A stretch of 64,000 bases of DNA, taken from the IMG/VR virus record IMGVR_UViG_3300044630_002233, positions 7,787 to 71,786 of that record; one strand, 5' to 3'. The notes beneath the pieces were generated by a model that was given only the letters and a program-made list of their open reading frames with translations, did not search any database and was not told where the DNA came from. This DNA is from a virus (taxonomy: Duplodnaviria > Heunggongvirae > Uroviricota > Caudoviricetes). How positions within the stretch are numbered: position 1 is the first letter of the stretch; each line of letters opens with the position of its first letter. Below, piece by piece: positions 1 to 64,000 of this stretch. Position numbers and translations under genes: made by a program.

Positions 1-304
1 CTAATTCTGCTGTTGGGTCTGCGTAACGCTGACTAAATTCCTGAAACGAAAAAGAACGGTGTCTTAAAATTTGGCGAGCAATATCTCTAGTAGTTGTAAT
101 CTCTAGACACATGCTTACCATTTCTAGTGGTGACCAGTGTTTGTGTTTAACAAGATAACGAATTAACTTTTCACTTGTTTCCATATTCATTTGATTGCTA
201 GGATTACTCACTCTAGCGCAAAAAGCAACCAACTCAGTTACACTTGAAACTTTCTCATCAAAATATTGTGATGGCTGAGAGTGGCTTACTAATTCGATTT
301 TCAT
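1..304 (-). CDS. thyX: FAD-dependent thymidylate synthase ThyX (N-terminal part; gene runs off the window start)
   Basis: Hand translation of the minus strand from the ATG at 304..302 gives MKIELVSH...HWSPLEM...RHRSFSFQEFSQRY, which carries the ThyX signature RHR-x7-S and an HxSPxEH-like motif. The ATG overlaps the stop of the upstream oxygenase gene (ATGA). This ORF is absent from the ORF track because it is truncated by the window edge. Confidence 0.75.
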   Translation of the reverse strand, partial: MKIELVSHSQPSQYFDEKVSSVTELVAFCARVSNPSNQMNMETSEKLIRYLVKHKHWSPLEMVSMCLEITTTRDIARQILRHRSFSFQEFSQRYADPTAEL

Positions 305-879
305 TTAACTGCTCCATATTGTATAACAAAACTAAAACGATATGATGGCGCCATGCTAGAAGGTGGTGCTATGCAGTGTGGTATTTCGCCATCAAATAAG
401 ATAACTCTTCCTGGAACATAGAAGCAACAATATTCAAGTTCCTTCCCTGTCTTATCCGTAAAGAGAGTGTGTCCACCCCATTCATTATCCCATTTTAAAT
501 TTGGGTAGTAGAGAAGGGTTTTTGTTCTAAGATCCCCATATGTGTCTGTGTGAAATCTATTTCTATCATTCAGAGTACTAAGGTTAATCCTGCTCTGTTT
601 AATATCCATACCCTCAACATAGGGGGTTATATACTTAGTGTTTTCTTGTTTTAAGAAACCCATTTGGTCAACCTGTTCATTACTTAAAGCGCAATAAAGA
701 TTGAAGTCGCCTTTGGTTTCTAGTGTTGATGTGTCTGAACCTGATGTAGAAAAGTTAGCATTTTTTACATAGTAATAAAACTTTTCTCTTGTCGCTAAAT
801 CAAATAGATCGTCAAAAATATCTATTTGACCAGCTGAGGTCTTAACTGTCTTGTGATTCATTATTAAGAGGGTTCTCAA
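301..879 (-). CDS. 2OG-Fe(II) oxygenase (prolyl-4-hydroxylase-like, cyanophage type)
   Basis: HTD...H pattern (HTDTYGD ... GEIPHCIAP) typical of the small 2OG-Fe(II) oxygenases common in marine T4-like phages. Confidence 0.6.
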   Translation of the reverse strand: MRTLLIMNHKTVKTSAGQIDIFDDLFDLATREKFYYYVKNANFSTSGSDTSTLETKGDFNLYCALSNEQVDQMGFLKQENTKYITPYVEGMDIKQSRINLSTLNDRNRFHTDTYGDLRTKTLLYYPNLKWDNEWGGHTLFTDKTGKELEYCCFYVPGRVILFDGEIPHCIAPPSSMAPSYRFSFVIQYGAVK

Positions 880-1150
880 ATTTTAGATTAGAAAATAGTA
901 TTTGGGTTGCTTCTTTACCAATCTCACAGATAAACAAATCTCTTGCAGTATGCATCATTGCAGTAGCCATCAACAAAATATCTGCACGTGTTTCACACTG
1001 CTCGATTTGTTGATTGATCGGTTTCATTAAATCTAAGAGTCGTGTCTCTCTTCGTGTTTCATCTGTTTCTACGGTGAATTCTTGTGGTACTTTTGGTACA
1101 TCTCTAAATTCAACGTCAACAATATTGTTGTCACTCATATTTTTCTCCAT
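842..1150 (-). CDS. hypothetical protein (102 aa)
   Basis: Minus-strand ORF packed between neighbouring genes with short overlaps. Confidence 0.4.
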   Translation of the reverse strand: MEKNMSDNNIVDVEFRDVPKVPQEFTVETDETRRETRLLDLMKPINQQIEQCETRADILLMATAMMHTARDLFICEIGKEATQILFSNLKFENPLNNESQDS

Positions 1151-2157
1151 GTCGTAAAATGTAATTTGGCTGCTGCTCCTGAGTAGGAGTTTTTATTTAT
1201 TAGATCAACGATAGAATTTTGATCCATCCCAGCCAAAATCATTTCATTAATATCTTTTTGTTTCATTGTATCTGGCAACATACAGACATTATACCCTTCG
1301 TCAATATATTTTTCAAGTTGCCTTACAATATCTTTGTTGCGTGGTTCATTGTCAATAACAATGGTGCAATTAGACTTAACCTTTTGGATTGTCAAAAGAT
1401 CGAAAGAAGCACCACTAACAGCAAGACAATTGGGAAGGAAAAGAGAATCAATTTGCCCTTCAACAACAAATATTTTCTCGGCATAGTTGACCCTGTCCAG
1501 ACCATAAATTTTCTCCTTGTCTTCATCAAGTTTAATTGTATAATACTTTGGTTCTTCCGCACCAAAAGCTCTAGCAGAATAAGCAAAGCATTTGCCTTCT
1601 GGTGTAAAGTATGGAAAGATTAAACGAGGATGGTCTTCATCTTCGTTTTTAAATTTTTCCAAGTTTTTATTTGACCACTTTTTAAATTTGGGCGCAAAAT
1701 ATATTAGATTCCATTTATCCTTGGGAATCTTTCTTGCTTCTACGTACTTAACCACTGGGTGGTCTTCTGGGAGTTTATCGATTCGTTGTGTTCCGTCAAG
1801 AACTGAATCAACACTTTCGATTACAGGCGCTTTTGTATCAGATACAAACCTGTCAATCTCTTTGTGATCATTATAACGAGTTGCTCCAGCTTTATATCTT
1901 TCCAGAACATACTCATCATACATAACATGGTCTACAAACTTTATAAAGTTTCCAATGTTAGTGCTATAACCACAATTGTGACACTTTACAAACAAGTCGG
2001 TCTTCATCTTATAGATGTACCCACGTGCTTTTAATTTGTTTTTCTTGGAGTCGCCACAGACAGGGCAACTAAAGTTCCAACTGTATTCATCTTTCTTCTT
2101 GAAGTTCCTAAGTCTTGGACCAAGAAGATTTGCATACTTTGCATCAATATATAACAT
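1135..2157 (-). CDS. 61: DNA primase (T4 gp61-like)
   Basis: N-terminal zinc ribbon CPVCGDS...CHNCG and C-terminal TOPRIM motif VVEGQIDSLFL. The likely true start is the ATG at 2157 (MLYIDAKY...), which is preceded by GGAG; the track ORF begins earlier at a TTG. Roughly 340 aa, matching T4 gp61. Confidence 0.8.
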   Translation of the reverse strand: MLYIDAKYANLLGPRLRNFKKKDEYSWNFSCPVCGDSKKNKLKARGYIYKMKTDLFVKCHNCGYSTNIGNFIKFVDHVMYDEYVLERYKAGATRYNDHKEIDRFVSDTKAPVIESVDSVLDGTQRIDKLPEDHPVVKYVEARKIPKDKWNLIYFAPKFKKWSNKNLEKFKNEDEDHPRLIFPYFTPEGKCFAYSARAFGAEEPKYYTIKLDEDKEKIYGLDRVNYAEKIFVVEGQIDSLFLPNCLAVSGASFDLLTIQKVKSNCTIVIDNEPRNKDIVRQLEKYIDEGYNVCMLPDTMKQKDINEMILAGMDQNSIVDLINKNSYSGAAAKLHFTTWRKI

Positions 2158-2182
2158 AATAACTCCACAAGCACATAATATA

Positions 2183-2211
2183 ATTATACTATAAAACAAC
2201 TTAAAAAGCAA
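2183..2211 (-). promoter_or_regulatory. Candidate sigma70-like promoter for the primase gene (-10 TATAAT, -35 TTGCTT, 17-nt spacer)
   Basis: Minus strand reads TTGCTT-N17-TATAAT about 25 nt upstream of the primase RBS. Confidence 0.3.
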
Positions 2212-2227
2212 GCATGATGCAATACTT

Positions 2228-2272
2228 GCTTCCAAACTTGACAACAGGCATAATTACGGTGTCAAGGATGAT
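2228..2272. repeat. 45-nt palindromic repeat element, copy 1 (CTTGACA-N16-TGTCAAG core)
   Basis: TGCTTCCAAACTTGACAACAGGCATAATTACGGTGTCAAGG is almost identical to the copy at 41999..42045. It is a 7-bp inverted repeat with a 16-nt spacer, sitting in the intergenic leader of the primase gene. Confidence 0.7.
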
Positions 2273-2275
2273 ATG

Positions 2276-2611
2276 TTAGCCAATGAGTTTGTCGATTATT
2301 CCGCTATGAGAAATTATCCAACCAACGACGACAGCGCCACCAACTACTAACCATCTCCACTGTTCTAACACAGTGATCCTACCATTAATTCTTTTGTCCA
2401 TTACATTCATTCTATCAACAATCGCATTGTGTTGAGAATCTGAATCCTTAGACATCTGCCCAAGTTTTTCCATAACCTTCTCGTTGCCTTCAGTAATCCT
2501 ACCGTGCACGACTTTCAGTTCGTCTTTAATTTCCATGACGTCATCCTTGATACCTTCTACCTCAGTTTCAAGTTTGGCGACCTTTATATCTAATTGCGCA
2601 GACATATCCAT
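2276..2611 (-). CDS. hypothetical tail-anchored membrane protein (coiled coil plus C-terminal TM)
   Basis: C-terminal hydrophobic helix WRWLVVGGAVVVGWIISHSGII; the N-terminal part is charged and heptad-like. Confidence 0.45.
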   Translation of the reverse strand: MDMSAQLDIKVAKLETEVEGIKDDVMEIKDELKVVHGRITEGNEKVMEKLGQMSKDSDSQHNAIVDRMNVMDKRINGRITVLEQWRWLVVGGAVVVGWIISHSGIIDKLIG

Positions 2612-2618
2612 ACATTCC

Positions 2619-3209
2619 TTATGGCTTGTTATACAGTTTTTCTTGTTCTTTGACCCAGTCTTGTAAAGATCTTAACTGTTCTCTTACTTCGTTGCAGGTT
2701 GTGTAGTTTCCTGCGACTGTTTTTCCAACGGTAGAGAGTTCAACTCCGCTGGACTTTTCATTAAACTCTCTGGGGGTGTTGGGAATTTCATTCTTAACGG
2801 CACTGTTGTGGAGCACGACGAAACCATTAGGCACATCACACTTAGCATCAGCGTCTTTGGTAATATACTCTGGAACTTTTTCAACAATAACATCACCCTT
2901 CTCCTTGATAACTTTTGTTCGTTCAATATAAACTTTTTCTACCTTAGTAGTTATTTCACCTGATGCTTTTTCTAGTCTAGCAATTTCTTGTTTTTGTTTT
3001 TCTACTGCTTCTAAAAATTCACGTTGAGTCCAGATACCACCAGAAATAAAAATACCACCAGCAGTTAATATCACGCCAATAAGTTTAGGGATAAAACTTG
3101 GCACCAAAGGATGCTTAACAAATGCATACACTCCTATACCAAGAACGATTAGTCCTAAAGCTACTGCTTGAAAAATCCATGTTGGTAAAAAATTTAATAA
3201 CCAAATCAT
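2619..3209 (-). CDS. hypothetical membrane protein (two N-terminal TM helices plus coiled coil)
   Basis: N-terminal hydrophobic segments followed by a charged coiled-coil region. Could be spanin- or holin-like, but this is not provable from sequence. Confidence 0.45.
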   Translation of the reverse strand: MIWLLNFLPTWIFQAVALGLIVLGIGVYAFVKHPLVPSFIPKLIGVILTAGGIFISGGIWTQREFLEAVEKQKQEIARLEKASGEITTKVEKVYIERTKVIKEKGDVIVEKVPEYITKDADAKCDVPNGFVVLHNSAVKNEIPNTPREFNEKSSGVELSTVGKTVAGNYTTCNEVREQLRSLQDWVKEQEKLYNKP

Positions 3210-3715
3210 TGTAATATTTTTCCTCTTTTAGCAATATCAATACCATCTTTTTTAGGTTTCTTTGGTTTTATTACAGGCTCATTAGTTGATACTGCAGCAC
3301 CTGTAACATTAGCAACCTCTTCAAAGAATTTCGTAACTAGAAGTTCTTCTTCAACAAGTGTAATATTATTCTTGTTAATTGTTTCTAACAATGAAGTATA
3401 CTTCTCTTCTAAAAATGCTGTAGAAGTTCTTTTCTCATAACATTCTTTCACTAAGAAGAATGCAGCGATAACACTCTTAAGTCTGTTCTCTCCACCTGGA
3501 AGTTTATTGATTAACCTCTTAACATTAAACACCAAACGTGTTAAGTAATTATACGCATCACGCTCTTGCATTGTCGAGAGTGTGTTTGCTTTCTTAAGGA
3601 CTTTACCTTTTTCATCAATGATTCCTAACTTAAATGCATCCGTTTCTTCAAACGGTTTTACTAGCATCGAAAGGATCCTAAATGCTAACAGATTGTCTAC
3701 TAATCTTGAAGCCAC
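3206..3715 (-). CDS. hypothetical protein (169 aa)
   Basis: ORF with a 4-nt overlap to its neighbour and consistent strand. Confidence 0.45.
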   Translation of the reverse strand: MASRLVDNLLAFRILSMLVKPFEETDAFKLGIIDEKGKVLKKANTLSTMQERDAYNYLTRLVFNVKRLINKLPGGENRLKSVIAAFFLVKECYEKRTSTAFLEEKYTSLLETINKNNITLVEEELLVTKFFEEVANVTGAAVSTNEPVIKPKKPKKDGIDIAKRGKILQ

Positions 3716-4101
3716 TATATGTTCCTTAATACTTTAATTACATTTTCATCCAACTCTATACCCGATAAGGTTAAATTAAAATTTGGTAATTCATCTGGCA
3801 TTCTATCCAGATAAACCAAAAATGTAACAAGAGTCGACCAATACTTCTCTTCTATCTTATAGAACAGCATTTGTGTTGCTGCTTCACCAAATATGTTATA
3901 CAAAACAATAATATGGTTAAGAATCAACCTCTCACGCAATTCGCCATTCTGTTGATACCGAGTAAAGAGTTTCTTAATATACAGAAATCTCTTTAGGTCT
4001 TCTTCGAACTCTGCAATACTATGACATTGTGGATTGTCATAGTGGTGCATTGCGTATAATAAAAAATTATTTTCTGTCAGTTTTTCCAGCAGCATCTTCA
4101 T
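3715..4101 (-). CDS. hypothetical protein (128 aa)
   Basis: ORF abutting neighbours on the same strand. Confidence 0.45.
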   Translation of the reverse strand: MKMLLEKLTENNFLLYAMHHYDNPQCHSIAEFEEDLKRFLYIKKLFTRYQQNGELRERLILNHIIVLYNIFGEAATQMLFYKIEEKYWSTLVTFLVYLDRMPDELPNFNLTLSGIELDENVIKVLRNI

Positions 4102-4258
4102 TCTCTAGCAATTTCTCACAGGCTTGGATCGCACCATTAAGCATGTTAATTTCTGCTTCCGTTTTAACAATAGTCTGTTTTAGTTGCTGTAAAAAATTTG
4201 CTTTTTCACTAACCGACTTTCTATATACTTCTAAATCACTAATCAACATATCTTTCAT
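4067..4258 (-). CDS. hypothetical small coiled-coil protein (63 aa)
   Basis: Short charged ORF in a tight operon arrangement. Confidence 0.3.
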   Translation of the reverse strand: MKDMLISDLEVYRKSVSEKANFLQQLKQTIVKTEAEINMLNGAIQACEKLLENEDAAGKTDRK

Positions 4259-4271
4259 TTTATACCCTCAA

Positions 4272-4868
4272 TTATAATGTAACAGTAAACCCTACATTCG
4301 AAATAACATGCCACTTAGAATTCAACCATTGCAACTGAAGGCTTGCTCCAGAAGATGATGTTGTAATTGATGTAGCACGAACATTTGATCCAGACAATGC
4401 AACTGCACCAGCAGCAGCCATTACTGCAACTGTTTTAATCTGCCCAGTAACACCGTTAGCGATTGTTAATGTAATCGCACCAGATGCATCAACTTCTGTT
4501 ACTGCAGTTGTTGCATTGATTGTTCCTGTACCCAACCCACTTAATGCTTGTGGAGTTTGTGACAAACGTAAGAAACCGTTGCTAACAGCAAGGTTACCAG
4601 TTACGTCTACTTTTTCTGTTGGAGTTTCTGTACCGAAGCCAACTCTATCGGTAGATGCGTCTACAAATACAAGTTGGTCATCGTTAAGACCTTTGATTCT
4701 TTGGTCTTGGTCACCACCGTCAGAGTTTAATACGGTAGGTGTTTTAATGTTAGCAAGGAAGTTAGCAACAGTAAGTTTCTTGTTACTACCACCCTGAACA
4801 ATATTCAATAAATCTGCACCAGCAGCTGAGGTCGCTACTGGTAATTCAGATATCTTTTGATCTGCCAT
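4272..4868 (-). CDS. virion structural protein, fiber/Ig-like (198 aa)
   Basis: Gly/Thr/Ala-rich beta-type composition. A late promoter motif and a 5' leader hairpin lie upstream. Confidence 0.45.
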   Translation of the reverse strand: MADQKISELPVATSAAGADLLNIVQGGSNKKLTVANFLANIKTPTVLNSDGGDQDQRIKGLNDDQLVFVDASTDRVGFGTETPTEKVDVTGNLAVSNGFLRLSQTPQALSGLGTGTINATTAVTEVDASGAITLTIANGVTGQIKTVAVMAAAGAVALSGSNVRATSITTSSSGASLQLQWLNSKWHVISNVGFTVTL

Positions 4869-4894
4869 TTGGCTCTCCTATTAAAATATAGAGT

Positions 4895-4918
4895 AGTGGA
4901 GTTTTTTACAACTCCACT
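4895..4918 (-). promoter_or_regulatory. Leader hairpin (AGTGGAGTT-loop-AACTCCACT) between the late promoter and the RBS
   Basis: Perfect 9-bp inverted repeat read directly from the sequence. Confidence 0.5.
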
Positions 4919-4934
4919 TCGTTCTAGGTATTTT

Positions 4935-4942
4935 TATTTATA
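4935..4942 (-). promoter_or_regulatory. T4-type late promoter motif TATAAATA
   Basis: Minus strand reads TATAAATA immediately after the upstream stop codon and about 65 nt before the ATG at 4868. Confidence 0.45.
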
Positions 4943-5509
4943 TTAACTAACGAAAGTCAATGTAGCTACGTCAGATACAACTTCTGCTGCGCCACCTGCT
5001 GATGTAACTTTAACACGATATTGATCGCCAGTATTGCCAACCAATTGTCCTGTCAATGCTAGTGAAGCAGATGTTGCGCCAGACACGTTTGTCCAACGAG
5101 TTGAGCCAACAGCTTTCTTCTGCCATTGATATGCTAGTGTACCACCACCAGAAGATACTGTTGCTGAAACGGAGAATGTTGCTCCACCAGATGAAGTATT
5201 TTGGTCAGCAGGTTGAGTACCGATAGTGATAGTGTATGTAGCGTCAGCTGCTTTAGTGTCATCAGCACGGTCGCCAGCGTTTGCTGCTGTTTCTGCCATT
5301 GCTACTAAGCATTCAGCTTTGTGACGTGTGTCACCAGCTGCGTCTACGAATGTGCTATACAACCACCAGCCTGCGCCAGTGATACCACGCTTCTTGTTTG
5401 TTTCTTGTTGTGCTTCAGTGATGTCTACAAAAATTGCCTTAGCAAGATCTGCAGTACCCAAGTACTTTGGACGATCAGCATCTGCGTCTGTTTTACCCCA
5501 TAGTGCCAT
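4943..5509 (-). CDS. Ig-like domain protein, probable capsid or tail decoration (188 aa)
   Basis: C-terminal TSSGGATFSVSATVSSGGGTLAYQWQKK...YRVKVTSAGG resembles a Big/Ig-like beta-sandwich. Confidence 0.45.
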   Translation of the reverse strand: MALWGKTDADADRPKYLGTADLAKAIFVDITEAQQETNKKRGITGAGWWLYSTFVDAAGDTRHKAECLVAMAETAANAGDRADDTKAADATYTITIGTQPADQNTSSGGATFSVSATVSSGGGTLAYQWQKKAVGSTRWTNVSGATSASLALTGQLVGNTGDQYRVKVTSAGGAAEVVSDVATLTFVS

Positions 5510-5524
5510 TTTAGTGCTCCTTGT

Positions 5525-7903
5525 TTATTTGTTTGAGTTTGGTAGGTGTAATGGATAACCAGTATAATCTACGCCAGTGCGTTTCTTACCAGTAGCTGCA
5601 CCTTTTTGTCTTGCCCCAGAAGTCGAACCTGCTGGACGTCCACGACCACGCTTCTCACCAGTTGGTGCTGGTTTCTTTTTTGGTTTATCTTCATCGTCAT
5701 CATCGTCGTCGCCTTGATATGATGAACCGTAAGATCCTTTATGAACATAACGACCGTTTTTATCAGTCTCATATTCGTCTAGTTGTTCGACTGACTCATC
5801 AATTTCATCAATCTCTTCTTCTATTACTGGAAGATTTTGAATGATATCTTCTTTAAATTGTTTATACTTTTTCAAGTCTCTCTCCTCTTTTTGTGCTTTG
5901 TCAGCTTGTAGTTTAGCAGCGATTGCCATCTGACGACGCTTCTCTGCGCTCTTACCTGCAAACTGAGGAGCATCTGATTGTTTGAAATCTTTGATTACAA
6001 CACCCATATCTGCCTTGGCCATATCCATCTTTTCGTCTAACTCAACTTCTTCATTAGTTGGTTTAGGTAAGTGTGGTGTTACTTTGAATTTATGTAGTTT
6101 GCCATCGCCAAGTTCTTTGTGCGCTTGGATATGAACAGACTTACCATCATTCTTAACTACTTTACCTTGCATCTTATCGCCAGTCTTACTTGCGTAGAAG
6201 TCAACGTGTTGTCCACTAACTTTATGGATATCCATCTTAGCGTGGTCAGGATGCATAACACCTTGTGACGCATACTCACGACCATTGATGCGCATTTCGT
6301 TCATTTCATATTCTTCTTTTGAGAAAGTAGAACGAGAAGTGTTGTAGTCGTGAACCGCACTGGTACGCTTTTTGTTTATTGCCTTACCGAAATCGTCAGC
6401 CTCAGCAGAAGTTTTGAATGGCTTCTTATGAACTACAACATTACCGTATGCGTTCATTGCTTTTGAATGATATGTTCCTGTAGTATTATGTTTTACTACA
6501 CCAGCATGATGCCATGTTTGGCTGGCTTCATCAATAGCAACATCTTCTTTGGTTAAACGATCAACTGCTTTATTAACACCAGCCTTACGTTTCCATGAAT
6601 TTGCTTTGTATTTGTTCGCAAGTGTTGTTGATGCTTCTTTCGAACTAGGTTTTCTAGCCTTGTCTGCCATGTTCTCAAAATCAGCACCGATTTTACGTTG
6701 AATAGTAGCATCATGCGCAGCTTTTTTGATGTAAGAACCCAAAGTTGATTTTGACAATTCATCAATCTGATCAACTTCTTCTTTCATCTTTCCAGTAGGC
6801 ATACCATTGATTGGTTTCTTAGTGGCTTTATATGCTTTATGTTCTGGTGTTCCCTTAATATATTTTCTATCAAGAGTTGGAGCAACTGGAGCAGTTTCTT
6901 TCATAGAAGCAGTTTTACGTTGCGCCTTGTCGCTCATGTTAGTGACTTTGCCACGTGGATCTTTGTTCTGCGCCTTCTTCCAATCACCCTCATAACTCCA
7001 GCTTTTTACTTTACCTGATTTATCTTTTACAACAGTAGAAGTTTCTTCGTTATGAAGACCGACGTAGTTGTGGTCATGAACCTTATAACCACTCTTCTTG
7101 TAATATGCAAGAGCAGTGTTGATAGCAGTATCTTTATCTGGAGCAGTTACTTTTGCTCTGCGCATCTTTTTCTCATTACGCTGAGAAACCATAGTGTGAT
7201 TTGGATTTGAAATAGTAACAGAAACAACGTGCTTACCTTCACACATTGATTTCTTTTTCGCTTCTTTCATTTCCTTCTCGTCTTCATCTTCTTCGCCTTC
7301 ATCTTCATCTTCACATTCACACTCTGCTTCTGGCATACCGCAGTCTTCGCATTTTTCATCTTCATCTTCAGTTTCGTCTTCGTCTTCGTCTTCTTCGCCT
7401 TCGTCTTTATCTTCTTTTACTGGAACACAATTTGGAACTTTCTTACCGTTCTTCATTTTCATTCCAACGGCAGTATAACCTTTCCAGCATGCATCCTTTA
7501 GACCTTCTTCTTCTAAGTCAACTTCTTCTGACATAGTAGAATGTTTTACTTGTGTCTTTGGACCATCGTTGGCTGAATGAAAATGAACGTCCTCGCCTTT
7601 GCGACGAGCAGTCCAGTGACGTCCAGTTTCATCTTTGAATTTATGTTCTTGTTCGTCTTTTAATTTTGCGATTGCTTGATGATGTTCTGGGTGCAAAGGA
7701 ATAGAGAAGTCTTTACCGTGATGTACAGTCTTCATTGTACCCCAAGAATATTTCTTAGTAGTAACTGTAGCTTCAGTAATGTCTTCTTTCATAGCATTTT
7801 TGCTCTTGCGTAGCAAGTGAAAGTCATGTGCATCAACTTTGCCGTTTTTGTTTTTATCAATCTTATGTTGATTGCCCTTTAAGGCTTCTTTAAAAGATAA
7901 CAT
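5525..7903 (-). CDS. giant charged protein with a poly-acidic block, Cys cluster, EF-hand-like loop and C-terminal AT-hooks (792 aa)
   Basis: DKNKNGKVDAHD EF-hand-like loop. Long D/E runs flank CEDCGMPEAECECEDE. The protein is Lys-rich throughout, has a DDDDDDED block, and ends in an AT-hook KRGRGRPAGS...GKKRTG. The N-terminus MLSFKEALKG is like the T4 internal-protein targeting motif. Confidence 0.5.
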   Translation of the reverse strand: MLSFKEALKGNQHKIDKNKNGKVDAHDFHLLRKSKNAMKEDITEATVTTKKYSWGTMKTVHHGKDFSIPLHPEHHQAIAKLKDEQEHKFKDETGRHWTARRKGEDVHFHSANDGPKTQVKHSTMSEEVDLEEEGLKDACWKGYTAVGMKMKNGKKVPNCVPVKEDKDEGEEDEDEDETEDEDEKCEDCGMPEAECECEDEDEGEEDEDEKEMKEAKKKSMCEGKHVVSVTISNPNHTMVSQRNEKKMRRAKVTAPDKDTAINTALAYYKKSGYKVHDHNYVGLHNEETSTVVKDKSGKVKSWSYEGDWKKAQNKDPRGKVTNMSDKAQRKTASMKETAPVAPTLDRKYIKGTPEHKAYKATKKPINGMPTGKMKEEVDQIDELSKSTLGSYIKKAAHDATIQRKIGADFENMADKARKPSSKEASTTLANKYKANSWKRKAGVNKAVDRLTKEDVAIDEASQTWHHAGVVKHNTTGTYHSKAMNAYGNVVVHKKPFKTSAEADDFGKAINKKRTSAVHDYNTSRSTFSKEEYEMNEMRINGREYASQGVMHPDHAKMDIHKVSGQHVDFYASKTGDKMQGKVVKNDGKSVHIQAHKELGDGKLHKFKVTPHLPKPTNEEVELDEKMDMAKADMGVVIKDFKQSDAPQFAGKSAEKRRQMAIAAKLQADKAQKEERDLKKYKQFKEDIIQNLPVIEEEIDEIDESVEQLDEYETDKNGRYVHKGSYGSSYQGDDDDDDEDKPKKKPAPTGEKRGRGRPAGSTSGARQKGAATGKKRTGVDYTGYPLHLPNSNK

Positions 7904-8350
7904 TTATTGTTCTCCGCTAGATTTTAATGTTGATGTCAACATCCAGTTATGTTTTTTATGAGCATCGATTCTACCTGCTAGATAATCCAGCAACCCTTGT
8001 TCATTTGCTGCTTCAGCTAATCTGAATGCTTGCATTAGTGAAGATAAAACTGATTGGTTTACTTGAACCAAATCAGCAATCATACCTTGAGCACCAGTAG
8101 CTGATGTATCCATCACCGTTCTATATTTATCAAACTCAATAAGTGTATGTGGAGCAACAGCACCCAATGCACGAATCTCTTCAGCTGTTACATCAATGCT
8201 ACCATAAACCTCTTCGTATATTTTTCCAAAGAAGTCATGTAACATTGGAAACAAAATTCCTTCTACATTCCAGTGGTAGCCTTGCGCCTTTAGATACATC
8301 ATAAAAGAATCTGCCAACACCACTTTCATTTGTTCTTGTAGTTCATTCAT
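7904..8350 (-). CDS. dps: Dps/ferritin-like DNA-protection protein
   Basis: YHWNVEG ... LHDFFGKIYEE matches the Dps ferroxidase-centre signature (HWNxxG ... H/D-E); the size, 148 aa, is typical. Confidence 0.65.
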   Translation of the reverse strand: MNELQEQMKVVLADSFMMYLKAQGYHWNVEGILFPMLHDFFGKIYEEVYGSIDVTAEEIRALGAVAPHTLIEFDKYRTVMDTSATGAQGMIADLVQVNQSVLSSLMQAFRLAEAANEQGLLDYLAGRIDAHKKHNWMLTSTLKSSGEQ

Positions 8351-8351
8351 T

Positions 8352-8633
8352 TTAACAGTCCCATGCTTTTCTAGACCAGTAATTTGCGCTAGTCTTATCG
8401 GTTAAATTTCCCTGACCAGAAGATCTTGCACAATAAGATTTCTTGCGGTTAGGATTATTCTTCTTAATACTTAAAGTTTTATCCCCGAAGTTTACTTTTT
8501 GCGCTTTACCGTCGCCATCTGGATCAACATATACCTTCGACTTCTTAACATCACCAGCCATTGGTTTGTTAAGTGGTACAGTCTTACCTTGATAGGTAGC
8601 TTCGTTTAGTAGGAACTCTTTAAATGTTATCAT
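8352..8633 (-). CDS. hypothetical protein (93 aa) with a CTS-like N-terminus
   Basis: MITFKEFLLNE start; contains VYVDPDGDGKAQKVNFGD. Confidence 0.4.
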   Translation of the reverse strand: MITFKEFLLNEATYQGKTVPLNKPMAGDVKKSKVYVDPDGDGKAQKVNFGDKTLSIKKNNPNRKKSYCARSSGQGNLTDKTSANYWSRKAWDC

Positions 8634-11404
8634 TTTGTGTACTTACTATGAGATAGTCTTGCTTTTTCGATCTGACGAACACGTGGAGCCAATTTCATCG
8701 CAATTCTATTTAACACTGGTTTCATCTTAGCGATGCGTTGCTCTAGACGTTCTTTCTCAGCAACTGATAGAGAAGCCAATGGTTTCTTAGCAATACGTTG
8801 CTTGATTGCTTTAATAGCAAGTCTACGTGCACGAGTGTTAATTACAGATTGTGGAGAAGATCTCTTTAAAGCAACTTTCGCTTTTGCCATACGTTTAGAT
8901 TTAGATCTAGCGAAACGTGTCTTTGCTTTAATGCGTTCTAGTCTTGAAAGAACTTCATTCAACGCTTCTTCTTTTAGGCTGTCTTCTAGTTCTTCACCTG
9001 TTTCATCATCAACAATAGCCAACTCTTCATCATCATATCCGTCAAGAATATCTTCCCAATCGTTGTGTTGGTTAACAATGTCATCAATCTCTTTATCGCT
9101 TAAACTAAATTCTTCAACTTCTTCTGAGAAACGATCATTACCTACAGATCTTTTTTCTCCTGGACCATCAGATCCAATCTTAATTAAACGAGAAGGATGT
9201 TTCTTTCCATCTTTACCCATTTTCTCATCAGCTGCTACAACATATCCCTCTTCAACTTCTTCTTTGCGATACTTAGAATATTCTTTTTCTAAATCTAGTT
9301 TACGTTGCTTAACGTGCTCTTGATCCACATCTTTGTTCATTGACAATTGATGTAGTGTTTTACTTTTCTCTTTGTAATCACCGTGTGGGTCTTTTGCGTT
9401 TAAAGCTGTTTCGCTTAAATCAAATTCTTCTTTTACGTTATGCTTGATATTGAAACTGTTGTCTCTGCGAACAGTTCCAAGATGCTTAGCACCTAATTTG
9501 TTTAGAGAGTTGCGACCACTAGCATTCATTGTGTGGTTTACATCATAGCTACCAGATTTATGTTTGTAGATTTCAATACCATCATCTGGATCTCTATGAG
9601 TTTTAACTTTATCGCTCGCATACTTCATTGCAGATTTTAAATCTTTGAAGTTTTCTTTTATGTTTTCTTTTTCTTGCTCATGCTTTTTAGATAGTGTTTC
9701 TTTTTCTCTAGCATGTTTTGCAGCAAGAGCAGCCTTAGCAACTTCACGAGCAAGTTTCTTAGGATCTCCGTTGGCTTCGCCTAAAGAATAGCGAACTTTT
9801 TGTTTTCTTAGGTTATCGTTTTCTGGTTGATTGTGTAAGGTTTCACCAACCTTAGTCATGTTTCTTTCTAACCAATCTGGGATACCATCATTGTCTGTAT
9901 CCACTTCAGTCATTCTACCTTCAGTATCATAGCTGAGTAACTTATTATAGTATGCTTCTTTTAATTTTTGTGGCATTAAGTTTGTATCAAACTCAATACC
10001 GATATCAGTTGCCATCTTCAACATACGTCTTAGGATTTCATATGACTCAGCATTCAATGCTTTGTTCTTAATCTTACGCAATCCCATGTTAACAATCTGC
10101 TCTGGGTTTGTTGTAGCTTCAACATTATCAACACCAAGTGTAGTAGCAATAATTCTAGCTGCTTTAATTTGATCAGCAGAACTTGGTTTTAATGTTTTGT
10201 TTGTTAGGTTTTCAATTACAGTACCAGTTACTTTAACAGAATCATTCATCTCTTCTTTACCTGCTTCTTTATAGTCAGACGCAAGTTTTTCGATATGGTC
10301 GCCATGCGTTTTTAAATAGTTGTCATGGTGTTCTGCTTGACCCATCTTAGCAAGATGCTCTCTTGCTCTATCCATATGAACTTTGACATTGTTGACTACT
10401 TCGGGGGATGCTTGTCTTGTTGCAATCGCAGCCTTAAGATGTCCAAGGTATTCGTCAACTTCTTTCATTGCGTGTAGAATATCTACAGCACTTGCGTCGC
10501 CTGAGTGGATACTAGTGTTGAACGCATCAACAACTGAAGTATCTAAGTCGAAGTGTTTAGTTGTGTAGCCTTGCCAGCTAACTTGATTGTGATCTTCTGG
10601 ATTTTCAAAATCTTCTTGAAGATACACGTCTTTAATCCAACGAGTAAATTTCACGTCTGTTCCTTCTTCTGTTAATAGTAGATGATTTGAACCACGTTTA
10701 ACGACAACGCATTGTTTATTCTCACAAACAACAACGTCACCAACATTAAAGATCTCACCACGGAAATATTTTTCACGTAGGTCATCAACTGTTATATTTA
10801 ATGATTCTTTAACTGGCGCAAGGTCATACGCTTTGCGAATCTCATTCATCAATCTGCGTGCATCCAAGTCGGTAAGAGTTTTAGGAACACCCTTTTTAAA
10901 CTCAGAGAACTTTCCAGCCTTTGCTGCTTCACGCATCTTTGTACCTGACATACCTGTAGCGTTATCTGAATCTGGATCCCTTTCACCAGCAGAAACTACA
11001 GTAACGGTATCAAAGTTGAATTCAGTTCCGTTATACTTTTCTAAAATCTTTTTGTATTCTGCGATACGGTCGCTACCTGCAACCATAACAATATTCTTGT
11101 AACGCTTGTTTAATTCTTTGGCAGCTTCGATAAATGTTCTTACTTGTTCGTTGGCTGCTTTAAAATTAGCTCCAGGAAACATACGCTGGAGGTAATATAC
11201 TTTACGGGAAACTGGGAGTGGGTTTTGCTTCTTGTCTTCAGTCTTAGAAGCATAAATGACATGGTCTGCTCCCTGAGCAGACGCAACTTTTTGAACAGCT
11301 TTTACTAAGAGTTCGTGTCCTGTGGTTGGTGGCTGGAAGCGACCAAACGCAAATACAACCTTCTTGGAAGGCAACTCTTTAATTAGTTGTCTATATTTCT
11401 TCAT
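8630..11404 (-). CDS. NadM-type nucleotidyltransferase (NMNAT superfamily) fused to an ~750-aa charged C-terminal region
   Basis: N-terminal FGRFQPPTTGHELL (archaeal NMNAT GRFQPFHKGH motif) and MSGTKMRE (equivalent to ISST/SGTEIR). The C-terminal ~750 aa are Lys/Glu-rich and low-complexity. The N-terminus MKKYRQLIKELP is like the T4 internal-protein targeting motif. Confidence 0.6.
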   Translation of the reverse strand: MKKYRQLIKELPSKKVVFAFGRFQPPTTGHELLVKAVQKVASAQGADHVIYASKTEDKKQNPLPVSRKVYYLQRMFPGANFKAANEQVRTFIEAAKELNKRYKNIVMVAGSDRIAEYKKILEKYNGTEFNFDTVTVVSAGERDPDSDNATGMSGTKMREAAKAGKFSEFKKGVPKTLTDLDARRLMNEIRKAYDLAPVKESLNITVDDLREKYFRGEIFNVGDVVVCENKQCVVVKRGSNHLLLTEEGTDVKFTRWIKDVYLQEDFENPEDHNQVSWQGYTTKHFDLDTSVVDAFNTSIHSGDASAVDILHAMKEVDEYLGHLKAAIATRQASPEVVNNVKVHMDRAREHLAKMGQAEHHDNYLKTHGDHIEKLASDYKEAGKEEMNDSVKVTGTVIENLTNKTLKPSSADQIKAARIIATTLGVDNVEATTNPEQIVNMGLRKIKNKALNAESYEILRRMLKMATDIGIEFDTNLMPQKLKEAYYNKLLSYDTEGRMTEVDTDNDGIPDWLERNMTKVGETLHNQPENDNLRKQKVRYSLGEANGDPKKLAREVAKAALAAKHAREKETLSKKHEQEKENIKENFKDLKSAMKYASDKVKTHRDPDDGIEIYKHKSGSYDVNHTMNASGRNSLNKLGAKHLGTVRRDNSFNIKHNVKEEFDLSETALNAKDPHGDYKEKSKTLHQLSMNKDVDQEHVKQRKLDLEKEYSKYRKEEVEEGYVVAADEKMGKDGKKHPSRLIKIGSDGPGEKRSVGNDRFSEEVEEFSLSDKEIDDIVNQHNDWEDILDGYDDEELAIVDDETGEELEDSLKEEALNEVLSRLERIKAKTRFARSKSKRMAKAKVALKRSSPQSVINTRARRLAIKAIKQRIAKKPLASLSVAEKERLEQRIAKMKPVLNRIAMKLAPRVRQIEKARLSHSKYTK

Positions 11405-11456
11405 TTTTACCCATCTATAAAATATTACTTTATCTATTATTTAGTCAATCTAGACT

Positions 11457-12695
11457 TTAATATATCTCTCGCCATTGCATTCCAACACCAACAGTAGTAC
11501 TTTGAGTACCTAGATTTGTAGCTACTAGAACATAAATCTCTGAGTCTGTAGAATCATAGTTCTGAACAATATAGTTTTTCTTGGCTGATGAAGGTAGATC
11601 TGGTCCTGGAGCACCACCAGCTTTAAGAGCACCTTGCGTAGAAGCACCGACCCATCCTGCATCGATACAATCACCCTCAGTATATGCCGTAGCATCCACA
11701 CAATACTCAACTCCACTATCATCATCGACTGGAGTCCATGTTGTTTCGGTTAAATTAGATGTGTTAGGTAACTTAATCAATTTCCAACCGATATTCTCAC
11801 CACTACTAAAAACAGACAAATTACCCATACGAACAATCATTCTATTTTTATAGGTTCTAAAGGCATTCTTTAAACGAATCGCCATGATTGGTAGAGTCTG
11901 CCCAGAAGTAAGAGTTCTTGGAATGTTTGCTTGCGCCCAATCGGTTCCAGCTTCAACATACCCACCCTCTGACATAACAGTAGAACAGATTTGATCAAAG
12001 TAACCACCAGCAGTTGTTCCCACATTAACAAGTTCGCAACGGATAGGTAGGTTTGGATTACTCATATAAACTGTTGGCAAATTATTGCTGTTGTTAAATG
12101 CATGAGCGATTACGTATTGCCCATCATGAACAAAACCACAACGAACTCTACCAACACCAAGCCATTGAAAGTCAATCCAAAATAATTGCGTTTTGGTTAT
12201 ATCTAAATTGAAAGCACTAGATCCAGTACCATCACACTTATCTCCATTCCATTGAGACTGAGGTATTCTTCTTTCTGTTGGCGCACCAGTAACATAAGTT
12301 CTAACAACAATGTTTAGTGTACCATCACCTGTTTGTTCAAAATAGATACCATCATTATCATCAAAATACCCTGTTCGTTTAGTTACGTTTGGGACTGCAG
12401 TATAAAAGTTAAAACTAGAAAGGATAACCTGACTTTTTCCAGGCATGTAATGATGATAGAATTTGCTTTGATGAACAAGTCTTGAGTTTGGATTGTTTGA
12501 AGTTGTTAATCTTGCGCATGCTTGATTGGGTTGAAACGATAGTGTTGCACCATTAACAGCATAATCAATAAAGTTTGGATCTAAACCAAAGATGTGTTTA
12601 TAATCACCAAGCGTATATGGTTCACTGGTGCGTCCTCTTCCAAACGCATCAACATTTTGACTCTCCTGAAATAAATACGTCATACTATTCTCCAA
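11457..12695 (-). CDS. hypothetical protein (412 aa), possibly virion-associated beta-rich protein
   Basis: Long ORF with no recognisable catalytic motif. Confidence 0.4.
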   Translation of the reverse strand: MENSMTYLFQESQNVDAFGRGRTSEPYTLGDYKHIFGLDPNFIDYAVNGATLSFQPNQACARLTTSNNPNSRLVHQSKFYHHYMPGKSQVILSSFNFYTAVPNVTKRTGYFDDNDGIYFEQTGDGTLNIVVRTYVTGAPTERRIPQSQWNGDKCDGTGSSAFNLDITKTQLFWIDFQWLGVGRVRCGFVHDGQYVIAHAFNNSNNLPTVYMSNPNLPIRCELVNVGTTAGGYFDQICSTVMSEGGYVEAGTDWAQANIPRTLTSGQTLPIMAIRLKNAFRTYKNRMIVRMGNLSVFSSGENIGWKLIKLPNTSNLTETTWTPVDDDSGVEYCVDATAYTEGDCIDAGWVGASTQGALKAGGAPGPDLPSSAKKNYIVQNYDSTDSEIYVLVATNLGTQSTTVGVGMQWREIY

Positions 12696-13363
12696 CCATC
12701 TCTATAAATCATCTGTATACCACCGTTGTCTATTTTTAAGATAAATCCGTTTGGATCATTATCAACATTTCCGTGAACAATTATTGGAAATTTTGAACAT
12801 CTTCCAGATTCATCTTTGATTATAAGGTATCTACCATTCTTAACAATAGAAGGTAAAGTTAATGTTACTGTGCCAGCATAATTTACGCCAATATAATAAT
12901 CTTTTCTACCAACTGTATATGAAGGTGTTGTTACTAGCGTTGTTGGGTGATCTAGGTTTACTACGTCACCAGCGCCACCACCTGGACCAGCGTTTTGTAT
13001 TTTAGCGATCCACTGCTCAAGAAATTTTATTTTAGCATCAACAGTTTTAAATTGTTTTGTTAATGGATCTACTGGAGCTGCAATACCAGCTGGTGTGCTT
13101 AGATACTTATCAATATTTGGTATCTGTAGTTCTGGTGGTGTAACACCGACTGGAGTTGGTATTGGTGTTTCTTCTAGTAGAGTTGGATTTTCTTCTACAA
13201 GTTTTTCTTTATGTTTTTGTAGAGAAGCCAACTCCTCAAACAATACACTCAAATCAGATTGAATGTTTTCTTTTACTTCCTTGATAATCTTATGCTCTGG
13301 ACTTTTCTCTTTAGCCTCACGCATAAGACTGACTAAATCATTTAGACTGCTCATCGCTGCCAA
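12680..13363 (-). CDS. hypothetical protein (227 aa), N-terminal coiled coil plus C-terminal beta domain
   Basis: ORF overlaps its neighbours by a few nt on the same strand. Confidence 0.4.
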   Translation of the reverse strand: MAAMSSLNDLVSLMREAKEKSPEHKIIKEVKENIQSDLSVLFEELASLQKHKEKLVEENPTLLEETPIPTPVGVTPPELQIPNIDKYLSTPAGIAAPVDPLTKQFKTVDAKIKFLEQWIAKIQNAGPGGGAGDVVNLDHPTTLVTTPSYTVGRKDYYIGVNYAGTVTLTLPSIVKNGRYLIIKDESGRCSKFPIIVHGNVDNDPNGFILKIDNGGIQMIYRDGWRIV

Positions 13364-14580
13364 CCTTTGATAATTTCTGGCGAGAAGTTTGCCTTACTAA
13401 ACTCTAAGCGATCAACGATCTTTACTGCGCCACCACGCAAGTGGTCAATAGCAACAAACCCTTCTACGCCAGTCGTCTTGAATCCATTAGCAGTCTTTAA
13501 GAAAGTCTTCATAGATCCAGCTTTATTCATCTTGGCGATAATCAATTTCTTGGCTTCAGTCAAAACATTAGCCAACTCAAATACGCTCTCGATAGACTTC
13601 CTGTCATTGTTTGCAAAGAAAGCCATTACAGCTTTGCGCTTTTCGTTGACACCAGCCTTACCTTTTTCTGTCTTCAACTTATCCATGTCTTTCTGATATT
13701 TCCCATGGATATAATCAAACAACTCATCAACGTGTTTCTTTGGATTAGAGATAGTTTCTCCAGCACGCACCTTGGAGTTATTGAAAGTCTTGACCAATGT
13801 AAGCAACTCGGTATTGTTAGAAATGCTGTTTAGAGTATTAGCATTAATAGACTTGAACAACACACCTGCTTTTGATAGTAGGGAAGTTACTTCAGTAGTT
13901 TCTGATTCCGTAAAGGTAGCAGTTCCAGAAACATCTTTGTAGTTGGCGTCATCCATCCAGATTGAACCAACCTTGTTAAATTTGTCAACAATACCTTTAC
14001 CGAAAGTAGCCTTCATTGTTTCAAACGAACTACCTTCATATGTAGTATGCCAAACAACACCAATCTTAGCAGCACGTAGTTTAGTGGCAAGAGGACTATC
14101 ATATGGAACAGCGTATACAATAGTGTTAGGATGGAAGGTTACATACTTCTTACCATCAATCGTTTCTGTTTTCAAATCGTTAGTGAACATCAAGTCGCCT
14201 TGATAAACACCAGACTTGATGCCCAACTTCTTAAACTCTGCCAATGCAACTTTCAGTTTAGCTGCCAAGTCGCCTTCAGTATCCGCATCGATTTCTTTTG
14301 GTGTCTTATAAACCTTTGGCTCTTTATTGAAGACACCTTTCTTTGCTACAAAGAATTTGCCATCACGTGGATCAATACCAGCAAATACAGCTGGCGCACC
14401 GTCCCACTTAACAGTAGTAGTAATTTTTGACTTGCTATTACCAGCCAACATATCACGCAAGTCTTGTAGGAAGTTAATTGCTTTACGTGTACCCAGAACA
14501 CCTTCGTTGAAGATTAAATCCTCAACGTGTTCCATATGGGTATTCTTTTCTTCTCTAATATACTCTTTTAAGTTTAACAT
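13351..14580 (-). CDS. rnlA: RNA ligase 1 (T4 RnlA-like) nucleotidyltransferase
   Basis: Motif I TVKWDGAP (KxDG), and motifs IV/V EGFVAIDHLRGGAVKIVD aligning with T4 RnlA EGYVAVMKDGSHFKIK. CTS-like start MLNLKEYIREE. Confidence 0.55.
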   Translation of the reverse strand: MLNLKEYIREEKNTHMEHVEDLIFNEGVLGTRKAINFLQDLRDMLAGNSKSKITTTVKWDGAPAVFAGIDPRDGKFFVAKKGVFNKEPKVYKTPKEIDADTEGDLAAKLKVALAEFKKLGIKSGVYQGDLMFTNDLKTETIDGKKYVTFHPNTIVYAVPYDSPLATKLRAAKIGVVWHTTYEGSSFETMKATFGKGIVDKFNKVGSIWMDDANYKDVSGTATFTESETTEVTSLLSKAGVLFKSINANTLNSISNNTELLTLVKTFNNSKVRAGETISNPKKHVDELFDYIHGKYQKDMDKLKTEKGKAGVNEKRKAVMAFFANNDRKSIESVFELANVLTEAKKLIIAKMNKAGSMKTFLKTANGFKTTGVEGFVAIDHLRGGAVKIVDRLEFSKANFSPEIIKGWQR

Positions 14581-15194
14581 TATTTCACCAACTTTATTTG
14601 TCCATCAGGTAAAGCGAAGTAGGCATTAAACCTAATCATCGGAAACTCTCTACCTAATTTTAGGAATTCTTTTAGGTTGCTCATGCTGTCATCAAACAGA
14701 GCAACTCTTGAAAATTGTTTAGTCTTTAAATACTCACGAATAATAATCGCCTTCTTAACAGCAGGGATATTATTGTCTTCCATATTACCAGCACGTTCAA
14801 CACGAACCTTGTCAATATCGAAACCATGCTTACGGAAGGTTGCTAGAAATTTGTCACGATTATCAAAGTTCGCTCTAGCAGTAACAATGATAACTTTGTT
14901 CAAAGGGTTTCTGTCTGTAGCGGAAACCAACTTGCTTGCTGTATTTAGCATCTTAGCGATTGGCTTCGATTCTTTATAAAACTTGGCAGCATCTTTGAAT
15001 TCAGAAAAATCGAAGGACTCACCAGCCCCAAGTTTGTAATTATTAAACTCTTGGTTGGTCAGCTTCTTTAGGACTGCGCCATCTTTTTTAACAGCGATCT
15101 GGGCAGTGGTATGGAAGAGGGTGTCGTCAATATCGAATATGGATAGACGACCCAGCGTTTCTTCTTCTTTTAGTAGATATTCTTTAAACCTCAT
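14580..15194 (-). CDS. HAD-family phosphatase (polynucleotide 3'-phosphatase-like)
   Basis: HAD motif I FDIDDTLFH, motif II IIVTAR, and motif IV ALFDDS. No P-loop kinase domain is present. Confidence 0.55.
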   Translation of the reverse strand: MRFKEYLLKEEETLGRLSIFDIDDTLFHTTAQIAVKKDGAVLKKLTNQEFNNYKLGAGESFDFSEFKDAAKFYKESKPIAKMLNTASKLVSATDRNPLNKVIIVTARANFDNRDKFLATFRKHGFDIDKVRVERAGNMEDNNIPAVKKAIIIREYLKTKQFSRVALFDDSMSNLKEFLKLGREFPMIRFNAYFALPDGQIKLVK

Positions 15195-15200
15195 ACCTTT

Positions 15201-15229
15201 ATTATACCTGAATTCTGAATTATTGTAAA
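15201..15229 (-). promoter_or_regulatory. Early sigma70-like promoter (TTTACA-N17-TATAAT)
   Basis: Minus strand reads TTTACAATAATTCAGAATTCAGGTATAAT. The -10 ends 6 nt before the ATG at 15194, so the mRNA may be leaderless. Confidence 0.6.
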
Positions 15230-15235
15230 GTATTC

Positions 15236-15252
15236 CCCTACGGTTTGTAGGG
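15236..15252 (-). terminator. Stem-loop CCCTAC-N5-GTAGGG immediately upstream of the early promoter (PeSL-like cassette)
   Basis: Inverted repeat read from the sequence. The same hairpin-plus-promoter arrangement recurs at 35.5 kb and 38.05 kb. Confidence 0.5.
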
Positions 15253-15263
15253 TTATTATTTTA

Positions 15264-16688
15264 TTAACTAACCTTGTAGTGGACAGAGGAAAAGGCATTC
15301 ATTTTCTTCGCTGCCAGATACATTTTTTTGTATATCGCTGCAGGGTTTGACGCTGTTTCTAATGCGTAAATATAATACAAAAGAACCACTGCTCGTTTGA
15401 CTTCATATTCTGACATCACATCAGTCATACCAGAAACCTTAACCATTTTGAATTGATCCTTAGCTACGTAGGCAGCAAATTTCTCATAGAACTTTTGATT
15501 ACCCATAGCCTTAATTTGAACAGCAACAGTTCCTGCTACTTTCGATACTTTCTTCATATCATCAGTTACAGTAATCATTCCTGGGAATTGAGTATTTAAC
15601 ATGTCTCTAGAAATAGCGCCATCCCAAACTTTGGCTGTCTCTGGTTGCCCTTCGCCATATGTATTAAGTTCATTAGATTTACCACGTGGTCTAAATCTAA
15701 ATCTGTAATTTACATCATCTTTAAACACTTTAAATTGGGGAAGTATATCGAAATAAGAATTAGAAACTTTATACTCGAACTTTTTCCATGGTTTGGTATA
15801 ATTGATGTTCTTAATGTATTTTGCATCAGTCTCAATCTTAGAAATTGTAGCCTTTGGACCAGCAACCTTTTTCAGAGAGATACCAATAATTTCTTTAGAA
15901 ATAAATTTATCTTCAACAAATTTGTTTAGGTCATCGATACCAGCACTCTCAGCGAGAAGTTTTTTATAAAGCGCATCAACAGTTGTTCCTAACTTTGATA
16001 TGCTTGTTTTCTTAACTGCCCATATATCTGATGGGTTCCAGTTATCTTTACTATCAGGAAGAACTTTTGGATCAGTTATTTGATTTAGAAAAGCAGGTTT
16101 CTTCGGATTACTGTCACGATAGAATTCATAACTTTTCATGCTAGACTTTGGTATAACAGTTAGAATAGCATTGATAGTTTTCTCAAAGGACTCATGCCAT
16201 GTTTTATCAAAATCAAACTTAACTGTCTTATTGATTAAATCTTTGGTTGGCATTTTGCCATTGTTAGCGATATACTCCAGACAGAATCTAGTTCCATCTT
16301 CTTGTTGAGCAGTTGTAGGTGTTTTAGAAGAAAGCGCATTGCCTTCCTGATCTATAACATTCTTGTAACCACCACCAGATTTATAGATGTTTACTTTATC
16401 TGCGCCAACTGTAATTAAAAACTTATTGTCTTTTTGATCAGTTACCTTAGCAGTTTTGATTGTGCTGATCTCAGAGATAGCAGCGATAAAACTTTTGGGG
16501 TCAACAATTTTTAACATTGGAACCCCACCTGTTATTTTCCCATCATCTGTTTCGAGAAAGGTAACAGCAGCAAAATCTTTTAATTTAGGAATGATGACTT
16601 TTAATGCTGGCTTCTTATCCACCAGCATATTAAATCCTGCCTTACCCTGAAAATATAACTTTGCCATGCGCCCTCTTATAACAGTCAA
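15264..16688 (-). CDS. hypothetical protein (474 aa)
   Basis: Long ORF with no clear motif. A possible PD-(D/E)xK-like stretch, PSDIW...EIIGISLKK, is weak. Confidence 0.45.
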   Translation of the reverse strand: MTVIRGRMAKLYFQGKAGFNMLVDKKPALKVIIPKLKDFAAVTFLETDDGKITGGVPMLKIVDPKSFIAAISEISTIKTAKVTDQKDNKFLITVGADKVNIYKSGGGYKNVIDQEGNALSSKTPTTAQQEDGTRFCLEYIANNGKMPTKDLINKTVKFDFDKTWHESFEKTINAILTVIPKSSMKSYEFYRDSNPKKPAFLNQITDPKVLPDSKDNWNPSDIWAVKKTSISKLGTTVDALYKKLLAESAGIDDLNKFVEDKFISKEIIGISLKKVAGPKATISKIETDAKYIKNINYTKPWKKFEYKVSNSYFDILPQFKVFKDDVNYRFRFRPRGKSNELNTYGEGQPETAKVWDGAISRDMLNTQFPGMITVTDDMKKVSKVAGTVAVQIKAMGNQKFYEKFAAYVAKDQFKMVKVSGMTDVMSEYEVKRAVVLLYYIYALETASNPAAIYKKMYLAAKKMNAFSSVHYKVS

Positions 16689-16694
16689 TATAAA

Positions 16695-17414
16695 CTATTT
16701 AGGTCGTTTACATGCACGAAGTTTTCGTTCGTACTTTCGATCCCACTTAGAAACCTGCTGAATTATCTTTGGTATGGCTTCGTTGTTACGGAAGTCATAG
16801 TCAAATGTTCTGAGGATGTAGTGGAGGGTTTTAGAATCACGTTTCTTTTTACAACGTGTCAGCAGTTCGCTGATAGTGATGTTGGGTCGTTTTATTTTAA
16901 AGTCGAGATAAACGCAATGAGCATATGCTTGAATCTCATCAAACTCAGAAAGGTATTTTCTCTCTTCGGTTTTCTTTGATGTCTTGGCTTTCTTGTAAGG
17001 AACAACATACCCAGACCATTCATCGCCACGTCTATCATATTGCATGAAGTGTATCAACTCATGCATCTGTGTCTGGATCAATCTATACTTGAAAGATTCC
17101 CATGCTTCGTCAGTAAACTGGAATTTGTTATAGTCTTTCTTGCCGTGGATTATCAGAGTACATTGTCTAAACTCCGCATCATATTCACCACCGACAGCCA
17201 TGTAGTTCTCATATACTTTGGCTTTTGAAAGTTCTGGTCGCCACTCTATTTTGGTGCGCCATTTTTTGAAGTAATTTGTTAGACCTCTTTTATCGTTGCG
17301 ATACTTGTCTAGGTCTACCCACACTTTTGCAGGAATGAGTTTGGCTCTAAATGGACGCTCATAAAAATTGAGCATCTCCATCCAATCGAAGTTGAGTTCT
17401 TTGAGGAAGCGCAT
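16695..17414 (-). CDS. putative zinc metallopeptidase (HExxH)
   Basis: Single HELIH motif (TQMHELIHFMQYD); the protein is basic. Confidence 0.4.
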   Translation of the reverse strand: MRFLKELNFDWMEMLNFYERPFRAKLIPAKVWVDLDKYRNDKRGLTNYFKKWRTKIEWRPELSKAKVYENYMAVGGEYDAEFRQCTLIIHGKKDYNKFQFTDEAWESFKYRLIQTQMHELIHFMQYDRRGDEWSGYVVPYKKAKTSKKTEERKYLSEFDEIQAYAHCVYLDFKIKRPNITISELLTRCKKKRDSKTLHYILRTFDYDFRNNEAIPKIIQQVSKWDRKYERKLRACKRPK

Positions 17415-17477
17415 GGTAAAATTATACTCCCCGTGGCAAAGTTAGAGTCCACCACATATTTAGGGTTTAGCATAATT

Positions 17478-17930
17478 TTACAATGTAAAAAGGACTGGAG
17501 CCTCCATACCCTTCTCCCAGAAATACAACTCTACTTCTGGTGGTAGTTTCTTCCTCATTCCTCTAAGAACCTTTTTGTTGTCCTCATAGTGTCGTTGAAC
17601 ACCAAGTTCCAAAACTTTGGAAGTCTTGTAGTTTACAACATTTTCTACAGTTCGTGTATCCGTAAGTAAGTGGAAACTTAGGACACGTCCAGTATAGTTT
17701 TTATCCAGCCATTCTTTTGTGATATGGTGGATTTTTGATTCAGCCTTCCTAGCTGAGATGGCATGGAAGGTTTCCTCTACTGGTTCAATAAGACGTTCCG
17801 CAGACGCATACCATTCATAAAGAAAATCTTTACGTGCACGACGTTGCTCGCCATTCATCCTACCCCACTTTGTTTCGTTAGCAGGTGGCTGAGCAGCGAG
17901 AACACCGTCAATATCATAAGATACTATCAT
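17478..17930 (-). CDS. 5'(3')-deoxyribonucleotidase-like HAD nucleotidase
   Basis: MIVSYDIDGVL (DxDGVL, the motif of the NT5C family). The likely start is the ATG at 17930, which overlaps the upstream stop (ATGA); the track ORF begins 19 codons earlier. Confidence 0.5.
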   Translation of the reverse strand: MIVSYDIDGVLAAQPPANETKWGRMNGEQRRARKDFLYEWYASAERLIEPVEETFHAISARKAESKIHHITKEWLDKNYTGRVLSFHLLTDTRTVENVVNYKTSKVLELGVQRHYEDNKKVLRGMRKKLPPEVELYFWEKGMEAPVLFTL

Positions 17931-18934
17931 AGGAAACTTAGATCTATCTTGTCTGTATTTAAAATATACTGTTTCTGCGCCAGCCAAATCTTCTCACGTT
18001 TCTCAACTGAGAGAGAAGCAAACTTCTCGATCGCTTCCGCATTATCCGCAGGAAAACACCAAACCAATCCGTTGTTTCCTTGTGGTGCGCAGACAGGAAT
18101 GCCAGCATAGACAGCATGGTAAGCACGACCAGTACGCCAGCCTGAACGCTTATGCTTGTCATCATAAACAGCAAGACAACCATGATACTTCTGATAGAAA
18201 GCACGTCTATCTCTTTGCTGTGGATTCTCAACGATATTCAACCCAACGTAGTCTGACCATTCAGTTTCTTTACCTGCTACTTCAAGATATGATGACTTTG
18301 TATATTCTTTGAAGTGTTTAGTGCGACCATTTGGGCGACCGATATAAACTACCTTCTCGATTGACCCAGCATGAAAGTTTGCGAAGTCCATACCTGAAGC
18401 CATCGGTAAGTCAATAGTAGTTGTACCTTCTGGGCATTTTAGAATGGTAGCAACTTCAGATGGTACTGCAGCATTAGCAGCGATAGTCCAACGTGACCAA
18501 TCTTCATCAGGTAACAACTCCCAAAGGAATGGTAGGTCTGGGTCATCGTTAAGGAACACAATTTTACCCTTGTGCGCTTTGATCATCTCAACAGTTTTAT
18601 CCCAATACTTCTGATAGAACTGTAGGTTAGTACCACCAAACTCAAGCACAAGTGTATCACACTCTTGGTAAATATCAAAAGATTCAAAGCCATCGTTGGC
18701 TGTTGCTTCAGTTGGTTCTGATAAAGGGATGATACGCATACCTGCGCCAAGTACGTTCTTAAAAAATGCTACACGTTTCTCTACCCATGCACCACGAATA
18801 CCATTCTCTTGGTTAGTTAAACCAATCTTACCTGATACCCTGCGGTAGCCAATCTTCTTTCCTGTGTTACTAGAGTTGGCTGAGTAGAACCACTCTAGTA
18901 ACTTTTCTTCACCTAGAAACTCATGTAATGACAT
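17927..18934 (-). CDS. T4 beta-glucosyltransferase-like DNA glycosyltransferase (GT-B fold)
   Basis: KIVFLNDDPDLPF is comparable to T4 BGT KIYYLFTDIRLPF. VVYIGRPNGRTKHFKEY is comparable to BGT VIYGGSFRSGQRESKM. The length, 335 aa, is close to BGT at 351 aa. The similarity is recalled from memory, not aligned. Confidence 0.4.
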   Translation of the reverse strand: MSLHEFLGEEKLLEWFYSANSSNTGKKIGYRRVSGKIGLTNQENGIRGAWVEKRVAFFKNVLGAGMRIIPLSEPTEATANDGFESFDIYQECDTLVLEFGGTNLQFYQKYWDKTVEMIKAHKGKIVFLNDDPDLPFLWELLPDEDWSRWTIAANAAVPSEVATILKCPEGTTTIDLPMASGMDFANFHAGSIEKVVYIGRPNGRTKHFKEYTKSSYLEVAGKETEWSDYVGLNIVENPQQRDRRAFYQKYHGCLAVYDDKHKRSGWRTGRAYHAVYAGIPVCAPQGNNGLVWCFPADNAEAIEKFASLSVEKREKIWLAQKQYILNTDKIDLSFL

Positions 18935-18940
18935 ATTATG

Positions 18941-20254
18941 TTATCCTAAAAAGTCTGCGAGAGAACCAGCACTTGCCTTTGGATGATAAGTGTGAAGCAT
19001 ATGTTCTCCACCTTTCTCACGCAAGAAGTCATACCATTCTTCCTCTTCCCACATTCCTGGAGAAACACCATTCCACAATTTCTTATACAAGCGATGCTCA
19101 GTATTCAAGCGACGTTGTTCAACGTATTCAAAACGAAAATCTTCATATTCTTTGCTACCAAGTTCTAGCATTTTTTCACGGAAGTATACAACCAAACTTA
19201 CACGCTCTGAACCTTCTTCACAAACAATAGGTGTATTGCCATGGATGATTTCGTGGTTATTAACCAACAACAAATCACCTGGACGCACGTTAACAGCCAT
19301 ACGGATCTCAGGGAAAATCAAATACCCACCTGAGTAACGACCATCGTTAGATAATGTCAACAGATTTGAGAGACCAGAATCCAAATCACCAGCATCACGA
19401 TGAGCAGCAGTGCGGAATGTTTTGTTTACAGTAACTGTTGTAAATGGTGTTTCTGGGATAAGGAATCTAGAATCAATTTTCTTAGCTGCTGCCATTTGAT
19501 TGCCATATCTCCAAGGCAACAACTCAGCAAAACCTTTAGCCAAGTGCTGTAAGAATGGGTATGCCATTTTAAACTTATCAAAGTTGTCTCTTGTATAAGT
19601 TGTAGCACGACCATAAGGGATACGTGGGTAGCGATCAAACCAACCAGCGATACCAGAATCAACTGGATTGCCATAAGATGTTTCGCTAATCATCTTCATG
19701 GTTTCTTCACATGACTTAGCACGTTCTTCTGGCGTCATAGTTTTGATGGAATCAACCCACTCATCAAAATTAAATTTACCACGGAAACGTGAGATAACCC
19801 AAACATTGTTTTTGCCAGAGCCAAGTGCCTTTAAACGTGACTCTGCTGTTGGATATTTTGAGCGAACATTTTCAATTGGGTCACCAGAAAATAGAGATGC
19901 CTTGCGACCATCAAGAAGCGCATTAATCATTTCTTCCTGATAGTTAGTAACCCACTCACGTCCTTCACCATTAACTTGTGTTCCAGCTTTAATACCTGAA
20001 GCCAAGCCACGATTCTCTGTTCGTTGAGCAGCTTCTCTTAGTCCATGATATGCTGCGTCTTGTTCTTCTTTAGTAAAGAAGTTCTTACGGAATTTGAAAG
20101 CGATCTTCTGTTCGTTTGGCGCTTCACCATAACCAACTGGCAAATAGCAATCAGTATCTTCCTCGATTAGAATATCATAATTTGATTCATCAAGAAACAT
20201 ACCCATAAGATTTTCACAATCATGTTTAGTTTCTGCTACAATAACTCGTGTCAT
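18941..20254 (-). CDS. 2OG-Fe(II) dioxygenase, TET/JBP-like (nucleobase hydroxylase candidate)
   Basis: AAHRDAGDL...LSNLLTL is comparable to TET2 AHAHRDLHNM...STLVCTL. The distal His is in HEIIHGNTP, followed by RVSLVVYF (the RxS 2-oxoglutarate contact). It sits next to a glucosyltransferase-like gene. Confidence 0.4.
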   Translation of the reverse strand: MTRVIVAETKHDCENLMGMFLDESNYDILIEEDTDCYLPVGYGEAPNEQKIAFKFRKNFFTKEEQDAAYHGLREAAQRTENRGLASGIKAGTQVNGEGREWVTNYQEEMINALLDGRKASLFSGDPIENVRSKYPTAESRLKALGSGKNNVWVISRFRGKFNFDEWVDSIKTMTPEERAKSCEETMKMISETSYGNPVDSGIAGWFDRYPRIPYGRATTYTRDNFDKFKMAYPFLQHLAKGFAELLPWRYGNQMAAAKKIDSRFLIPETPFTTVTVNKTFRTAAHRDAGDLDSGLSNLLTLSNDGRYSGGYLIFPEIRMAVNVRPGDLLLVNNHEIIHGNTPIVCEEGSERVSLVVYFREKMLELGSKEYEDFRFEYVEQRRLNTEHRLYKKLWNGVSPGMWEEEEWYDFLREKGGEHMLHTYHPKASAGSLADFLG

Positions 20255-20265
20255 AATAGTATCCT

Positions 20266-21669
20266 TTAAAAATTAAACTCTGCGTCTATTGTTTTTGTTT
20301 TTCTACTTCTGTCGAAAAGTGGAGTATCATCACCGATATCTTCCTTAGTATATGTATTCGACTTTTGATTTCCAACATTAGACTGAGCACCCACTTCAAC
20401 ATTATATAACTTCATTTTACTTCTGTCAACCCCAATTACAAACCTTTTATAATTTCCAGGATCCGCATAACGATTCTTGAGTTGCTTAACCATAATCTGT
20501 CCAAGTTCCTCTAGTTCTTCAGTAGAAACTAAAGCAAGCATTAAGTCTGCTGTTGCTGGAAGACCAAACGATTCAGAAGTATCTTCCAATCCAGGATCGC
20601 TATTTGTAAAACCACTTCGTGTAGTTTGAGTAGCAGAAACAATAGGAACATTGTATTCACCTGCTAGACCACGAAGTTCTTCAGCGATGGACTTAATATA
20701 TGTATATGAGTTAACACTAGCACCCAACTTTAATCTTGATGAAGCACAGATATTCAAGTAGTCAACGAAAACAATATCTGGTTTAAATTCACGCTTCATC
20801 TTTAATTCTTCAAGCAATGCTCTGAAGTGGCCAGAGTGAGCAGAAGCAGTAGGATATTCTTTGACAATCAATTTACCTTGCGTTTTACTTTGAACCTTTT
20901 GAACACGACGTTCAAATAATTCTCTATCAACAACTGCAAGTTCATCCATACCAAGATTAAGCAAGTTCGCATCAATACGTTCAGCAATACGTTCCTCTGC
21001 CATCTCCATAGTGATATAGAGAACATTTCTACCTTGCATTAGAGAAGTCGCTGCGACGTGACACATAAACAAAGACTTACCCACACCAGTACCAGCGAGG
21101 ATAATGTTTAGGGTCTTTTTAGACAATCCACCTTTGGTGATTGTATTGAGCATGTCGAGGTCGAATGGAAGTTTTTCTTCGACTCTATGGTAGAAGTCCC
21201 ATCGAGCTTCGAAGTCTTCCAGATAATCGTGACCAATGTGATTATCAAAAGAAACAGCAAGAGCATCAGACAACAATGAAGGAATGGCATCCTGTTGTCT
21301 TTGTTTGTCTTTTCCTTCGATAATTCGAATAGAGTCCATAATAGCATTATAGACAGCCCTTTGCTTACAGAATGATTCCGTTTCAATTTCTAACCAATCC
21401 TGTACGGTATCAGTTGGCGTCAACTCTGAAATATATTGTTGAAGTTCTTTAGACTCAACTTCATTTATATCTGTTCTGTTGCCAACTTCAATCGCAAGGA
21501 TTTCATTTGTTGCTGGTTTGTTAAACTCACTGAAGAATTTAATAATCTCAGTCGCAAGGATTTTCTCCCTGCGGTCTGAGAAATATGTTGGATCTATGTG
21601 AGGTAATACTTTACGACAAAAATTTTCATTATGAACCAGATTCGCTAGAATCGTTTTTTCTATCCTCAT
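20266..21669 (-). CDS. 41: replicative DNA helicase (T4 gp41-like, DnaB family)
   Basis: Walker A GTGVGKS. The N-terminus [30 protein letters not shown] parallels the T4 gp41 start. RecA-fold motifs are present downstream. Confidence 0.85.
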   Translation of the reverse strand: MRIEKTILANLVHNENFCRKVLPHIDPTYFSDRREKILATEIIKFFSEFNKPATNEILAIEVGNRTDINEVESKELQQYISELTPTDTVQDWLEIETESFCKQRAVYNAIMDSIRIIEGKDKQRQQDAIPSLLSDALAVSFDNHIGHDYLEDFEARWDFYHRVEEKLPFDLDMLNTITKGGLSKKTLNIILAGTGVGKSLFMCHVAATSLMQGRNVLYITMEMAEERIAERIDANLLNLGMDELAVVDRELFERRVQKVQSKTQGKLIVKEYPTASAHSGHFRALLEELKMKREFKPDIVFVDYLNICASSRLKLGASVNSYTYIKSIAEELRGLAGEYNVPIVSATQTTRSGFTNSDPGLEDTSESFGLPATADLMLALVSTEELEELGQIMVKQLKNRYADPGNYKRFVIGVDRSKMKLYNVEVGAQSNVGNQKSNTYTKEDIGDDTPLFDRSRKTKTIDAEFNF

Positions 21670-21955
21670 CAACACCACCTGAATAAACAATTGAATTATT
21701 TTTTAGTCCTTCTTCAATCAAATGATGAAGGATCTCACCTACAGTTTGCTCGAAGGCTGGCTTGTCAAACTTTTCGTCTTCAATAACATTATGCATGGTA
21801 TATTCAAACGACAACTTTGCAGACGAACCATCGGGCATTTCTGATACTTCTACTTTACCATATTCATATATTATACCTGAAAATTGACCACCTGTCAACT
21901 CTACAGTATAGATTGCAGTATCATTTGTGTGTTCAATCAGCTTGAACGGTGTCAT
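21629..21955 (-). CDS. hypothetical protein (108 aa)
   Basis: ORF between uvsX and gene 41; overlaps both slightly. Confidence 0.4.
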
Positions 21956-23003
21956 CTTCTAACTCCTCATCAACTTCTGATGTATCCAATGATTCATGAC
22001 CAAATTTATATTTCTTTGCAGTATACTCATTAATTTGCTGCAAGATATCTTTGGTGAAATATTTTTCTGGATCTTCAGAGATATGTTTGCCAAACACTTT
22101 CTTACCATCAGGAAGTTCGATACGACCACCCTGTGACTTCCAAATACCTGCCTCAACTGCTAAGTCAGTAAGACCATGATAACGATCTAGACCAGATGAG
22201 AATGACAGTTTGGTTTCTACCATTGATTGTTCTTTAGTAAAACGTGATTTCTCAAGTTTACATTTAATGATGTTGCCAATAACTTCTGTACCATCTTTGT
22301 CCTTAGACTTAGAAAGGAAAACAATAGTTGAAGCAGCATACTTAAGACCATCACCACCTCCCATAGTCTTAGTTGGAACATAAGCACCAACAACAGCGTA
22401 GGTATGATTAGTAACAATCATAGCAATATCAAGTTTAGCAAGTTTCAAAGAAAGAACACGGAAAGCGCCACGAACCAATTGAGCACGTGTCATATCACGT
22501 GTCTCTTTACCTTCGGCAATATCTTCCATCTCTTTAGATGTAGAAAGCATACCCAATGAATCTAGACACAATAGTAATTGTGGGCGATCATTCTTTGGTC
22601 GTTTCTCATATGCATCAAGAATCTTTGTTGCTTGAGTGCGGAACTCTTGGACAGTCGATACAGGAACAATAACAAATCTACGTGTATCAATACCACGCTC
22701 TGTTAACATATCACGTGTCAACGCTCCCTCAGTTTCAAAATATACAACTCCTGCTTCTGGATTGGCTTGTAGAAAGTTCTTACATATCCCGAGGGCGTAG
22801 AAGGTTTTTCCAGTTGAACTTTCTCCTGCAAGTGCTGTAACTTTATTAGAAGGAAGACCGCCAAAAATAGAACCACTGAGTAAAGCATTGAACGCATAAC
22901 TACCAGTGTCAATGAAACTAGCAGTGTCGCCCACAATGCCATCATCAGCCAGTCCAGCATACTCATTATCAAGTTCCTTTACGATTGTCTTTAAAAAATC
23001 CAT
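21933..23003 (-). CDS. uvsX: UvsX RecA-like recombinase
   Basis: Walker [12 protein letters not shown], RecA-fold core, and position between gene 41 and gene 43 as in T4. Confidence 0.8.
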
Positions 23004-23031
23004 GTTCTTCTCCGTATATGTTTATATGTTT

Positions 23032-23060
23032 AGTATATAATAGTTTGTGTTAAATGTCAA
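23032..23060 (-). promoter_or_regulatory. Early sigma70-like promoter (TTGACA-N17-TATACT)
   Basis: Read on the minus strand, upstream of the uvsX RBS GGAGAAG. Confidence 0.55.
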
Positions 23061-23061
23061 G

Positions 23062-23505
23062 TTATTTGCACCAAGATTGTTTTGCTTCTCCAAAATATTC
23101 TCGTGCAAGACCTTTCTCAATAAGTTGAGCACGTAAACTCTTGCCATCTAGGATAACGTCTCCAAGGACACGACCACCAAACTTATCCCATGACATCAGA
23201 GCAACTTTAACTTGCTTTGCTTCTGCAACTGCTTTCTTTGTAAAAGCAGTAGCTTCTTCACCACGCTGCGCTTCACTTGGACATTGTGCACGTGAACCTT
23301 TTTCTGGAGTATCAACACCAAAGATACGAACACTCAAAACAGGTTTAAGTGGTGGTGGTAAAAACTTTGCTTCAAACTCAACGGTATCACCGTCTTTAAC
23401 TTTTGTAACTTTCCAGTCATATTGAACACTTGGTTGTTCTTTTGCTTGCGCTGGAAGCATGAGTGCTAGGAAAACAAATCCTACTGCGTAATATAGTTTC
23501 TTCAT
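23062..23505 (-). CDS. secreted staphylococcal-nuclease-like (SNase/thermonuclease) protein
   Basis: Signal peptide MKKLYYAVGFVFLALMLPAQA, then KDGDTVEF...RIFGVDTPEKG, the SNase catalytic motif. Confidence 0.6.
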   Translation of the reverse strand: MKKLYYAVGFVFLALMLPAQAKEQPSVQYDWKVTKVKDGDTVEFEAKFLPPPLKPVLSVRIFGVDTPEKGSRAQCPSEAQRGEEATAFTKKAVAEAKQVKVALMSWDKFGGRVLGDVILDGKSLRAQLIEKGLAREYFGEAKQSWCK

Positions 23506-25991
23506 CCAAAAAACTCCTCTAAATTAGATTTCTCTTCGATTGACCAACCGATTGGTTGGATAAGACTTTCAAGTTGTTCAAGAAAAACTTTCTCAAACAT
23601 CAATTCATAGTCAACGTATTTATGTAGGTTAAGCTCTTTTGGCAACTCACCAGCAAAGGCAACCACGTTTTCTTGAATGGTATTTGGAACCTTTAAGTAA
23701 ACAAACTTAATTTTATCACCATCACGAATCATTGGATATTTCTTATCCAACTTATTTTGTTTAACGTAGTGATTAAACAAGAGAGCACCTCGCACATGAA
23801 TCGGTGTTCCCTTTTTATATATTGTAGAAGAAGCTGTATATTCTTTTAGACCATTCAATCCACGTGGGAATGCAATCTGCTCAACAGGCAACTCTTTAAA
23901 CTGAATGCGGAACTCATTAATAAACTTATGCAATTTACTTTCATCACCAGCAAGAATTACTTTCAACACTTCCTTCATCTTAGAACGGATAACTTGTGGT
24001 GTTGAAGATTTCACCATCTCTAGACCCATAACTTTTAATTTGGGTTGAGCATATTGAACACCCTCAGAGTTATGGACATTTAAAATATAACGCTTTTTCG
24101 CAGTCCAGATTGCTTTGTCGGCAAGAACCTCACGCTTCATCTGCATCTTCTGAGCATACGCATTCATATACTCAGCAAGTTTTTGATAGGTTGTATCTAT
24201 GAAAGGTTGGAAGGCATCCTCACAGATTTTATCCATGTATTTAATTTTCTGTTCATCTGTTTTCCCAGCACAAGTATGCTCAACCAAATCTTCAAGCGAT
24301 AGGTAGATGGAATCAGTATCAATAGCAATGACATAATCTTTGTCTTCAGTCTTTAAAATCTTATTCATGTATTTGTTAAACTCGTTAGCCATCCAACGGA
24401 TAGATAACTGCCCAGATGTCGTGATGCCTTCAGCAATCCTTACGTCAAAGTAACGGAAGTATTGATTACCGATCGCACCATAAGCTGAGTTCAAAGCAAT
24501 CTTCATAGCCATCTGTAGATTGTTGAGTCTTGAGATTTCTTTCAGTAGGTGAGTCTTTGACTTATCGTTCTGATATTCTTGCTCGACTTTCAACATCTGC
24601 TTTTTAAACTTAGAACGATTCACATACATTTGCTCCATCAACTCTGGCATGAAACCTCTTACGTCTTTGCGATAGCACCAGCCATTTGCGCTGACTGCTA
24701 GATCTTGCCTATGCCCATAGGAAGTATCAACATCTTTGTTTAGAAGTTTCTCAACGCTGATACCATGGACTTTTTCATCAGTCAATGTTTCAGGACTCAT
24801 GTTATACTGCATAATCAAATGCGGATACAGACTGTTCAAGTCAAAAGAAGCCACCCAACGATGCGCACCAATAATTGGATCTTTAACAAATGCACCTTCA
24901 AATGCTTCGGTTTTATTTGTTCGTGTCTTCTCAGGGATGACAATGTTTCTCTGACGTAGGTGATTATAGATGATAGAATCCCACATACGTACTTGAGAGA
25001 AAACATCCTCGTAGTTAATCTTAGCATTGTAAGCCATAGTGATTAACAACTCAATCAACTTCATTTTATCTTCAAGTCTATCGACAAGACGTGTATCATG
25101 GATGTTATACTTAACGAAAAGATCCCAATGCTTAGCATAGAAGTCACGGAAGTTATCTTCAGGATTCTCTAATTTGTTTTCGCCAAGTTCAACGAAAGCG
25201 ATGTGATCCAGTTTATATGATTCTTGTGCAGTATACGTATACTTCTTATAGAGATCTAAGTAGTCAACAGTAGATATGCCAACCATGTCATAACAAATCT
25301 CTTCGTTACCTTTGACATGAATTCTGCGTTCATTAACGATATCCCATGGTGACATCTTCTTAGAGAAACTGTTACCAAGGACTTTATCAATCCTGCGAAC
25401 AAGATAAGGGATATCAAAGAAGTTGATATTCCAGCCAGTGATAATGTCAGGGGATTGTGTTTGCCAGAAGATGAGAAATTCTTTTAGTAGAGAAGATTCA
25501 TTTTGGCATTGAATATAACGAACACCTTCTGCGCCAGCAAATGGACGTGAGCCGAAGGTAGTAATTTGTTTTGTGAAGTTATCTTGTATAGTGATTAGAA
25601 GAACTTCTTCCGCAGCAGATTCAACATTAGGGAAACCACTTTCAGCACCTACTTCAATATCAATAGAGAAAATTTTAATCTTCTCAATATCCCAGCGAAT
25701 GTCGTTTGAGTAACTATCGCTGATGTATTGGTGAGCATAGTTTGCGTTGCCATATACGCTGAATCCATCTACCTCTTTGTATCGTTCAATAAAGTCACGT
25801 GCTTCATTAATATCACCAAACTTAACTTCGCTTACTGGTTCACCAAACAAGGTGCGCCACTCACTAGGTTTATTTGATTTGATGTAGAGGGTTGGAGAAA
25901 AATCAATTTTAGTTTTGTATGGGTTGCCGTTCTTGACTGCACGAACAAGCAACTTGTTCCCATACTTAGTTACGTTTGTGTAAAATTCCAT
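23502..25991 (-). CDS. 43: DNA polymerase, family B (T4 gp43-like)
   Basis: Exo I motif FSIDIEV, and pol motifs DxxSLYPS (FDLNSLYPH), KxxxNSxYG (KIALNSAYG) and YGDTDS-like VIAIDTDSIY. Confidence 0.9.
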   Translation of the reverse strand: MEFYTNVTKYGNKLLVRAVKNGNPYKTKIDFSPTLYIKSNKPSEWRTLFGEPVSEVKFGDINEARDFIERYKEVDGFSVYGNANYAHQYISDSYSNDIRWDIEKIKIFSIDIEVGAESGFPNVESAAEEVLLITIQDNFTKQITTFGSRPFAGAEGVRYIQCQNESSLLKEFLIFWQTQSPDIITGWNINFFDIPYLVRRIDKVLGNSFSKKMSPWDIVNERRIHVKGNEEICYDMVGISTVDYLDLYKKYTYTAQESYKLDHIAFVELGENKLENPEDNFRDFYAKHWDLFVKYNIHDTRLVDRLEDKMKLIELLITMAYNAKINYEDVFSQVRMWDSIIYNHLRQRNIVIPEKTRTNKTEAFEGAFVKDPIIGAHRWVASFDLNSLYPHLIMQYNMSPETLTDEKVHGISVEKLLNKDVDTSYGHRQDLAVSANGWCYRKDVRGFMPELMEQMYVNRSKFKKQMLKVEQEYQNDKSKTHLLKEISRLNNLQMAMKIALNSAYGAIGNQYFRYFDVRIAEGITTSGQLSIRWMANEFNKYMNKILKTEDKDYVIAIDTDSIYLSLEDLVEHTCAGKTDEQKIKYMDKICEDAFQPFIDTTYQKLAEYMNAYAQKMQMKREVLADKAIWTAKKRYILNVHNSEGVQYAQPKLKVMGLEMVKSSTPQVIRSKMKEVLKVILAGDESKLHKFINEFRIQFKELPVEQIAFPRGLNGLKEYTASSTIYKKGTPIHVRGALLFNHYVKQNKLDKKYPMIRDGDKIKFVYLKVPNTIQENVVAFAGELPKELNLHKYVDYELMFEKVFLEQLESLIQPIGWSIEEKSNLEEFFG

Positions 25992-26546
25992 TTATACCCC
26001 ATAAAGTAACATCATCGCATCAAGCGCACAGTCATGCGTAGGATGATGTTTAATCACATTGTGTCTTCCGAATGTAGGATGGTTCACATCCGCATAACCA
26101 TTCTTAGACGTAGAACATAGAATATCAACTCCAGTTCTAACGTCTCGCCAATCATTATAAGGCAAAAGACGTTCTGTGTCAAGTTTTAAGCAAAGACTAT
26201 CAATAACCATTTGGTCTAAAGAACCACGTGCCCAAATTTTAGCTGGACCATATTTCTTGATGTAGTCTTTTAATTTGTTGATTGCATCGATCGGATGTAA
26301 GTCATCTGGCGCTGGATCGAAACTCAGCTTTCGAATGTGAGGATGAATTTTACTCCACCATTCGAGTGTGTCTTTAGAAACTGTTCTTCCATACTTTTCG
26401 ATTTGAACCTTACTATCAAACTTTACAAACAAAGATTTGTTTAGTAGGGTATCATAATCGTCGCCTTCTTCGAAGTAGAGAATGGCAGCAGATAGAACAA
26501 CAGAAGTGGACTCAATATCAAGAGTCTCAATGTCAAACATATACAT
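25992..26546 (-). CDS. DEDD-family 3'-5' exonuclease (DexA-like)
   Basis: N-terminal MFDIETLDIE (Exo I DxE motif); the gene abuts gene 43. Confidence 0.45.
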   Translation of the reverse strand: MYMFDIETLDIESTSVVLSAAILYFEEGDDYDTLLNKSLFVKFDSKVQIEKYGRTVSKDTLEWWSKIHPHIRKLSFDPAPDDLHPIDAINKLKDYIKKYGPAKIWARGSLDQMVIDSLCLKLDTERLLPYNDWRDVRTGVDILCSTSKNGYADVNHPTFGRHNVIKHHPTHDCALDAMMLLYGV

Positions 26547-26581
26547 TATAAAACACCCATAGAAAAATCTCAGATATAATA

Positions 26582-26610
26582 ATTATACCTGAGATTCTAA
26601 TTAAAAGCAA
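26582..26610 (-). promoter_or_regulatory. Candidate early promoter (TTGCTT-N17-TATAAT)
   Basis: Consensus -10 with the shared AGG upstream extension; the -35 is weak. Confidence 0.35.
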
Positions 26611-26612
26611 AT

Positions 26613-26939
26613 TTAAGAAAGTTGGATACTTGAGGTTGGCATAGTATTTGCAATTTCTATACCAGAACCGTAGATGCGGTTATATTCGTTGACCATCTGT
26701 ACGTCAGGCTCACAGTCAGCTGCGATAGCTGTCTTGTAAACATAAACTTTTGCAAACTCTGCGTAAGCCATATATGGAGCAAGCGCAACACTAAACTTAC
26801 CGTCTGGTGTTTGACGCATTAGAATTACTGCTGGGGATTTTAGAATGATGCCTGTAGCATCTGAAGATTCTTCGCTGCCGATTACTTCTTCACCTGTTAA
26901 CAACTTAAAAATTTTCACTGTCATAGTTATCCTGTTCAA
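26613..26939 (-). CDS. hypothetical protein (108 aa)
   Basis: Minus-strand ORF. Confidence 0.4.
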   Translation of the reverse strand: MNRITMTVKIFKLLTGEEVIGSEESSDATGIILKSPAVILMRQTPDGKFSVALAPYMAYAEFAKVYVYKTAIAADCEPDVQMVNEYNRIYGSGIEIANTMPTSSIQLS

Positions 26940-27132
26940 TTAAAAAATCAATAAAACTCGATGCTTCATTAAAATCGGTGAAGTATCTTGAGAATACCTG
27001 CTCTTGGTAAAAGCAGTGTTGCGCAACAAGTAACACGTACTTGTCACGGAATACAGATATCTTTAACAACCAGTCTTTACGACGGACTGTTTGAAAAGAG
27101 ATCATATCTTTGGAGACTTTTGCTTTCATCAT
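26905..27132 (-). CDS. hypothetical protein (75 aa)
   Basis: Minus-strand ORF overlapping the previous gene by about 35 nt. Confidence 0.35.
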   Translation of the reverse strand: MMKAKVSKDMISFQTVRRKDWLLKISVFRDKYVLLVAQHCFYQEQVFSRYFTDFNEASSFIDFLIEQDNYDSENF

Positions 27133-27149
27133 ATTCTTATTTATGATGA

Positions 27150-27174
27150 AGAGGGAGTCTCCTCCCTCTTTTTT
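27150..27174 (+). terminator. Plus-strand-oriented intrinsic terminator hairpin (AGAGGGAG-TCTC-CTCCCTCT followed by TTTTT)
   Basis: Perfect 8-bp GC-rich stem followed by a T5 run on the plus strand only. The minus-strand reading lacks a downstream U tract. Confidence 0.45.
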
Positions 27175-27327
27175 AAGACTTAGGTGGTTGGGTTTTACCG
27201 TTTACCCATTCCCAATCTTCATCTGTCATTGGGATCCAATTAGTCAATTCTATTCCCCTTAGCATACGCAGCAGCTTTTGCTTTGCGTGCTTCGATAATT
27301 GACTCGATCATGACGTTGAAGAATGTC

Positions 27328-27834
27328 TTACAGAGTTTCAGCAGCTTTGTCATATGCTTCTTCCTGTAAGAGTTGTTTACCTTTACCTGTCTTTACTGGC
27401 ACTTTCTTTGCCTTTCTTTCTTCTGGTACTAATTGATCTAGAGCGATCTTTAGAATACCATTGAAAAGTTCAGCGTCTTTAACTTCATACTGATCGCCGA
27501 TAGCCCACGCACGTGTGAACGAACGATTAGCAATACCTTTGAACAAGTAATCAGTGCCCTCTGGTTCTACCGATTCAGAGTTACCCTTGACAACTAATTT
27601 GCCACCATCGATAGTAATGTCGATTTCATTTTGTGCGAAACCTGCTACAGCGATTTCAATCGTGTAGGTATTACCGTTCTTACGAACATTGAATGGTGGA
27701 TAGTTAGGGATATTCTTAGTGAGTTCGTCATGCAATGCTTGCATCTTTGAGAATTGCTCATCAAAGCCAACAAAGACTTTATCAAATTCTTTGAAGTGTT
27801 CACCAAAAATAGTTGGAATGAATTTGTGTACCAT
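27328..27834 (-). CDS. hsp20: small heat-shock protein Hsp20 (alpha-crystallin domain)
   Basis: IEIAVAGFAQNEIDITIDGGKLVVKGN alpha-crystallin core. The start is reassigned to the ATG at 27834, preceded by AGGAGAAAAAACT. The track ORF extends 38 codons further upstream. Confidence 0.75.
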   Translation of the reverse strand: MVHKFIPTIFGEHFKEFDKVFVGFDEQFSKMQALHDELTKNIPNYPPFNVRKNGNTYTIEIAVAGFAQNEIDITIDGGKLVVKGNSESVEPEGTDYLFKGIANRSFTRAWAIGDQYEVKDAELFNGILKIALDQLVPEERKAKKVPVKTGKGKQLLQEEAYDKAAETL

Positions 27835-28025
27835 AGTTTTTTCTCCTATTAAGCGAGTTGAAAAACTCTCAAGCAAATCCCCGAAGGCGAATTGAAGAGA
27901 GCCATATTTAAAATGCTGGTTACGAGATCCAGCGACATCGTGCGTCATGTCCGCTTTATCACGCTTCGTTCCATAGCGGTCCTAAGGTGAAGTCTTTACG
28001 TTCCCATCCCGATTGGGACATAAAC

Positions 28026-28033
28026 TATTTATA
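28026..28033 (-). promoter_or_regulatory. T4-type late promoter motif TATAAATA upstream of the long hsp20 leader
   Basis: Minus strand reads TATAAATA, about 190 nt upstream of the hsp20 ATG. Confidence 0.35.
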
Positions 28034-28058
28034 ATGAAAAACCCACCGAAGTGGGTTT
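28031..28058 (-). terminator. Intrinsic terminator (CCCAC-TTCG-GTGGG plus T run) after the pqqA-like gene
   Basis: Minus strand reads AAACCCACTTCGGTGGGTTTTTCATTAT. The plus strand is also followed by a T-rich stretch, so the hairpin may terminate in both directions. Confidence 0.6.
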
Positions 28059-28117
28059 CTCTATATGTTTTTTAAACGCAATCGCCCAAACTTTCGAGCC
28101 AGCGTTCCAAATCAGAC

Positions 28118-28195
28118 TTATCTGTTTGCAACATACATTGTTACTTCGAAACCGAAACGCATTTCAGTAGCTGCTGGTTTTGTCCACATAATCAT
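28118..28195 (-). CDS. pqqA: PqqA-like peptide (25 aa; candidate pyrroloquinoline-quinone precursor peptide)
   Basis: Hand translation gives MIMWTKPAATEMRFGFEVTMYVANR. The PqqA consensus is MW(T/K)KPA-x4-R-x-G-x-EVT-x-Y-x3-R, with conserved Glu and Tyr spaced E-x3-Y. A strong RBS, AAGGAG, lies 5 nt upstream, and a terminator hairpin follows directly downstream. The gene is below the 60-aa cutoff of the ORF track. Confidence 0.6.
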   Translation of the reverse strand: MIMWTKPAATEMRFGFEVTMYVANR

Positions 28196-28298
28196 TTCTC
28201 CTTAATTAAAGATACGGAAATATTATCCGTATAATTATATAGAAGAAAGAACAAAAAACACGCTAATGAAAATCATTAGTTTGAGGTAACTGAAACCT

Positions 28299-28715
28299 TT
28301 ATTTCTTCTTACCGATATTGTACTTTGGAACAAGTTCCCAGTCATCTTTTTCTTTGTAAGAGACAACTTTAATTTGAGAAAGGGATGCTTGCGGTTCAGC
28401 TTTGGCTGGATGTAAAATCTTTAATAGACCCCAATCCGCCAACAACTTTGCAATAGTATTTCTTCGCTCAATATCGTTTGATGTGATATTAGATTCTTTG
28501 CCATCTAACGCAAAGAGTTCTTTGAAATGGACAATGAAGTATCTACCTTGCTTATGTAATATGTGGCAAGATTGATAAAGTTTCTTGTCTTTTCTTGATG
28601 CGATTCCGATTCGTGTTAGAGTTTCACGAATCTTTAAGAAATTGTCTGGTTCGTCTAATAGGACTTCCAACATAGAGTCGGCTGTCCAATCATAATAGAT
28701 CATCTCAACGGTCAT
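28299..28715 (-). CDS. regA: translational repressor RegA
   Basis: FLKIRETLTRIGIASRKDKKLYQSCHILHKQGRYFIVHFKE is closely parallel to T4 RegA (FLKVKETLTRMGIANNKDKVLYQSCHILQKKG). The gene is positioned next to gene 62 as in T4. Confidence 0.8.
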   Translation of the reverse strand: MTVEMIYYDWTADSMLEVLLDEPDNFLKIRETLTRIGIASRKDKKLYQSCHILHKQGRYFIVHFKELFALDGKESNITSNDIERRNTIAKLLADWGLLKILHPAKAEPQASLSQIKVVSYKEKDDWELVPKYNIGKKK

Positions 28716-29101
28716 TATCTTCCACCTTTGTTTAATCGTTCTTCAATATTTTTCAATTGGTCTTGAGTTAGTAAACTCAAAGCCACTGTCGCTTTTTCAC
28801 TAGAGTAGCCATAGTACTCCATGACCAAGGAAAGATCTTTGGACACATCTGCTTTGTGCCACTTTGAGAATCTTTTTTTCTTGGTAATACTATTTAGTAA
28901 ATATTGAAATTGCCATTTCTTAGGTGCGTCGTAAAGACGATTCATCTCGTTTGCCTGCATAACTGTATCGGCAAAGTAGGATAAACCTTTATTGACCATA
29001 AAAGCATTATACTCTTTTACGTTCTGAGGATCTTTCTCCAGTAGATCTTCTTTGGTTAGATTGATAGCGTTGAGGAAGTCAAATGGGGATAATTTACTCA
29101 T
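28715..29101 (-). CDS. 62: clamp-loader small subunit (gp62-like)
   Basis: FQYLLNSITKKKRFSKWHKA resembles T4 gp62 FNYLMAAVPRGKRYGKWAKL. It lies between regA and gene 44. Confidence 0.5.
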   Translation of the reverse strand: MSKLSPFDFLNAINLTKEDLLEKDPQNVKEYNAFMVNKGLSYFADTVMQANEMNRLYDAPKKWQFQYLLNSITKKKRFSKWHKADVSKDLSLVMEYYGYSSEKATVALSLLTQDQLKNIEERLNKGGR

Positions 29102-29423
29102 TATGAAACCCCACTTGTCTTAGGTTTTCTTCGTTGGCTGCAAACTTCTTATCAGGAAATCTTTCTTTTAAGATTCTAGCGATCTCATTTTTGTTCTTAC
29201 CCTGTGCCATGAATGATGAGTCATCTTCGTTATAAACAAAGAAAGTATCATTAACCCTTTCAACCTTTACACGAATAGTATTCTCTTTCTCATGTTCCTC
29301 AAAGGCATCCATAAGTCCATCAAGTTTTTTGATGGCTTCTCGTTCACGTGCTTCATAACCACGTTTGAATCCTGTAAGATACACCAATGCTACAATAATA
29401 GCCATAACAAAAAATTCAAGCAT
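29094..29423 (-). CDS. hypothetical membrane protein (109 aa, N-terminal TM)
   Basis: Hydrophobic N-terminus MLEFFVMAIIVALVYLTGF. Confidence 0.4.
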   Translation of the reverse strand: MLEFFVMAIIVALVYLTGFKRGYEAREREAIKKLDGLMDAFEEHEKENTIRVKVERVNDTFFVYNEDDSSFMAQGKNKNEIARILKERFPDKKFAANEENLRQVGFHNE

Positions 29424-29430
29424 GATTACC

Positions 29431-30426
29431 TCACTTAAACTTACATGATGTCATAATCTCCGTCATCGCTGCCATGGTATTAAGTTCTTGGTTGGCAACA
29501 AAAGCAGACTTGTATTGATAGTCCGCAAGAATAACAACAAGTTGGGGGATACTTTTTGGTTCAACATATTCTGACGCAGTAGTATATAGTTGGTCAAATA
29601 AACCAGCTGTATCCATATCAGAATTACGTGCGACCCATTTGCGCACTTCGTTGAAGTTCATACCCTTAAGATTGGCAATTAGATCTTTGAATGATTCTTC
29701 AGAAACACTTGACAGAATATCTGCATCGATAGTTCCGCTAACACTGTATCGTTGTAGTTCATTAAGAATACGACGATAGTCAGGGAAGTGCTTCATAATC
29801 AATTCAGCAACTACCTTAGAATCAAAAGCAACTTTCTCTTCCGTAAGGATAGCAGAAACTCTCTTGAAGAATTTACCAGCGATCTCTTGCTTTTCTTTTG
29901 CGTCAATCTTAAACTCTACAACAGCACAACGACTGTGTAGTGGTTCAATGATTCTATTTTTAAAGTTACATGTAAAGATGAATCGGCAGTTATTAGAAAA
30001 CTCTTCGATAAATGCACGCAACGCAGGTTGAACAGAATCAGCATTCATATAATCTGCTTCATCAATAATAACAACACGCTTTCTTGCGTCAAGAGAAACT
30101 GCTGCTGCGAAAGAAGTGATTGTAGTTCGCAGAGTGTCAATCTTACGCCCTTCATCTGAACCATTGATCACAATATACTCAGCACCAACTTCATTACATA
30201 GTGCCTTCGCTGCTGTCGTTTTACCTGTACCTGCTGAACCGCAGAACAGGAAGTTTGGAAGTTCACCAGATTGGATAAACTCTTTGAATGTATTTTTCAA
30301 ACCTTCAGGCAAAATACAATCATCAATTTTTTGTGGGCGATATTTCTCAACCCATAGATACTGCTCACGTTCACTCATAATATTAGTTTCTTTCAAAGTC
30401 AAAAAGTGTTGCTCTATTTTTATCAC
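29431..30426 (-). CDS. 44: clamp loader large subunit (gp44, RFC-like AAA+)
   Basis: Walker A GSAGTGKTT, DEAD-like VIIDEADY, and the SRC-like motif of RFC-family clamp loaders. Confidence 0.85.
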   Translation of the reverse strand: MIKIEQHFLTLKETNIMSEREQYLWVEKYRPQKIDDCILPEGLKNTFKEFIQSGELPNFLFCGSAGTGKTTAAKALCNEVGAEYIVINGSDEGRKIDTLRTTITSFAAAVSLDARKRVVIIDEADYMNADSVQPALRAFIEEFSNNCRFIFTCNFKNRIIEPLHSRCAVVEFKIDAKEKQEIAGKFFKRVSAILTEEKVAFDSKVVAELIMKHFPDYRRILNELQRYSVSGTIDADILSSVSEESFKDLIANLKGMNFNEVRKWVARNSDMDTAGLFDQLYTTASEYVEPKSIPQLVVILADYQYKSAFVANQELNTMAAMTEIMTSCKFK

Positions 30427-30706
30427 GCTTACGTGCTATTTGTAGACGTTCACGTCGTTTCCGATCACGGTCTTTTTGCATTTTAACACGGGCATCCCAA
30501 GCAAGAGCGCAAATAGGTTCAACATCATTTGCGTGTTTACGTTTGGTTTTGTCTTTCATATAAAATTCGCCGAGTGGCAAAAACTTCTTATACGCTTTAC
30601 ACCAAGAAACAGCACGTGTTTTGTTTCCATCCATGTCAGTAACCCACATGTCTCTAGCTCTCTCACGTGTAACAGTAGATGTGTTTTCACTTCGTTTGTG
30701 TGTCAT
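30383..30706 (-). CDS. hypothetical basic protein (107 aa)
   Basis: Arg/Lys-rich ORF between genes 45 and 44, overlapping gene 44 by about 44 nt. Confidence 0.35.
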   Translation of the reverse strand: MTHKRSENTSTVTRERARDMWVTDMDGNKTRAVSWCKAYKKFLPLGEFYMKDKTKRKHANDVEPICALAWDARVKMQKDRDRKRRERLQIARKRDKNRATLFDFERN

Positions 30707-30728
30707 AATATAGATCCATAATAAAGTA

Positions 30729-30746
30729 AGGGGAGTTTCCTCCCCT
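30729..30746 (-). terminator. Stem-loop (AGGGGAG-AAA-CTCCCCT) immediately after the gene 45 stop
   Basis: 7-bp GC-rich inverted repeat; the minus strand is followed by a T-rich stretch, TACTTTATTAT. Confidence 0.45.
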
Positions 30747-30750
30747 GTGT

Positions 30751-31413
30751 TTAGAAGTCGAATGTAGTATCTGCTTCAACTGCTACGTAGTAAACAAGGT
30801 CACTACCTGTTGCTTTAAAGCGAGAGATTTTCTTCTTAGAAACAGAAACCGAATAATCTCCTGGCAACATTTTTAGGTTTTCAACTTTCAAGAATACATT
30901 GAATGACTTGTCAGTTGCACCAAGTTCAAGCGAATAGGTATTTAGTGCTGGGTTCTTTTTGTCAAGAACAGTTGCGGTGATCTTTGAACCATCACCAGAA
31001 ATAGATAGGTCGCTACCACGAAGAATAGAAGATGTCTTCTGAATCATCGCAAGGTTAGATGCACTCACATTAAAGTCAATGTCGCTGTCAGGAAAAACAA
31101 TTTCCTTTTGCGGTGATGTTAAAACTGAAGCATCTGCTGCGCCAAACTTGATACTGTTTTTATCTTGTTTGATTTTAACATCTGTACCACTGAACGCAAA
31201 ATCTGGATCCTCAAATAATGATACTGCGCCAAGGAACTCATTCAAATCATAGATACCAAAGTCATTTGGGAATGATTCGTCAACGGTTACACTTGCCATA
31301 ACATTCTTATGGGCAGTGATAGTAGCAAGTCGATTGCCTTGCTTAATCATCAAGTTTGGATTGATATTTGCGAAATTCTTTAGCAACTCAATCGTCTTTT
31401 TACTAATTTTCAT
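30751..31413 (-). CDS. 45: sliding clamp (gp45)
   Basis: MKISKKTIELLKNFANINPNLMIKQG parallels the T4 gp45 N-terminus. The size, 220 aa, fits, and the gene sits beside genes 44 and 62. Confidence 0.8.
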   Translation of the reverse strand: MKISKKTIELLKNFANINPNLMIKQGNRLATITAHKNVMASVTVDESFPNDFGIYDLNEFLGAVSLFEDPDFAFSGTDVKIKQDKNSIKFGAADASVLTSPQKEIVFPDSDIDFNVSASNLAMIQKTSSILRGSDLSISGDGSKITATVLDKKNPALNTYSLELGATDKSFNVFLKVENLKMLPGDYSVSVSKKKISRFKATGSDLVYYVAVEADTTFDF

Positions 31414-31453
31414 TTGTTTCTCCTGTCAATAAACTCATAACTATGTATATAAA

Positions 31454-31482
31454 ATTATACCTCATTTTGACTCACTTGTCAA
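31454..31482 (-). promoter_or_regulatory. Early sigma70-like promoter (TTGACA-N17-TATAAT) for gene 45
   Basis: Minus strand reads TTGACAAGTGAGTCAAAATGAGGTATAAT. Confidence 0.6.
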
Positions 31483-31595
31483 ATTTTTTTCTTGCTTACG
31501 TTCGATAGGTGGTGGAAAGTAGGGTTCAATTATGTAATGTTGAGCACCCCACCATCCAAACGCACTAAAGAATCCCCAAAGAATGACTTCCGCAA

Positions 31596-32390
31596 TCATT
31601 TCAGCATCAGAGCATTAAAGTTTGCAGGAACTACAATAGTTTGCACCTTACCATTCTTAATGCCTTCTGAAATATTCAATGCAGCCTGAGCATTCATAAA
31701 CGCAATAGAACTAGCAGAGTTGTTTGCTAGAGCAGCCATACGTTCAGCTTCTTTCTTAGCAGTCTGCACTTCTACTTCCTTCTGTTTGTATTCGTTCTTT
31801 GCACGAACAAGAGCATTGGCAGATTCTACAACAGAGTCAGCAGGAACTACATTACGAATCAAAACCTGAGAGATGGTAATAGAACCATCCAACTTTTCTT
31901 CAGCCAGATTCTTTTGAATCTCTTCACGAATAATGGTCTCCATAGCCTCACGATTGTCTGCCATATCAAGTGCTTCATACTTACGTGCAGCTTTGTAAAT
32001 AGCATTACGTGCATTTTGAACAATGTAGTTATACATTACATAAGTGTCGCCTTTCGCTTCAGCATGGAAAGATTTATTCTTTGTAGAATAAAGTTCAGCG
32101 ACTTGCTGAGGGTTGATGTTATAAACAACCACAGCATCTACGTCTTTCATAGTAGAGTTGTCTTTAGCAACAGGAGTCATATTCTCCAGCACCACGTTCA
32201 CATCCTTAACTGGGAAAGTCAGAACATCACCAATCAAGACTTGGTTGAAAGATCCAGGAAGCAGTTCTCCAGGTTTGACTTGTTTATCAAAGCCAACACG
32301 AACACCAACTTCACCTGTCTCAATACGAGTACAACCAGTTGCCAAAGCAACAGCAGCAACCAAAGCAGAGATTTTAAATACGCTTTTCAT
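31596..32390 (-). CDS. SPFH/band-7 (prohibitin/stomatin-like) lipoprotein
   Basis: Lipoprotein signal MKSVFKISALVAAVALATGC and an SPFH-like body with a coiled-coil C-terminus. Start reassigned to the ATG at 32390, preceded by AAAGGAAA. Confidence 0.6.
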   Translation of the reverse strand: MKSVFKISALVAAVALATGCTRIETGEVGVRVGFDKQVKPGELLPGSFNQVLIGDVLTFPVKDVNVVLENMTPVAKDNSTMKDVDAVVVYNINPQQVAELYSTKNKSFHAEAKGDTYVMYNYIVQNARNAIYKAARKYEALDMADNREAMETIIREEIQKNLAEEKLDGSITISQVLIRNVVPADSVVESANALVRAKNEYKQKEVEVQTAKKEAERMAALANNSASSIAFMNAQAALNISEGIKNGKVQTIVVPANFNALMLK

Positions 32391-32402
32391 AATCAATTTC
32401 CT

Positions 32403-32579
32403 TTAAAACAAAACAACAAGAGTGGTAAGAACAATAATAACAAGAAGGGAAATGCCAACACTATATGCTGCCATCTTAACTACTTTCCATTGTTCTTTCT
32501 TTGTAAACTTTCTGAATAGATCTATACTGATAAAGAAAATAACAAAGAGAGAAATAAAAGCCAGAATTATTTTAATCAT
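32403..32579 (-). CDS. small two-TM membrane protein (58 aa), NfeD-like partner of the SPFH protein
   Basis: Hand translation gives MIKIILAFISLFVIFFISIDLFRKFTKKEQWKVVKMAAYSVGISLLVIIVLTTLVVLF. Its ATG overlaps the upstream stop (ATGA). Not in the ORF track. Confidence 0.45.
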   Translation of the reverse strand: MIKIILAFISLFVIFFISIDLFRKFTKKEQWKVVKMAAYSVGISLLVIIVLTTLVVLF

Positions 32580-32914
32580 TTTGAATCCTTTGAATATTTC
32601 ACATCGTGCTCATATAAGAACATTAAGCAACACATTGCATGTGCCAAGTGGTTCTTGCCAGTTTCTGGATCATTTTGCTCACCTTCTTTCCATGCCCAAA
32701 GGTGTCTTTGCATTGCGTCAAAGTACCTGCGCTTGGAATCAGGAACATGCTTCCAGTTATCTGGTTCATACTTCTCTGCGCCAAATGTTAGAATCTCTAC
32801 AGTGGCTTTTAATGCAAGCGGAGGGACTAAACCATATTGGAGTTTACCACCGTCAAACTTGCGACCACCTGTTGTTGCGTTTTGTGATTTTTTAACTTCT
32901 TCTTTAGTAGCCAT
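32576..32914 (-). CDS. conserved phage protein (112 aa), nucleotide-pyrophosphohydrolase-associated domain family
   Basis: FDGGKLQYGLVPPLALKATVEILTFGAEKYEPDNW is a motif I recall from phage proteins that are often fused to MazG-type domains. Confidence 0.35.
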   Translation of the reverse strand: MATKEEVKKSQNATTGGRKFDGGKLQYGLVPPLALKATVEILTFGAEKYEPDNWKHVPDSKRRYFDAMQRHLWAWKEGEQNDPETGKNHLAHAMCCLMFLYEHDVKYSKDSK

Positions 32915-32915
32915 A

Positions 32916-33131
32916 TTACCTCAACAAAAACAAATGAATGATAACAAAATAATCTACAACTATCATAAATGAGTATTGGAGTTTTAACCTAAAGTCTTTC
33001 ATCTCTGCCGAGAGAATTAACAATATAGTATGAGCACTTAAGAATGCCCATATCCACATTGGACTGTTAGTTGATATTAAGATTAACCCACCAATTATGT
33101 AAAGCCATGTACTGCACCATCGAGCAAACAA
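32916..33131 (-). CDS. hypothetical membrane protein (71 aa)
   Basis: Two hydrophobic helices. Confidence 0.35.
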   Translation of the reverse strand: MFARWCSTWLYIIGGLILISTNSPMWIWAFLSAHTILLILSAEMKDFRLKLQYSFMIVVDYFVIIHLFLLR

Positions 33132-33157
33132 TCATCACATCCTCAAAATGAAAATAA

Positions 33158-33185
33158 GTCTGGATACTCCGAAGAATATCCAGAC
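33158..33185 (-). terminator. Intrinsic terminator (GTCTGGATA-loop-TATCCAGAC plus T-rich tail)
   Basis: 9-bp inverted repeat; the minus strand is followed by TTATTTTCATTTTGAGG. Confidence 0.5.
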
Positions 33186-33194
33186 GTATCTCAC

Positions 33195-33452
33195 TTATCG
33201 AGTGAAAATCGCAGCACCGTAAATACGGTTAGCCAAAGCAACCATACGGCGATTTGGTTTACCGAGACGATACTTAACTACTTCGCTACCAGTGCTGAGT
33301 TTAGCACGGTTGCCATACACGCAATAACCTTGCTCACGCAAGTTACGGATAGCAGAAGCTGGGTGAGCAATACCGAAAGAAGCAGAGATTTGCTTAGCAG
33401 TAAATGCCTTACCCTTTTCAAGATGGGTTAGCAACAGATCTTGTTTAGACAT
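33195..33452 (-). CDS. putative HTH DNA-binding protein (85 aa)
   Basis: TAKQISASFGIAHPASAIRNLREQGY is helix-turn-helix-like. Start reassigned to the internal ATG at 33452, which has a GGAG RBS. The longer track ORF would run through an upstream terminator hairpin. Confidence 0.45.
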   Translation of the reverse strand: MSKQDLLLTHLEKGKAFTAKQISASFGIAHPASAIRNLREQGYCVYGNRAKLSTGSEVVKYRLGKPNRRMVALANRIYGAAIFTR

Positions 33453-33477
33453 ATTAAGTCTCCATAATAAAGCCATC

Positions 33478-33516
33478 ATAAAAAAAGCTGGGGCGACGAT
33501 GGCAGATAATCGCCCC
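33478..33516 (-). terminator. Intrinsic terminator (GGGGCGA-loop-TCGCCCC plus T7)
   Basis: Minus strand reads GGGGCGATTATCTGCCATCGTCGCCCCAGCTTTTTTTATG. Confidence 0.55.
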
Positions 33517-33536
33517 AACTAAAAACTCAAGTTCGA

Positions 33537-33896
33537 TTAAACTTGAATACCGTTTTCACGCAACTCGGCGAGAAATTCTTCTTCGTTGGCTTCCTCAACA
33601 GGATCGCTTTCATTGAGAATCTTTTGTAGTTTAGACTTCTCAAGAGCAGTTGTTTCCCCAGTAGAGTTGGGTCCAGGGAAAGCCAAAAGACCACGTTGGA
33701 TTTGGTTATGCTTTGACAGCCAGTGTGGGTAACCAATTTTTACGCCACCATCACCACGCTTTGCGTAGATTTCTTGCCAGATATAGTACATATCTTTAGA
33801 TGCAAGGGTGTCAGCCGAAGCAAGTTCGGGACGATGCTCAACGAAGGCATCGATACAACGCTTTTGTCCTTTAGAGAGATCAGAATATTTCAACAT
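33537..33896 (-). CDS. hypothetical protein (119 aa)
   Basis: ORF with an AGGAG RBS downstream of an early promoter. Confidence 0.45.
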   Translation of the reverse strand: MLKYSDLSKGQKRCIDAFVEHRPELASADTLASKDMYYIWQEIYAKRGDGGVKIGYPHWLSKHNQIQRGLLAFPGPNSTGETTALEKSKLQKILNESDPVEEANEEEFLAELRENGIQV

Positions 33897-33942
33897 AATA
33901 TAAACTCCTGTGTGTTAGTGTGTTTTTCAAGACTACAATATA

Positions 33943-33971
33943 ATTATACCTGAACATTGATTAAATGTCAA
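33943..33971 (-). promoter_or_regulatory. Early sigma70-like promoter (TTGACA-N17-TATAAT)
   Basis: Minus strand reads TTGACATTTAATCAATGTTCAGGTATAAT; the -35 overlaps the cobS stop codon. Confidence 0.6.
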
Positions 33972-35143
33972 GCACTTGCAACTTCTTCAGAAGTTGTTTC
34001 TTGCAAGGGTTGTTCAACTTGCAACTCGCCAGAAGAAACCTTCTCGAACAAGTCATTAAATGCGATTCGAGTGGAGTCATCAAAACGATTGGTACAAAGC
34101 TCGATTGCCTTTTTCTGATTCTTAAAGATAGAGAAGGCACGAACAATATGAATCAAACGACGTGTAGTGATTGTTTCATCCACGCCACCAGCGTCAAACG
34201 TGCGACGGATAGCGTCTGCCCACTTGACCATGTTATCTGCAAAGTCTTCATCAATAGCATTGTAAGACTTCATCAGATTCATAATGATACGCTTTTCAAC
34301 CTTAGAATCTGGATATTCTTGGTTGAACGTAACCGCAAAACGCTCGAGGAACGCTTCGTTGAGTACGTTAGTACCGATGTAACGACCATCGTCACTACCC
34401 TTACCCTTTGTGTTAGCAGTAGCGAACACATTGAATCCAGGTGCGGGAACGATCATTTCGTTCTTAAGTTTGAAGTAATAGGGTTTGCCCTCGAGAATGG
34501 GTTGCAAACACAACAGGGTGTTAGCAGAGCCAGCGTCAATCTCATCAAGTAGCAGTACGGATCCTGTACGCATAGCGATGACGACTGGTCCTTCAACGAT
34601 CTCTACGTTGCCATTCACAAGGGTCTTAGTACCGATGAGTTGGTCTTCGTCAGTCATAGTGTTAAGGTTAACACGAATCAGAGCACGACGTTGCTTTGCG
34701 CAAATCTGCTCAATGGTAGTAGACTTACCGTTGCCAGTTGGACCCGAAATATAAGCAGGGTAAAATTGCTTTGACGAAATAATTTGTTCGAGGTCTTTGT
34801 GATTACCGAATGCGACATAGTTAGCATCCAAACGTGGGATGAGCGATTCAGTATCCGTAAAATCAACCACAACAGACTCCATTTTCTTTGCTGATGGTTC
34901 AGCGTATTCAGTTACAGGTTTGCGAGCCATAGGTTGTGTTACGGAACCTCCAGGGATCGCATAAAGTCCACGACCCAGTTGAGTTTGCATCAACCATAGT
35001 GGATGGAAAGGGTTACCCATCGATTCACGAACAGTCAACAGTTGACTGCGAGTAACAGTACCTGAAGTCTGAACATCGGGAAACATCTCAAAGAGTTTCT
35101 GCTCAAACTCAGCTTTTTGCGCTTCAGTAATTTTAGCCATCAT
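33968..35143 (-). CDS. cobS: CobS-like AAA+ ATPase (MoxR family; cobaltochelatase subunit homolog)
   Basis: Walker A GPTGNGKST, Walker B LLDEID, and sensor ATANTKGKG...GRYIGT. It is paired with a downstream CobT/VWA gene as in marine myophages. Confidence 0.7.
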   Translation of the reverse strand: MMAKITEAQKAEFEQKLFEMFPDVQTSGTVTRSQLLTVRESMGNPFHPLWLMQTQLGRGLYAIPGGSVTQPMARKPVTEYAEPSAKKMESVVVDFTDTESLIPRLDANYVAFGNHKDLEQIISSKQFYPAYISGPTGNGKSTTIEQICAKQRRALIRVNLNTMTDEDQLIGTKTLVNGNVEIVEGPVVIAMRTGSVLLLDEIDAGSANTLLCLQPILEGKPYYFKLKNEMIVPAPGFNVFATANTKGKGSDDGRYIGTNVLNEAFLERFAVTFNQEYPDSKVEKRIIMNLMKSYNAIDEDFADNMVKWADAIRRTFDAGGVDETITTRRLIHIVRAFSIFKNQKKAIELCTNRFDDSTRIAFNDLFEKVSSGELQVEQPLQETTSEEVASA

Positions 35144-35180
35144 TCACTCCATTCATCATAAAAGTATTTCGCATAAGATA

Positions 35181-35209
35181 ATTATAGCACATGCAAGGAT
35201 TATTGTCAA
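35181..35209 (-). promoter_or_regulatory. Early sigma70-like promoter (TTGACA-N17-TATAAT) for cobS
   Basis: Minus strand reads TTGACAATAATCCTTGCATGTGCTATAAT. Confidence 0.6.
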
Positions 35210-35418
35210 GCAATTTCTTCCACGGTTACAACATACTTACGTCCATTGCCATCTTCAACTACCATGGTCTTCTTTGTAGATTTGAAAGCACCATTGCTAT
35301 CCAAATCCCAGTTTATCTTTCCAACTTCGTTCAGCGGAACAGGCGCAAAGGCATCTTCCTTGGCAGCAACCAACGCTTTACGAACCCTGTCTGCAATATA
35401 ATCACAATAAACTAACAT
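35206..35418 (-). CDS. hypothetical protein (70 aa)
   Basis: ORF with a GAGGAG RBS, downstream of the PeSL-like promoter at 35.47 kb. Confidence 0.4.
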   Translation of the reverse strand: MLVYCDYIADRVRKALVAAKEDAFAPVPLNEVGKINWDLDSNGAFKSTKKTMVVEDGNGRKYVVTVEEIA

Positions 35419-35450
35419 AGAAACTCCTCAATTTTTCAGTCTATAATAAT

Positions 35451-35479
35451 ATTATACAGGAATTCTGAATTATTGTAAA
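35451..35479 (-). promoter_or_regulatory. Early sigma70-like promoter (TTTACA-N17-TATAAT), near-identical copy of the 15.2-kb promoter
   Basis: Minus strand reads TTTACAATAATTCAGAATTCCTGTATAAT; about 28 of 29 nt match the 15201..15229 copy. Confidence 0.6.
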
Positions 35480-35493
35480 GCATTATTTTCATT

Positions 35494-35540
35494 CCCCTAC
35501 GGTTTATAGGGGATTAGAAACCCTCTACCAGAGAGGGTTT
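35494..35540 (-). terminator. Tandem stem-loops after cobT (AAACCCTCT-loop-AGAGGGTTT and CCCCTA-loop-TAGGGG)
   Basis: A 9-bp and a 6-bp inverted repeat between the cobT stop at 35544 and the early promoter (PeSL-like cassette). Confidence 0.5.
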
Positions 35541-35543
35541 GGC

Positions 35544-37790
35544 TCACGCCACCAGCCCCACGAACCGATTGAGTAGGATACGACTGGTTTTCTTCACGTT
35601 CATATACTTCTCAAACTGCTTTGCGATCGCCTTGCTATTCATAGATTCCTTTACAGCAAGTTCGCCTTCTTGGATCTCCAACTTAGCAATAGACACCAAG
35701 AACAACTCATCGTGACCAGTGCCAGTCATGCTGTAGAAACCTTCCTTGCGGAGATTCACACGCATGTCATCAACAAGCAAACGACGTGCGGTATATTCAC
35801 CAGAGGTAGAAACCGAACCGAGATTGTCATGGCAGAACTGCTCAAGCATACGCTTACTATTACGCAAGACATGGAAACCAATGACTGCGCAGTTGTATCT
35901 GTCACGAATAATGTTCAGCAAGACTGAAGTATGGTTGTATCGTGATAGATTATACTCTTTGCGAGTCACAGGATCACGCATGTAGTTTTTAACTTTCACG
36001 CTCTTGTGTTGCTCATAGTTGTATTCAGTTTCTTGGATACCACCACTCACACTATTCAAAGCACTACCTTGACCATCGGTGAGAGTAATCAAAGAGAATT
36101 TCTCTACATTGTTTGTACGCAGAAACTTACTGATTTGCGTATCAATCATATAGAGCAACGCTTCATTCAGTGGCGTACCACCCATACCGTAACCATTACC
36201 GTACTGGTATGGACGATCCAACATGAAAGATACCATACGGTTAAACTCGCTGTTGCTCATTTTGTTGTTGAAGAATTCAATCAGATTGAAGTGGCTGCAA
36301 GCAACAAACTTCTTATCGTCTTTAGGATTTTTTTCTTCAGGATATTTCTGTCTACGCAAGTTGTAGTCGTTGCGTGTAGACTTATCATAATCACTAGAGA
36401 ACGCAAACACTTGGTATGGAATCATAGCACGTTGGCAGAACATTGCTAGGCTGATTACCTGCTTGATAGTATCATCGATACACTCAATCATAGAGCCAGA
36501 CCAGTCAAGCAAGAACAACATACCGTGATTCTTAGCATCGGGGATAATTTGAACACGACGGAACAAGTCGTCAGTCAACTGATATACTGCAAGTTTGCGT
36601 GCATCAAGTTGTCCGATCTTAGCTGTCTGCGTACGTTTGTATTGTGTCGCAGACTTGCGCATCTCAAATTCTTTGACAAGGTAGTTTACAACACGTGAAC
36701 TTTCTACCTTAAACTTTTCGACATCAGCCTTGCGTTTCGCATAGTGCTTGTCTCTCTCCGTAGTATTCAACAACCCTGTTTGGTAGTCGCTGAACATACG
36801 GGTGTCACGGTCTTCACGACCAACTTCAAGTTCTTCCAAAACACGCTTGTAACTAATTACGGTGTCTTCATAGAAGTTGTCATAGATGGTTGGCTCATAG
36901 ATGCGCACCATAGTATTAGTATCTGCATACTCTTCAACCCTACGGTAGAATGCGTCATCGGTATGGGACTTAACTTCTTCGTCCTCATCCATCTTTGGCT
37001 CTTCTTTGGGGGTTTCTGGCTCTTGCTCTTCTTCTTTAGAGTTGCCATTAATTTTCTCTGCATCCTCATCCTCGACTTCATCTTCGTCAAGTTCTTCATC
37101 GTCATAGGATGCAGGATCCCAACCTTCTTCTTCGTCATCCTCAGCATCAAGCAACTGCTCTTCAAGTTCTTCTTGCTGGTCTTCAGAATCAAGATTCAAC
37201 TTTTTACGCTCTTCCTCCATCAGCTGACGCATTTTCTTGCGCTCACCTTTGGTGAAGTCATAGATTTCTTTTGCGACAGAGTATACATCTGCCATAGTAT
37301 CGGTAGACTCAACCTTGCGAACAAAGTCCATCTCTGCTGGCGTAAAGCGAACACCACAGTTGATACCGCACTTGTAGTATAGGTTAATTCTATCAATCAA
37401 CAAAAGTTTGGACAAGTCCTTACCCTGCAAGTCAAAGAAGTCTTTTTCGTTGAGTTCTTTGTAGCCTTGGATGAAGGTACGACGGAGTCCAGGATATTTG
37501 TTTTTGATTTTCTTTTCAATACGCACGTCTTCACATACGTTCATGTAGCCGTGGAATGAGTGAGTATAATCTTCTTTCTTGATATACTCATTAGTAGTGA
37601 ACAGTGCGTGACCCACCTCATGACCGATAAGCATCTCTTCGACTTGATCGGACATTTCCTTCCACTGTGGGAGGGTGAGAGTTCGTGACTCAACATCAAA
37701 TGATGCGGTACGCACTGGTGCCCTAAGAACCGTAAGATTCTCGCTGGCGAGCAACTTTGCTAGTAAGTCTTTGGAATTGTTTGTCATCAT
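35544..37790 (-). CDS. cobT: CobT-like protein with C-terminal von Willebrand factor A domain
   Basis: Long acidic central region with a VWA-like C-terminus, and pairing with cobS. The start is probably the ATGATG at 37790..37785, directly after a promoter -10 (leaderless). The track ORF extends to 37847. Confidence 0.6.
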   Translation of the reverse strand: MMTNNSKDLLAKLLASENLTVLRAPVRTASFDVESRTLTLPQWKEMSDQVEEMLIGHEVGHALFTTNEYIKKEDYTHSFHGYMNVCEDVRIEKKIKNKYPGLRRTFIQGYKELNEKDFFDLQGKDLSKLLLIDRINLYYKCGINCGVRFTPAEMDFVRKVESTDTMADVYSVAKEIYDFTKGERKKMRQLMEEERKKLNLDSEDQQEELEEQLLDAEDDEEEGWDPASYDDEELDEDEVEDEDAEKINGNSKEEEQEPETPKEEPKMDEDEEVKSHTDDAFYRRVEEYADTNTMVRIYEPTIYDNFYEDTVISYKRVLEELEVGREDRDTRMFSDYQTGLLNTTERDKHYAKRKADVEKFKVESSRVVNYLVKEFEMRKSATQYKRTQTAKIGQLDARKLAVYQLTDDLFRRVQIIPDAKNHGMLFLLDWSGSMIECIDDTIKQVISLAMFCQRAMIPYQVFAFSSDYDKSTRNDYNLRRQKYPEEKNPKDDKKFVACSHFNLIEFFNNKMSNSEFNRMVSFMLDRPYQYGNGYGMGGTPLNEALLYMIDTQISKFLRTNNVEKFSLITLTDGQGSALNSVSGGIQETEYNYEQHKSVKVKNYMRDPVTRKEYNLSRYNHTSVLLNIIRDRYNCAVIGFHVLRNSKRMLEQFCHDNLGSVSTSGEYTARRLLVDDMRVNLRKEGFYSMTGTGHDELFLVSIAKLEIQEGELAVKESMNSKAIAKQFEKYMNVKKTSRILLNRFVGLVA

Positions 37791-37796
37791 AATATA

Positions 37797-37825
37797 ATTA
37801 TACCTCAGGTGTGAATTAATGTCAA
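37797..37825 (-). promoter_or_regulatory. Early sigma70-like promoter (TTGACA-N17-TATAAT), perfect consensus
   Basis: Minus strand reads TTGACATTAATTCACACCTGAGGTATAAT, followed 6 nt later by ATGATG. Confidence 0.6.
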
Positions 37826-37974
37826 GCGAAAGCCAAGTCGTGCTCATAGCGTGTCAAGATACGCTCGACTTCAACACGATTCATCAATGCACCCTTCTCA
37901 ACTTGCAAGATGTAATCAAGGCAGTAGTCATACGCCAAACAGATAAGTTCTTTGTCAGTAAATCCAGCCCACAT
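37822..37974 (-). CDS. hypothetical small protein (50 aa)
   Basis: Hand translation gives MWAGFTDKELICLAYDYCLDYILQVEKGALMNRVEVERILTRYEHDLAFA, with a GGAG RBS. Below the track cutoff. Confidence 0.35.
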   Translation of the reverse strand: MWAGFTDKELICLAYDYCLDYILQVEKGALMNRVEVERILTRYEHDLAFA

Positions 37975-38006
37975 AATTCACTCCTGTTTTCATCATCAAT
38001 AATAGA

Positions 38007-38035
38007 ATTATACAGGATTTTTGAATTAAAGTAAA
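38007..38035 (-). promoter_or_regulatory. Early sigma70-like promoter (TTTACT-N17-TATAAT)
   Basis: Minus strand reads TTTACTTTAATTCAAAAATCCTGTATAAT. Confidence 0.5.
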
Positions 38036-38040
38036 TACCC

Positions 38041-38098
38041 CCAAAACTCCTCTGTTTCAGAGGGTTCCAAAACCCTACTGGGCGTAGGGGTATTTTAT
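38041..38098 (-). terminator. Tandem stem-loops after gene 46 (CCCTAC-loop-GTAGGG and CCTCTG-AAA-CAGAGG plus TTTT)
   Basis: Third copy of the hairpin-plus-promoter cassette; the second hairpin is followed by TTTTGGGGG. Confidence 0.5.
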
Positions 38099-39813
38099 GG
38101 GCTTACAATTACGGAAAAATCGTTGCGCTTCTCAAACTTGATAACGCTACGGAATTTATCAAAAAGCTGATCGCCTTTGTGACTGATGACGAAAGTGTTG
38201 GATCTTTCGCCAAGTTGGGACATGACAGACAGGAAGTAATCAGTTCCTGATGTGTCAAGAGAGGAATCAAAGATCTCGTCAAGGATGAGTAGGTTTGTAT
38301 TGACAGAGTTTTTCATCTTAGCAATCTGACGCCAAGTGAATAGGATAGCCAAGTCAATACGCATCTTCTCGCCTTCAGAGAAACTTGCATAGGTAAACTC
38401 ATCACGGTATCGTGATTTAATAACTTCATTGAAAGACTCATCAAGTTCGAAGTGAACAAAGAAGTCCATCGCTTGTAGATACATGTTGATCAACTTATTC
38501 ATTGCAGGCAGGTACTCACGAATAATCGCAGTCTTGATACCTGTGTCTTTCAGCAATGTAGAAGCAACTTCTTCTAAGTTCCTTTGTTCAAGCAAAGCAG
38601 TTTTAGTATTGATACACTCAAGTGCTTTGGCAGCAAGTTCTTTTAACTTGGCTTTCTCTTCATCAATATTAGCAGTGTTTTCTTTTGCTTCTTCTATCTC
38701 ATTCTGCAAAGATGTATTTTGCTTGTTCAATAATGTGATAGAAGAATTGAAGGAAGAAACTTCTGCGGTAAGAGACATAATCTCATCTTGAACCTTTTTA
38801 ATTTCAGCAAGACGCTGGCGAAGTTTGACAAGAGCTTCATCAATCTTTTGAATAAAGTCTGCATTACTTTGCGCATCTTGCTTCATTTTATCCACGATAG
38901 AACTCTTATGTTCATGAGGGATATCTTGCGCACAAGAAGGGCAACTATCGTTATTGACAAAAAACTCGATATGTGTATCGATCTCTGTATTCTTTTCTTT
39001 CTTTCGATTCAGAGAATTAAGAAGTTTGTCGATACCTTCTTCTACGTCAGTCCTATCCTTTATACTCTCTCGTAGTGCATCAACTCTAACATTCGTTCCC
39101 TCAATGTTAGTTGTGATGGTTGAAATCTCCAAATTATTTGCTGTGATCTTTTGTTGAATAGAATCGATGTATTCATTTTTGGATTGGACCAGAGACTTAA
39201 TAAGTTTTTGTTGTGCGTCAACTTCGGCTCTTGATTTCGATAAAGTAGATTCAACATCGAGCAACTCCATTTTTGATTTTGCGCTCTTCTCTTTTAAGAG
39301 AGTGTTCATTGTTGAGAAGATACGGATATCCAAAATATCTTCAATAACATCTTTACGCTGGTTAGATGGTAACTGCATAAAAGGAACAAACGATGCTGAA
39401 CCCAGAATGACTACCTGCGTAAATGTTTTATAGTTTAACTTTAGGATTTGCTGCTCAAGGATCTTTTGATAATCTCTTGATGCAGAGTCTTGATTGAGAA
39501 GGGTTGTTCCCTGATAGATCTCAAAGATGTTTGGCTTGATGCCACGGATAATTTTATATTCAGCTGAGCCGATACTAAACTCAATTTCAACAAGACAATT
39601 TTTAAGATTGATACTATTGATTAGTTGGTTCTTGTTGATATTACGGAAGGGTTTGCCAAACAACCCAAAGCAAAGAGCATCCAGAATAGTTGACTTACCT
39701 TCACCATTCTTACCAACGATTAGTGTAGTAAGAGAACGATTTAATTCAACTGTATTGGGAGAGTTGCCTGTAGATAAAAAGTTTTTCCAAGTTACCTTCT
39801 TCAGTTCAATCAT
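38095..39813 (-). CDS. 46: recombination endonuclease subunit gp46 (SbcC/Rad50-like ATPase)
   Basis: N-terminal Walker A GKNGEGKST, a long coiled coil with a CxxC zinc hook (CPSCAQ), and C-terminal signature/Walker B LLILDE. Confidence 0.85.
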   Translation of the reverse strand: MIELKKVTWKNFLSTGNSPNTVELNRSLTTLIVGKNGEGKSTILDALCFGLFGKPFRNINKNQLINSINLKNCLVEIEFSIGSAEYKIIRGIKPNIFEIYQGTTLLNQDSASRDYQKILEQQILKLNYKTFTQVVILGSASFVPFMQLPSNQRKDVIEDILDIRIFSTMNTLLKEKSAKSKMELLDVESTLSKSRAEVDAQQKLIKSLVQSKNEYIDSIQQKITANNLEISTITTNIEGTNVRVDALRESIKDRTDVEEGIDKLLNSLNRKKEKNTEIDTHIEFFVNNDSCPSCAQDIPHEHKSSIVDKMKQDAQSNADFIQKIDEALVKLRQRLAEIKKVQDEIMSLTAEVSSFNSSITLLNKQNTSLQNEIEEAKENTANIDEEKAKLKELAAKALECINTKTALLEQRNLEEVASTLLKDTGIKTAIIREYLPAMNKLINMYLQAMDFFVHFELDESFNEVIKSRYRDEFTYASFSEGEKMRIDLAILFTWRQIAKMKNSVNTNLLILDEIFDSSLDTSGTDYFLSVMSQLGERSNTFVISHKGDQLFDKFRSVIKFEKRNDFSVIVSP

Positions 39814-40124
39814 TTACCCATCCATTTCATACCAAATATTTTTTTCATCAATACCTTCTGTAAGAAAGTAGGTTTGCGTTTATTGTTTTCAATTTCCCAG
39901 CTACCAAGTCTAGTACTGTTTTCCCAGTCAATGGAATTAGTAGTTAGCGTCAATCCTGTGATACTACCATTCATAGCACTACCAGCAGAAATAGTTATCG
40001 TTGAATTACTAATAAACTTCCTACGCTGTTCTTCAATATACTCAAGTGTTTTTGTATAATCAAGATCGAGCGGAATCTGTTCCGTCAACGGAAAAAAATA
40101 CTGAATCTCAAGTTGCTGCATCAA
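39810..40124 (-). CDS. hypothetical protein (104 aa)
   Basis: ORF between genes 47 and 46, overlapping both by 4 nt. Confidence 0.4.
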   Translation of the reverse strand: MMQQLEIQYFFPLTEQIPLDLDYTKTLEYIEEQRRKFISNSTITISAGSAMNGSITGLTLTTNSIDWENSTRLGSWEIENNKRKPTFLQKVLMKKIFGMKWMGK

Positions 40125-41182
40125 ACCACCTCTACGTTAATTGCCTCGGTGTAAAGTGTCTTAACAAATGTTTTAATCTTTTCTTTATCAAGATCAGTTT
40201 CGATAGAATCAATGTATTCACTCAAAACTGTCTGTGTATCTTCTAAGTTAATTTCAGAAGAAACTTCTCCTTCATTGAAAGCAGAAAAATCTTCAATGAT
40301 TTTCACTTCATATGGTGGAGGATTATTAGTATATACTCTTGAAAGGAATTTGTCAAACTTGTAAAAGTCTGCCTTGTTTACAACAACAACCTTAACAAAC
40401 TTTTCACCAAATCTAGATACATCAAGTGTTTCTGCTTCTGGTGTGCTGTCGTCATATTCATAACGATCAAACATCGTGTAAGGGTTTTCTACGAAAGTGA
40501 GACTGCGAGCGCTAAGATCAAAGGTGTGGAAACCACGAGGATCGTTATAATCCTGCCAAGTAAGTTCATATGGGTTTCCAACATAAGTGATGTTATCTTT
40601 ACTACTGCGATGGTGATAATGACCACTAAAAACACAGTCAAACTTTTTAAACAAAGAAGGATCAAGTCCGTCATGGCTTTCCATTCCTCTATACATGGCA
40701 AACCCTGCGATCTCAAAATGCCCCATACAAATTTCAGCTGGGGTGTTCTTTAATGTTTCAATAGAATCACTGTAGTTCTCAGCGCAGATCCAAGGCATCA
40801 TACAAATAGGAATGTCGTCTACGTAAATAGTTGTAGGCGAATCTATGATATTGATGTTGCTGTATTCTGCCAATAACAAATCAACAGAGTTTACATCGTT
40901 AGTATTTTTAAAGTATGTGTCATGGTTACCTGCAAGCATATGCACAGTAATACCAAGTTCTTCTAACCGATCAAAGAACATTTGCTTTGCTCTTTTTAGG
41001 GTAAAGAAGTTTACATACTTACGTCTATCAAATGTATCACCAAGAATCAGTAATGTGGTGATTCCTTCCTCTTTTAACTTAGGAAAGAAAATTGTATCAT
41101 AAAACTTTTCATAAAAATTCAAAAACGCAACTGAGTCATTGCGTGCACCGAAGTGCTGGTCAGTTATTATCGCAGTCTTCAT
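40121..41182 (-). CDS. 47: recombination endonuclease subunit gp47 (SbcD/Mre11-like)
   Basis: Calcineurin-like phosphoesterase motifs DQHFG, GDTFD, GNHD and GHxH. Confidence 0.85.
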   Translation of the reverse strand: MKTAIITDQHFGARNDSVAFLNFYEKFYDTIFFPKLKEEGITTLLILGDTFDRRKYVNFFTLKRAKQMFFDRLEELGITVHMLAGNHDTYFKNTNDVNSVDLLLAEYSNINIIDSPTTIYVDDIPICMMPWICAENYSDSIETLKNTPAEICMGHFEIAGFAMYRGMESHDGLDPSLFKKFDCVFSGHYHHRSSKDNITYVGNPYELTWQDYNDPRGFHTFDLSARSLTFVENPYTMFDRYEYDDSTPEAETLDVSRFGEKFVKVVVVNKADFYKFDKFLSRVYTNNPPPYEVKIIEDFSAFNEGEVSSEINLEDTQTVLSEYIDSIETDLDKEKIKTFVKTLYTEAINVEVV

Positions 41183-41198
41183 AATATATCCTGACTAA

Positions 41199-41384
41199 TT
41201 ATTCAGTAACTTTTAATTCGCTCACCAATACGTTAATTTGACGCTTTACTGCTTCTTTTGGAACACCGTCTTCATCATCTTCAACGTGGTCATATTCAAT
41301 CCAAATACGATCAGCGTCAGCTTCTTTAATAAATGTCGCTGGAACCCATGCATCATTATGGTAAATTTCATAAGTCTTAGCCAT
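41199..41384 (-). CDS. hypothetical acidic protein (61 aa)
   Basis: ORF between genes 55 and 47. Confidence 0.35.
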   Translation of the reverse strand: MAKTYEIYHNDAWVPATFIKEADADRIWIEYDHVEDDEDGVPKEAVKRQINVLVSELKVTE

Positions 41385-41907
41385 TAATATCTCCTTCGGT
41401 AAAGTCTTCTAGCGTAGAACGCTTTTTAGTTTTTTTCGGTTTAACAGGAACATCAGTATTGTTGTTCATCTGTAAATAGTCAACATACGCATTATTATAT
41501 AGTCCGTCTTCGTCATGCTCTTGCAGCTCAAATGCATCAAAGGGCATATCTTGAATCATTTTTTGCTTCACATAATTTTGTTTCTTTTCTTTTTGAATGC
41601 GTCTTAGAAAAGCATACCATATAATCTGTGTAAAATAAGCGAAGGGATTTTTAGATTTGTCTGGATCGAAATTTTTTACATACTGGATGCAGTTTTCAAT
41701 ACCATCACTAATCATCTCTTCTCGGTAAGTATAATTTAGAAAATTTGGTTTGTATGATAAATGCGTAGCAATTTGTAAAATACATTTACCAACATATTCT
41801 GGGACTCTTGGTTCAGCTTCTCCCGATTCATGAGCCTCAGCAATTTTCTTCCTATACTCAATTAATGCTGCTAGTAACTCAGCATTGTTTACATAATGTG
41901 TTGCCAT
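41377..41907 (-). CDS. 55: late-transcription sigma factor gp55
   Basis: YVNNAELLAALIEY ... EEMISDGIE ... NFDPDKSKNPFAYFTQ parallels T4 gp55 (YVNNKELLQAI ... QEMIADGIE ... NFDETKYKNPHAYITQ). Confidence 0.85.
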   Translation of the reverse strand: MATHYVNNAELLAALIEYRKKIAEAHESGEAEPRVPEYVGKCILQIATHLSYKPNFLNYTYREEMISDGIENCIQYVKNFDPDKSKNPFAYFTQIIWYAFLRRIQKEKKQNYVKQKMIQDMPFDAFELQEHDEDGLYNNAYVDYLQMNNNTDVPVKPKKTKKRSTLEDFTEGDING

Positions 41908-41998
41908 AATTTAAACCTTATTTTTTTGTTTTAACCAACTGTAATCATTATACTTTAATTATCTTTAAAAAGCAAGTTTGTTTTATTGGAAAATATAT

Positions 41999-42045
41999 TT
42001 GCTTCCAAACTTGACAACAGGCATAATTACGGTGTCAGGGTTGAA
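41999..42045. repeat. 45-nt palindromic repeat element, copy 2, upstream of gene 55
   Basis: TTGCTTCCAAACTTGACAACAGGCATAATTACGGTGTCAGGG; about 40 nt are identical to copy 1 at 2228..2272, which is preceded by a similar AAAAGCAAG block. Confidence 0.7.
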
Positions 42046-42053
42046 GATAGGAA

Positions 42054-42530
42054 CTAATGTTTAGTTTCATTACCAGGAACGACAGTAAAAGGAATCTCTT
42101 CCTCTTCTCTCTTTTCCCTTCTCTTCCTTGCTCTCTCGAATATACTATGAAGTTGATCTACTGCTTTAGCAATATTCTCCACAGTTTCATCATTCTCGAG
42201 ATTCCCTTCCGCAGCTTGCTTCTCATCAACATCTACATCAGTTTCATGCTCGTGGATCATTCTTTGATAATGGGGAATCATCACTTCATGTAACTTCTTA
42301 GAAAATAAGATGTCTTTCTTTTGAAACGTAAAGACCTTATCCTCAGTAAACTGACAATATGGACCAGATGTAATTTGTTCAACAAGACCTGTTGGTTCTA
42401 ACCTTGGAAACAGACGAATTATCATGGGAAACTCAATTGTAATTATTTCGTTGTTTTCAAATAATTTAGTTGCCATCAATTGGTCGCCGTTATACATTCG
42501 CAAAAAGATATACTTATCTTCTTCTGTCAT
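42054..42530 (-). CDS. hypothetical protein (158 aa)
   Basis: ORF downstream of uvsW. Confidence 0.4.
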   Translation of the reverse strand: MTEEDKYIFLRMYNGDQLMATKLFENNEIITIEFPMIIRLFPRLEPTGLVEQITSGPYCQFTEDKVFTFQKKDILFSKKLHEVMIPHYQRMIHEHETDVDVDEKQAAEGNLENDETVENIAKAVDQLHSIFERARKRREKREEEEIPFTVVPGNETKH

Positions 42531-44011
42531 ATCTTGACCTCTACTAACTTGTAATCAAACTTCTCTTCGGAATAGGTTTTTATTCTTTCCGCAAAGTGAT
42601 GCAATGTATGATTCTTCCAAGACTTCCATGATAGGTCGTCAGCAATATCATACAAGTTACATTCAGTCTTACCTTCTTTTAATCTTAAGCCACGACCAAT
42701 ACTTTGTAGGTTGCGGATCTTGCTCTTAGAAGGTGAAGCAAAAATAACATTTTCAATCGAAGGTATATTAATACCTGTCGAGAAGGTACCAAACGAAGCA
42801 ATAATGATAGCATCTTCTTCGCCCTCAGTAATATGGCGAATGGCTTCTCTATCGGTTGTTTCAGTACCACCATAGACGAAAAACACTTTTCTATCTTCGT
42901 GAGATTTAGAAAGAATTATATCGTGTAAGACTTTACCGTGTTTCTCAACGTATTGAAATAGGACAAGAGTATTTCCTTTTGACTTTAGCGCCAAATTAGA
43001 AATAAAGTTGTTTCTCTTATCGTGAGAAACTAAGAAGTCCATCTCGTCTTGATATTGGTTATTCTTTCTACCCTGACGTGTTATGTCATCATATTTTAGT
43101 AGTATACATGTTATATTTAGGTTTGCTAGTCTCTGGCTCTCCATTAGTTGCTTAGTGGTAGTAACCCTATGCATCGGTCCAAAGATACCTTCTAGTACAA
43201 GTTTATGTACTTTCTTATTGTCTAGCGTTCCTGTAGTACCAACTCTATATCTAACCTCTGTCAATTTTTCCATTACGGTAGTTAACGACTTGGCTTTAAA
43301 TTGGTGCGCTTCGTCGCCAAAAATTACTTGAAACTGATTGAACCAACTTTTTGGTTGTTTGTAGATAGATTGCCATGTAGTAATTAGTACGTCTGAGGTA
43401 AATTCTTTTGGGAAGCCAGAATATAGTTTCTGGCAGTGACGATCAACCCTCCATCCATTAGCAGATGAGTAGTCCGCAAAGTCTGCGTATAGTTGCTCAA
43501 CTAGAGATGTAGTAGGAACGATAATAATTTGTTTACGTCCTTCGTTTAAATGCCACCTCATAGTAGTATAGATAATAAACGACTTACCTGATGCTGTTGG
43601 AGACAACAGTAAAGTTCGTTCGTCTTGAATTGCTTTATGTACTGCTTCTAATTGGTAATCACGGATCTCAATAGGTTTACCATGACCCATTGGTGTTAAC
43701 CACTCAGCAAATTTAGAAACAGTTTCTAAGTCAACATTAGTTTGGGTAATAACTTGATTTACCCATTCAATTTCATACCCACGTTCAAACGCAAAACTTT
43801 CAACATACTTTACTAGACCAACGTAAAGAGTCTTGCGCATAATATCATACATACGGACTTTACCGTCCCAAAGTCTAGCACGATACTGTGGCGTAAATCT
43901 TGCTCCTGGATATTCATATGTAAAGAACTCTGCAAGTTCGTATAAGATTCCTTCATCTTCTGAAAGAACTCTTACGTATACATTGTCTAGTTTTTCAATC
44001 TTTAACTTCAT
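42527..44011 (-). CDS. uvsW: UvsW-like SF2 DNA helicase
   Basis: Walker A SPTASGKS and DEAH box FGDEAHQ, with helicase C-terminal motifs. Sits beside uvsY as in cyanomyophages. Confidence 0.8.
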   Translation of the reverse strand: MKLKIEKLDNVYVRVLSEDEGILYELAEFFTYEYPGARFTPQYRARLWDGKVRMYDIMRKTLYVGLVKYVESFAFERGYEIEWVNQVITQTNVDLETVSKFAEWLTPMGHGKPIEIRDYQLEAVHKAIQDERTLLLSPTASGKSFIIYTTMRWHLNEGRKQIIIVPTTSLVEQLYADFADYSSANGWRVDRHCQKLYSGFPKEFTSDVLITTWQSIYKQPKSWFNQFQVIFGDEAHQFKAKSLTTVMEKLTEVRYRVGTTGTLDNKKVHKLVLEGIFGPMHRVTTTKQLMESQRLANLNITCILLKYDDITRQGRKNNQYQDEMDFLVSHDKRNNFISNLALKSKGNTLVLFQYVEKHGKVLHDIILSKSHEDRKVFFVYGGTETTDREAIRHITEGEEDAIIIASFGTFSTGINIPSIENVIFASPSKSKIRNLQSIGRGLRLKEGKTECNLYDIADDLSWKSWKNHTLHHFAERIKTYSEEKFDYKLVEVKI

Positions 44012-44448
44012 TAAGCACCACTAATAAATTTCTTCCAGTCAATCGCACCTTTGATTTGAAAGTCTCTTGATTTAATTTGATTGAGGATAGATTCGCAGAA
44101 GGTAACTATGGCAGAAACATATTCCATTCTGACATATTCTTTATTTAATTCTGCGTCGCCAGATAGAAATTCATCCATTTCATTCTTAAGTGGCTTTGCG
44201 CCTTGCCACTGCCCCCATCCATAATCTTCTAATTCTTGTTTACCCATCTCGCCACGATAGTAACGAAACTTTGCTTGTCTAAGTGTGTTGTAGTCTGCCT
44301 TGACTTTAGCAAGTTTCAATTTATTTGCGATTAGAATGTTTAGATATTTCGAGTGCAGGTTAGGTGTTCTGACTGCTTCTTTGTCAAGACGATCATCGTC
44401 TATCTGGCAGTCGACCGCCCACATCTCTTGTAATTGTTCAATGTTCAT
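44011..44448 (-). CDS. uvsY: UvsY-like recombination mediator (145 aa)
   Basis: Size, and position between uvsW and gp3/gp23 as in cyanophage T4-like genomes. No strong motif beyond that. Confidence 0.45.
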   Translation of the reverse strand: MNIEQLQEMWAVDCQIDDDRLDKEAVRTPNLHSKYLNILIANKLKLAKVKADYNTLRQAKFRYYRGEMGKQELEDYGWGQWQGAKPLKNEMDEFLSGDAELNKEYVRMEYVSAIVTFCESILNQIKSRDFQIKGAIDWKKFISGA

Positions 44449-44463
44449 AATAATCTCCGTAGG

Positions 44464-44492
44464 TATATACTCTATTATACCCTAAATGTCAA
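44464..44492 (-). promoter_or_regulatory. Early sigma70-like promoter (TTGACA-N17-TATATA)
   Basis: Minus strand reads TTGACATTTAGGGTATAATAGAGTATATA, upstream of the uvsY RBS GGAGATT. Confidence 0.5.
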
Positions 44493-44507
44493 TAATTGTA
44501 AATTTGT

Positions 44508-45041
44508 TTACAAGAACTTGTAGTATGAGAATTTAAACGTAGCAGTTGCTCCAATGTACTGTACGTCTTGGTTTTGCGTTTGGAAAATCATTGACGATAA
44601 ACTTACAGGAAAACAATCATAGAACTGCACGAGTTGATTATCTGTATTCACGTTTGTTAAGATTTGCAAAGTAGCATCAGAATAGTTTGATGCCAATTCG
44701 CTGATATTGTTCAACTCAGCAGCATCAACAAAATTTACATATTGAGAGTATGACTCTGGGAATCCAAGAGCAATCATCCAACTATAAATTGCTTTGTAGT
44801 TTTTCATCCTTTCATCAACCATAAAACGAATCTCAAAAGAATCATAGGTTAATGTTTCGCCAGGAACAGGAACACGTGAGAATGGTGTACCAAACTCTGG
44901 CTCACCTAATTGGAGTCCAGGAAGGTTTACTTCTTGTGCGAAAAATGTTAACTCAGGCAATTTCTCAATAGAGAGTTTAAATCCGTTAGGACTTAAAAAA
45001 TTGATATTGTCTGGAACAGGACAGGTTAAAACTTGCGCCAT
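44508..45041 (-). CDS. 3: tail completion / sheath stabiliser protein (gp3-like)
   Basis: 177 aa, positioned directly after gene 23 as in cyanomyophages, with a late promoter upstream. Confidence 0.45.
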   Translation of the reverse strand: MAQVLTCPVPDNINFLSPNGFKLSIEKLPELTFFAQEVNLPGLQLGEPEFGTPFSRVPVPGETLTYDSFEIRFMVDERMKNYKAIYSWMIALGFPESYSQYVNFVDAAELNNISELASNYSDATLQILTNVNTDNQLVQFYDCFPVSLSSMIFQTQNQDVQYIGATATFKFSYYKFL

Positions 45042-45068
45042 AGTGTTATCTCTAATAGGTAATATGAC

Positions 45069-45076
45069 TATTTATA
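45069..45076 (-). promoter_or_regulatory. T4-type late promoter TATAAATA
   Basis: Minus strand reads TATAAATA 28 nt upstream of the gp3-like ATG. Confidence 0.5.
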
Positions 45077-45080
45077 AGAT

Positions 45081-45106
45081 AAAAAAAGAGAGACCGAAGT
45101 CTCTCT
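45081..45106 (-). terminator. Strong intrinsic terminator after the major capsid gene (AGAGAGAC-TTCG-GTCTCTCT plus T7)
   Basis: Minus strand reads AGAGAGACTTCGGTCTCTCTTTTTTTAT. Confidence 0.7.
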
Positions 45107-45139
45107 TTTAAATACCACTCTTATTGGTGGCTCAACCAA

Positions 45140-46471
45140 TTACATTAGGTTGTTTACACGTACCTTGCGGTAGTAGTAGTTTTCGCCAGCAACCATGTTG
45201 CCAGAACCGTCCAATTGAACGAATGGATTTGAGACCATGCCGTAGCGAGTCTTGAAACCAATCTTTGGTTGGAAAGTAGCTGGGTCGATTGCACGAACCA
45301 ATTGTAGAGGAACGTATGGGCAGTAGAACAAACCAGCATCGAATGCTGAAGTGCCTTTGTAACCAACCACGAAGAACTGTTGACCAGTACCTGCAGATGC
45401 GTTAGCAACTGTATATGGATCAACATAAACTTTGTAGCGACCATTTAGAACACCAGCGAAAGTTGTTGAAGACTCATCAACATTCAAACCGTTGTTGCCA
45501 GCAAGAGCTGGAGTATAGTCAAGAACACCAGCCATAGCCATTGCAGAAGCAACATCGCTAGAGCAGATGATGAAGTTACCACGTCCACGACGAGTTTGTT
45601 GAGCAATTGCGTTTGCTTCACGCTCGATTTGGAATAGCAAGCCTTTGAACTTCTCAACAGACCAACGACCGTTAGCGTCAACGTCTAAGTCGAATACGCC
45701 AGGAGCTGCTGTTCCAGCTTGAGCACCAACCTTAGCAGAAGAGTACACAGTACGTACAACTTCACGGTTGATTTCAGCCAAGATTTCTGTTGAAAGGATG
45801 CTTGACAATTCGCCTTCAGCATCAAGACCATGAACTGATTTCAAGTCTTGTGCTAGTTCGATTGTGTATTCAGCTTTCAAAGCACGTGTCTTTGCAGTCA
45901 CGCTAGTTTTCTCGATAGAGAAAGCCATTTCATTGAAAGTGTTAGCGCCACCAAGATCTTCAGCAGTAGCTGTAGACATACCACGACCGATGTCATAGTT
46001 AGCATCGTATGGGTTGTTGCCACGCTGACCTTGATAACCAGCAGTGCCACTATCACGGTCACCAGTACCAGAGAATAGTGTATCTGCTTCGTTGTAAAGA
46101 GCTTCAGTGCCGTTTTGTGCGCTGTATTTGCTCTTCATTGCGAAGATAAGACCAGTTGGTTGTGTCATTGGCTGAACACCGCAAATGTCATAAGCGATCA
46201 TTTGTGGAGCTGCACGACGTACTAGGCTGATTAGAACTGGGTCATAGCCAGCCATATTAGCATTAGTACCTGCGCCACCAAGAGAGATACCAGCGCCTGC
46301 AGCGTTAACTGGAGTTGTCTCAAATAGTTGTTGACGTTCTTCTTTAAGAGCCTTTTCTTGGTTCTCTAGTAGAACTGCTGTAACTTCCTTACGGTAGTTA
46401 TCTTTAATTGTTGGCATTGATTCATGTTCTAGAATCGGTGCCCATTTTTTTAATAGATCTGTGCGGTCCAT
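45140..46471 (-). CDS. 23: major capsid protein (gp23)
   Basis: 443 aa; flanked by scaffold, protease and portal genes in T4 order. HK97-fold-like Gly/Ala-rich composition. Confidence 0.8.
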   Translation of the reverse strand: MDRTDLLKKWAPILEHESMPTIKDNYRKEVTAVLLENQEKALKEERQQLFETTPVNAAGAGISLGGAGTNANMAGYDPVLISLVRRAAPQMIAYDICGVQPMTQPTGLIFAMKSKYSAQNGTEALYNEADTLFSGTGDRDSGTAGYQGQRGNNPYDANYDIGRGMSTATAEDLGGANTFNEMAFSIEKTSVTAKTRALKAEYTIELAQDLKSVHGLDAEGELSSILSTEILAEINREVVRTVYSSAKVGAQAGTAAPGVFDLDVDANGRWSVEKFKGLLFQIEREANAIAQQTRRGRGNFIICSSDVASAMAMAGVLDYTPALAGNNGLNVDESSTTFAGVLNGRYKVYVDPYTVANASAGTGQQFFVVGYKGTSAFDAGLFYCPYVPLQLVRAIDPATFQPKIGFKTRYGMVSNPFVQLDGSGNMVAGENYYYRKVRVNNLM

Positions 46472-46496
46472 TGTTTACTCCTAATGTGGATTGTTA

Positions 46497-47504
46497 TTAT
46501 TTCTTGATACTGTTAAATGCAGTTAGATAAGCACTGATAGATGGGTCAACGACCTTCTCTTCTTTTAGCTCTTCTACTGCGCTGTCTGTTACAACAGACT
46601 TAACTTCTGAAGTTGCCTTCTTAGTAAAGTAGTTTTCACGTATTGTCTGAAGTTTTGTCTTAAATGATTCAGCATCATCATAAGCCAATTCTTCTGCTAA
46701 AGACTTAAACTTCTCTACTTCTGTGTCAGCCATGTCTTTAACATAAGCATCAATTGTTGCCTGACGAGCAGACTCATTGATTGACTTTGTCAACTCAACA
46801 TTCTTAGCGACAGTTTCGTCAAGTTTGGATTCAAGAGACTGAAGTTTTTCTTCCATGTCTGCCAATACATCGAAACGCTCTTCAGGAATTTCAATGTAAG
46901 ACTCTTGGAAAGCAACTTTAATCTTCTCGATAAAGTCTTCCATAATTTCAGACTTAATACCAGATTCAAGGGCAAGTTCATTATCTGCAATCCACTGCTC
47001 AACCATATAGTTGAGATATCCATCAACCTTTTCAACAAGACCCTCTTTGAAGCTCTCAACTTGCTCAGCAAGTTTTGCATCAAACTCTTCTTCGAGTTTA
47101 GCGACTTCTTGCTTAACTCGAGTAACTACTGCTGCTTCAAAAATTGTTGCAGCTTTAGTTTTAAATTCTTCTGAAAGACCTTCACCGTTAACAAGAGCAG
47201 CTACATCTTCGCTGACATCAACTGTGATTTCTCTTTCTTTCTTCTCGTCAACGATTTCTTCTTCAACGATCTCTTCTTCTACTAGAGTTTCATCTTCGAT
47301 TGTTTCGTCTTCTTCTTTTACTGCTTTAAGATTTGATGATTCTGGAGCTGAAGCATTGCTCTTAACATCACCTTTCTTAGTTGTTGGTGCTGTTGGCTCG
47401 CGAACATCATTTCTCTTATTGTCTGGATTTTGTTCTTCGCCCAACGATGCCTGCAGCTTTTGTGATTCAGCTAGCATCTCGGCAATTTTCTTTTCAATTG
47501 ACAT
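46497..47504 (-). CDS. 22: prohead scaffold protein (gp22)
   Basis: Highly acidic coiled-coil protein (EEEIVEEEIVDE) between the protease and capsid genes. Confidence 0.75.
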   Translation of the reverse strand: MSIEKKIAEMLAESQKLQASLGEEQNPDNKRNDVREPTAPTTKKGDVKSNASAPESSNLKAVKEEDETIEDETLVEEEIVEEEIVDEKKEREITVDVSEDVAALVNGEGLSEEFKTKAATIFEAAVVTRVKQEVAKLEEEFDAKLAEQVESFKEGLVEKVDGYLNYMVEQWIADNELALESGIKSEIMEDFIEKIKVAFQESYIEIPEERFDVLADMEEKLQSLESKLDETVAKNVELTKSINESARQATIDAYVKDMADTEVEKFKSLAEELAYDDAESFKTKLQTIRENYFTKKATSEVKSVVTDSAVEELKEEKVVDPSISAYLTAFNSIKK

Positions 47505-47541
47505 CTTTGGTCTCCTGTAACTGGATGAGTTCTATTGTAAT

Positions 47542-47549
47542 TATTTATA
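47542..47549 (-). promoter_or_regulatory. T4-type late promoter TATAAATA upstream of the scaffold gene
   Basis: Minus strand reads TATAAATA in the 47-nt gap between the protease and scaffold genes. Confidence 0.45.
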
Positions 47550-47551
47550 AA

Positions 47552-48205
47552 TTATTTGATTTTACTCAAAAAATTCTGGAAAGCACGGATCTTGGCTTCC
47601 GTTAAATTCTTCGATGATGTCTTACGTATTACACGCTTAACTTCATCTATATGTTTCTCCACAAATTTCCCATCAACGAAAACCCACTCCTTACCTTCCA
47701 TAATGCCACGAACGAAAGCATCTGGTGCTGAAGGGTCGGCAACGATATCTGCTGCGGTTGACAACATGAAATCGTCTTGAACAATTTGTACACCGTCTTT
47801 GTTTTCTTTAAGTGAACCCATTGCTCTTGAAGAAACACCTAGATTTGCGCCACCGTCTAAAAGACCTCTAGCGATCATACCGTTTGGTGTTTCTAAAATC
47901 TTTGCTCTACCAACGTAGTTACTACCTTCCTTGCGCAATGATGTAATCATATGCGAAACAAGATGAAGGTTAATGCCTGGACCGTCTGGATGTCCCAGTT
48001 CGCCAAAGGCACGATTATTCTGCACTGTTTCTTCCATGTAACGAGCAACTTCTTTATCCATAATTTCAGATGGATACATGCGACCGTTACGGTTTTTAAT
48101 ATCAGCTTGCAAGAAGATACCTTCAATAAAGTAGTCTTTTTTCTTTCCTACTTTTTCTTCTACAACAAACTTAATGTCTTGTACTTCTTCTCTAATGAGT
48201 TTCAT
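47552..48205 (-). CDS. 21: prohead protease (gp21)
   Basis: GELGHPDGPG motif, size 217 aa, and position match T4 gp21. Confidence 0.8.
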   Translation of the reverse strand: MKLIREEVQDIKFVVEEKVGKKKDYFIEGIFLQADIKNRNGRMYPSEIMDKEVARYMEETVQNNRAFGELGHPDGPGINLHLVSHMITSLRKEGSNYVGRAKILETPNGMIARGLLDGGANLGVSSRAMGSLKENKDGVQIVQDDFMLSTAADIVADPSAPDAFVRGIMEGKEWVFVDGKFVEKHIDEVKRVIRKTSSKNLTEAKIRAFQNFLSKIK

Positions 48206-48208
48206 TGA

Positions 48209-48616
48209 TTAACTCCCTACAACAGTTTCGTCATCATAGATACCGAAAGCTGCAGTTTCGATTGGATCATTATATCCATCAATTTTCTTAAGGTGTAACA
48301 GAATCATTCCTGCGCCACCAAAGGTAACAACGATATCGTGTGTTTCTTGATCGGTAATAACCCACTCAGCATCGATATGATCGCCACCACCAAAGTAGTT
48401 AGCAACCACTACGCTGTTTCTTGTTAAACTTACATTCGCAGCTGTGCTAAAATAAGCAGCTGAAATATAAACCTTTTGGGCTGCGCCTAATGTTTCGTTT
48501 GTAAGTTTAAGATCGGTTTGAAGGTCAATCGTTGATGTGTCATTCGCAGCTGTCGCAACGATTCTAACGATCGCATCTTTATTTGTTTTCTTTGTTACTG
48601 TTTTAGTAGCAGCCAT
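48209..48616 (-). CDS. hypothetical virion protein (135 aa)
   Basis: ORF between the prohead core and protease genes. Confidence 0.4.
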   Translation of the reverse strand: MAATKTVTKKTNKDAIVRIVATAANDTSTIDLQTDLKLTNETLGAAQKVYISAAYFSTAANVSLTRNSVVVANYFGGGDHIDAEWVITDQETHDIVVTFGGAGMILLHLKKIDGYNDPIETAAFGIYDDETVVGS

Positions 48617-48619
48617 TTC

Positions 48620-49165
48620 TTACCCTTTAATGTCTCTAACAATACGCATAAAATTATCCTTAGATTCTCTCATGTACTCAACTATCTCGGGACGGTCTTT
48701 CAATAACATATTTAGGTTAGATTGAGTAGATTCGTCAATAGCAACTACAGTACCATCTTCTAGCGTATAGTCTAATTTTCCAGCGATTAGCGTAGAGCCT
48801 GTCTTCATTTCAAGAATAACAGGGTCTACTGTAAAAATGTTAGAAGAAGCCAATTCAATATATGACTCGATCAAAGTATCGGTTATCTTTTCTATATTGT
48901 AGTGTTTCTTAATATATGACGCTACTTTATTTTCTGGTATTGTTATATCGATACTTTCTAATATTTCTTGTGTAGATATATGCTCTTTACTGTATTCTCT
49001 GGCTTCTTCTAAACTCGAAAATTCTACATCTAACTTTTCGCCATTAATGTATACAGATAGATCTGACGTAATTTTTACATTAGATCTATTCTTACCGTAT
49101 AAAAAAGATTCTGCGATGTTCGTCGCACCTAAAATCTTTTTTCTTAATGACGAAAACTGTAGCAT
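48620..49165 (-). CDS. prohead core protein (gp68-like)
   Basis: Position between the portal and protease genes; acidic 181-aa protein. Confidence 0.4.
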   Translation of the reverse strand: MLQFSSLRKKILGATNIAESFLYGKNRSNVKITSDLSVYINGEKLDVEFSSLEEAREYSKEHISTQEILESIDITIPENKVASYIKKHYNIEKITDTLIESYIELASSNIFTVDPVILEMKTGSTLIAGKLDYTLEDGTVVAIDESTQSNLNMLLKDRPEIVEYMRESKDNFMRIVRDIKG

Positions 49166-49169
49166 TAGA

Positions 49170-49346
49170 TTACTCTTCTACAGCGGTTTCTGTTTCTTCT
49201 GAACTTTGGAACATTGTTTGTGCAAGATCCACTTTCATTTGGTTTAACTTTTCAGCAACACGTTCTGCAACGCATGAATTAAATGCGGATTCCATGTCGA
49301 CTGATTTACCAGCAACCATAGCATCAACTAAATCTCTTGTACTCAT
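49170..49346 (-). CDS. small acidic prohead core protein (gp67-like, 58 aa)
   Basis: Hand translation gives MSTRDLVDAMVAGKSVDMESAFNSCVAERVAEKLNQMKVDLAQTMFQSSEETETAVEE, with an AAGGAG RBS. Absent from the ORF track. Confidence 0.45.
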   Translation of the reverse strand: MSTRDLVDAMVAGKSVDMESAFNSCVAERVAEKLNQMKVDLAQTMFQSSEETETAVEE

Positions 49347-49358
49347 CTGTTATTCTCC

Positions 49359-50906
49359 TTAAGGAACATTCTGTGTTTCACCATCAGCTTCTGGGGCAAT
49401 CTCATCAGGTTGTTGCGTAACTGGTGTTGGCGCAAACTGTAACTGAGAAATTTTCTCTTGCTCACTATCAATCTGACCATCGATCTCTTCGATCTCTTCG
49501 TCTGTTTGATGTAAGACGTTCTTACGAACCCACTCGACTGAATAATATTTACCAACGTAAGGTTCAACTGCTTGAAGCATGTTTAGTCGACCTTGTAAAA
49601 TTTCAGTACCTTTTAACTCTGCGAAGAAGTTATCCTTCATAAAGTCAAATTTAATATCCTGCTCTAACGATAAATCTTCCCAATCATCTGGGCTAATAAT
49701 AGACTTAGCAATTAGCTGTACTCTTAATGTATCTAAGAATACCTTTGAAAACTTTTTACGTAGACGATTAATAAATTTACTAAACTTAACTTCGTCACGT
49801 GTAATCTCAGATGCTTTACCTAAGGTAAATCCTGTATCTTGTCTTAGACGTGTTACAGGAACACTTAATGCTTGATAAAGTTTATTTTGGAAATATTCAA
49901 CGTCTTCGATGTTTGCTAAACTTTGACCACCTTGTAGCGTAGTAATCTCAGTTCCTTTACCACCTTCACGACGTGGCATCCAAAAGTCTTCAAGCATACT
50001 AAGGTGTTTTCTGTCATCTTTGACTTCACCTGTAGTAGCATCATAAACAACTTTATTCTTAAACTTATTCATAATGTCGTTAACATATTGCTCAGCTTTT
50101 AACTTAGGCAAGTTACCGACATCAATATAGAAAACTCTACGCTCTGGTGCTCTAGTAATTCTATAGATGACCAAAGAGTCTTCAATCATCTTAAGTTGAT
50201 TTACTGGTTTAATTGCTTTATGCAAATGACTTAATGTCATACCAGTGTTATTATCAACTACACCTGAAGGAACAAAAATTACAGAATCGAGTGAAAGTCT
50301 GATTCCTTGTGTTCTACCTTCAGTAATACCTTTGTCGTTATAGATGTAGTATTCTTCAACACCTGTAACAATCTCAGCACCATTTTGTCCACGCTCTTTA
50401 ATAACTTCTTTAATCTTACGGATCTTGCGTGGATCAATAAATCTTAATTCAATAATGCCATCTTTTGGCTTATTGACGTCTAATAAAATATGGTAATAGA
50501 GTCTGCCATCTATGTACCATGAACGAAACATGTCATTGCATTTCTCTTCAAATTTTAACACCTTAAGAATATTAGCAAATTCGTCTTGAATTTTATTCTT
50601 AATACTTGGCGATAATTTGACATGATCTAGTACAATGTTAACTGGAGACTTATTGTCTTCAGATACAATCGCTTCGTTTACAATATCTTCAATTGCTGCA
50701 TCGCAATCTGGATATTGTGCGATCTCTCTATACTTCTTAATAAGATCGTTCTCGTTCTTGATTAAAGAATCTAGATCAAGAACCATCCCATAGTAACCAC
50801 CAGCACTGTTTACGATCGTGCTGCCATCGTCAGGAGATGGCAAGACGATGCTTGCCACCTCTTTCTGTTTCTTTCGCTTTATCTCAAAACCAAATAATTC
50901 AGCCAT
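49359..50906 (-). CDS. 20: portal vertex protein (gp20)
   Basis: 515 aa, directly upstream of the core/protease genes and downstream of the tail tube gene, in T4 order. Confidence 0.8.
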   Translation of the reverse strand: MAELFGFEIKRKKQKEVASIVLPSPDDGSTIVNSAGGYYGMVLDLDSLIKNENDLIKKYREIAQYPDCDAAIEDIVNEAIVSEDNKSPVNIVLDHVKLSPSIKNKIQDEFANILKVLKFEEKCNDMFRSWYIDGRLYYHILLDVNKPKDGIIELRFIDPRKIRKIKEVIKERGQNGAEIVTGVEEYYIYNDKGITEGRTQGIRLSLDSVIFVPSGVVDNNTGMTLSHLHKAIKPVNQLKMIEDSLVIYRITRAPERRVFYIDVGNLPKLKAEQYVNDIMNKFKNKVVYDATTGEVKDDRKHLSMLEDFWMPRREGGKGTEITTLQGGQSLANIEDVEYFQNKLYQALSVPVTRLRQDTGFTLGKASEITRDEVKFSKFINRLRKKFSKVFLDTLRVQLIAKSIISPDDWEDLSLEQDIKFDFMKDNFFAELKGTEILQGRLNMLQAVEPYVGKYYSVEWVRKNVLHQTDEEIEEIDGQIDSEQEKISQLQFAPTPVTQQPDEIAPEADGETQNVP

Positions 50907-50942
50907 TCTGACCTACTCTCAAATAATTATAAAAAAAATGTA

Positions 50943-51536
50943 TTAGATACGGATTGGTAGTGAACCGATCGGTGTATCGATCGATACGTTCACGCCAATA
51001 CCAGATGCTGTCGCAGTATTAGATGACCAGAAGTTGTATGTAAATTCTACTTCGAATTCTTCGATAGCATTTGTTGTATCAAAACTTAAAGCAATCGCTC
51101 CAATGTTTGTTGGATATGCATCCACAAATTTGTAAGTCTTAATGATACCACCGTTACGGTCTAGCTGATGCACGTTCAAGTCAACTTGATAATCACGTGG
51201 GTTAGTTCTACCGTTTGTAGTTGTCAAGTTTTGAACACCGTTTGACCATTGTTCGAACGCATTGCGAATATTGAATGTTGTGTCATTAATAATCGAAACA
51301 GTCCATGGAGCAAACGTACGCTCGCCAGCAAAGTGAACAGCACGACCACGATATTGGACAGGGATGTCTTCAATCGTAGCAGCAGGTAATTGCGCAGCTT
51401 TACATAAAAACTGAGCACGAGTACCTGCGATAATCCCAGCAGTAACATATGAAGGGAAAGCAAGTTCTACACGGAACTGGTTAGGACGAGCACCGCCTCC
51501 AACCAGTTGCGCTTTAAAATCAGCAATATTTGCCAT
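50943..51536 (-). CDS. 19: tail tube protein (gp19)
   Basis: ARPNQFRVE ... FLCKAAQLPA ... AGERTFAPWTVSIIND ... AYPTNIGAIALSFD ... EEFEV parallels T4 gp19. Confidence 0.85.
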   Translation of the reverse strand: MANIADFKAQLVGGGARPNQFRVELAFPSYVTAGIIAGTRAQFLCKAAQLPAATIEDIPVQYRGRAVHFAGERTFAPWTVSIINDTTFNIRNAFEQWSNGVQNLTTTNGRTNPRDYQVDLNVHQLDRNGGIIKTYKFVDAYPTNIGAIALSFDTTNAIEEFEVEFTYNFWSSNTATASGIGVNVSIDTPIGSLPIRI

Positions 51537-51574
51537 TTAATATCTCCTTAATTCTTTCTTCTATTATTTAGGTA

Positions 51575-53293
51575 TTATCCACCAATTTCGTTAAAGTTCA
51601 CTGATGAACGTGAAGCAACGAAAGTTAGAGTGATAAAGTTAATAGAACGATTTGGTTTAACGAAGATCTCGGCAACGAATTCATTGCGATCAATTACCTC
51701 GCCAGTGTTGTTAGTGTCATCGCACTTAACACGGAAGTCAGTCACACCACGACGTCCCTGAACGTCACGTAGGAATGGCTCAACTAGGTTACGGAACTGA
51801 GCACGAGTAAACGAATCGTTGAACTCGAACAATTGGAATTTAGCAGCAGTTGCAATCGCTTTTTCAAGAACGATAAACAAGCGACGCACGTTAATTCTAT
51901 CAAACGCACTTGGTGCAGCCAATAGAGTCTTGTCGCCAAATAGAACAGTTCCTTCTCCTGGGAATGTAACAACTGGGTTAACACCTTTCTTGTAAAGTGT
52001 ATCACGTTGTGTCTTACCTGGATTAACTGCCAATTTAACTACGTTCTTAATTTGACCACGATTTAGACCACCTGGAGAGAACCATGGATCTGTTGTGTAA
52101 TCAGTACGAGCACATAGACCAGCTACGTCACCATTCAATGGAACGTAACGGAACTTATCGTTGTAACGGTCGTATTGATATTTGAAACCTGAGTCAAGAA
52201 CTGCGTATGATGAACTTGGTAGAGCATCACGGTATGCAGTAATTTTTGTAATAGCAGCAGCGTCAGAGCCAAGGATGATAGAACCATCAGTGTCTTCTGG
52301 TGAAATGAACACAACGCAATCTTTACGCACTTCTGCAATATTGTTAATAATGTGAGTAGCAACAGTAGAAGATGCTTTACCTGCCATCACTAGAGAAATG
52401 TCATACAATTCATCGTTAGCGAAAATTGTATAAGCAGTTTGTTGATTGCCTGCAGTTGGAGCGAAGTCATCAGCACCACCTGTTAGAGTAATATCTAATG
52501 CAGCAGATAATGCTTTGTACTGAGCAGAACCGATTGTTGTAACAGCAGTACCCCATTCAGCGCCAGTAGAAGCAACAGCAGTTGAGTGATCCATCCACCA
52601 GATATACTTAGATTGGCTGTTAAGCACATCTTTGTAGTAGTTGTTTGAACCATCTAATTTCTTAGCATCAGATGCTTTAGATAGACCAACGAATTTTTCT
52701 AGAACAGTTCCTGCTACACCAGACCATGCACCATTCTTGTCTAGGACTAAAATGTGCAATTCATCTTCAGCACCTGTTTTGCCAGCATTCTTAGCATAAG
52801 GTGAAGTGTCTGGAGAGAACTCAAACTGAGCAGCAACTGCTGGTTGAGCAGTTTGGAAAGCAGACCATGAATCCTTGTCCACTGCGATAACTTCTAAAGA
52901 GTTACCCAATGTTCCTGGATATTTGGCAGCGAACTCACCTACGTTTGCTTGGCCAGTTGCAAAGCTGGAAGCGTAAGTATCTGCATTTTTGATTATGATT
53001 GGTGTACCAGATGACACCGCATTTTTAAGACTTGTACCATCAGTACGAACAACCAACAGGTTATTAGCGTATGATAGGAAGTTTGCTGCTGTCAAGAAAG
53101 GGATAAAATTGTTGTCGGTAGCTTTACCGAATCTGTCAACAAGTTCGTTTTCAGAAGCGATCTGAACAGGATCCTCTACAGGACCCCACGCAAATGCGCC
53201 AGCAAAAGCACCAGCAGAAGTAGATACTGCTGGAACAATTGAAGTGAAATCTTTTTCTACGACTGCAACGCCAGGACTAAGTTGGAAAGGCAT
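51575..53293 (-). CDS. 18: tail sheath protein (gp18)
   Basis: 572 aa, upstream of the tail tube gene and downstream of the terminase gene as in T4. Confidence 0.8.
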   Translation of the reverse strand: MPFQLSPGVAVVEKDFTSIVPAVSTSAGAFAGAFAWGPVEDPVQIASENELVDRFGKATDNNFIPFLTAANFLSYANNLLVVRTDGTSLKNAVSSGTPIIIKNADTYASSFATGQANVGEFAAKYPGTLGNSLEVIAVDKDSWSAFQTAQPAVAAQFEFSPDTSPYAKNAGKTGAEDELHILVLDKNGAWSGVAGTVLEKFVGLSKASDAKKLDGSNNYYKDVLNSQSKYIWWMDHSTAVASTGAEWGTAVTTIGSAQYKALSAALDITLTGGADDFAPTAGNQQTAYTIFANDELYDISLVMAGKASSTVATHIINNIAEVRKDCVVFISPEDTDGSIILGSDAAAITKITAYRDALPSSSYAVLDSGFKYQYDRYNDKFRYVPLNGDVAGLCARTDYTTDPWFSPGGLNRGQIKNVVKLAVNPGKTQRDTLYKKGVNPVVTFPGEGTVLFGDKTLLAAPSAFDRINVRRLFIVLEKAIATAAKFQLFEFNDSFTRAQFRNLVEPFLRDVQGRRGVTDFRVKCDDTNNTGEVIDRNEFVAEIFVKPNRSINFITLTFVASRSSVNFNEIGG

Positions 53294-53377
53294 TGTAATT
53301 CTCCTTATTACATATACATGTTATTTTGTTTGCTGAGGAGCACGGACTGCATAGTATTATTTAGTAATTTCGCATTT

Positions 53378-54958
53378 TTAGAAATTCAAAGGCGCAGCTT
53401 CCTCTTCCCTGCCATCCGAAATAAACCCGAATGGTGTTAACTGTTCTTCTATTGCTTGTATTTGTTTTTCGTATATAACAGTTCTCATATTAACGTCAGT
53501 AAGCTCCTTAAAGTATGGCTGGGTTGACAACCAAGCAAAAAGAACCAAAGTCATAACGATATCGTCATGATAACCGTCATCTGCAGCGAAAGATCCTTTC
53601 GATTCGATGAAAGTTGAAATCTCAGAAATTGCATCAAAGTCCGTGATCAACAATTTCTTCTCTTCAATTAGAGTTTTCAGATTCATGCAACCACGTCTTT
53701 TGACTGCCTTATCCGTGTAAACACCCAACTGAGTCTTACCACCACCAAAGCCACCAGAGACAAATTGCCCCTTTGTGGTTCTGTTGACGAATAATATATT
53801 TTCGTATTCTAATTCGTTGTATAAAATATCAGTAACTTGATCGCTTGTATTTTGTTCTACAAGCACAAAAGCATTATTGTATTCTCTACCCACCTTCTCA
53901 ATTATAGAAGGGTAAAACATAGGACTGACTGAATTATTCCTATATTTAGCTACAATGCGATATGGCACTTCTGTAACATCAGTAACCGTAAACGCACTAT
54001 AATCGCCCTCAACCCCACGAGCAATATCAGCTACCAAGGTATAGACATGCCCTTCTTCTGGAGGGGTGATAACATCAAGTCCATCTTTCTGGAAAACATA
54101 AGGCGATGGCGACATTTGGGCGATAGTATCTGCAGCAATAAGTGTAAGCGCAGAACCAAGAAACTTACAAAGAACCTCTTGGTTGAACTTAATTTCGCCA
54201 AGCTGTCTTCTTTGCTCTTCAGCCCAAACTTCATCTCTACCTGGAATTTTCCAGTAAGGGATGAACATATGTTTAAAGTCGTTTCTACCGTTCTCGGCAT
54301 CATTCCAGAATTTCCAGAAATGATTATATCCAAGAGGTGTAGAAGTAATTAGGATCTTAGTCGTTTTACCAGCAGAAATTGTTGGATAAACGGAAGTAAA
54401 GAAACCCTCAGCAATTTGGTTTGGAATAATCGCTGCTTCGTCAATATACAATAAGTTTACAGACTTAGAACGGATACCCGAAATAGTTGTCGCAGCAGTA
54501 AATACTTTACTACCATTTTCTAATTCAATATCACCTTTGTTCCAAGTGGTAACACCTTGTTGTAACCAAACTGGAAGATTCTCATACATCAACTGATAAC
54601 GAGATAAAATTTCCTGAGCTGTCTTTGCCTTGTTAGCCAACACAGCAACGGTCTTACTATCATTAAAAATGGTATACCATAAAATATATGCAGCAGAAGT
54701 GGTCGTCTTACCTTGCTGACGACCTTCCATCAAGATCACCTTACGTTCATTATGTATAAGTTGAACTTTTTCTTTTTGACAATCATACAACTTAAATGGC
54801 TGTAACCCTTCATCAAGAGTTACAATATAACAGTAGTTGTCAATAAAGTAAATTGGATCTTGCGAACATTTTATATACTCTTGTACTTGCTCTGGCGTAA
54901 ACTCAATTTTTACGCCAGCAGCTTTTACTGAGGCATTCGAATTATAAAAATCAGCCAT
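53378..54958 (-). CDS. 17: terminase large subunit (gp17)
   Basis: ATPase Walker A-like region with Walker B LLYIDEAA, and C-terminal RNaseH-like nuclease aspartates. Confidence 0.85.
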   Translation of the reverse strand: MADFYNSNASVKAAGVKIEFTPEQVQEYIKCSQDPIYFIDNYCYIVTLDEGLQPFKLYDCQKEKVQLIHNERKVILMEGRQQGKTTTSAAYILWYTIFNDSKTVAVLANKAKTAQEILSRYQLMYENLPVWLQQGVTTWNKGDIELENGSKVFTAATTISGIRSKSVNLLYIDEAAIIPNQIAEGFFTSVYPTISAGKTTKILITSTPLGYNHFWKFWNDAENGRNDFKHMFIPYWKIPGRDEVWAEEQRRQLGEIKFNQEVLCKFLGSALTLIAADTIAQMSPSPYVFQKDGLDVITPPEEGHVYTLVADIARGVEGDYSAFTVTDVTEVPYRIVAKYRNNSVSPMFYPSIIEKVGREYNNAFVLVEQNTSDQVTDILYNELEYENILFVNRTTKGQFVSGGFGGGKTQLGVYTDKAVKRRGCMNLKTLIEEKKLLITDFDAISEISTFIESKGSFAADDGYHDDIVMTLVLFAWLSTQPYFKELTDVNMRTVIYEKQIQAIEEQLTPFGFISDGREEEAAPLNF

Positions 54959-55899
54959 TAAACTACAGTAATAGTACCTAACATAGTTCCTGGATTTGTT
55001 TTACTGCGATACTTAAATGTTGCGCCAGTAGCAGCATCCATAGGAATCGTGAAAGTAACAGTTTCGTTTTGGTCAGCTTCGTTTCTTGTTGCGCCAGTTG
55101 ATGAAATATATGATGTCGCAGGTGCCACGTTTGAACTGTCTAGAATTTCTAAAATTTGTCCTGAACGTGTATTTGTAAAACGGTATGTATGACCACGATA
55201 CACATATAAAGTTGGGTCGCCAACACCAGCAGATGGAAGACCAGAACCTGTTACGTTATACTCAGTTGTTAATGCACCACCGAAACTAAATGACAATGCT
55301 GGGTGCATGAAAATATCACCCTTTACACCATTGACTGTTTTTACGCCATCGTTAGTAATCTGGAAGTTTGTATTTAGAGATGATGATAAAGCGATACCGT
55401 CACCAGCAATAATAGCAAGGTCTTTAGTTCCAGATGGATTTAACGAAGCAAGTCTTAGTGTAATCTGTCCAGCAAATAATGTTTCTGCTGTAATGTCATA
55501 TGTTGTATTGGTATCAGTAGAATTTAATGTAATTGTATTAGCGTCAGTTCTAACAACCGTCATGTTAGTTCCTGAAGCAAACTTAACATCATCAGTACTA
55601 GCATCTGTGCCTGTTAAGCGCAGGTTTACACCACCAGTTGCTGTCTCTGATGAAATTGCGTATTGAGTGTTTGTATCAGTAGCGATACTTGCTGGTGCAA
55701 ATGTTGTTCCATTCCAACGCAAAGCGTCTCCTGAAGCTGCTCCAGCAACGCTAACCTTTAATGTAGTAGCTCCAGAACTACCTCCAAGAGCATCATACAA
55801 TTCAGTTAATGTACTATTTACTTTGACGCCAGCATCACGCAGCGTGTCACCAGTACCATCGTTTGGTGTTGTTCCAACATTAATTAGTTGTTTTGCCAT
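54958..55899 (-). CDS. fiber-like structural protein (313 aa) occupying the position where gene 16 (small terminase) is expected
   Basis: The N-terminus LINVGTTPNDGTGDTLRDAGVKVNSTLTELY is like phage tail-fiber/baseplate N-termini. The rest is Thr/Gly/Asn-rich beta-type sequence. Confidence 0.45.
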   Translation of the reverse strand: MAKQLINVGTTPNDGTGDTLRDAGVKVNSTLTELYDALGGSSGATTLKVSVAGAASGDALRWNGTTFAPASIATDTNTQYAISSETATGGVNLRLTGTDASTDDVKFASGTNMTVVRTDANTITLNSTDTNTTYDITAETLFAGQITLRLASLNPSGTKDLAIIAGDGIALSSSLNTNFQITNDGVKTVNGVKGDIFMHPALSFSFGGALTTEYNVTGSGLPSAGVGDPTLYVYRGHTYRFTNTRSGQILEILDSSNVAPATSYISSTGATRNEADQNETVTFTIPMDAATGATFKYRSKTNPGTMLGTITVV

Positions 55900-55909
55900 T
55901 TTCTACCCC

Positions 55910-56653
55910 TTAGAAATTATCCTCGTCCCAATTTTCATTTATAGTAGCAATTGGGTTTGCTTGATCAGCTGTATATAGTGCTGGTGCATCTCCTGTAGTT
56001 TGCACAAACACTTTCTTAATTGGTCCACCACTATCAGTTGGTCCATATAAATTAACTTTTAAACTAAACGTAAGCGTATATGTTACAAAACGTCTAGTTT
56101 GAAAATCTCCATCATAATCATCTTGGACTGAAACAGAATTCAAGATGATTGGAACATCATTTACTACGTTCATTTCTGGAACAGACTTTAACGACAAAGT
56201 AAACTCTGGCGTAAAGTATGGAAGAATTTGCTCTACAATCTGCATAGCATCTTCTTGCGTTTTTGTTAGAACGTATAGAGATATATCTATATTATATGGA
56301 ACTGGCGTATACATTTTTGTATACGATGCTGGGGTGGCTCCAGCAGCTGGCTTATAACAAGCAAGCTGGTTCATTCTGTTTAACTTTCTATTAGCGTCGT
56401 ATGAAATACCAGTTATCTCAAACGACATTCTAGGAAGTGTTGTATATACTTGTTTATCTAGTAATGGATCTTCGTCTAAACGAACGATCCACTTTTCTTT
56501 TGGCGCATATGCGATTGGCACTTTAAGAGTTTGCGCAATAGCATTTGTTCCATCTTTCATTTTTCTTTCTATTTGGATGTTACTAAACAGACTACCGAAC
56601 GCTACGATAGTCTTTCTAATAATACCATGATAGAATACGTCACCGACTAACAT
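55910..56653 (-). CDS. tail sheath terminator / neck protein (gp15-like by position)
   Basis: Gene order 13-14-15-(16)-17 as in T4-like phages. Confidence 0.4.
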   Translation of the reverse strand: MLVGDVFYHGIIRKTIVAFGSLFSNIQIERKMKDGTNAIAQTLKVPIAYAPKEKWIVRLDEDPLLDKQVYTTLPRMSFEITGISYDANRKLNRMNQLACYKPAAGATPASYTKMYTPVPYNIDISLYVLTKTQEDAMQIVEQILPYFTPEFTLSLKSVPEMNVVNDVPIILNSVSVQDDYDGDFQTRRFVTYTLTFSLKVNLYGPTDSGGPIKKVFVQTTGDAPALYTADQANPIATINENWDEDNF

Positions 56654-57309
56654 TAATTTACATCCCCAAACGGATTATTTTTATCAAACAACACATCGTT
56701 TGCTTCAGTCTTAAACTTAGTGTTATCGCCAAATGATTGCGACTTTTGCACATCAGAATTAATGTTCACATCAAACGACTTCAAGTTTTCAAACACATCG
56801 ATACTAGGAAGACCTGTATCAATTTTCTCAGAAGCATATTGAAACAACTCAACTTGTAATTTATAGACATAAAGTCTACCAAGTTGATAAAACGGATCTT
56901 CGTGTTTAACGAATTTAATTTCAAATAGACCACCAGACAAAGGAAAATATAGTAAGTCTCCTTCGTTTGGTCTATTTGGAATTATTGTTTGTCCAAATCT
57001 TCCAACGAGTTGTTCCCAACGACGACGAGCAACAGTAAGTGTTGCGCTAAATTCATTCATCAAACCGAACTTCTGAATAAATGCACCTTGACCATCAAAA
57101 GCGTCAATGTTCTCAAAGTACATCTCGATAGGATAAGCTGTTTTAAATTTGCTTAAACGATCTTCGCCAAGAATCTCATCCTTTGCGATAAGAGTTCTTG
57201 GAATATAATACATCTCTTGGCCATAAATTGCTAGAGACTCAACAATCAGATCTTCTATTAGATACTGTTCGTTTTTTGTTCCATTGGTAAAATAGACATT
57301 GCGTGCCAT
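56653..57309 (-). CDS. neck protein (gp14-like by position)
   Basis: Gene order; 218 aa. Confidence 0.4.
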   Translation of the reverse strand: MARNVYFTNGTKNEQYLIEDLIVESLAIYGQEMYYIPRTLIAKDEILGEDRLSKFKTAYPIEMYFENIDAFDGQGAFIQKFGLMNEFSATLTVARRRWEQLVGRFGQTIIPNRPNEGDLLYFPLSGGLFEIKFVKHEDPFYQLGRLYVYKLQVELFQYASEKIDTGLPSIDVFENLKSFDVNINSDVQKSQSFGDNTKFKTEANDVLFDKNNPFGDVN

Positions 57310-57312
57310 AAT

Positions 57313-58053
57313 TTATCCCATGAAAAATTCTAATGGCGCAGATTTGTTTTGAAGGTTATCTTCTAACGTGCGCATCTCTTCGATAGCCTCTCTGTAAATT
57401 CCATCACCGTCTATTGTTACACCACCTGGAAGTTGAAGACCATTAAATTTTTTCAGGTTAGTACCCCACTGTTTTTTAAATAACGCAGAGGTATAGTGTT
57501 TTAACCACTGTTCATTCCAGACTTTAGGGAATGTTGTTGGGTCTAGTACACGATATGCTTCAACCAAAATAAATTGCCCTTCAGTAACTTCAGTACCCCA
57601 ATCAATGTCAATGTGTAAACGATCCTGAAGTCTATTGAATCTATACATAACGCTACCATTCAACACATTATCTAATAGTGCCAAATGATTCATTACTGTT
57701 TTATAGTAGATGATTGATGTAGATGTTAAGTCATACAAATCGTTTAGTCTTAATTGATATTGTAAATCAAAAATAGACTTAGAAGTTGTTGTGCTTGAAA
57801 TAATTGGAAACACACGTGTAACACCATATACTAAATCGTTAACAGGAATGTATCTGTTAGTGATGTCAGTTGCAGTAACTTGGTGTTTCATATAGATTTT
57901 TTCTATACCATCATAGTGGTATTGTCTCCAATATTCTAGAGCTTCGTCAATACGATCTTCTAATTGATCATCATCTACGTTAATCTCTACTACTGGTGCG
58001 CCCAATTCTCTTAGGCAATATTCTTTTAAACCTTGTCTTGATGATACTGCCAT
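57313..58053 (-). CDS. neck protein (gp13-like by position)
   Basis: Gene order; 246 aa. Confidence 0.4.
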   Translation of the reverse strand: MAVSSRQGLKEYCLRELGAPVVEINVDDDQLEDRIDEALEYWRQYHYDGIEKIYMKHQVTATDITNRYIPVNDLVYGVTRVFPIISSTTTSKSIFDLQYQLRLNDLYDLTSTSIIYYKTVMNHLALLDNVLNGSVMYRFNRLQDRLHIDIDWGTEVTEGQFILVEAYRVLDPTTFPKVWNEQWLKHYTSALFKKQWGTNLKKFNGLQLPGGVTIDGDGIYREAIEEMRTLEDNLQNKSAPLEFFMG

Positions 58054-58054
58054 G

Positions 58055-59683
58055 TTAAGCTCCTAGTGCAATGGCGAAAGGTATACCTGATAACCCAGCG
58101 CCAGCTTTGGTTGCCATCGCTATATTACTTCCAGAAGGGTAGTTACCTGCTGAGTCTTTATTTGTCATCATGTCACCATTAGCATCAATCATAATTTTTG
58201 TAGTGCCCAAGTAAATGGATGAGCCTGCTAGATACAAGTCACGGAATCTATTTGTTGCGCTACCTAAGTCATAGGTAATGTTTGCTGTTGGCAAGAAGTG
58301 ACCAGTAATATTTGTATTGCCACTTAATGTAGCAGTTGTTAGCGTTGGGCTTGTACCAAAGACTAATGCGCCAGAACCTGTTTCGTCAGAAATAACACCA
58401 AGTAATTCAGCTGAAGATGTAGCAGCAAACTGCGATAGGTTACCCGAAGTAACAGCAAGACCAGTAACAGAACCACCTAGTGAAACAGCAGAACCATTAA
58501 TGCTGATGCTACTATTTGTTAGAGAAGAGTTGCCAATATTAGATAGAGTGTTGTTTGCACCACTAATAGTTTTATTTGTTAGAGTTTCAGAACCAGCAAG
58601 AGATGCCAAGTCAGCATCGGTTACAGCAGTATTAAACTGAGCCAATGTTCCACTTACGGTATTGCTACCTAGAGCAATCGTTTTATTTGTAAGTGTTTGT
58701 GAAACTGAATTCTGACCATCTACATAGGTCTTAACTGCTTTCTCTGTTGGGATTGCATCGTCAGCGTTTCCAGCTAATGTTCCGTCGGCACTAAATTCAG
58801 CAACAGAAACTCCAGCATTAAATCCCAATCCTGTAATATTAGCAATTGTTCCACCAGTTAAGTTAGCAGAACCTTTGAAAGAAGTAGCTTCAATACCAAT
58901 GTTTGCTGTCCACAATCCAGTTGCGTTTACAAATGTAAAGGTCTTATCTGTTGCACCTTTAAGAGTAATACCACCACCATCTGCTGTAGTATCTGTAGGA
59001 GTAGCAATATCTCCAAGTACAATATTCTTATCATCAACTGCTAGAGTTGTTGAGTTAATTGTTGTAGTTGTTCCGTTTACTGTTAAGTCGCCTGAAACAA
59101 CTAGATCTTTATTGATTGTTGTAGTACCACCACTAGCAGAACCAATGTTAATGTTTGTTGTAGAACCTGATGCACCACCAGTACCAAGATTCAATGTTTT
59201 TGTGACACCTGAACCAGTAGCAGCAGTAGCTAAGTTTACTGTATTTACTCCAGTACCAGTGTTACCAATATTGAATGTGGTTGCTGCAGCACCAAAGTTA
59301 ATTGTTGTTGGTGTGTCTAGTAAAGTAAACGATGCACTCGCAGATGCCAGAGATGTTCCGACAGACGGAGTATTTAAAACTGGCGATGTTAAAGTTTTGT
59401 TTGTTAGAGTTTCTGAACCGTCTAAAGAAACAAGATCTGCATCAGAAACCGCAGAATTTAATTGTGCCAGTGTTGCGGATAAAGTATTACTTGTTAGGTT
59501 AATTGTCTTATTGGTTAGAGTTTGTGTAGCAGCTTTCTGTACTAACTCAAAACCACCAGCAGTAGCTCCATCGTGAACACGAATTGTGTCTAACGTAGTA
59601 TCTACTGTTAGTTCGCCTTCTGCTCCAGTAAAGGCATTATTTTGTGTAGTATTACCACGTCTAAATTGCACAACTGTTGGCAT
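58055..59683 (-). CDS. tail fiber protein (542 aa) with conserved N-terminal anchor motif
   Basis: N-terminus VQFRRGNTTQNNAFTGAEGELTVDTTLDTIRVHDG, then long Thr/Gly/Ser/Asn/Leu beta-repeat sequence. Confidence 0.6.
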   Translation of the reverse strand: MPTVVQFRRGNTTQNNAFTGAEGELTVDTTLDTIRVHDGATAGGFELVQKAATQTLTNKTINLTSNTLSATLAQLNSAVSDADLVSLDGSETLTNKTLTSPVLNTPSVGTSLASASASFTLLDTPTTINFGAAATTFNIGNTGTGVNTVNLATAATGSGVTKTLNLGTGGASGSTTNINIGSASGGTTTINKDLVVSGDLTVNGTTTTINSTTLAVDDKNIVLGDIATPTDTTADGGGITLKGATDKTFTFVNATGLWTANIGIEATSFKGSANLTGGTIANITGLGFNAGVSVAEFSADGTLAGNADDAIPTEKAVKTYVDGQNSVSQTLTNKTIALGSNTVSGTLAQFNTAVTDADLASLAGSETLTNKTISGANNTLSNIGNSSLTNSSISINGSAVSLGGSVTGLAVTSGNLSQFAATSSAELLGVISDETGSGALVFGTSPTLTTATLSGNTNITGHFLPTANITYDLGSATNRFRDLYLAGSSIYLGTTKIMIDANGDMMTNKDSAGNYPSGSNIAMATKAGAGLSGIPFAIALGA

Positions 59684-59697
59684 TTATATCTCCACTC

Positions 59698-60444
59698 TTA
59701 TAATGTTCCAAAGTTTACTGTTCTAAGATACCCTGAGTATCCAGCTAAATCATAATCTTTGGCAGATGTTATTGCAACACCGAACGCATCTAATGTTGGG
59801 GAGAATGCAGTAAAATCGCCATAGTCTCCTGTAGGAAACACTTCTGTATTAACTACATCTTCTACATATGCTTCAGAAGCAAATGACCCAGATGACAATC
59901 CAGTATTAGTAATTGTAATTTTATTTAGGATGGAATCCAAAGTAATAGAAATACCTGAACCGCCCACAATATCTAAACTTGATGATGTAACTGCAGATAA
60001 TGAGGTCTGGCTTGGTGAAGTTATACTAGCAAAACCAGAACCATTTGGAATCCAAGATACATTACCACTACCATCAGTTGATAAAACATAATTTGGTGAA
60101 CCATCGCTGGTAGGTAAAGTATAAGCATTATTAACGCCAACCGAACCAGCATTTAATTTTCCACCAATACCAACACCACCTGTAACCTTTAGTGCACCAG
60201 TAGTAGTTGATGACGAAGCAGTAGCATTACTTAATGTGATAGCGTTTGATGATGAAGCGCCACGACTAGTAATGTTTTGAAGTGTATCACTAGCAGTAGC
60301 AATTAAAACAACATTACCACCACTATCTTTTGAATATATTTTCTTATCGGCTGAATTAAATGCGACTTCTCCGACCGCAAGGTCTGCTGCCAACGGCACT
60401 GCGTTGGCAACTTCAGATCGCTTTAATTTAATTACGTTTGCCAT
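59698..60444 (-). CDS. tail fiber protein (248 aa) with the same N-terminal anchor motif
   Basis: N-terminus VIKLKRSEVANAVPLAADLAVGEVAFNSADKKIYSKD. Confidence 0.55.
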   Translation of the reverse strand: MANVIKLKRSEVANAVPLAADLAVGEVAFNSADKKIYSKDSGGNVVLIATASDTLQNITSRGASSSNAITLSNATASSSTTTGALKVTGGVGIGGKLNAGSVGVNNAYTLPTSDGSPNYVLSTDGSGNVSWIPNGSGFASITSPSQTSLSAVTSSSLDIVGGSGISITLDSILNKITITNTGLSSGSFASEAYVEDVVNTEVFPTGDYGDFTAFSPTLDAFGVAITSAKDYDLAGYSGYLRTVNFGTL

Positions 60445-63014
60445 TAAGCGTATGTTCCACCATCAAGATCACCGTATACTAGAGTAGTTCCATTAGATTG
60501 TAGAACTTGACCATTAGTACCGATAGTTAATTTAGCAAGACTTGTTGCACCATTAGCGACTAATAAGTCGCCAACTGCATATGATGTCAAACCAGTACCA
60601 CCTCTGTTTACTGCGATAGTTGTAGCATTCCAAGTACCAGTAGTAATAGTACCTAATGTTGTAATTGTGTTTTGACCGATATAGGTAGAAGCAATGTCAA
60701 TGCTATCTGCATTAACAGTAATTCTATCTGCAGTTCCACCAATATCCAATACACCAGCTGTTAAGGTTAAACCAGCGCCAGCAACAGATGATTTTAATTG
60801 TAATGCGTCAGCAGCAATTTCAAGACCACCAGTTGCTGCTAGGTTAACATCAATAACACCAGCTGAATATGTCAAACCAGAACCAGCGATAGTTGATTCT
60901 AGAGAGATTACGCCATTAGAAAAATCTAAACCAGTTCCTGCTACAGTAGATTTTAGTCCTAGTTCATCAGATACAATCTCAAGACCACCTTGAGTTTGTA
61001 AAACGATATCAATAGTATTTCCTGTAAACGCTAAACCAGAACCAGCGATATATGTTCCTGCACCAGAGAATTGCTCAAATACAATATTAGATGTTCCGAT
61101 GGCTGTTGATTTAACAGTTTGTACCCAACCTGTTTTACCGTTTACTGTACCATTAGAAACGAATAGGAAGTCACCAGAAGCAACTTCATCTGTTGTATTA
61201 AAGTCAGAAGAACGAGTAAATACAGTTGAAGAAGTGCGGATGTAAATACCGTTATGAGCAGCGTTTGCTTGATTCTTAATTAAGACACGATCACCGTTTA
61301 CTAGTGAATAGCCATCCATGCTATTCATAGGTGTATCTGTAGTTAATGTTGCGCCGACACCATCTGTGCCGTTATCATAAGTTACTGAACCAGCAATCGG
61401 TGCTGTAGTAGCAGCTAATACTGATGCGTGGATATGCAAACCTTCAGCAACAGCATCTACGTATGCTTTGTTAGCAGCATCAGTTGGTGATAGAGGAGTT
61501 GCAACATCTCTTAGTAATGCTCCACTTACAGAAACGTGTCCTGTTCCGTTTGGATCAAGAGTAATACCACCGTTAGTGTCAGTTGCAGTAATAGTGTTAC
61601 CGTTGATGTTTAAGTTATCAACAGTTAATTCTGTAAGACCAGCAAGGGTAGTAGATGTTCCACCAAGAGAAACTGATGTAGAACCAATTGTTACACTTGA
61701 GTTTTCTAATTGAGCATTGCTGACACCTGCAGTCTTAATGCTAACTGCGCCAGCTGTTACTGTAAAATCGCCACCATCGAAAGAAGCAACACCAAGATTA
61801 GAACCTGTTGCAACTTCACCAGCAACAGTAATAGTAGTACCAGAGTGAGTAACATCAATACCTTCACCACCAAGGATGGTGATAGCATTGCCAGCCATGT
61901 TGATTGCGCCAGAATCAGTTGTAATATTTTGTACAACATTATCGTTTAGAACAACATTACCAGCTGTTACTGTAAATCCTGCTGACGAGAATGAAGCAAC
62001 ACCCTTGTTAGATGAAGATGCGTCTTCTGCTGCGATAGTAAGTGTATTTGTAGAAGAATTGATAGAAGTATCAATACCTTCACCACCAACGACATTTAGC
62101 GTATCGTTCAATAGAGAGATAGTATCGCTACCAGTGTCTCCAGAGATTGACAAGTTTGTTGCTACGTTTACTGTTCCTGCAGCAGACAAACGACCTTTGC
62201 TGTCAACAGTAAATGTTGGAATTTGTGTACTAGAACCATAAGAACCAGCAGTTACACCAGTTGTCTTAAGGTCTAGTGTAGTAGTGCCAGCTGTATCATT
62301 ATAGGTAGCATCAATTTCTGTACTATCACTAATCTGTCCACCAGTAACATCTTGAATATATTCTTGTAGGGTATCAGCACCAATCATCACCCCACCATTA
62401 AATGTAGCAGTACCTGTTACACCTAATGTGCTAGAAGCAGTTAATGTAGTAAACGCACCAGTACTTGGTGTTGTATTGCCGATTGGCGTATTATTGATAG
62501 AAGTAAAATTACCTGCACCAGCAGAAAGTTGTCCATTAAGGTATAATGCGCCCTCAATAGATGCACCACCTGCTACTTGTAATGCGCCAGTATTAGATCC
62601 TGTCGCTGCAGCGGTAGAAGAAATTTTAACTGCGCCAGTAGTAACATTAACAGATCCAGTACCATTAGCAGCAAGATTTAAATCGCCATTTGTGTCTGTA
62701 ACACTAATAGTATTTCCATTTAAATCGATATTGTCAACTTTTAAGTTGTCGATCTTACTATTAGCGTCAGTAATAATAGCAGAGTTTGCTGTCAGCGTTC
62801 CTTTTGCATGATCCAGCATGTCGGTAAAGAACTTACCACCAATAACAATATGCGCAGCTGCATTTCCACCAGTTTCTGTACCAGAACCGATATAAAGACG
62901 ATCACCACCACTGACAACACTAGAGTCGGCTGCAGAATATGCTAACTCACCATTTCCCAGCGTACTTGGATCGCCAGCAGTAGTTGATCTTTTAATACGA
63001 ATAATAGATGCCAT
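60444..63014 (-). CDS. long tail fiber protein (856 aa) with the same N-terminal anchor motif
   Basis: N-terminus IIRIKRSTTAGDPSTLGNGELAYSAADSS, with repetitive Gly/Thr/Ala/Ser/Asn beta-helix-like sequence. Confidence 0.6.
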   Translation of the reverse strand: MASIIRIKRSTTAGDPSTLGNGELAYSAADSSVVSGGDRLYIGSGTETGGNAAAHIVIGGKFFTDMLDHAKGTLTANSAIITDANSKIDNLKVDNIDLNGNTISVTDTNGDLNLAANGTGSVNVTTGAVKISSTAAATGSNTGALQVAGGASIEGALYLNGQLSAGAGNFTSINNTPIGNTTPSTGAFTTLTASSTLGVTGTATFNGGVMIGADTLQEYIQDVTGGQISDSTEIDATYNDTAGTTTLDLKTTGVTAGSYGSSTQIPTFTVDSKGRLSAAGTVNVATNLSISGDTGSDTISLLNDTLNVVGGEGIDTSINSSTNTLTIAAEDASSSNKGVASFSSAGFTVTAGNVVLNDNVVQNITTDSGAINMAGNAITILGGEGIDVTHSGTTITVAGEVATGSNLGVASFDGGDFTVTAGAVSIKTAGVSNAQLENSSVTIGSTSVSLGGTSTTLAGLTELTVDNLNINGNTITATDTNGGITLDPNGTGHVSVSGALLRDVATPLSPTDAANKAYVDAVAEGLHIHASVLAATTAPIAGSVTYDNGTDGVGATLTTDTPMNSMDGYSLVNGDRVLIKNQANAAHNGIYIRTSSTVFTRSSDFNTTDEVASGDFLFVSNGTVNGKTGWVQTVKSTAIGTSNIVFEQFSGAGTYIAGSGLAFTGNTIDIVLQTQGGLEIVSDELGLKSTVAGTGLDFSNGVISLESTIAGSGLTYSAGVIDVNLAATGGLEIAADALQLKSSVAGAGLTLTAGVLDIGGTADRITVNADSIDIASTYIGQNTITTLGTITTGTWNATTIAVNRGGTGLTSYAVGDLLVANGATSLAKLTIGTNGQVLQSNGTTLVYGDLDGGTYA

Positions 63015-63030
63015 CTAAATTCTCCAGTTT

Positions 63031-63288
63031 TTAATAGTGCCCGCCTTCCATGTTTTGGGCGTCTAATGTTGTTGTTGATGTCCATTTCGAAGTAGCAGTT
63101 CTGTATACCAACATTGAACCATTGACTTTTCCGTTAGTTGTTACGTCAATTTCTACATTAGAACTTAAAGGAACGTCCGCAGAAGATGGTCCTTGTATTC
63201 CAATAGAAGATACTTGAGTTGCGCTACCAGTAGAATCAACTACAGCAGTTATGTTTGGGTCTGCCACCACTACAGTCATATCAGTCAT
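63031..63288 (-). CDS. small structural beta-protein (85 aa)
   Basis: ORF immediately upstream of the fiber gene; Thr/Ser/Val-rich. Confidence 0.35.
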   Translation of the reverse strand: MTDMTVVVADPNITAVVDSTGSATQVSSIGIQGPSSADVPLSSNVEIDVTTNGKVNGSMLVYRTATSKWTSTTTLDAQNMEGGHY

Positions 63289-63292
63289 CTTG

Positions 63293-63622
63293 TTACCTCG
63301 TAATTTCTGGTGATATAACTATAATTCCTTCTAAGACTCTTTTTCTTTCTCCACTACCAACAATTTCTATATCATACAGATATCTACCTGCTTGAATCGC
63401 AGATGATGCTGTTGCTGATAATTGTAATCTTATTTGACCTGCTATTGCATTATGAACAGTAGCAACAAAGTCTGTCTTAGATGAAGATTGATAGGATTTT
63501 CTAAATTGAGACGCTACAGTATATCCAGTCAAATTCATGACTGTCCCGTTCTGATTAGTCAATGTTATAATTGAACTATAATCAGATCCTTGGTCGATAT
63601 AAAGATTAGATACTGTTGCCAC
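63293..63622 (-). CDS. Ig/FN3-like structural protein (109 aa)
   Basis: Beta-rich composition, GTG start with a GAGGGG RBS, and a late promoter 25 nt upstream. Confidence 0.4.
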   Translation of the reverse strand: MATVSNLYIDQGSDYSSIITLTNQNGTVMNLTGYTVASQFRKSYQSSSKTDFVATVHNAIAGQIRLQLSATASSAIQAGRYLYDIEIVGSGERKRVLEGIIVISPEITR

Positions 63623-63646
63623 TTTTACCCCTCTAGTCTACTACTA

Positions 63647-63654
63647 TATTTATA
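63647..63654 (-). promoter_or_regulatory. T4-type late promoter TATAAATA
   Basis: Minus strand reads TATAAATA between the terminator at 63.68 kb and the gene start at 63622. Confidence 0.5.
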
Positions 63655-63675
63655 ATTAATGCAAGGTAGAAACAA

Positions 63676-63694
63676 AAAGACCCTTTCGGGTCTT
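63676..63694 (-). terminator. Intrinsic terminator (AAGACCC-GAAA-GGGTCTT plus T5)
   Basis: Minus strand reads AAGACCCGAAAGGGTCTTTTTGTTTC, directly after the stop of the upstream structural gene. Confidence 0.65.
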
Positions 63695-63697
63695 AAA

Positions 63698-64000
63698 TTA
63701 AGTTACTACGAACCAACTAACCCCATCTGACGCAATTGTAGCAGAAGAGTTTGGCGTAACCGTTGTAATATTTGCCCCAGCATTAATTATAACTGATACC
63801 GTAGAACTTCTATTTCTAACGATAACTTGATAACCTGCCATTTCAACAGCAGTAGGGATAAAAACAGTTCTATTTGTAGTAATAGGGTTTACTGAAAGGA
63901 TATCAGGTAAATCTGAAGCATCTATTGTTAAATTATCTGTAAGATCTCTAACGATAAACGATCTTCCATATTTTGGAACTAGAAGTTGTTTTCCAAGATA
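63698..64000 (-). CDS. structural (fiber/baseplate-like) protein, C-terminal part; the gene starts beyond the window end
   Basis: The minus strand is open from the window edge down to the TAA at 63700..63698. Hand translation ends ...GYQVIVRNRSSTVSVIINAGANITTVTPNSSATIASDGVSWFVVT. Confidence 0.45.
   Translation of the reverse strand, partial: YLGKQLLVPKYGRSFIVRDLTDNLTIDASDLPDILSVNPITTNRTVFIPTAVEMAGYQVIVRNRSSTVSVIINAGANITTVTPNSSATIASDGVSWFVVT

Follow-up and report, generated by a model that had tools for sequence, protein, structure and literature searches.

A tail-less Dps-type mini-ferritin encoded among replication genes in an uncultured T4-like phage lineage

What does a Dps gene do in the genome of a T4-like myophage? 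The question arises from a 64,000-nucleotide stretch of viral DNA (Caudoviricetes; this whole stretch is called the window here), in which a short open reading frame on the minus strand (7904..8350, ATG to TAA, 148 residues) lies among genes for DNA replication. A sequence-only reading had called the frame Dps/ferritin-like on account of a YHWNVEG motif and of His and Asp/Glu residues downstream of it, and had offered three roles, i.e. protection of replicating DNA from Fenton damage, iron supply to phage metalloenzymes, and a DNA-binding shell inside the capsid. The frame was found exactly as described, and the motif corresponds to residues 25-31 of the protein.

The profile HMM PF00210 matches residues 10-143 with E=2.5e-19 and 70.1 bits (cut-off 24.5), and a profile search gave PHROG 3636 at E=1.8e-25. 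Among PDB sequences 52 match at E<=0.01, essentially all of them Dps-family proteins or Dps-based constructs, and the top match is Dps from Pseudomonas aeruginosa (Pa Dps, PA0962; 8FF9) with E=2.6e-21. The single-chain AF2 model (pLDDT 95.1) has predicted helices at residues 3-28, 34-61, 70-76, 87-114 and 118-146, i.e. a four-helix bundle in which the long loop joining helices 2 and 3 contains a short additional helix; a fifth helix at the C-terminus, as in classical ferritins, is absent. The top 50 Foldseek hits to this model are Dps only, with TM scores of up to 0.90. A classical ferritin or bacterioferritin was considered and rejected, as the 148 residues contain no ExxH, the fifth helix is missing and the best matches are Dps proteins rather than 24-mer ferritins. 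Judged by alignment and model, the gene encodes a bona fide Dps-type mini-ferritin. It scores well below the cut-offs of the NCBIfam equivalogs for E. coli Dps (PRK09448; 30.7 bits vs 114), haloarchaeal DpsA (41.6 vs 170) and cyanobacterial DpsA (39.8 vs 300), which places it as a Dps family member outside these three orthologous groups.

The residues expected of an inter-subunit ferroxidase centre can be read directly from the codons between 8180 and 8275 (minus strand): H26 (8273-8275), W27 (8270-8272), H38 (8237-8239), D53 (8192-8194) and E57 (8180-8182), so the downstream His and Asp/Glu residues of the signature are real. H26, H38, D53 and E57 align with a constant offset of +11 to H37, H49, D64 and E68 of Pa Dps, which are the crystallographic di-iron ligands in the Fe-soaked structure (PMC10002758). 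The four ligands and W27 are invariant in 166 homologs, and the same five residues are invariant in a set of 45 sequences and in 53 fusion proteins. By this alignment the di-iron site is complete, with H26 and H38 predicted to be supplied by one subunit and D53 and E57 by the subunit related to it by the two-fold axis. The invariant W27, next to the first His, occupies the position of the conserved radical-trapping Trp. In the second shell, the residue four positions after H38 is Gly, whereas many Dps proteins have Asp or Glu there; most of the nearest cellular relatives have Met, and the site is thus evidently tolerant.

Four further residues in the turn between helices 4 and 5 (codons within 7985..8014, minus strand), E113, E117, Q118 and D122, align to D125, D129, residue 130 and D134 of the Pa Dps pore (PMC10002758) and would line an acidic, ferritin-like three-fold pore. 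All three acidic positions (E113, E117, D122) are kept in the window protein. In its syntenic viral relatives position 117 is Lys in 12 of 48 sequences and position 122 is Asn in about half. As these pore residues are less well conserved in a large part of the viral clade, iron storage may not be the selected property everywhere.

If the protein can oxidise iron, does it also bind DNA? In line with the role of a DNA-binding shell, it might be a nucleoid-type Dps as in E. coli that coats or compacts host or phage DNA, and both PHROG 3636 and many database names indeed read 'DNA binding protein', although such names are inherited within the family. The protein itself points the other way. It has a pI of 4.97 and a net charge of -8 per subunit and carries no Lys/Arg-rich tail at either end: the N-terminus MNELQEQMK has a net charge of -1, and the five-residue C-terminal tail SSGEQ has neither Lys nor Arg. 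Only 25 residues precede the first His, compared with a median of 36 in cellular relatives, and the N-terminus is about 11 residues shorter throughout the phage clade, where pI values range from 4.6 to 5.95 and basic tails are absent. The earlier description as a host nucleoid protein thus fits E. coli-type Dps but not a tail-less Dps of this type, and the idea of a DNA-binding shell finds no support in so acidic a protein. A complication is that Pa Dps, the closest solved relative, cuts DNA in vitro without basic tails (PMC10002758). On balance we consider a nucleoid-type function very unlikely. As the protein is acidic and lacks a basic tail, any protection would be chemical rather than by coating of DNA.

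Known tail-less Dps proteins provide the model for such chemistry. Pa Dps is also the best fold match (TM 0.90, rmsd 1.2 Å, 34% identity) and shares the four di-iron ligands, the Trp, the lack of tails and the acidic ferritin-like pore; H2O2-dependent Fe2+ oxidation and a DNA-cleaving activity were measured for it, and the dps mutant is H2O2-sensitive (PMC10002758). It differs in being cellular, in its longer N-terminus, in Y27 of its Tyr network, where the window protein has F16, and in Glu instead of Gly four residues after the second His; in addition, E58 of the window protein corresponds to an Arg in cellular relatives. Listeria innocua Dps and Bacillus anthracis Dlp-1 and Dlp-2 are likewise compact (about 145-156 residues) and acidic, with the same fold and ligand pattern, but are only 23-29% identical and are chromosomal stress genes outside phage operons. 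Tail-less Dps proteins of the Listeria innocua type detoxify iron and peroxide without coating DNA.

Based on these family members, twelve subunits would assemble into a hollow shell with a diameter of about 9 nm, Fe2+ would enter via the acidic three-fold pores and be oxidised at the 12 ferroxidase sites, with H2O2 as the preferred oxidant, and the ferric mineral would be stored in the cavity. The infected cell and the phage DNA replicating in it may be protected, as both Fenton reagents would thereby be removed. For a Dps protein, protection of this kind is the expectation by default, and dodecamer and iron oxidation are both taken over from the family. With this proviso we regard it as probable that the gene encodes a functional tail-less 12-subunit mini-ferritin that removes Fenton reagents and works together with the family of the 792-residue charged protein encoded next to it.

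Dps is a typical cellular gene, and two of the closest matches labelled as genomes lie in metagenome-assembled genomes (MAGs), so two other readings had to be considered: neutral carriage of a host gene acquired recently, or contamination of the assembly with cellular DNA. These two matches (51-52% identity, Aquiluna and Bacteriovoracaceae MAGs) were discarded as evidence on the host because the contigs carry the same phage gene block, i.e. they are mis-binned phage; true cellular Dps proteins are 34-42% identical to the window protein. In a neighbour-joining tree, built without bootstrap support and from pattern-based sampling, the window sequence groups with 87 viral sequences and two short MAG contigs, and 73 cellular sequences together with Pa Dps form the sister group. 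The GC content of the gene equals that of its flanks, and at least 20 contigs encode the identical protein. With dN/dS values of 0.16-0.17 against the closest relatives and a median of 0.105 over 60 pairs, the gene is under strong purifying selection. We collected 31 related loci via a DUF6267 neighbour, i.e. independently of Dps, and found the gene in 29 of them; within this uncultured T4-like lineage it is near-core and its position is fixed, and the synteny around it is kept down to about 40% Dps identity. The reading as passenger or contaminant is therefore extremely improbable and effectively refuted already.

No match to Dps was obtained in HTVC008M and Melnitz, which are cultured relatives. 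The corresponding position behind the cytidylyltransferase gene of HTVC008M is taken by the small gene gp131, which was tried as a Dps and rejected (BLASTP E=0.9). A megablast of 25 kb against GenBank phages returned short gp41 matches only and hence no close cultured relative. A Dps of the same clade is found in a second phage lineage, near a gene for HSP20, another stress protein.

Phage-encoded Dps has been published before, and the window gene is a further case, in a virus-only branch. Dps proteins of 'Gratiaviridae' and 36 other gut phages (PMC8008677) and of Lactobacillus plantarum myophages (PMC6669764) were read as protection from oxidative stress, and the Lactobacillus phage genes lie near replication genes, as does the gene in the window. 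GenBank holds further examples in Clostridium phiCT, Aeromonas LAh, Salmonella pSal-SNUABM-01 and Synechococcus S-SRM01. All of these phage Dps proteins are less than 37% identical to the window protein, and that of S-SRM01 is not part of the present viral clade and has a different genomic context. The paper on S-SRM01 is silent on Dps and that on pelagimyophages on both ferritin and iron; broader searches of the literature for Dps of aquatic viruses gave no relevant hits. These reports of phage Dps include neither a T4-like aquatic lineage nor a linkage to giant charged proteins nor fusions to head proteases. On the host side, dps is strongly induced in a lytic infection (PMC7354516).

The surroundings of the gene may tell when it is expressed and with which partners. 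The Dps block lies between genes for a gp41-type helicase (20266-21690) and a primase (1135-2244), and a DNA polymerase gene (23502-25991) follows beyond the helicase, so the block is indeed replication-proximal. The same reading had Dps sandwiched between two giant charged proteins, which is nearly right: the gene for the 792-residue protein (5525..7903, minus strand) directly adjoins, its ATG abutting the Dps stop codon, but a 93-residue gene intervenes before that for the 924-residue protein. The 792-residue protein contains 146 Lys and Arg and 143 Asp and Glu residues and no domain found in a Pfam search. The 93-residue, DUF6321-like protein (8352..8633, minus strand; phrog_7595, E=2.1e-12), whose gene stops one base before the Dps ATG, begins with MITFKEFLLNE, which resembles a capsid-targeting sequence. 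The 924-residue protein (8630..11404, minus strand; phrog_3041, E=2.7e-67) combines an N-terminal cytidylyltransferase-like domain (about residues 9-268) with a long charged extension, and the Pfam search gave sub-threshold matches only. It has homologs in HTVC008M, Melnitz and cyanomyophages, and its length varies from 924 to 997 residues among strains with identical Dps.

These genes are tightly packed. The 924-residue gene is the first of a predicted operon, and the last (4943..5509, minus strand; phrog_613, E=2e-56) encodes a 188-residue protein whose tblastn-detected homologs in cultured cyanomyophages are annotated as head or virion structural proteins. In the 52-bp gap upstream of the 924-residue gene a candidate σ70-like promoter is located (11419..11448, minus strand; TTGACT, 16-18 nt spacer, AATATT/TATTTT), which is a consensus match only and belongs to a class of sites that is not enriched over shuffled sequence (29 found vs 33 expected). 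A terminator-like hairpin (4895..4918, minus strand), again a consensus match, lies 3' of the 188-residue gene at the predicted end of the unit. No late promoter of the T4 type was found upstream of Dps: the TATAAATA motif at 4935-4942 comes after the predicted operon and not ahead of it, and the ATAAATA nearest to Dps (8124-8130) falls within the Dps coding sequence. Such motifs do precede head genes elsewhere in the window. By gene layout, Dps is apparently co-transcribed with the genes for the 924-, 93-, 792- and 188-residue proteins from an early or middle σ70-like promoter.

Another possible role is that of an iron depot, i.e. a Dps that takes up host iron early and releases it to phage enzymes such as a Tet/JBP dioxygenase, a 2OG-Fe(II) oxygenase and the R2 subunit of ribonucleotide reductase. 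Two 2OG-Fe oxygenases had been listed as possible recipients, and this holds for the first 20 kb of the window with one strong match, Tet_JBP (18941-20254, E=2.3e-23), and one borderline match, 2OG-FeII_Oxy_3 (301-879, 26.6 bits vs a cut-off of 27), both within 12 kb of Dps. Genes for both the large and the small subunit of ribonucleotide reductase lie about 7-10 kb downstream of Dps in two syntenic loci (L001 and L004), and radical-SAM genes are found near it on one 184-kb contig. All this is co-occurrence only, however. HTVC008M and Melnitz, as stated above, have no Dps match, and a Dps shell has room for no more than a few hundred iron atoms and has no evident mechanism for their release. 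We therefore think it unlikely that the protein serves as a depot, a role that would be compatible with detoxification rather than exclusive of it.

Removal of Fenton reagents by a tail-less mini-ferritin may take place in the cytoplasm or in the phage head, and fusion proteins bear on both the site and the partners. BFVD contains proteins of uncultured Caudovirales in which a prohead protease is joined to a Dps-fold domain of the viral clade. Among the 150 top-ranking cluster representatives, 53 (about a third) are multidomain proteins of at least 240 residues, a share that overstates the genomic frequency of fusions. Peptidase_S78 is present in six of them, several PHROGs annotated as 'head maturation protease' have 6-7 matching members each, and MuF and major-head-protein families occur as further partners. 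One fusion of Ferritin and Peptidase_S78 (P0224) follows TerS and TerL in the gene order and is flanked by the portal and the major capsid gene, and one of DUF6321 and Ferritin (P0249) is encoded directly upstream of a capsid gene; the reading frames of these fusions are uninterrupted. Fusions of a prohead protease with Dps are not described in the literature that we searched. In seven other proteins (P0132, P0135, P0143, P0145, P0147, P0149, P0153) a segment corresponding to residues 6-49 of the 792-residue protein directly precedes the Dps domain, and the P0145 fusion occupies the same syntenic slot. A supposed fusion of Dps to the giant protein in locus L217 was discarded as an artefact, because the tblastn alignment ran through a stop codon. 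The fusions in relatives indicate that Dps works physically together with the 792-residue charged protein family, and those to head and giant proteins leave room for a capsid-associated role, which we put forward tentatively.

According to this proposal the dodecamer would enter the prohead via its charged neighbours, whose N-termini resemble capsid-targeting sequences, or by another route, and inside it would either shield the packaged genome from iron and peroxide damage or act as a 12-armed hub for internal head proteins. The recurrent fusions to head-assembly proteins would not be predicted from a purely cytoplasmic housekeeping role, but in the fetched viral loci Dps is free-standing in 103 of 104 distinct open reading frames. 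The model for targeting comes from the T4 internal proteins IPI-III and their sequence MKTYQEFIAE (PMC8442874, PMC9026906), i.e. a propeptide of about 10 residues with an aromatic residue at position 4, hydrophobic residues at 7 and 8 and Glu at 10, which the head protease cleaves off. Like the genes of the internal proteins, those around Dps encode highly charged proteins of variable length, and similar N-termini (MITFKEFLLNE, MKKYRQLIKE, MLKLKEFIAEE) are present in block proteins or their homologs; block proteins and T4 internal proteins nevertheless have no sequence homology. A motif of this kind opens 6 of the 13 block genes but none of 59 elsewhere in the window, with the reservation that the pattern was defined post hoc on data already seen. 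Dps itself lacks it, both in the window (MNELQEQMKV) and in homologs (MDELKLALKT, METLIEMMRK): its residues 3-28 form helix 1, and L-x-E is not conserved.

Other observations are similarly divided. The window encodes a T4-type head protease, and two neighbours of Dps have homologs labelled as virion or head proteins, although these labels are annotations not traced to experiments. The operon promoter is σ70-like and not late, and a 9-nm shell is too big for ejection through the tail. The only experimentally supported case of a phage Dps-fold protein in virions that we found is gp346 of Bacillus phage G, a ferritin-like protein present in the particle proteome (PMC12484599). Its fold resembles the window model (TM 0.87), but with 15% identity, 239 residues and an origin in an unrelated jumbo phage it is a distant parallel. 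A second parallel is offered by the encapsulins, to whose ferritin-like cargo a Dps in the head may be likened. In encapsulins a shell of the HK97 fold encloses an iron-oxidising protein of the ferritin superfamily. Protease-Dps fusions made between portal and capsid genes would result in the same topology; in contrast, encapsulin cargo is not Dps and carries a short peptide at its C-terminus as targeting signal, and an encapsulin is absent here. Taken together, we find it possible, yet doubtful, that the Dps is associated with the head. The same reserve applies to the wider idea that the viral Dps clade is a component of the capsid interior, as hub and/or mini-ferritin, which would be built in via the protease in HK97-type phages and recruited non-covalently via the charged flanking proteins in the lineage of the window. 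This would make such heads the phage equivalent of an encapsulin loaded with ferritin.

Read plainly as a phage Dps, the gene extends the range of phages with a defence of their own against iron and peroxide to an aquatic T4-like lineage, which is unsurprising but helps to interpret viral auxiliary genes. If the linkage to the head is functional, a ferroxidase-active cage in the capsid interior would constitute a new type of virion cargo, the oxidative decay that packaged DNA undergoes would appear to be selectable in free particles, and nanostructures of the cage-in-cage type would have a natural precedent. With the protease-Dps fusions, this linkage can be tested directly in the laboratory.

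The window encodes a structurally intact, selected Dps of a virus lineage, which has a complete ferroxidase site and no DNA-binding tail. Its ORF runs from ATG to TAA at 7904..8350 on the minus strand (148 aa), where the sequence-only reading had placed it, and the peptide YHWNVEG recognized there corresponds to residues 25-31. The genes around Dps are tightly packed, i.e. the stop codon of a 93-aa gene (8352-8633, minus) lies one base ahead of the Dps ATG, the ATG of a 792-aa gene (5525-7903, minus) directly follows the Dps stop codon, and a 924-aa gene (8630-11404, minus) overlaps the start of the 93-aa gene. Both giants are extremely charged, with 146 Lys/Arg and 143 Asp/Glu in the 792-aa protein, and 164 and 152, respectively, in the cytidylyltransferase-like 924-aa protein. 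Among strains with 100% identical Dps (loci L168-L171) the giants differ in length (924 or 997 aa; 792, 782 or 636 aa) and thus change far more quickly than Dps, through insertions, deletions or altered repeats.

The proposed membership in the Dps/ferritin-like superfamily was borne out by an HMM search (PF00210 at residues 10-143, E=2.5e-19, 70.1 bits vs. a cut-off of 24.5), and PHROG 3636 is matched with E=1.8e-25. Three NCBIfam Dps equivalog models were matched, all far below their cut-offs; thus the protein is a Dps, yet not orthologous to E. coli Dps, nor to the DpsA groups of archaea or cyanobacteria. A PDB sequence search gave 52 matches, essentially all of them members of the Dps family or constructs based on Dps, the foremost being Pseudomonas aeruginosa Dps PA0962 (Pa Dps; 8ff9, E=2.6e-21), B. 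subtilis MrgA and B. anthracis Dlp-1. The AlphaFold2 model (45 homologs; mean pLDDT 95.1, pTM 0.90) comprises four long helices and a short helix (residues 70-76) in a long loop, which is the Dps signature, and the top 50 Foldseek matches in the PDB are only Dps, the best being Pa Dps (TM 0.90, rmsd 1.2 Å).

In a HMMER alignment (offset +11) the di-iron ligands of Pa Dps, H37, H49, D64 and E68 (PMC10002758), correspond to H26, H38, D53 and E57, with W27 as the conserved Trp; the codons of these five residues were confirmed directly in the window sequence. These residues are invariant in 45 close and distant homologs, in line with the predicted ferroxidase signature, as well as in 166 sequences (48 syntenic phage, 39 other viral and 75 cellular ones, along with references) and in 53/53 multidomain fusion proteins, the invariance of H26 and W27 being partly due to selection as the collections were seeded with peptide patterns including HWNVEG, while the genome-collection patterns excluded H38, D53 and E57. 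Position H38+4 is variable: the window protein has Gly, the three reference Dps have Glu, and most of the nearest cellular relatives have Met. The ferritin-like pore residues of Pa Dps (D125, D129, D134) are E113, E117 and D122 here, all acidic; elsewhere in the viral clade these positions are relaxed.

The suggestion of a DNA-binding shell was not supported. The protein has a pI of 4.97, a net charge of -8 and a C-terminal tail of five residues without Lys or Arg, and only 25 residues (net charge -1) precede the first His, compared with a median of 36 in cellular relatives. With pI values of 4.6 to 5.95 across the viral clade, DNA binding by the window Dps seems unlikely, and the 'DNA-binding' of database names is inherited from the family. 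What had been observed from the sequence stands, whereas its interpretation stands only in part, i.e. for a Dps with a ferroxidase site, but not for DNA binding.

The gene is viral and maintained by selection. dN/dS is 0.155-0.172 against 78-84% identical relatives (median 0.105 over 60 pairs), the GC content of 0.38 equals that of the flanks, and the identical protein occurs in at least 20 contigs in 35 index blocks, with one IMG/VR contig matching at 100%. The window belongs to a T4-like myophage. It encodes a gp41-type helicase, primase, T4-type head protease, scaffold protein, major head protein and portal, and its DNA polymerase shares 55-56% identity with the enzymes of cyanomyophages and of viruses derived from marine single cells. 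Judged by the cytidylyltransferase-like neighbour, its closest relatives in culture are Pelagibacter phage HTVC008M and the Methylophilales Melnitz phages, in which the gene order is the same but Dps is absent. The Dps slot is identical in 48 fetched loci (DUF6267, cytidylyltransferase-like giant, Dps, charged giant, phrog_613 protein, DUF7207, on to primase), and this synteny persists down to about 40% Dps identity. When related phages were surveyed via DUF6267 instead of Dps, 29 of 31 region-spanning loci held Dps. The other two, L235 and L247, belong to the same T4-like lineage (DUF6267 70% identical) and carry 793-, 321- and 665-aa ORFs in the region, i.e. natural Dps-minus variants exist.

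The two best 'cellular' matches (51-52% identity) were rejected as host genes. L086 (CAZKLA010000004.1, 'Aquiluna' MAG) carries the T4-like phage block of DUF6267, cytidylyltransferase-like giant, Dps, charged giant and DUF7207, and so does L087 (JBBARF010000078.1, 'Bacteriovoracaceae' MAG); both are mis-binned phage contigs rather than host chromosomes and are unfit alone for host assignment. L088 is probably also a phage contig binned into a bacterial MAG. Genuine cellular Dps share 34-42% identity with the window protein. In a neighbour-joining tree without support values, built on pattern-driven sampling, 87/87 viral sequences and the window protein form one clade, sister to a cellular proteobacterial group including Pa Dps, whereas the Dps of cyanophage S-SRM01 falls outside this clade and has a different genomic context. 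A second, unrelated phage lineage carries the same Dps clade (L009, L016, L019, L022, L026, L027 and about 30 other viral loci, e.g. L068 7392-7817 and L072 812-1399). There, a weak match to the terminase large subunit is found about 0.9 kb upstream of Dps (24 loci); 16 loci have a CHAP-domain protein close by, in most cases just downstream, and 13 have an HSP20 small heat-shock protein nearby.

Relatives of the window Dps also occur as parts of larger proteins. Foldseek of predicted viral structures revealed Dps-fold domains (28-42% identity) inside much longer uncultured Caudovirales proteins, several of which bear the name prohead protease. When 1.84 billion cluster representatives were searched exhaustively, 3865 matched. 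Among the best 150 (37-53% identity) there are 53 proteins of 240-1951 aa whose Dps domain is N-terminal, C-terminal or internal, each containing a Ferritin domain with the invariant ligands. This one-third share among 50%-identity representatives overstates the fusion frequency, as Dps is free-standing in 103/104 distinct ORFs of the fetched viral loci. The top match, P0121 (777 aa), is the only one with tandem Dps domains (residues 39-185 and 203-347), and ends in a long, charged tail of low complexity. Pfam partners are Peptidase_S78 (six proteins), Phage_Mu_F (one) and DUF6321 (one), and PHROGs partners are several families of head-maturation proteases (6-7 members each), one family annotated as portal (6) and families of major head proteins. 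After masking of the Dps domain, 21 proteins link up into a single group of head-morphogenesis partners. Homologs of the 792-aa neighbour were found among the fusions by masked grouping (8) and direct BLAST (4 more), and in seven representatives its conserved N-terminal module (residues 6-49) directly precedes the Dps domain. This module contains an EF-hand-like loop, DKNKNGKVDAHD (residues 16-27; window 7823-7858, minus), which may bind metal, although Pfam called no EF-hand there. The fusion pattern was confirmed by the genomic contexts of three uninterrupted ORFs. P0145, a fusion of giant and Dps (801 aa), occupies the same syntenic slot on a T4-like contig of 154 kb, and two independent assemblies agree on its nucleotide sequence; P0224 (Ferritin and Peptidase_S78) is placed between portal and major capsid genes after TerS and TerL; and P0249 (DUF6321 and Ferritin) is found just upstream of a capsid gene.

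These fusion partners and the character of the Dps neighbours hint at a head-associated role. An N-terminal motif resembling MKTYQEFIAE, the capsid-targeting sequence of T4 internal proteins (PMC8442874; concept PMC9026906), is present in 6/13 genes at 5.5-19 kb (5525-18934, minus) vs. 0/59 elsewhere in the window (Fisher p 1.1e-5 for the post hoc pattern M-x(1-3)-[FYL]-[KRQHT]-[EDQ]-[YFALM]-[LIV]). The genes are 5525-7903, 8352-8633, 8630-11404, 13351-14580, 14580-15194 and 17927-18934 (all minus), and the six N-termini read MLSFKEALKG, MITFKEFLLNE, MKKYRQLIKE, MLNLKEYIREE, MRFKEYLLKEE and MSLHEFLGEE. Homologs keep the motif (DUF6267 proteins, for instance, have MLKLKEFIAEE), and the block may encode capsid-internal proteins. 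For two neighbours, the homologs in cultured cyanomyophages carry the label virion or head protein. Particle proteomics has also detected gp346 of phage G, a distant protein with the Dps fold. At the N-terminus of the window Dps itself no such motif was found, its first residues being part of helix 1. We regard a place in the head as a tentative, less probable alternative; both the stand-alone, motif-free Dps and the candidate promoter speak rather for action in the cytoplasm.

A sigma-70-like candidate site (TTGACT, 16-18 nt spacer, AATATT/TATTTT) lies in the 52-bp gap upstream of the 924-aa gene, and a terminator-like hairpin with a T-rich stretch (4918-4895) follows the 188-aa gene, both by consensus match only. 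The T4-type late-promoter motif TATAAATA occurs at 4935-4942, 28026-28033, 45069-45076, 47542-47549 and 63647-63654, in 5/5 cases on the coding (minus) strand and within a short intergenic gap immediately ahead of a gene, e.g. the scaffold gene. This placement fits late promoters, although five such motifs are no more than chance would give, and none of the five precedes the Dps gene run. From site, hairpin and missing late motif we infer that five genes (924 aa, 93 aa, Dps, 792 aa, 188 aa) make up a single early or middle transcription unit. Gene layout and fusions suggest that Dps is co-expressed with, and probably binds, the 792-aa charged protein family.

By analogy with its family, Dps would assemble into dodecamers, oxidise Fe2+ with H2O2 and store the iron, which would prevent Fenton damage during infection. 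Supply of iron to phage enzymes, compatible with either location, is an idea whose sole basis is co-occurrence with iron-enzyme genes. A Tet/JBP-type 2OG-Fe(II) dioxygenase gene (18941-20254) adjoins the gp41 helicase, with 17927-18934 alongside, and in the relative L001 (64-2723) a Tet/JBP-type gene is followed by one with a faint Glycos_transf_1 match, a context that suggests phage DNA hydroxymethylation and possibly glycosylation. On the 184-kb viral contig L054 (10705-13741) Dps lies about 2.3 kb upstream of two radical-SAM-like (Fe-S enzyme) genes, another co-occurrence with iron-dependent enzymes.

Phage-encoded Dps are a known class. They were reported for 'Gratiaviridae' and the genomes of 36 further gut phages, in a study that names seven Lactobacillus phages as the earlier cases (PMC8008677), and near replication genes in L. 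plantarum myophages (PMC6669764), and 24 GenBank phage records (about 13 distinct phages) hold a homolog, all <37% identical. Their usual reading is protection against oxidative stress, and host dps is among the most strongly induced genes in lytic infection of Yersinia ruckeri (PMC7354516). In the literature searched we found no description of Dps in aquatic T4-like phages, and the clade-level link of Dps to capsid-assembly proteins appears undescribed there; it is this association that is worth an experiment.

Follow-up and report, generated by a model that had tools for sequence, protein, structure and literature searches.

On balance, we read the protein encoded at 8630..11404 (minus strand, ATG start, 924 aa) as a head-packaged, probably injected member of its family that joins a leader like the T4 capsid targeting sequence (CTS) to an NMNAT-like enzyme; it lies in the 64,000-nt stretch of DNA analysed here (the window), which is from an uncultured marine T4-like phage. 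At its N-terminus the 924-aa protein has ten residues that look like the signal by which T4 loads proteins into its head, so the virion probably carries it. Like the T4 CTS, the leader would bring the protein to the scaffolding core of the prohead and would then probably be cleaved off by the prohead protease after I-K-E10. The acidic-then-basic end of the tail would suit a place among the packaged DNA; the whole protein would be housed in the head, from which it would probably exit with the DNA at infection. The ATP-using enzyme domain would adenylylate a small phosphorylated substrate, conversion of NMN to NAD+ being the leading candidate. For this protein we infer packaging, cleavage, injection and substrate; the detection of homologues in virions comes from the literature. 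The features are as follows.

11369..11404, minus strand: leader helix, aa 1-12 (MKKYRQLIKELP), T4 CTS-like, with a possible prohead-protease site I-K-E/L after aa 10
10805..11368, minus strand: HIGH-signature (Rossmann-like) nucleotidyltransferase domain, aa 13-200, from its motif set
10619..10792, minus strand: small beta-barrel (SH3-like), aa 205-262, AF2 strands, accompanying the enzyme domain
10280..10591, minus strand: four-helix domain A, aa 272-375, AF2 pLDDT 75-93
9959..10192, minus strand: helical domain B, aa 405-482, containing KPSSADQIKAARIIATTLGVDNVE, AF2 pLDDT 80-86
9770..9922, minus strand: short segment, aa 495-545, with a DTDNDGIPDW loop (calcium-binding-like DxDxDG), weak Pfam match
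9110..9763, minus strand: aa 548-765, long helix 548-597 and then a variable, mostly disordered charged stretch that holds RKEEVEEG
8960..9109, minus strand: acidic segment, aa 766-815, net charge -23, from composition
8633..8959, minus strand: basic helical C-terminal module, aa 816-924, net charge +28, including RARRLAIKAIKQRIAKK, from composition and AF2
8352..8633, minus strand: downstream 93-aa basic DUF6321-like protein, leader MITFKEFLLNE/A, weak DUF6321 match
13351..14580, minus strand: DUF6267 protein, 409 aa, leader MLNLKEYIREE, Rnl1-like ligase motifs, PF19782 E 1e-108

The ORF and the motifs quoted in the original prediction are all real: GRFQPPTTGH at aa 21-30, SGTKMRE at aa 153-159, RKEEVEEG at aa 713-720 and RARRLAIKAIKQRIAKK at aa 858-874. 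Because homologues with 97%, 63% and 44% identity cover 100% of the query, the long C-terminus is not the artefact of a missed frameshift. The extension is shorter than the ~750 aa first proposed: the conserved N-terminal unit includes the small beta-barrel at aa 205-262 and so ends at about aa 262, which leaves about 660 aa.

The enzyme domain has the Rossmann-like alpha/beta fold of the class I aaRS/adenylyltransferase type, predicted by AF2 with a pLDDT of 82, and contains the motifs FGRFQPPTTGH (20-30), S53..D57-K-K-x-NPL63, GSDR (110-113), YNG (124-126), SAGERDPD (138-145) and GMSGTKMR (151-158). Both nucleotide-binding motifs (T27-T-G-H30 and S153-G-T-K-M-R158) are intact, and G29, H30, S153, K156 and R158 are invariant among close relatives. 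PF01467 (CTP_transf_like) scored 20.2 bits, with a gathering cut-off of 21 that several homologues pass at 22–29 bits. By fold and motifs the domain is thus a nucleotidyltransferase of the HIGH-signature class, as had been proposed. AF2 places the strands of the adjoining beta-barrel at 224-227, 230-237, 241-246 and 252-256. Of 141 representative clusters, 119 have the barrel, as do the homologues from cyanophages, HTVC008M and Melnitz.

The more specific assignment, to the NadM-type NMNATs, stands only in part. NMNATs are the closest structural neighbours, aligned over 148–151 residues, whereas GCT aligned over only about 107; but curated NMNAT thresholds were missed by TIGR01526 (NadR NMNAT domain; 22.6 versus 341.15 bits) and by NF002243/PRK01153 (NadM; 14.1 versus 127), both of which match aa 15-78 only, and the protein falls in a separate, annotated phage family. 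The NadM/NadR signature consists of GRFQPxHxGH and SGTxIR, ATP-binding motifs that leave the second substrate unspecified. GRFQPPTTGH fits the former save for Thr in place of the first His, and SGTKMR fits the latter. For the invariant GSDR, YNG and SAGERDPD no NMNAT counterpart was established. The enzyme domain looks catalytically intact and is most like NadM-type NMN adenylyltransferases, and NAD synthesis is a plausible candidate role, already published as speculation; a virion-delivered NMNAT has likewise been proposed speculatively for cyanophages (PMC9602691, PMC10665884).

As the original prediction had stated, there is no Nudix box: Pfam, NCBIfam and PHROGs detected no Nudix domain, nor did Foldseek when given the modelled aa 261-924 (best E 1.4). 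RKEEVEEG was rightly set aside as a candidate, because it sits in a poorly conserved helix and lacks an upstream Gx5Ex7. A nadV or NAMPT-like gene, raised earlier as a possible companion, was not present among the window ORFs scanned. As far as the window shows, which covers part of the genome, the protein does not match a phage NadM-Nudix bifunctional NMNAT (NatV/NARP2-type), which would have a C-terminal Nudix domain and a partner NadV/Nampt gene.

On profile matches, aa 13-262 are assigned to the phage ‘cyt(it)idyltransferase’ family, PHROG 3041/395 (E 2.7e-67 over aa 9-268 and 1.3e-55 over aa 14-268). A homologue is found in 564 phage records, mostly cyanomyoviruses, plus Melnitz and HTVC008M, and the family, present in essentially all cyanomyoviruses, comprises 4150 clusters at 50% identity. 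In a very large clade known from metagenomes, as in the isolates HTVC008M and Melnitz, the enzyme is normally fused to a long tail. The window order (UvsX, helicase, TET, intervening genes, HAD, DUF6267, two genes, cytidyltransferase gene) recurs in HTVC008M, Melnitz, S-CAM9, S-SZBM1 and contig L008. All signature residues are kept in 91 of the 141 representative 50%-identity clusters; in the other 50 (~35%) the ATP-binding motifs are degenerate, with G29 of xGH and/or the SxxKxR loop lost, and the syntenic orthologue P0177 has GSF..TSMH and SGLRMC. This loss argues against NAD synthesis as the conserved role of the family.

The 10-aa CTS of T4 IPIII sends proteins to the scaffolding core and is removed by gp21 (PMC9958956, PMC10229621). 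T4 IPII and IPIII both begin MKTYQEFIAE, as we checked in their sequences, and against this decapeptide MKKYRQLIKE ranks first among the 77 window genes, with a score of 22. The background, 421 internal-Met 10-mers, gave a mean of -7 (sd 6.5) and a maximum of 15. The CTS-like N-terminus noted earlier is therefore borne out, and the resemblance is real and beyond chance; a regex-based P value for the leader was derived post hoc. Against a targeting role, the leader may be no more than a common amphipathic helix at the N-terminus, or may stem from an AT-rich context around the start codon. T4 gp21 cleaves after (L/I)xE, which I8-K9-E10 fits; against the likeness, Q6 occupies the position of E6 in the T4 CTS. 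M1, K2, Q6, L11, P12 and K14 show conservation of 90% or more, and the leader helix persists across the family, even in orthologues with degenerate catalytic motifs. AF2 predicts a helix at 2-10 with a pLDDT of 63, below that of the core. Also counting against the packaged reading, the T4-late-promoter TATAAATA was absent from the 52-nt spacer upstream of the gene.

Similar leaders begin unrelated neighbours in the window, namely the 93-aa protein, whose score of 18 is the second best in the window, the DUF6267 protein and the HAD-like protein. On an independent 166.7-kb contig three non-homologous neighbours start MLSFK(T/E)(F/Y)L.EE, and the orthologue starts MKNFKQLIKEL. Head-assembly genes of the T4 type lie in the window as well: scaffold (PHROG 237, 46497..47504), head maturation protease (PHROG 207, 47552..48205), major capsid protein (PHROG 138) and portal (PHROG 213). 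Virion-protein genes flank the locus (PHROG 1645 at 11457..12695; PHROG 613 at 4943..5509).

Published virion proteomes contain several homologues. S-SZBM1_140 was detected in virions (PMC9146016), as were S-SCSM1 ORF91 and a S-CBWM1 ‘NMNAT’ (PMC9602691) and S-CREM2 ORF154 (PMC10665884). S-SZBM1_140 aligns to aa 14-260 (E 4e-31) and starts MRFRQFIIEA. The 792-aa neighbour in the window has a module in common with S-SZBM1_139, itself detected in virions. S-SZBM1_141, the DUF6267 protein, lacks the leader, and a text search of PMC9146016 does not find it. Together, the leader and these proteomes make virion packaging plausible; the further proposal, that the protein may be injected to sustain NAD pools, overstated the NAD role, given the ~35% of clusters without the motifs.

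Several alternatives have to be weighed against a head-packaged enzyme. The protein might instead be a cytoplasmic auxiliary metabolic enzyme that converts NMN to NAD+ (or NaMN to NaAD) during infection and is no genuine virion component, its N-terminal helix being part of the fold and its tail a regulatory or localisation appendage. The nearest structures and the weak HMM matches are indeed NMNATs, both catalytic motifs are intact, and the replication genes (helicase, UvsX, primase, polymerase) adjoin; moreover, the cyanophage proteome authors caution that virion preparations may carry over abundant soluble proteins (PMC9602691, PMC10665884). We nevertheless consider this unlikely: unrelated neighbouring proteins in two genomes carry the same leader, homologues were found in at least four independent virion preparations, a third of clusters retain the leader without the motifs, and the scanned window ORFs offer no NadV.

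The neighbouring genes suggest another possibility, that the domain is a non-pyridine nucleotidyltransferase acting with DUF6267, a putative Rnl1-like ligase, and a HAD/Pnkp-like phosphatase in end-healing and sealing or in modification, for example by an adenylylation that activates a 5' end or a cofactor. The DUF6267 gene lies directly upstream of the cytidyltransferase gene throughout cyanomyoviruses, and a single profile, PHROG 455, joins the two proteins, which suggests fused versions; none was retrieved, however. The DUF6267 motifs KxDG, FKxKG, PxNxIV..Y, EG(F/Y)VA and xKxx are collinear with those of T4 Rnl1, a DxDxT motif occurs in the adjacent 204-aa protein, which also matches the PHROG ‘polynucleotide kinase’ family, and a TET/JBP dioxygenase gene is close by. 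The ligase call comes from motifs only: hhalign against T4 Rnl1 gave a probability of 1.9%, and neither the Pfam nor the PDB HMM search turned up a ligase. We know of no repair pathway in which a HIGH-type transferase is used in this way, and regard such a role as unlikely.

In the models the lineage-specific C-terminal extension consists of a series of small helical domains joined by variable, disordered linkers; its end is acidic and then basic. The proposed Lys/Glu-rich remainder with a basic end was thus right as to charge (K, R, D and E make up 34% of the whole protein and 35% of aa 271-924) and as to the basic end, but not as a uniform region, since it is modular, with two confident helical domains and linkers. 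A domain search found neither Nudix nor any other known domain in it, and the aa 261-924 model had no Foldseek match (best E 1.4, as above). Domain A was found by BLAST in 36 of 141 clusters and has no fold match in the PDB. Domain B, the part of the extension most conserved among close relatives, is covered in 120/120 close homologues and present in 70 of the 141 clusters, with no match in Pfam, PHROG or PDB. The sole match of the DTDNDGIPDW segment, which has low AF2 confidence and occurs in 8/141 clusters, is to the Pfam Binary_toxB Ca-binding domain, and is weak (E 0.059). The region aa 548-765 is found in only 0–6 of 141 clusters; its helix 548-597 has a pLDDT of 74–84, aa 630-675 and 716-764 fall below 50, and PHROG 26930 matches aa 658-718. 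The acidic segment is kept in 50/141 clusters and ~115/120 close homologues. The basic module, with AF2 helices at 852-916 (pLDDT 82–90), is present in 83/141 clusters, matches PHROG 23027 (E 1.3e-5) and has many invariant R, K and E columns.

A mainly structural role for the family, as a head-core, internal or DNA-associated protein, with catalysis of no importance and the nucleotidyltransferase fold a vestige that in some members can still bind nucleotide, would account for the clusters that have lost G29 and/or the SxxKxR loop (35%, P0177 among them) while the leader and the basic C-terminal module remain conserved. We think it highly improbable, because the 924-aa protein, like 91/141 clusters, keeps all signature residues, and further polar residues are invariant (D57, K59, N61, D112, R113, E141, R142, D143 and D145), the pattern expected of an active site under selection. 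A CTP:glycerol-3-phosphate cytidylyltransferase (TagD-like) or other cell-envelope cytidylyltransferase, the class implied by legacy annotation and one that the original prediction named as contrary to it, is barely credible, as the GCT/CCT signature RTxGISTT is absent from the enzyme domain, GMSGTKMR is of the adenylyltransferase type (SxTxxR), the GCT alignment is the shorter one (~107 versus 148–151 residues for NMNATs), and the genomic context holds no envelope-synthesis genes.

A head-packaged enzyme would have wider implications. Few uncharacterised genes of marine T4-like phages are as widespread as this family, which has been variously annotated as a cell-wall enzyme, as an NMNAT or not at all; its many motif-degenerate orthologues imply that catalysis is not the whole story. 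If the leader is a capsid targeting signal, T4 cargo loading would extend to ocean phages that infect SAR11, methylophiles and cyanobacteria, a ten-residue motif would predict the injected proteome from sequence alone, and there would be a handle for putting foreign proteins in these capsids. If the enzyme makes NAD+, the phages would inject with it a countermeasure to NAD-depleting defences; otherwise a common annotation calls for correction. More speculatively, and we think this distinctly unlikely, the CTS-like leader might mark a block of unrelated neighbouring proteins (Rnl1-like DUF6267, Pnkp-like HAD, DUF6321 and the NMNAT-like enzyme) that marine pelagiphage-type T4-like viruses load and inject as a ‘first-minute’ kit, which heals and seals nuclease-cut RNA or DNA and regenerates NAD+ before phage expression. 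NAD+ might then be the AMP donor of the DUF6267 ligase, and anticodon-nuclease and NAD-depleting abortive-infection defences would be blunted.

Among known systems, the NadM-type NMNATs, which include the phage KVP40 NatV type, are only 15–17% identical to the phage protein (M. jannaschii 1F9A; Francisella NadM-Nudix 2QJT). Unlike them it has Thr for the first His of HxGH, as in PPAT, and no Nudix domain, and its family adds the invariant GSDR, YNG and SAGERDPD, an extra N-terminal helix and the C-terminal beta-barrel. The cyanomyovirus proteins (S-SZBM1_140, S-SCSM1 ORF91, S-CREM2 ORF154, S-CAM9 gp097) are homologous over the enzyme and beta-barrel (30–40% identity, ~250–280 aa) and sit in the UvsX/gp41 region, likewise downstream of DUF6267. 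They are, however, only about 360–375 aa long and have neither module A nor module B, nor the acidic/basic tail; instead, a separate large hypothetical protein comes next (S-CAM9 gp096, 716 aa; the virion-detected S-SZBM1_139).

The closest cultured relatives, HTVC008M gp130 (596 aa; Pelagibacter phage) and Melnitz gene 18 (650 aa; Methylophilales phage), are 39–41% identical over aa 1-270, lie at the same locus, begin MKTLKELLRK and MKKFSEIIEA, respectively, and are also long-tailed, but their tails are made of other modules. That of Melnitz holds the module of the window's 792-aa neighbour and, at its C-terminus, a DUF6321-like unit (aa 554-630, 46% identical to the separate 93-aa protein of the window, 5e-13), which suggests that modules have moved between genes of this block. 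T4 IPII/IPIII and Alt share a similar leader of ~10 residues, like MKTYQEFIAE, ending (I/L)xE, and the T4-like setting of a T4-type scaffold and prohead protease, both encoded in the window. They are alike in concept too, as diverse, fast-evolving cargo loaded in the head and injected (PMC9958956), and Alt is a packaged T4 enzyme that uses NAD+ (T4 annotation; PMC9958956). Past the leader there is no sequence homology to them, and the putative cargo described here is far larger than the IPs.

The window is DNA of a marine, uncultured myovirus of the T4-like type. Its genes all lie on a single coding strand, the G+C content is ~38%, and it carries T4-type replication genes (polymerase, clamp loader, UvsX, helicase, primase) and virion genes (major capsid protein, scaffold, prohead protease, portal, sheath, tube), plus terminase. 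The nearest cultured relatives at the locus studied here are Methylophilales phage Melnitz, Pelagibacter phage HTVC008M and cyanomyoviruses, all Kyanoviridae. The 924-aa protein is read from an ATG start (ORF 8630–11404, minus strand), and the motifs quoted in the original prediction are present: GRFQPPTTGH (aa 21–30), SGTKMRE (aa 153–159), RKEEVEEG (aa 713–720) and RARRLAIKAIKQRIAKK (aa 858–874). A search of 5.8 billion proteins recovered 2794 relatives, the best of which cover 100% of the query (924 aa, 97% identity; 944 aa, 63%; 946 aa, 44%) and reside on viral contigs of up to ~165 kb. Full-length homologues of 903–956 aa align over the whole query at 44–97% identity, and the C-terminal 165 aa are kept in ~115 of 120 homologues, which rules out the frameshift artefact that had been feared for the long extension. 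Coverage across these 120 homologues reveals conserved blocks at aa 1–260, 280–380, 400–480 and 760–924, with a variable middle; the whole length of the frame is therefore under selection.

Residues 9–268 match PHROG 3041 (E 2.7e-67) and PHROG 395 (E 1.3e-55), both labelled ‘cytidyltransferase’. By tblastn the enzyme domain occurs in 564 phage records, mostly of Synechococcus and Prochlorococcus myoviruses, where it is annotated ‘cytitidyltransferase’, and further in jumbo phages of enterobacteria, Pseudomonas, Ralstonia and Erwinia; an exhaustive HMMER search over 1.84 billion cluster representatives yielded 4150 clusters (E up to 1e-3) whose proteins span 200–1341 aa. This is thus a phage family of very large size that had been annotated before, and long tails are frequent in it; the orthologues of the cultured relatives HTVC008M and Melnitz are long-tailed as well. 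The legacy label, implying a TagD-type cytidylyltransferase, finds no support, since the protein has no RTxGISTT signature.

An AlphaFold2 model of aa 1–270 (pLDDT 82) has an N-terminal helix (aa 2–10), then a Rossmann-like nucleotide-binding domain, and a small beta-barrel of four to five strands (aa 224–256); Foldseek with this model placed NadD and PPAT on top (E ~1e-6). Family-invariant residues comprise F20-G-R-F..P-P-T..G-H30, S53, D57, K59, N61-P-L63, K68, G110-S-D-R113, Y124-N-G126, S138-A-G-E-R-D-P-D145 and S153..K156..R158, among which the GSDR, YNG and SAGERDPD motifs appear to be family-specific. The GRFxP..GH, NP(L/F) and SGTxxR motifs recall, in our reading, NadM and NadR, and a Thr stands where the HxGH-type motif has its first His, as in PPAT. 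Membership of the nucleotidyltransferase superfamily is certain, and superfamily and family assignment taken together are virtually so. The original prediction of a NadM-type NMN adenylyltransferase (NMNAT) holds insofar as these enzymes are the nearest characterized relatives, by a small margin only; the protein itself lies outside the NadM and NadR families. General libraries match it marginally: Pfam PF01467 at 20.2 bits (cut-off 21), and in NCBIfam the NadR NMNAT domain, the top match, at 22.6 bits (cut-off 341) and NadM PRK01153 at 14.1 bits (cut-off 127). A profile link to a solved enzyme was likewise rejected: a 16-sequence family profile searched against PDB sequences gave matches reaching only E 0.002–0.3, the best being MJ0951, a TmcAL-like protein (0.002), with NadR next (0.046). 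No NadV- or Nudix-like gene that might partner an NMNAT route was seen among the ORFs scanned in the window, which is part of the genome, so the suggested check for nadV elsewhere came back empty within that scope.

We then aligned the domain across 141 representatives of 50%-identity clusters. Both nucleotide-binding motifs are kept in 91 of them, as in the 924-aa protein; in the other 50 (about 35%) the Gly of xGH has become A, S, I, E, M, L, N or D, and/or the SxxKxR loop is degenerate, being either deleted or found with C, K or F in place of its Arg. Judged by these residues, the degenerate members (within representatives P0157–P0259) are probable pseudoenzymes. One of them, P0177 (837 aa; GSF..TSMH and SGLRMC), is encoded on the related contig L008, an independent contig of 166.7 kb, in the order UvsX, helicase, TET, glycosyltransferase, further genes, DUF6267, DUF6321, a 204-aa gene, a 292-aa gene, P0177, ferritin and a 756-aa gene. 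This is exactly the locus of the 924-aa protein; P0177 must accordingly be an orthologue and not an additional paralogue. At least one degenerate member thus sits at the orthologous locus (L008 10001–12514), and catalysis alone cannot be the conserved role of the family.

No function for the extension was found in Pfam, NCBIfam or PHROGs; its two PHROG matches, 26930 (aa 658–718) and 23027 (aa 811–919), carry no functional label, and a DTDNDGIPDW segment is a weak Ca-loop match. The earlier statement that a Nudix domain is missing was borne out: neither Nudix nor any other known domain emerged in aa 261–924 from Pfam, NCBIfam or PHROGs, and an AlphaFold2 model of this region, made with a 91-sequence alignment, had no fold match in the PDB (Foldseek, best E 1.4).

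Features of the AlphaFold2 model of aa 261–924 (feature; residues; pLDDT)
Four-helix domain; aa 272–375; 75–93
Helical domain; aa 409–480; 80–86
Long helix; aa 548–597; 74–84
Helices; aa 677–718; about 83
C-terminal helices; aa 852–916; 82–90
Disordered linkers; aa 378–403, 630–675 and 716–764; below 50

Net charge is −23 over aa 761–815 and +28 over aa 816–924. By BLAST against the 141 representatives, the beta-barrel is present in 119, the basic tail in 83, helical domain B (aa 405–482) in 70, the acidic segment in 50, helical domain A (aa 272–375) in 36 and the middle segments in 0–8. Long relatives carry only DUF5824 or nothing. Relatives in which the enzyme domain is internal mostly lack a Pfam domain; their fusion partners were inconsistent in theme (one Pol-beta-type NTase, one PAP2 domain) and were discarded as a clue to function. 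The Melnitz orthologue (650 aa) differs in that its C-terminus is a unit that in the window is a separate 93-aa gene (46% identity, 5e-13), and it also has a module that in the window belongs to the 792-aa neighbour. Residues 94–159 of that neighbour are homologous both to S-SZBM1_139, a virion-detected cyanophage protein, and to a portion of the tail of the Melnitz cytidyltransferase, so the genes of the block exchange modules, and modules move between adjoining genes.

Virion proteins are encoded on either side of the gene, one of PHROG 1645 (11457–12695) and a head protein of PHROG 613 (4943–5509), the latter homologous to S-SZBM1_136, a ‘virion structural protein’. Other genes of the region are as follows.

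5525–7903, minus strand: 792-aa protein, highly charged, start MLSFKEALKGN, with a poly-acidic Cys-containing stretch …DEDEKCEDCGMPEAECECEDEDEGEEDEDE…
7904–8350, minus strand: Dps/ferritin-like gene (PF00210, E 2.5e-19), downstream of the gene for the 924-aa protein
13351–14580, minus strand: DUF6267 protein, 409 aa, conserved beside the cytidyltransferase in marine T4-like phages
14580–15194, minus strand: 204-aa protein abutting DUF6267, CTS-like start MRFKEYLLKEE
18941–20254, minus strand: 437-aa protein with a TET/JBP 2OG-Fe(II) dioxygenase domain (PF12851, E 2e-23), beside the replicative helicase
33968–35143, minus strand: CobS-like AAA ATPase (PHROG 249, ‘porphyrin biosynthesis’)
35544–37847, minus strand: 767-aa PHROG 459 ‘peptidase’, adjoining the CobS-like gene

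Only the 93-aa gene (8352–8633) separates the gene from the Dps/ferritin-like one, and the ferritin adjacency is kept in L008; possible roles for this protein are DNA protection, iron handling or that of a packaged DNA-binding protein. In L008 a GT1 glycosyltransferase follows the TET/JBP gene, a combination suggesting that phages of this clade have DNA hypermodification of the 5-methylcytosine type, oxidized or glycosylated. The last pair is conserved: in cyanophage S-SZBM1, too, a cobalt chelatase subunit is followed by a peptidase.

In T4, a 10-residue capsid targeting sequence (CTS) steers proteins into the scaffolding core, and the prohead protease gp21 cleaves it off (PMC9958956, PMC10229621). 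T4 IPII and IPIII both start MKTYQEFIAE|A. An earlier regex count had found CTS-like starts in 5 of 77 genes (P about 1e-9), with a pattern drawn after seeing the data; we therefore scored residues 2–10 of each window gene against the T4 CTS, an a-priori pattern. The 924-aa protein tops the 77 genes with a score of 22, against a maximum of 15 for 421 internal-Met 10-mers (mean −7, sd 6.5), in keeping with the CTS-like N-terminus originally proposed; the 93-aa neighbour (MITFKEFLLNE|A) ranks second at 18 and DUF6267 (MLNLKEYIREE) fourth at 14. In the 924-aa protein, I8-K9-E10 fits the gp21 (L/I)xE rule. Blocks of adjoining, mutually non-homologous genes at 5525–15194 (minus strand) and at L008 6980–12514 have in common a ten-residue leader resembling the T4 CTS. 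In L008, three adjoining non-homologous proteins of the block share nearly identical first ten residues (MLSFK.[FY]L.EE): DUF6267 (MLSFKTFLKEE), DUF6321 (MLSFKEYLEED) and a 204-aa protein (MLSFKTFLEEE). The orthologue there starts MKNFKQLIKEL, and the remaining L008 genes score <=8. The leader is conserved family-wide (representative P0257, MKTYKQFLKEA; Melnitz, MKKFSEIIEA; S-SZBM1, MRFRQFIIEA) and is retained by members with dead catalytic motifs. One leader on unrelated proteins is how a targeting signal would look.

The T4 late promoter box TATAAATA is absent from the 52-nt spacer upstream of the gene. The window has five exact copies of it, a number not above chance expectation, and several lie just upstream of structural genes, e.g. 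the scaffold gene.

4935–4942, minus strand: exact TATAAATA box
28026–28033, minus strand: exact TATAAATA box
45069–45076, minus strand: exact TATAAATA box
47542–47549, minus strand: exact TATAAATA box
63647–63654, minus strand: exact TATAAATA box

Homologues have been found in virions. S-SZBM1_140 (‘cytidylyltransferase’, 362 aa), which aligns to aa 14–260 (E 4e-31), was identified by LC-MS in purified virions, as was the product of the downstream gene, S-SZBM1_139 (PMC9146016). S-SCSM1 ORF91 and a S-CBWM1 ‘NMNAT’ (PMC9602691), and S-CREM2 ORF154 (PMC10665884), were likewise detected. In S-SZBM1 the DUF6267 protein, S-SZBM1_141, does not have the leader, and searching the text of the S-SZBM1 paper (PMC9146016) found no mention of this protein. 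A virion-delivered NMNAT is already in print, as speculation; we found no biochemical test of it in the literature searched, and no papers under the literal terms ‘cytitidyltransferase’ or ‘DUF6267’.

Taken together, the observation behind the original prediction is confirmed and its interpretation partly supported. Packaging of the 924-aa protein in the virion is fairly likely. On balance we favour, with some reserve, a modular protein, packaged in the head and probably injected, that belongs to a known phage family and has an intact NMNAT-like enzyme domain; NMNAT activity itself is a tentative assignment that we are inclined to doubt. Three points are new relative to the literature searched: unrelated enzymes encoded as a block share the CTS-like leader, orthologues often have degenerate catalytic motifs, and the protein may have a ligase as partner.

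That candidate partner is DUF6267, encoded upstream (PF19782, E 1e-108). In cyanomyoviruses it immediately adjoins the cytidyltransferase, and PHROG 455 covers both. Its invariant motifs are collinear with motifs I, Ia, IIIa, IV and V of T4 RNA ligase 1 (Rnl1), from which it differs by a ~160-aa insertion between IIIa and IV.

Collinear motifs (motif; DUF6267; T4 Rnl1)
I; VKWDGA; TKEDGS
Ia; FVAKKGV; FKSKGS
IIIa; PNTIVYAV; PTNRIVLAY
IV; EGFVAI; EGYVAV
V; VKIV; FKIK

Neither phmmer nor hmmsearch had a hit in the PDB, and no ligase family appeared among Pfam matches with E up to 10. The homologues that a database search recovered were all near-identical and ~414 aa long, with no fusion among them. 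With hhalign, the probability was below 2% against both T4 Rnl1 and T4 DNA ligase, and the alignment to Rnl1 fell exactly on motifs IV–V. Judged by its motifs, DUF6267 may be an unrecognized Rnl1-like ligase; profile methods gave no significant match. To our knowledge, these phages have no T4-type DNA ligase gene. The abutting 204-aa protein carries the DxDxT motif of HAD phosphatases at its N-terminus (SIFDIDDTLF) and matches PHROG 415, ‘polynucleotide kinase’; together with DUF6267 it recalls the healing-and-sealing pair of T4, Pnkp and Rnl1.

Follow-up and report, generated by a model that had tools for sequence, protein, structure and literature searches.

We analysed a phage locus in which the gene of a DUF6267 protein directly follows that of a small HAD phosphatase; the window referred to below is the whole 64-kb stretch of DNA that was analysed. 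Its relevant features are as follows.

8630–11404, minus strand: protein of 924 aa with a HIGH-type (cytidylyltransferase-like) nucleotidyltransferase (GRFQPPTTGH ... MSGTKMR) in its N-terminal ~200 residues
13351–14580, minus strand: DUF6267 protein, 409 aa, a divergent covalent nucleotidyltransferase with a predicted ligase fold
14580–15194, minus strand: HAD phosphatase, 204 aa, four invariant HAD motifs, orphan at the sequence level
15201–15229, minus strand: promoter-like site, a match to the sigma-70-type consensus (TTTACA-17-TATAAT, 11/12), lying six bases ahead of the HAD start codon ATG
15236–15252, no strand assigned: GC-rich 7-bp hairpin (CCCTAC-loop-GTAGGG), flanked by the 474-aa gene and the promoter-like site and kept in the related locus L008
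15264–16688, minus strand: 474-aa ORF of an orphan family (PHROG 1462, cyanophage 'T4-like GC 419')

The first-pass annotation had placed a ligase and an adjacent 204-aa HAD protein here, and both ORFs are present. The HAD stop codon overlaps the DUF6267 start in TAATG (TAATG/ATGA overlap), and this arrangement is kept in L008, where the counterpart of the promoter-like site is a perfect TTGACA-17-TATAAT in the same position. The shared promoter-like site and the overlap, both conserved, support the description of the two as adjacent, coupled genes. No T4 late-promoter boxes were found near the genes of interest.

The KxDG and EGFVA...AVKIVD motifs reported for the ligase are indeed present (K58-W-D60-G61 and E373-G-F-V-A...A385-V-K387-I-V-D) and are invariant among 36 DUF6267 homologs with 37–98% identity. 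K58 occupies the position of the nucleophilic Lys of motif I. The same homologs share a motif III-like Q127-G-D129, with Asp where Glu is expected, and a motif IIIa-like F149-x-P-N-T, of which F149 is invariant. Motif IV (E373-G374) and motif V (K387) are likewise invariant, motif V having one Lys only. The candidate motifs I, III, IIIa, IV, and V follow the order of the superfamily and are unchanged across four clades, and an H15-x-E-H-x-E-D21 segment at the N-terminus is also invariant.

Sequence searches did not tie DUF6267 to any ligase family. The Pfam ligase families gave no match to the 36 members at E ≤ 10, including RNA_ligase and DNA_ligase; hhalign gave a probability of 2% over 21 columns for T4 RnlA and 0.2% for gp30; and tblastn of RnlA against the 64-kb window gave a best E value of 3.7. 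Pfam and PHROGs give the family no function, all the GenBank entries listed call it 'hypothetical' or 'DUF6267 domain-containing', and a full-text literature search for 'DUF6267' returned no paper. The ligase assignment rests on a single AF2 model.

This model contains the nucleotidyltransferase domain fold, with a helical insertion at about residues 225–351, between motifs IIIa and IV; motifs IV and V themselves fall in a C-terminal segment with a pLDDT of only 52–74. The chain ends ~20 residues past motif V, and no OB-like domain or other known nick-sensing domain was seen in the model. Its top structural matches are nick-sealing, OB-less RNA ligases of the Rnl5/Rnl2 families, namely Naegleria gruberi NgrRnl (5cot), T. 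brucei REL1 (1xdn), and T4 Rnl2 (1s68/2hvq), at a sequence identity of 11–12%. The accessory helical domain is appended in these enzymes, whereas it lies inside the nucleotidyltransferase domain in DUF6267, which also differs from them in its invariant H-x-E-H-x-E-D N-terminal helix, the Asp for Glu in motif III, and its replication-module setting. In Rnl1 enzymes of the T4 RnlA type, the all-helical tRNA-binding domain is C-terminal, whereas the helical region of DUF6267 precedes motifs IV and V. The likeness to Rnl1 is confined to motifs IV–V and Rnl1 is not the nearest structural neighbor, so that the label 'Rnl1-type' is supported by none of Pfam, hhalign, tblastn, domain layout, and structural proximity. 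The alternative named in the first-pass annotation, a standard ATP-dependent DNA ligase, does not fit either: T4 gp30-type enzymes have an OB domain, as do all characterized DNA ligases, and motif VI, neither of which is found in DUF6267, and they share no sequence similarity with it. At the superfamily level the ligase claim holds on predicted fold and motifs, and DUF6267 is predicted to belong to the covalent nucleotidyltransferase (polynucleotide ligase) superfamily as an unannotated branch that has diverged strongly.

DUF6267 occurs in 452 phage records, of which 438 are cyanophages, mostly cyanomyophages without gp30 or Pnk; nearly every T4-like phage that infects marine cyanobacteria has it. 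It is a core gene of the replication/recombination module (gp43, UvsX, gp41 … gp61) in the window and in Melnitz, DLP6, HTVC008M, S-PM2, and P-HM2; 33 of 40 loci have gp41 on the upstream side, and the place between gp41 and gp61 is conserved. Synechococcus phages do not appear in the top-10 organism lists for either gp30 or Pnk. Cyanomyoviruses have no g30 homologue (PMC2984593), and their genomes were described as encoding a T4 replisome without a recognizable DNA ligase, leaving both a distant homologue and a host enzyme possible (PMC2984593). DLP6 encodes a gp30-type ligase together with DUF6267 (PMC5349666); therefore, the two are not simply interchangeable, and a strict rule that DUF6267 replaces gp30 is rejected.

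The constant partner of DUF6267 is the HIGH-type nucleotidyltransferase (PHROG 3041/395), which 40 of 49 loci encode at most three genes downstream and which is joined in frame to DUF6267 in S-PM2. In the window, the pair is separated by two genes, one for a 227-aa protein and one for a virion protein of 412 aa. All six orthologs of the 924-aa protein match PF01467 (best E = 4e-7); a search for its specificity returned only PF01467 and faint matches to NadR-NMNAT, TmcAL, and citrate-lyase ligase, and a literature search on the cyanophage 'cytitidyltransferase' returned nothing. This partnership bears on a reading in which DUF6267 keeps the lysine-nucleotidyl chemistry but joins no strands, and instead performs another nucleotidyl transfer with its partner (cofactor or nucleotide metabolism, capping or tagging of nucleic-acid ends, or protein modification). 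That the tightest and sometimes fused partner is not a nucleic-acid enzyme is consistent with such a role, as are the missing nick-sensing domain, the retention of gp30 in DLP6, and the virion-protein genes interspersed around DUF6267 in the window. We nevertheless consider it unlikely, given that nick-sealing ligases head the list of structural matches, that DUF6267 is fixed between gp41 and gp61 in genomes with no other ligase, and that an end-healing-type HAD protein pairs with either DUF6267 or gp30.

All four HAD motifs reported for the 204-aa protein are present and invariant (D21-x-D23-x-T25, T105-A-R, K148, and D168-D169), and they lie on a Rossmann-like core, as in the HAD phosphatase superfamily. 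It matched no Pfam family at E ≤ 0.01 and only a sub-threshold HAD-IA model in NCBIfam; its profile had no match in the PDB, and hhalign with T4 Pnk aligned motif I only, with a probability of 15%. The sole positive for Pnk-type sequence membership is PHROG 415 'polynucleotide kinase' (E = 4.6e-9). The proposed likeness to the 3′-phosphatase half of T4 Pnk stands in part: the phosphatases of T4 Pnk and Pnkp1 are among the nearest matches of the predicted fold, along with class-B acid phosphatases and Bcs3, all of them enzymes whose phosphate substrates are attached to polymers, and the margin separating Pnk-type from other HAD folds is small; the sequence does not place the protein in PNK3P or HAD-IIIA. 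Also among the closest known systems are yeast Tpp1 and plant ZDP, kinase-less DNA 3′-phosphatases of the PNKP family, which, acting without a kinase, prepare 3′-phosphate DNA ends so that repair synthesis and ligation can follow. Like the phage protein they are HAD phosphatases, and they are related to the Pnk phosphatase domain.

A ligase lies beside the HAD gene in 58 of 67 related loci (87%): DUF6267 in 52, and a gp30-type DNA ligase 0.5–1.2 kb downstream in six more, which represent about four distinct contigs and no direct adjacency. Because the HAD protein is encoded close to a classical gp30-type DNA ligase in this other lineage, its target is suggested to be DNA ends, against the RNA substrate originally proposed. 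Conversely, a HAD gene is nearby in only eight of 66 DUF6267 loci (12%), which does not support it as a general partner of DUF6267. Three HAD loci (L011–L013) contain no ligase; an HMM search found no hidden DUF6267 in them, and their genes downstream of HAD matched no known family.

The HAD gene also lies at the margin of a DNA-modification (Tet/JBP) island, which in relatives comprises Tet/JBP, a C5-methylase, a glycosyltransferase, a small CTP-transferase, and a P-loop kinase. The protein could therefore belong functionally to hypermodification, for example by dephosphorylating a DNA-attached sugar phosphate or another phosphorylated intermediate, its adjacency to DUF6267 being a chance insertion in a variable hotspot. 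Its constant position at the downstream edge of Tet/JBP-bearing islands and the ligase-free loci L011–L013 would agree with this, but the conserved promoter-like site and translational coupling to DUF6267 speak against it, as does the high frequency of a ligase in HAD loci, including the gp30 lineage and lineages ordered gp41-HAD-x-DUF6267 in which no recognizable island gene was detected. Tet/JBP was seen in just nine of 80 HAD loci, a count bounded by the 6-kb flanks, and we give this explanation a small chance of being correct.

One of the closest known systems is the tRNA repair pathway of T4 RnlA (gp63) and T4 Pnk (PseT). The statement that no P-loop kinase resides in the HAD protein or its neighbors was confirmed within the 64-kb window: BLAST with T4 Pnk gave a best E value of 1.1, and the only products with a Walker-A motif are gp41, UvsX, gp44, a CobS-like AAA protein, gp46, terminase, and an unrelated 792-aa ORF, with none in HAD or the 474-, 239-, 169-, and 335-aa neighbors. 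In relatives, at least 20 of 80 loci encode a small P-loop kinase (PF18751) three to four genes upstream of HAD, and the window has a 169-aa HAD-like ORF in that place. The Walker-A region of this kinase aligns with the N-terminus of T4 Pnk, its matches (T4 Pnk, adenylate kinases, and YorR) reflecting generic P-loop similarity only; a literature search on Ploopntkinase3 returned nothing.

The 474-aa ORF, which probably starts at Met8 (position 16667) and would then encode 467 aa, belongs to a family located directly upstream of DUF6267 in cyanomyophages, of which it is a conserved partner; no tie to this family was found among the genes upstream of DUF6267 in Melnitz, HTVC008M, and DLP6. Its invariant residues are E130, W164, K-D-N-W-N-P-x-D (214–221), and G-I-S-L-K (269–273). 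The suggestion that it supplies a hidden kinase or other end-healing activity is rejected, as it has no P-loop or other kinase signature and a 40-sequence profile matched nothing in Pfam or the PDB. Judged from sequence, the E...PxD...SxK pattern suggests a candidate PD-(D/E)xK nuclease.

A partial tRNA-repair module of RNA ligase and 3′-phosphatase directed against host anticodon nucleases, with the 5′-kinase coming from the host or an unrecognized phage protein, would accord with the OB-less RNA ligases nearest to DUF6267, the fold of the HAD protein close to T4 Pnk and Pnkp1 RNA-repair phosphatases, and the kinase upstream in relatives, but it is very unlikely, because anticodon-nuclease ends (2′,3′-cyclic phosphate and 5′-OH) are not sealable without a kinase, which the window does not encode, the kinase of relatives lies inside the Tet/JBP island, Rnl1 similarity does not extend beyond motifs IV–V, HAD is also paired with a DNA ligase, and DUF6267 is a constant, core DNA-replication-module gene in hundreds of phages without Pnk, which also argues against the counter-defence role first assigned to the locus.

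We favor, at just under an even chance, the explanation that DUF6267 is a diverged polynucleotide ligase assisted by a 3′-end phosphatase, with DNA a likelier target than tRNA. From the predicted fold, motifs, gene order, and linkage statistics, we infer its catalysis, cofactor, substrate, and cooperation with HAD as follows. K58 in K-x-D-G would take the nucleotide (AMP from ATP as the default) and hand it to a 5′-phosphate end, and attack by a 3′-OH would seal the break. Where DNA ligases carry an OB domain, DUF6267 has the predicted helical insertion between motifs IIIa and IV and the acidic/His N-terminal helix. DUF6267 would act with the HIGH-type nucleotidyltransferase, sometimes as a fusion, in gp30-less Kyanoviridae-like T4-type phages; as an idea only, this partner may regenerate or supply the nucleotide cofactor of the ligase, e.g., NMN + ATP → NAD+. 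The HAD gene appears to have been inserted directly upstream in this phage clade, with its own putative early-type promoter and translational coupling, and its product, on the modeled fold, most likely strips a 3′-phosphate to leave a 3′-OH for the ligase. Phosphatase and ligase would thus form a 'heal and seal' pair for 3′-P/5′-P breaks, for which a kinase is not required, and replication or repair nicks in DNA would be the likelier substrate.

A broader proposal, which we regard as rather doubtful, would make DUF6267 the phage-encoded ligase that has long been missing from cyanomyophages and related phages (Kyanoviridae, HTVC008M, and Melnitz), an OB-less enzyme with a helical insert that would seal replication or repair nicks as one unit with the HIGH-type nucleotidyltransferase, end-healing genes (HAD, and a P-loop kinase in some relatives) being recruited alongside. 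With its predicted ligase fold, complete set of candidate catalytic motifs, and place in the replication module, DUF6267 is a concrete, testable candidate for this ligase. The HAD–DUF6267 pair would be a further phage case of the kinase-less 'phosphatase plus ligase' arrangement. If active, DUF6267 may provide a new enzyme for biotechnology, and it would represent a new ligase architecture, in which a domain is inserted in the nucleotidyltransferase fold, the OB domain is lacking, and a HIGH-type nucleotidyltransferase is an obligate partner.

The window comes from a T4-type myophage and is co-directional on the minus strand. Along the direction of transcription, structural genes (gp20, gp23, sheath, terminase and others) are followed by gp47/gp46, gp45, gp44, gp43 DNA polymerase, UvsX and gp41 helicase, and then by a variable stretch, the HAD phosphatase and DUF6267 genes, a "cytidyltransferase", a ferritin-like gene and a gp61-like primase. 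The 409-aa and 204-aa ORFs that the first-pass annotation had read as an Rnl1-type RNA ligase and a HAD phosphatase are both present at exactly the coordinates it gave.

Features of the window
4935, 28026, 45069, 47542 and 63647, all minus strand: five T4-type late-promoter boxes TATAAATA
7904-8350, minus strand: ferritin-like protein
8630-11404, minus strand: HIGH-type nucleotidyltransferase ORF ("cytidyltransferase"), 924 aa
11457-13363, minus strand: two genes (227 aa and 412 aa) between DUF6267 and the HIGH-type nucleotidyltransferase
13351-14580, minus strand: DUF6267 protein, 409 aa
14580-15194, minus strand: HAD, 204 aa
15201-15229, upstream of HAD: sigma-70-type promoter-like site, near-consensus TTTACA-17-TATAAT
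15236-15252, ahead of the promoter-like site: GC-rich hairpin CCCTAC-loop-GTAGGG
15264-16688, minus strand: 474-aa ORF upstream of HAD
16695-20254, minus strand: variable island between gp41 and the 474-aa gene
16695-17414, minus strand: 239-aa ORF with an HExxH motif (HELIH)
17478-17987, minus strand: 169-aa ORF
17927-18934, minus strand: 335-aa ORF
18941-20254, minus strand: Tet/JBP dioxygenase (Pfam, 2e-23)
25992-26546, minus strand: Rv2179c-like 3'-5' exoribonuclease, directly after DNA polymerase
31596-32396, minus strand: SPFH/Band-7 protein
33968-35143, minus strand: CobS/MoxR-like AAA ATPase

The count of late-promoter boxes in the window is not above chance; all five are on the coding strand, and those checked stand just upstream of genes (e.g., Hsp20-like and scaffold); their placement is non-random.

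The 409-aa protein belongs to DUF6267, its sole Pfam family (E = 1.2e-108), and is covered by PHROG 455, listed as "unknown function". DUF6267 proteins are carried by 452 of 50,697 phage records; the nearest cultured relatives are those of Methylophilales phage Melnitz (53%) and Stenotrophomonas phage DLP6 (50%), followed by Pelagibacter phage HTVC008M (39%) and several hundred cyanomyophages (~38% and below). No Pfam ligase family matched any of 36 DUF6267 members at E <= 10, a PDB sequence search with the 409-aa protein detected no relative, and profile comparison of DUF6267 with gp30 and Rnl2 gave nothing. With T4 RnlA, the profiles aligned over 21 residues at 2% probability, in the motif IV-V patch only, the one that the first-pass annotation had picked out.

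The ligase motifs proposed earlier are nevertheless real: across four DUF6267 clades (37-98% identity), motif I K58-W-D60-G61, E373-G374-x-V-A and A385-x-K387-x-V-D-R never vary. Also invariant are an N-terminal stretch, H15-x-E-H-x-E-D21, as well as Q127-G-D129, F149-x-P-N-T and K-x-G-x-x-x-H178-T-x-Y-x-G. The structural matches of the DUF6267 model included NgrRnl (Rnl5; score 8.8), T. brucei REL1 (8.0), T4 Rnl2 (7.8 and 7.3), Sulfolobus DNA ligase (7.0), Trl1 (6.8), T4 Rnl1 (6.7), Chlorella virus ligase (5.9) and vaccinia capping enzyme (5.4). Together with the invariant motifs, these matches place DUF6267 in the ligase superfamily by predicted fold and motifs. We consider this membership very probable and a strand-joining ligase the somewhat favoured form of it; catalysis, cofactor and substrate are all what we infer. 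T4 Rnl1 ranks only tenth, which, with the short RnlA alignment, does not bear out the "Rnl1-type" label. The architecture is DUF6267's own: the OB domain is absent, a helical domain of ~125 residues (225-351) lies between motifs IIIa and IV, motif III has Asp where Glu is expected, and motif V has a single Lys. Model confidence is lowest in the strands bearing motifs IV and V (pLDDT 52-74).

DUF6267 lies within the replication module in Melnitz, DLP6, HTVC008M, S-PM2 and P-HM2, with the shared order gp43 - UvsX - gp41 - ... - DUF6267 - (small ORF) - "cytidyltransferase" - ... - gp61. In 80 further IMG/VR DUF6267 loci (52-72% identity) scored with custom HMMs, 33 of the 40 with sufficient sequence had gp41 upstream, 40 of 49 had the cytidyltransferase no more than three genes downstream, and only 8 of 66 had a HAD at a distance of up to three genes; relatives of T4 Pnk, RnlA, Rnl2 and gp30 were found in none of the 80. 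Judged by its sequence, this partner gene does encode a HIGH-type nucleotidyltransferase: all six orthologs match PF01467, and the signatures GRFQPPTTGH and MSGTKMR occur. Leads to its substrate are only faint likenesses to NadR-type NMNAT and the TmcAL/citrate-lyase-ligase group. In the 924-aa ORF, the enzyme domain is confined to the first ~200 residues, and the other ~700 have no assignment; a 69-residue segment of this remainder shares 81% identity with part of a distinct 563-aa gene in L008, a relative's locus, which suggests domain shuffling. In S-PM2p142 (NC_006820, 7599-8771), annotated as "cytidyltransferase", the DUF6267 C-terminus is fused in frame to the HIGH-type nucleotidyltransferase. 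The N-terminal half of DUF6267 forms an ORF of its own in NC_006820 because of a frameshift that is absent from the newer S-PM2 record, and PHROG 455 is a composite profile because the two proteins are fused in S-PM2. In the window, the 227-aa and 412-aa genes split DUF6267 from this usual neighbour, so structural genes interrupt the replication module here. The N-terminus of the 227-aa protein matches a 520-aa tail-fibre-like protein of another relative's locus (L011), and the 412-aa protein is a virion structural protein (PHROG 1645, E = 4e-115).

In the 204-aa protein, the four HAD motifs attributed to it are all present and invariant. It has no Pfam family, NCBIfam gives only a sub-threshold HAD-IA match, PDB searches (profile search included) returned nothing, and the whole phage collection holds one relative, unannotated; at the sequence level it is an orphan. 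Its AF2 model (pLDDT 80.8) is nearest to HADs acting on bulky or polymer-bound phosphates: plant VSP/class-B acid phosphatase (12.1), the phosphatase module of Bcs3 capsule polymerase (11.8), T4 Pnk 3'-phosphatase (10.9 and 10.5) and Pnkp1 of the Pnkp1/Rnl/Hen1 repair complex (10.7), with generic small-molecule HADs at about 9. The earlier comparison with the phosphatase half of T4 Pnk is therefore reasonable at fold level, although the margin is narrow. In sequence, motif I aligned with T4 Pnk and nothing more.

The stop codon of the HAD gene and the start codon of DUF6267 overlap (TAATG), and the -10 box of the promoter-like site ends only 6 nt before the HAD ATG, so that the transcript may be nearly leaderless. 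In L008, the hairpin recurs with a perfect TTGACA-17-TATAAT (7944-7995), as does an overlap (ATGA), although the proteins are only ~70% identical to those of the window and the flanks have diverged. Among 80 IMG/VR HAD loci (57-100% identity), 67 had sufficient downstream sequence; DUF6267 is present in 52 of these and is the very next gene in 32. Six others (L051, L052, L064, L067, L068 and L069; HAD 64-67% identical) have a gp30-type DNA ligase (E ~1e-63 against T4 gp30) 0.5-1.2 kb downstream on the same strand, and represent ~4 distinct sequences of another T4-like lineage, one with many small ORFs. Either kind of ligase thus accompanies the HAD in 58 of the 67 loci (87%). The dependence is one-sided, the HAD being nearly always near a ligase and DUF6267 mostly without a HAD, as would be expected if an end-healing enzyme had been recruited as an accessory to a core ligase. 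The gp30-type DNA ligase as alternative partner argues for DNA ends, and DNA, not tRNA, is the favoured substrate. We put forward the HAD as the 3'-end healer of DUF6267 tentatively, at slightly under an even chance.

Three points count against the HAD as an end healer. The gene always stands at the downstream edge of the variable island, which in the window carries the Tet/JBP gene and resembles a DNA base-hypermodification cluster; the islands of relatives carry a C5-DNA methylase, a GT1 glycosyltransferase, a 136-aa CTP-transferase or a PF18751 P-loop kinase. Three loci (L011-L013) have the HAD and no ligase, and Bcs3-type phosphatases would suit a role in DNA hypermodification. Within the window's island, a HAD-like motif I (S-Y-D-I-D-G-V-L-A) is seen in the 169-aa ORF, which matches no family and holds the position of the PF18751 kinase in relatives (L011, 5423-5962; at least 20 IMG/VR loci). 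The L011 homolog of the 239-aa protein has a weak SprT-like match.

The first-pass annotation saw no kinase in the HAD or its neighbouring ORFs, and the whole window lacks one: T4 Pnk left no BLAST trace in the window, where Walker-A motifs occur only in known replication/packaging ATPases and one unrelated 792-aa ORF. At least 20 of the 80 HAD loci have the 180-aa PF18751 kinase 3-4 genes upstream of the HAD (common architecture: kinase - 239-aa HExxH protein - ~300 aa - ~405 aa - HAD - DUF6267 - HIGH-type nucleotidyltransferase); this kinase carries little weight in the present question. The 474-aa protein lacks a P-loop and matches nothing in Pfam or the PDB. It belongs to an orphan family of 162 representatives, whose cyanophage homologs ("T4-like GC 419") lie directly upstream of DUF6267, and it probably starts at Met8 (16667), since the alignments with nearly all its full-length homologs begin at about residue 8. 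Invariant in the family are E130, W164, K-D-N-W-N-P-x-D and G-I-S-L-K, and the series E130 ... P219-x-D221 ... S271-x-K273 is reminiscent of PD-(D/E)xK nucleases. A phosphatase and ligase pair without a kinase is chemically sensible where breaks have 3'-P and 5'-P ends (cf. the DNA 3'-phosphatases Tpp1 and ZDP). It makes no sense for anticodon-nuclease products, because these have 5'-OH ends, and with gp30 as the HAD's other partner, the tRNA-repair counter-defence that had been proposed for the pair is improbable. The original observation was largely right; its Rnl1 label and tRNA-repair interpretation are unsupported.

With T4 gp30 and a marine gp30-like ligase as queries, ~2,600-3,200 phage records were found each. 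Synechococcus phages, which account for 355 of the DUF6267 records, are outside the top-ten organism lists of the gp30 searches (lowest listed count 63) and of the T4 Pnk search (lowest listed count 57). Published work is in line with this: homologues of g30 and rnh "are not found in cyanomyoviruses", which has been explained by unidentified distant homologues or the use of host enzymes (PMC2984593), and gp30 is among the "non-cyanophage core" proteins (PMC5349666). DLP6 encodes both gp30 (AAY80_192; PMC5349666) and a DUF6267 protein (AAY80_066); thus, the two are not strictly alternative. In one respect, the outcome is more interesting than the first reading: DUF6267, a database "domain of unknown function" found in nearly all cyanomyophages, appears from its model to be a structurally novel ligase-fold enzyme. 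It is a ligase-fold candidate within the replication module of phages believed to be ligase-less, and this predicted enzyme is tied to a HIGH-type nucleotidyltransferase.
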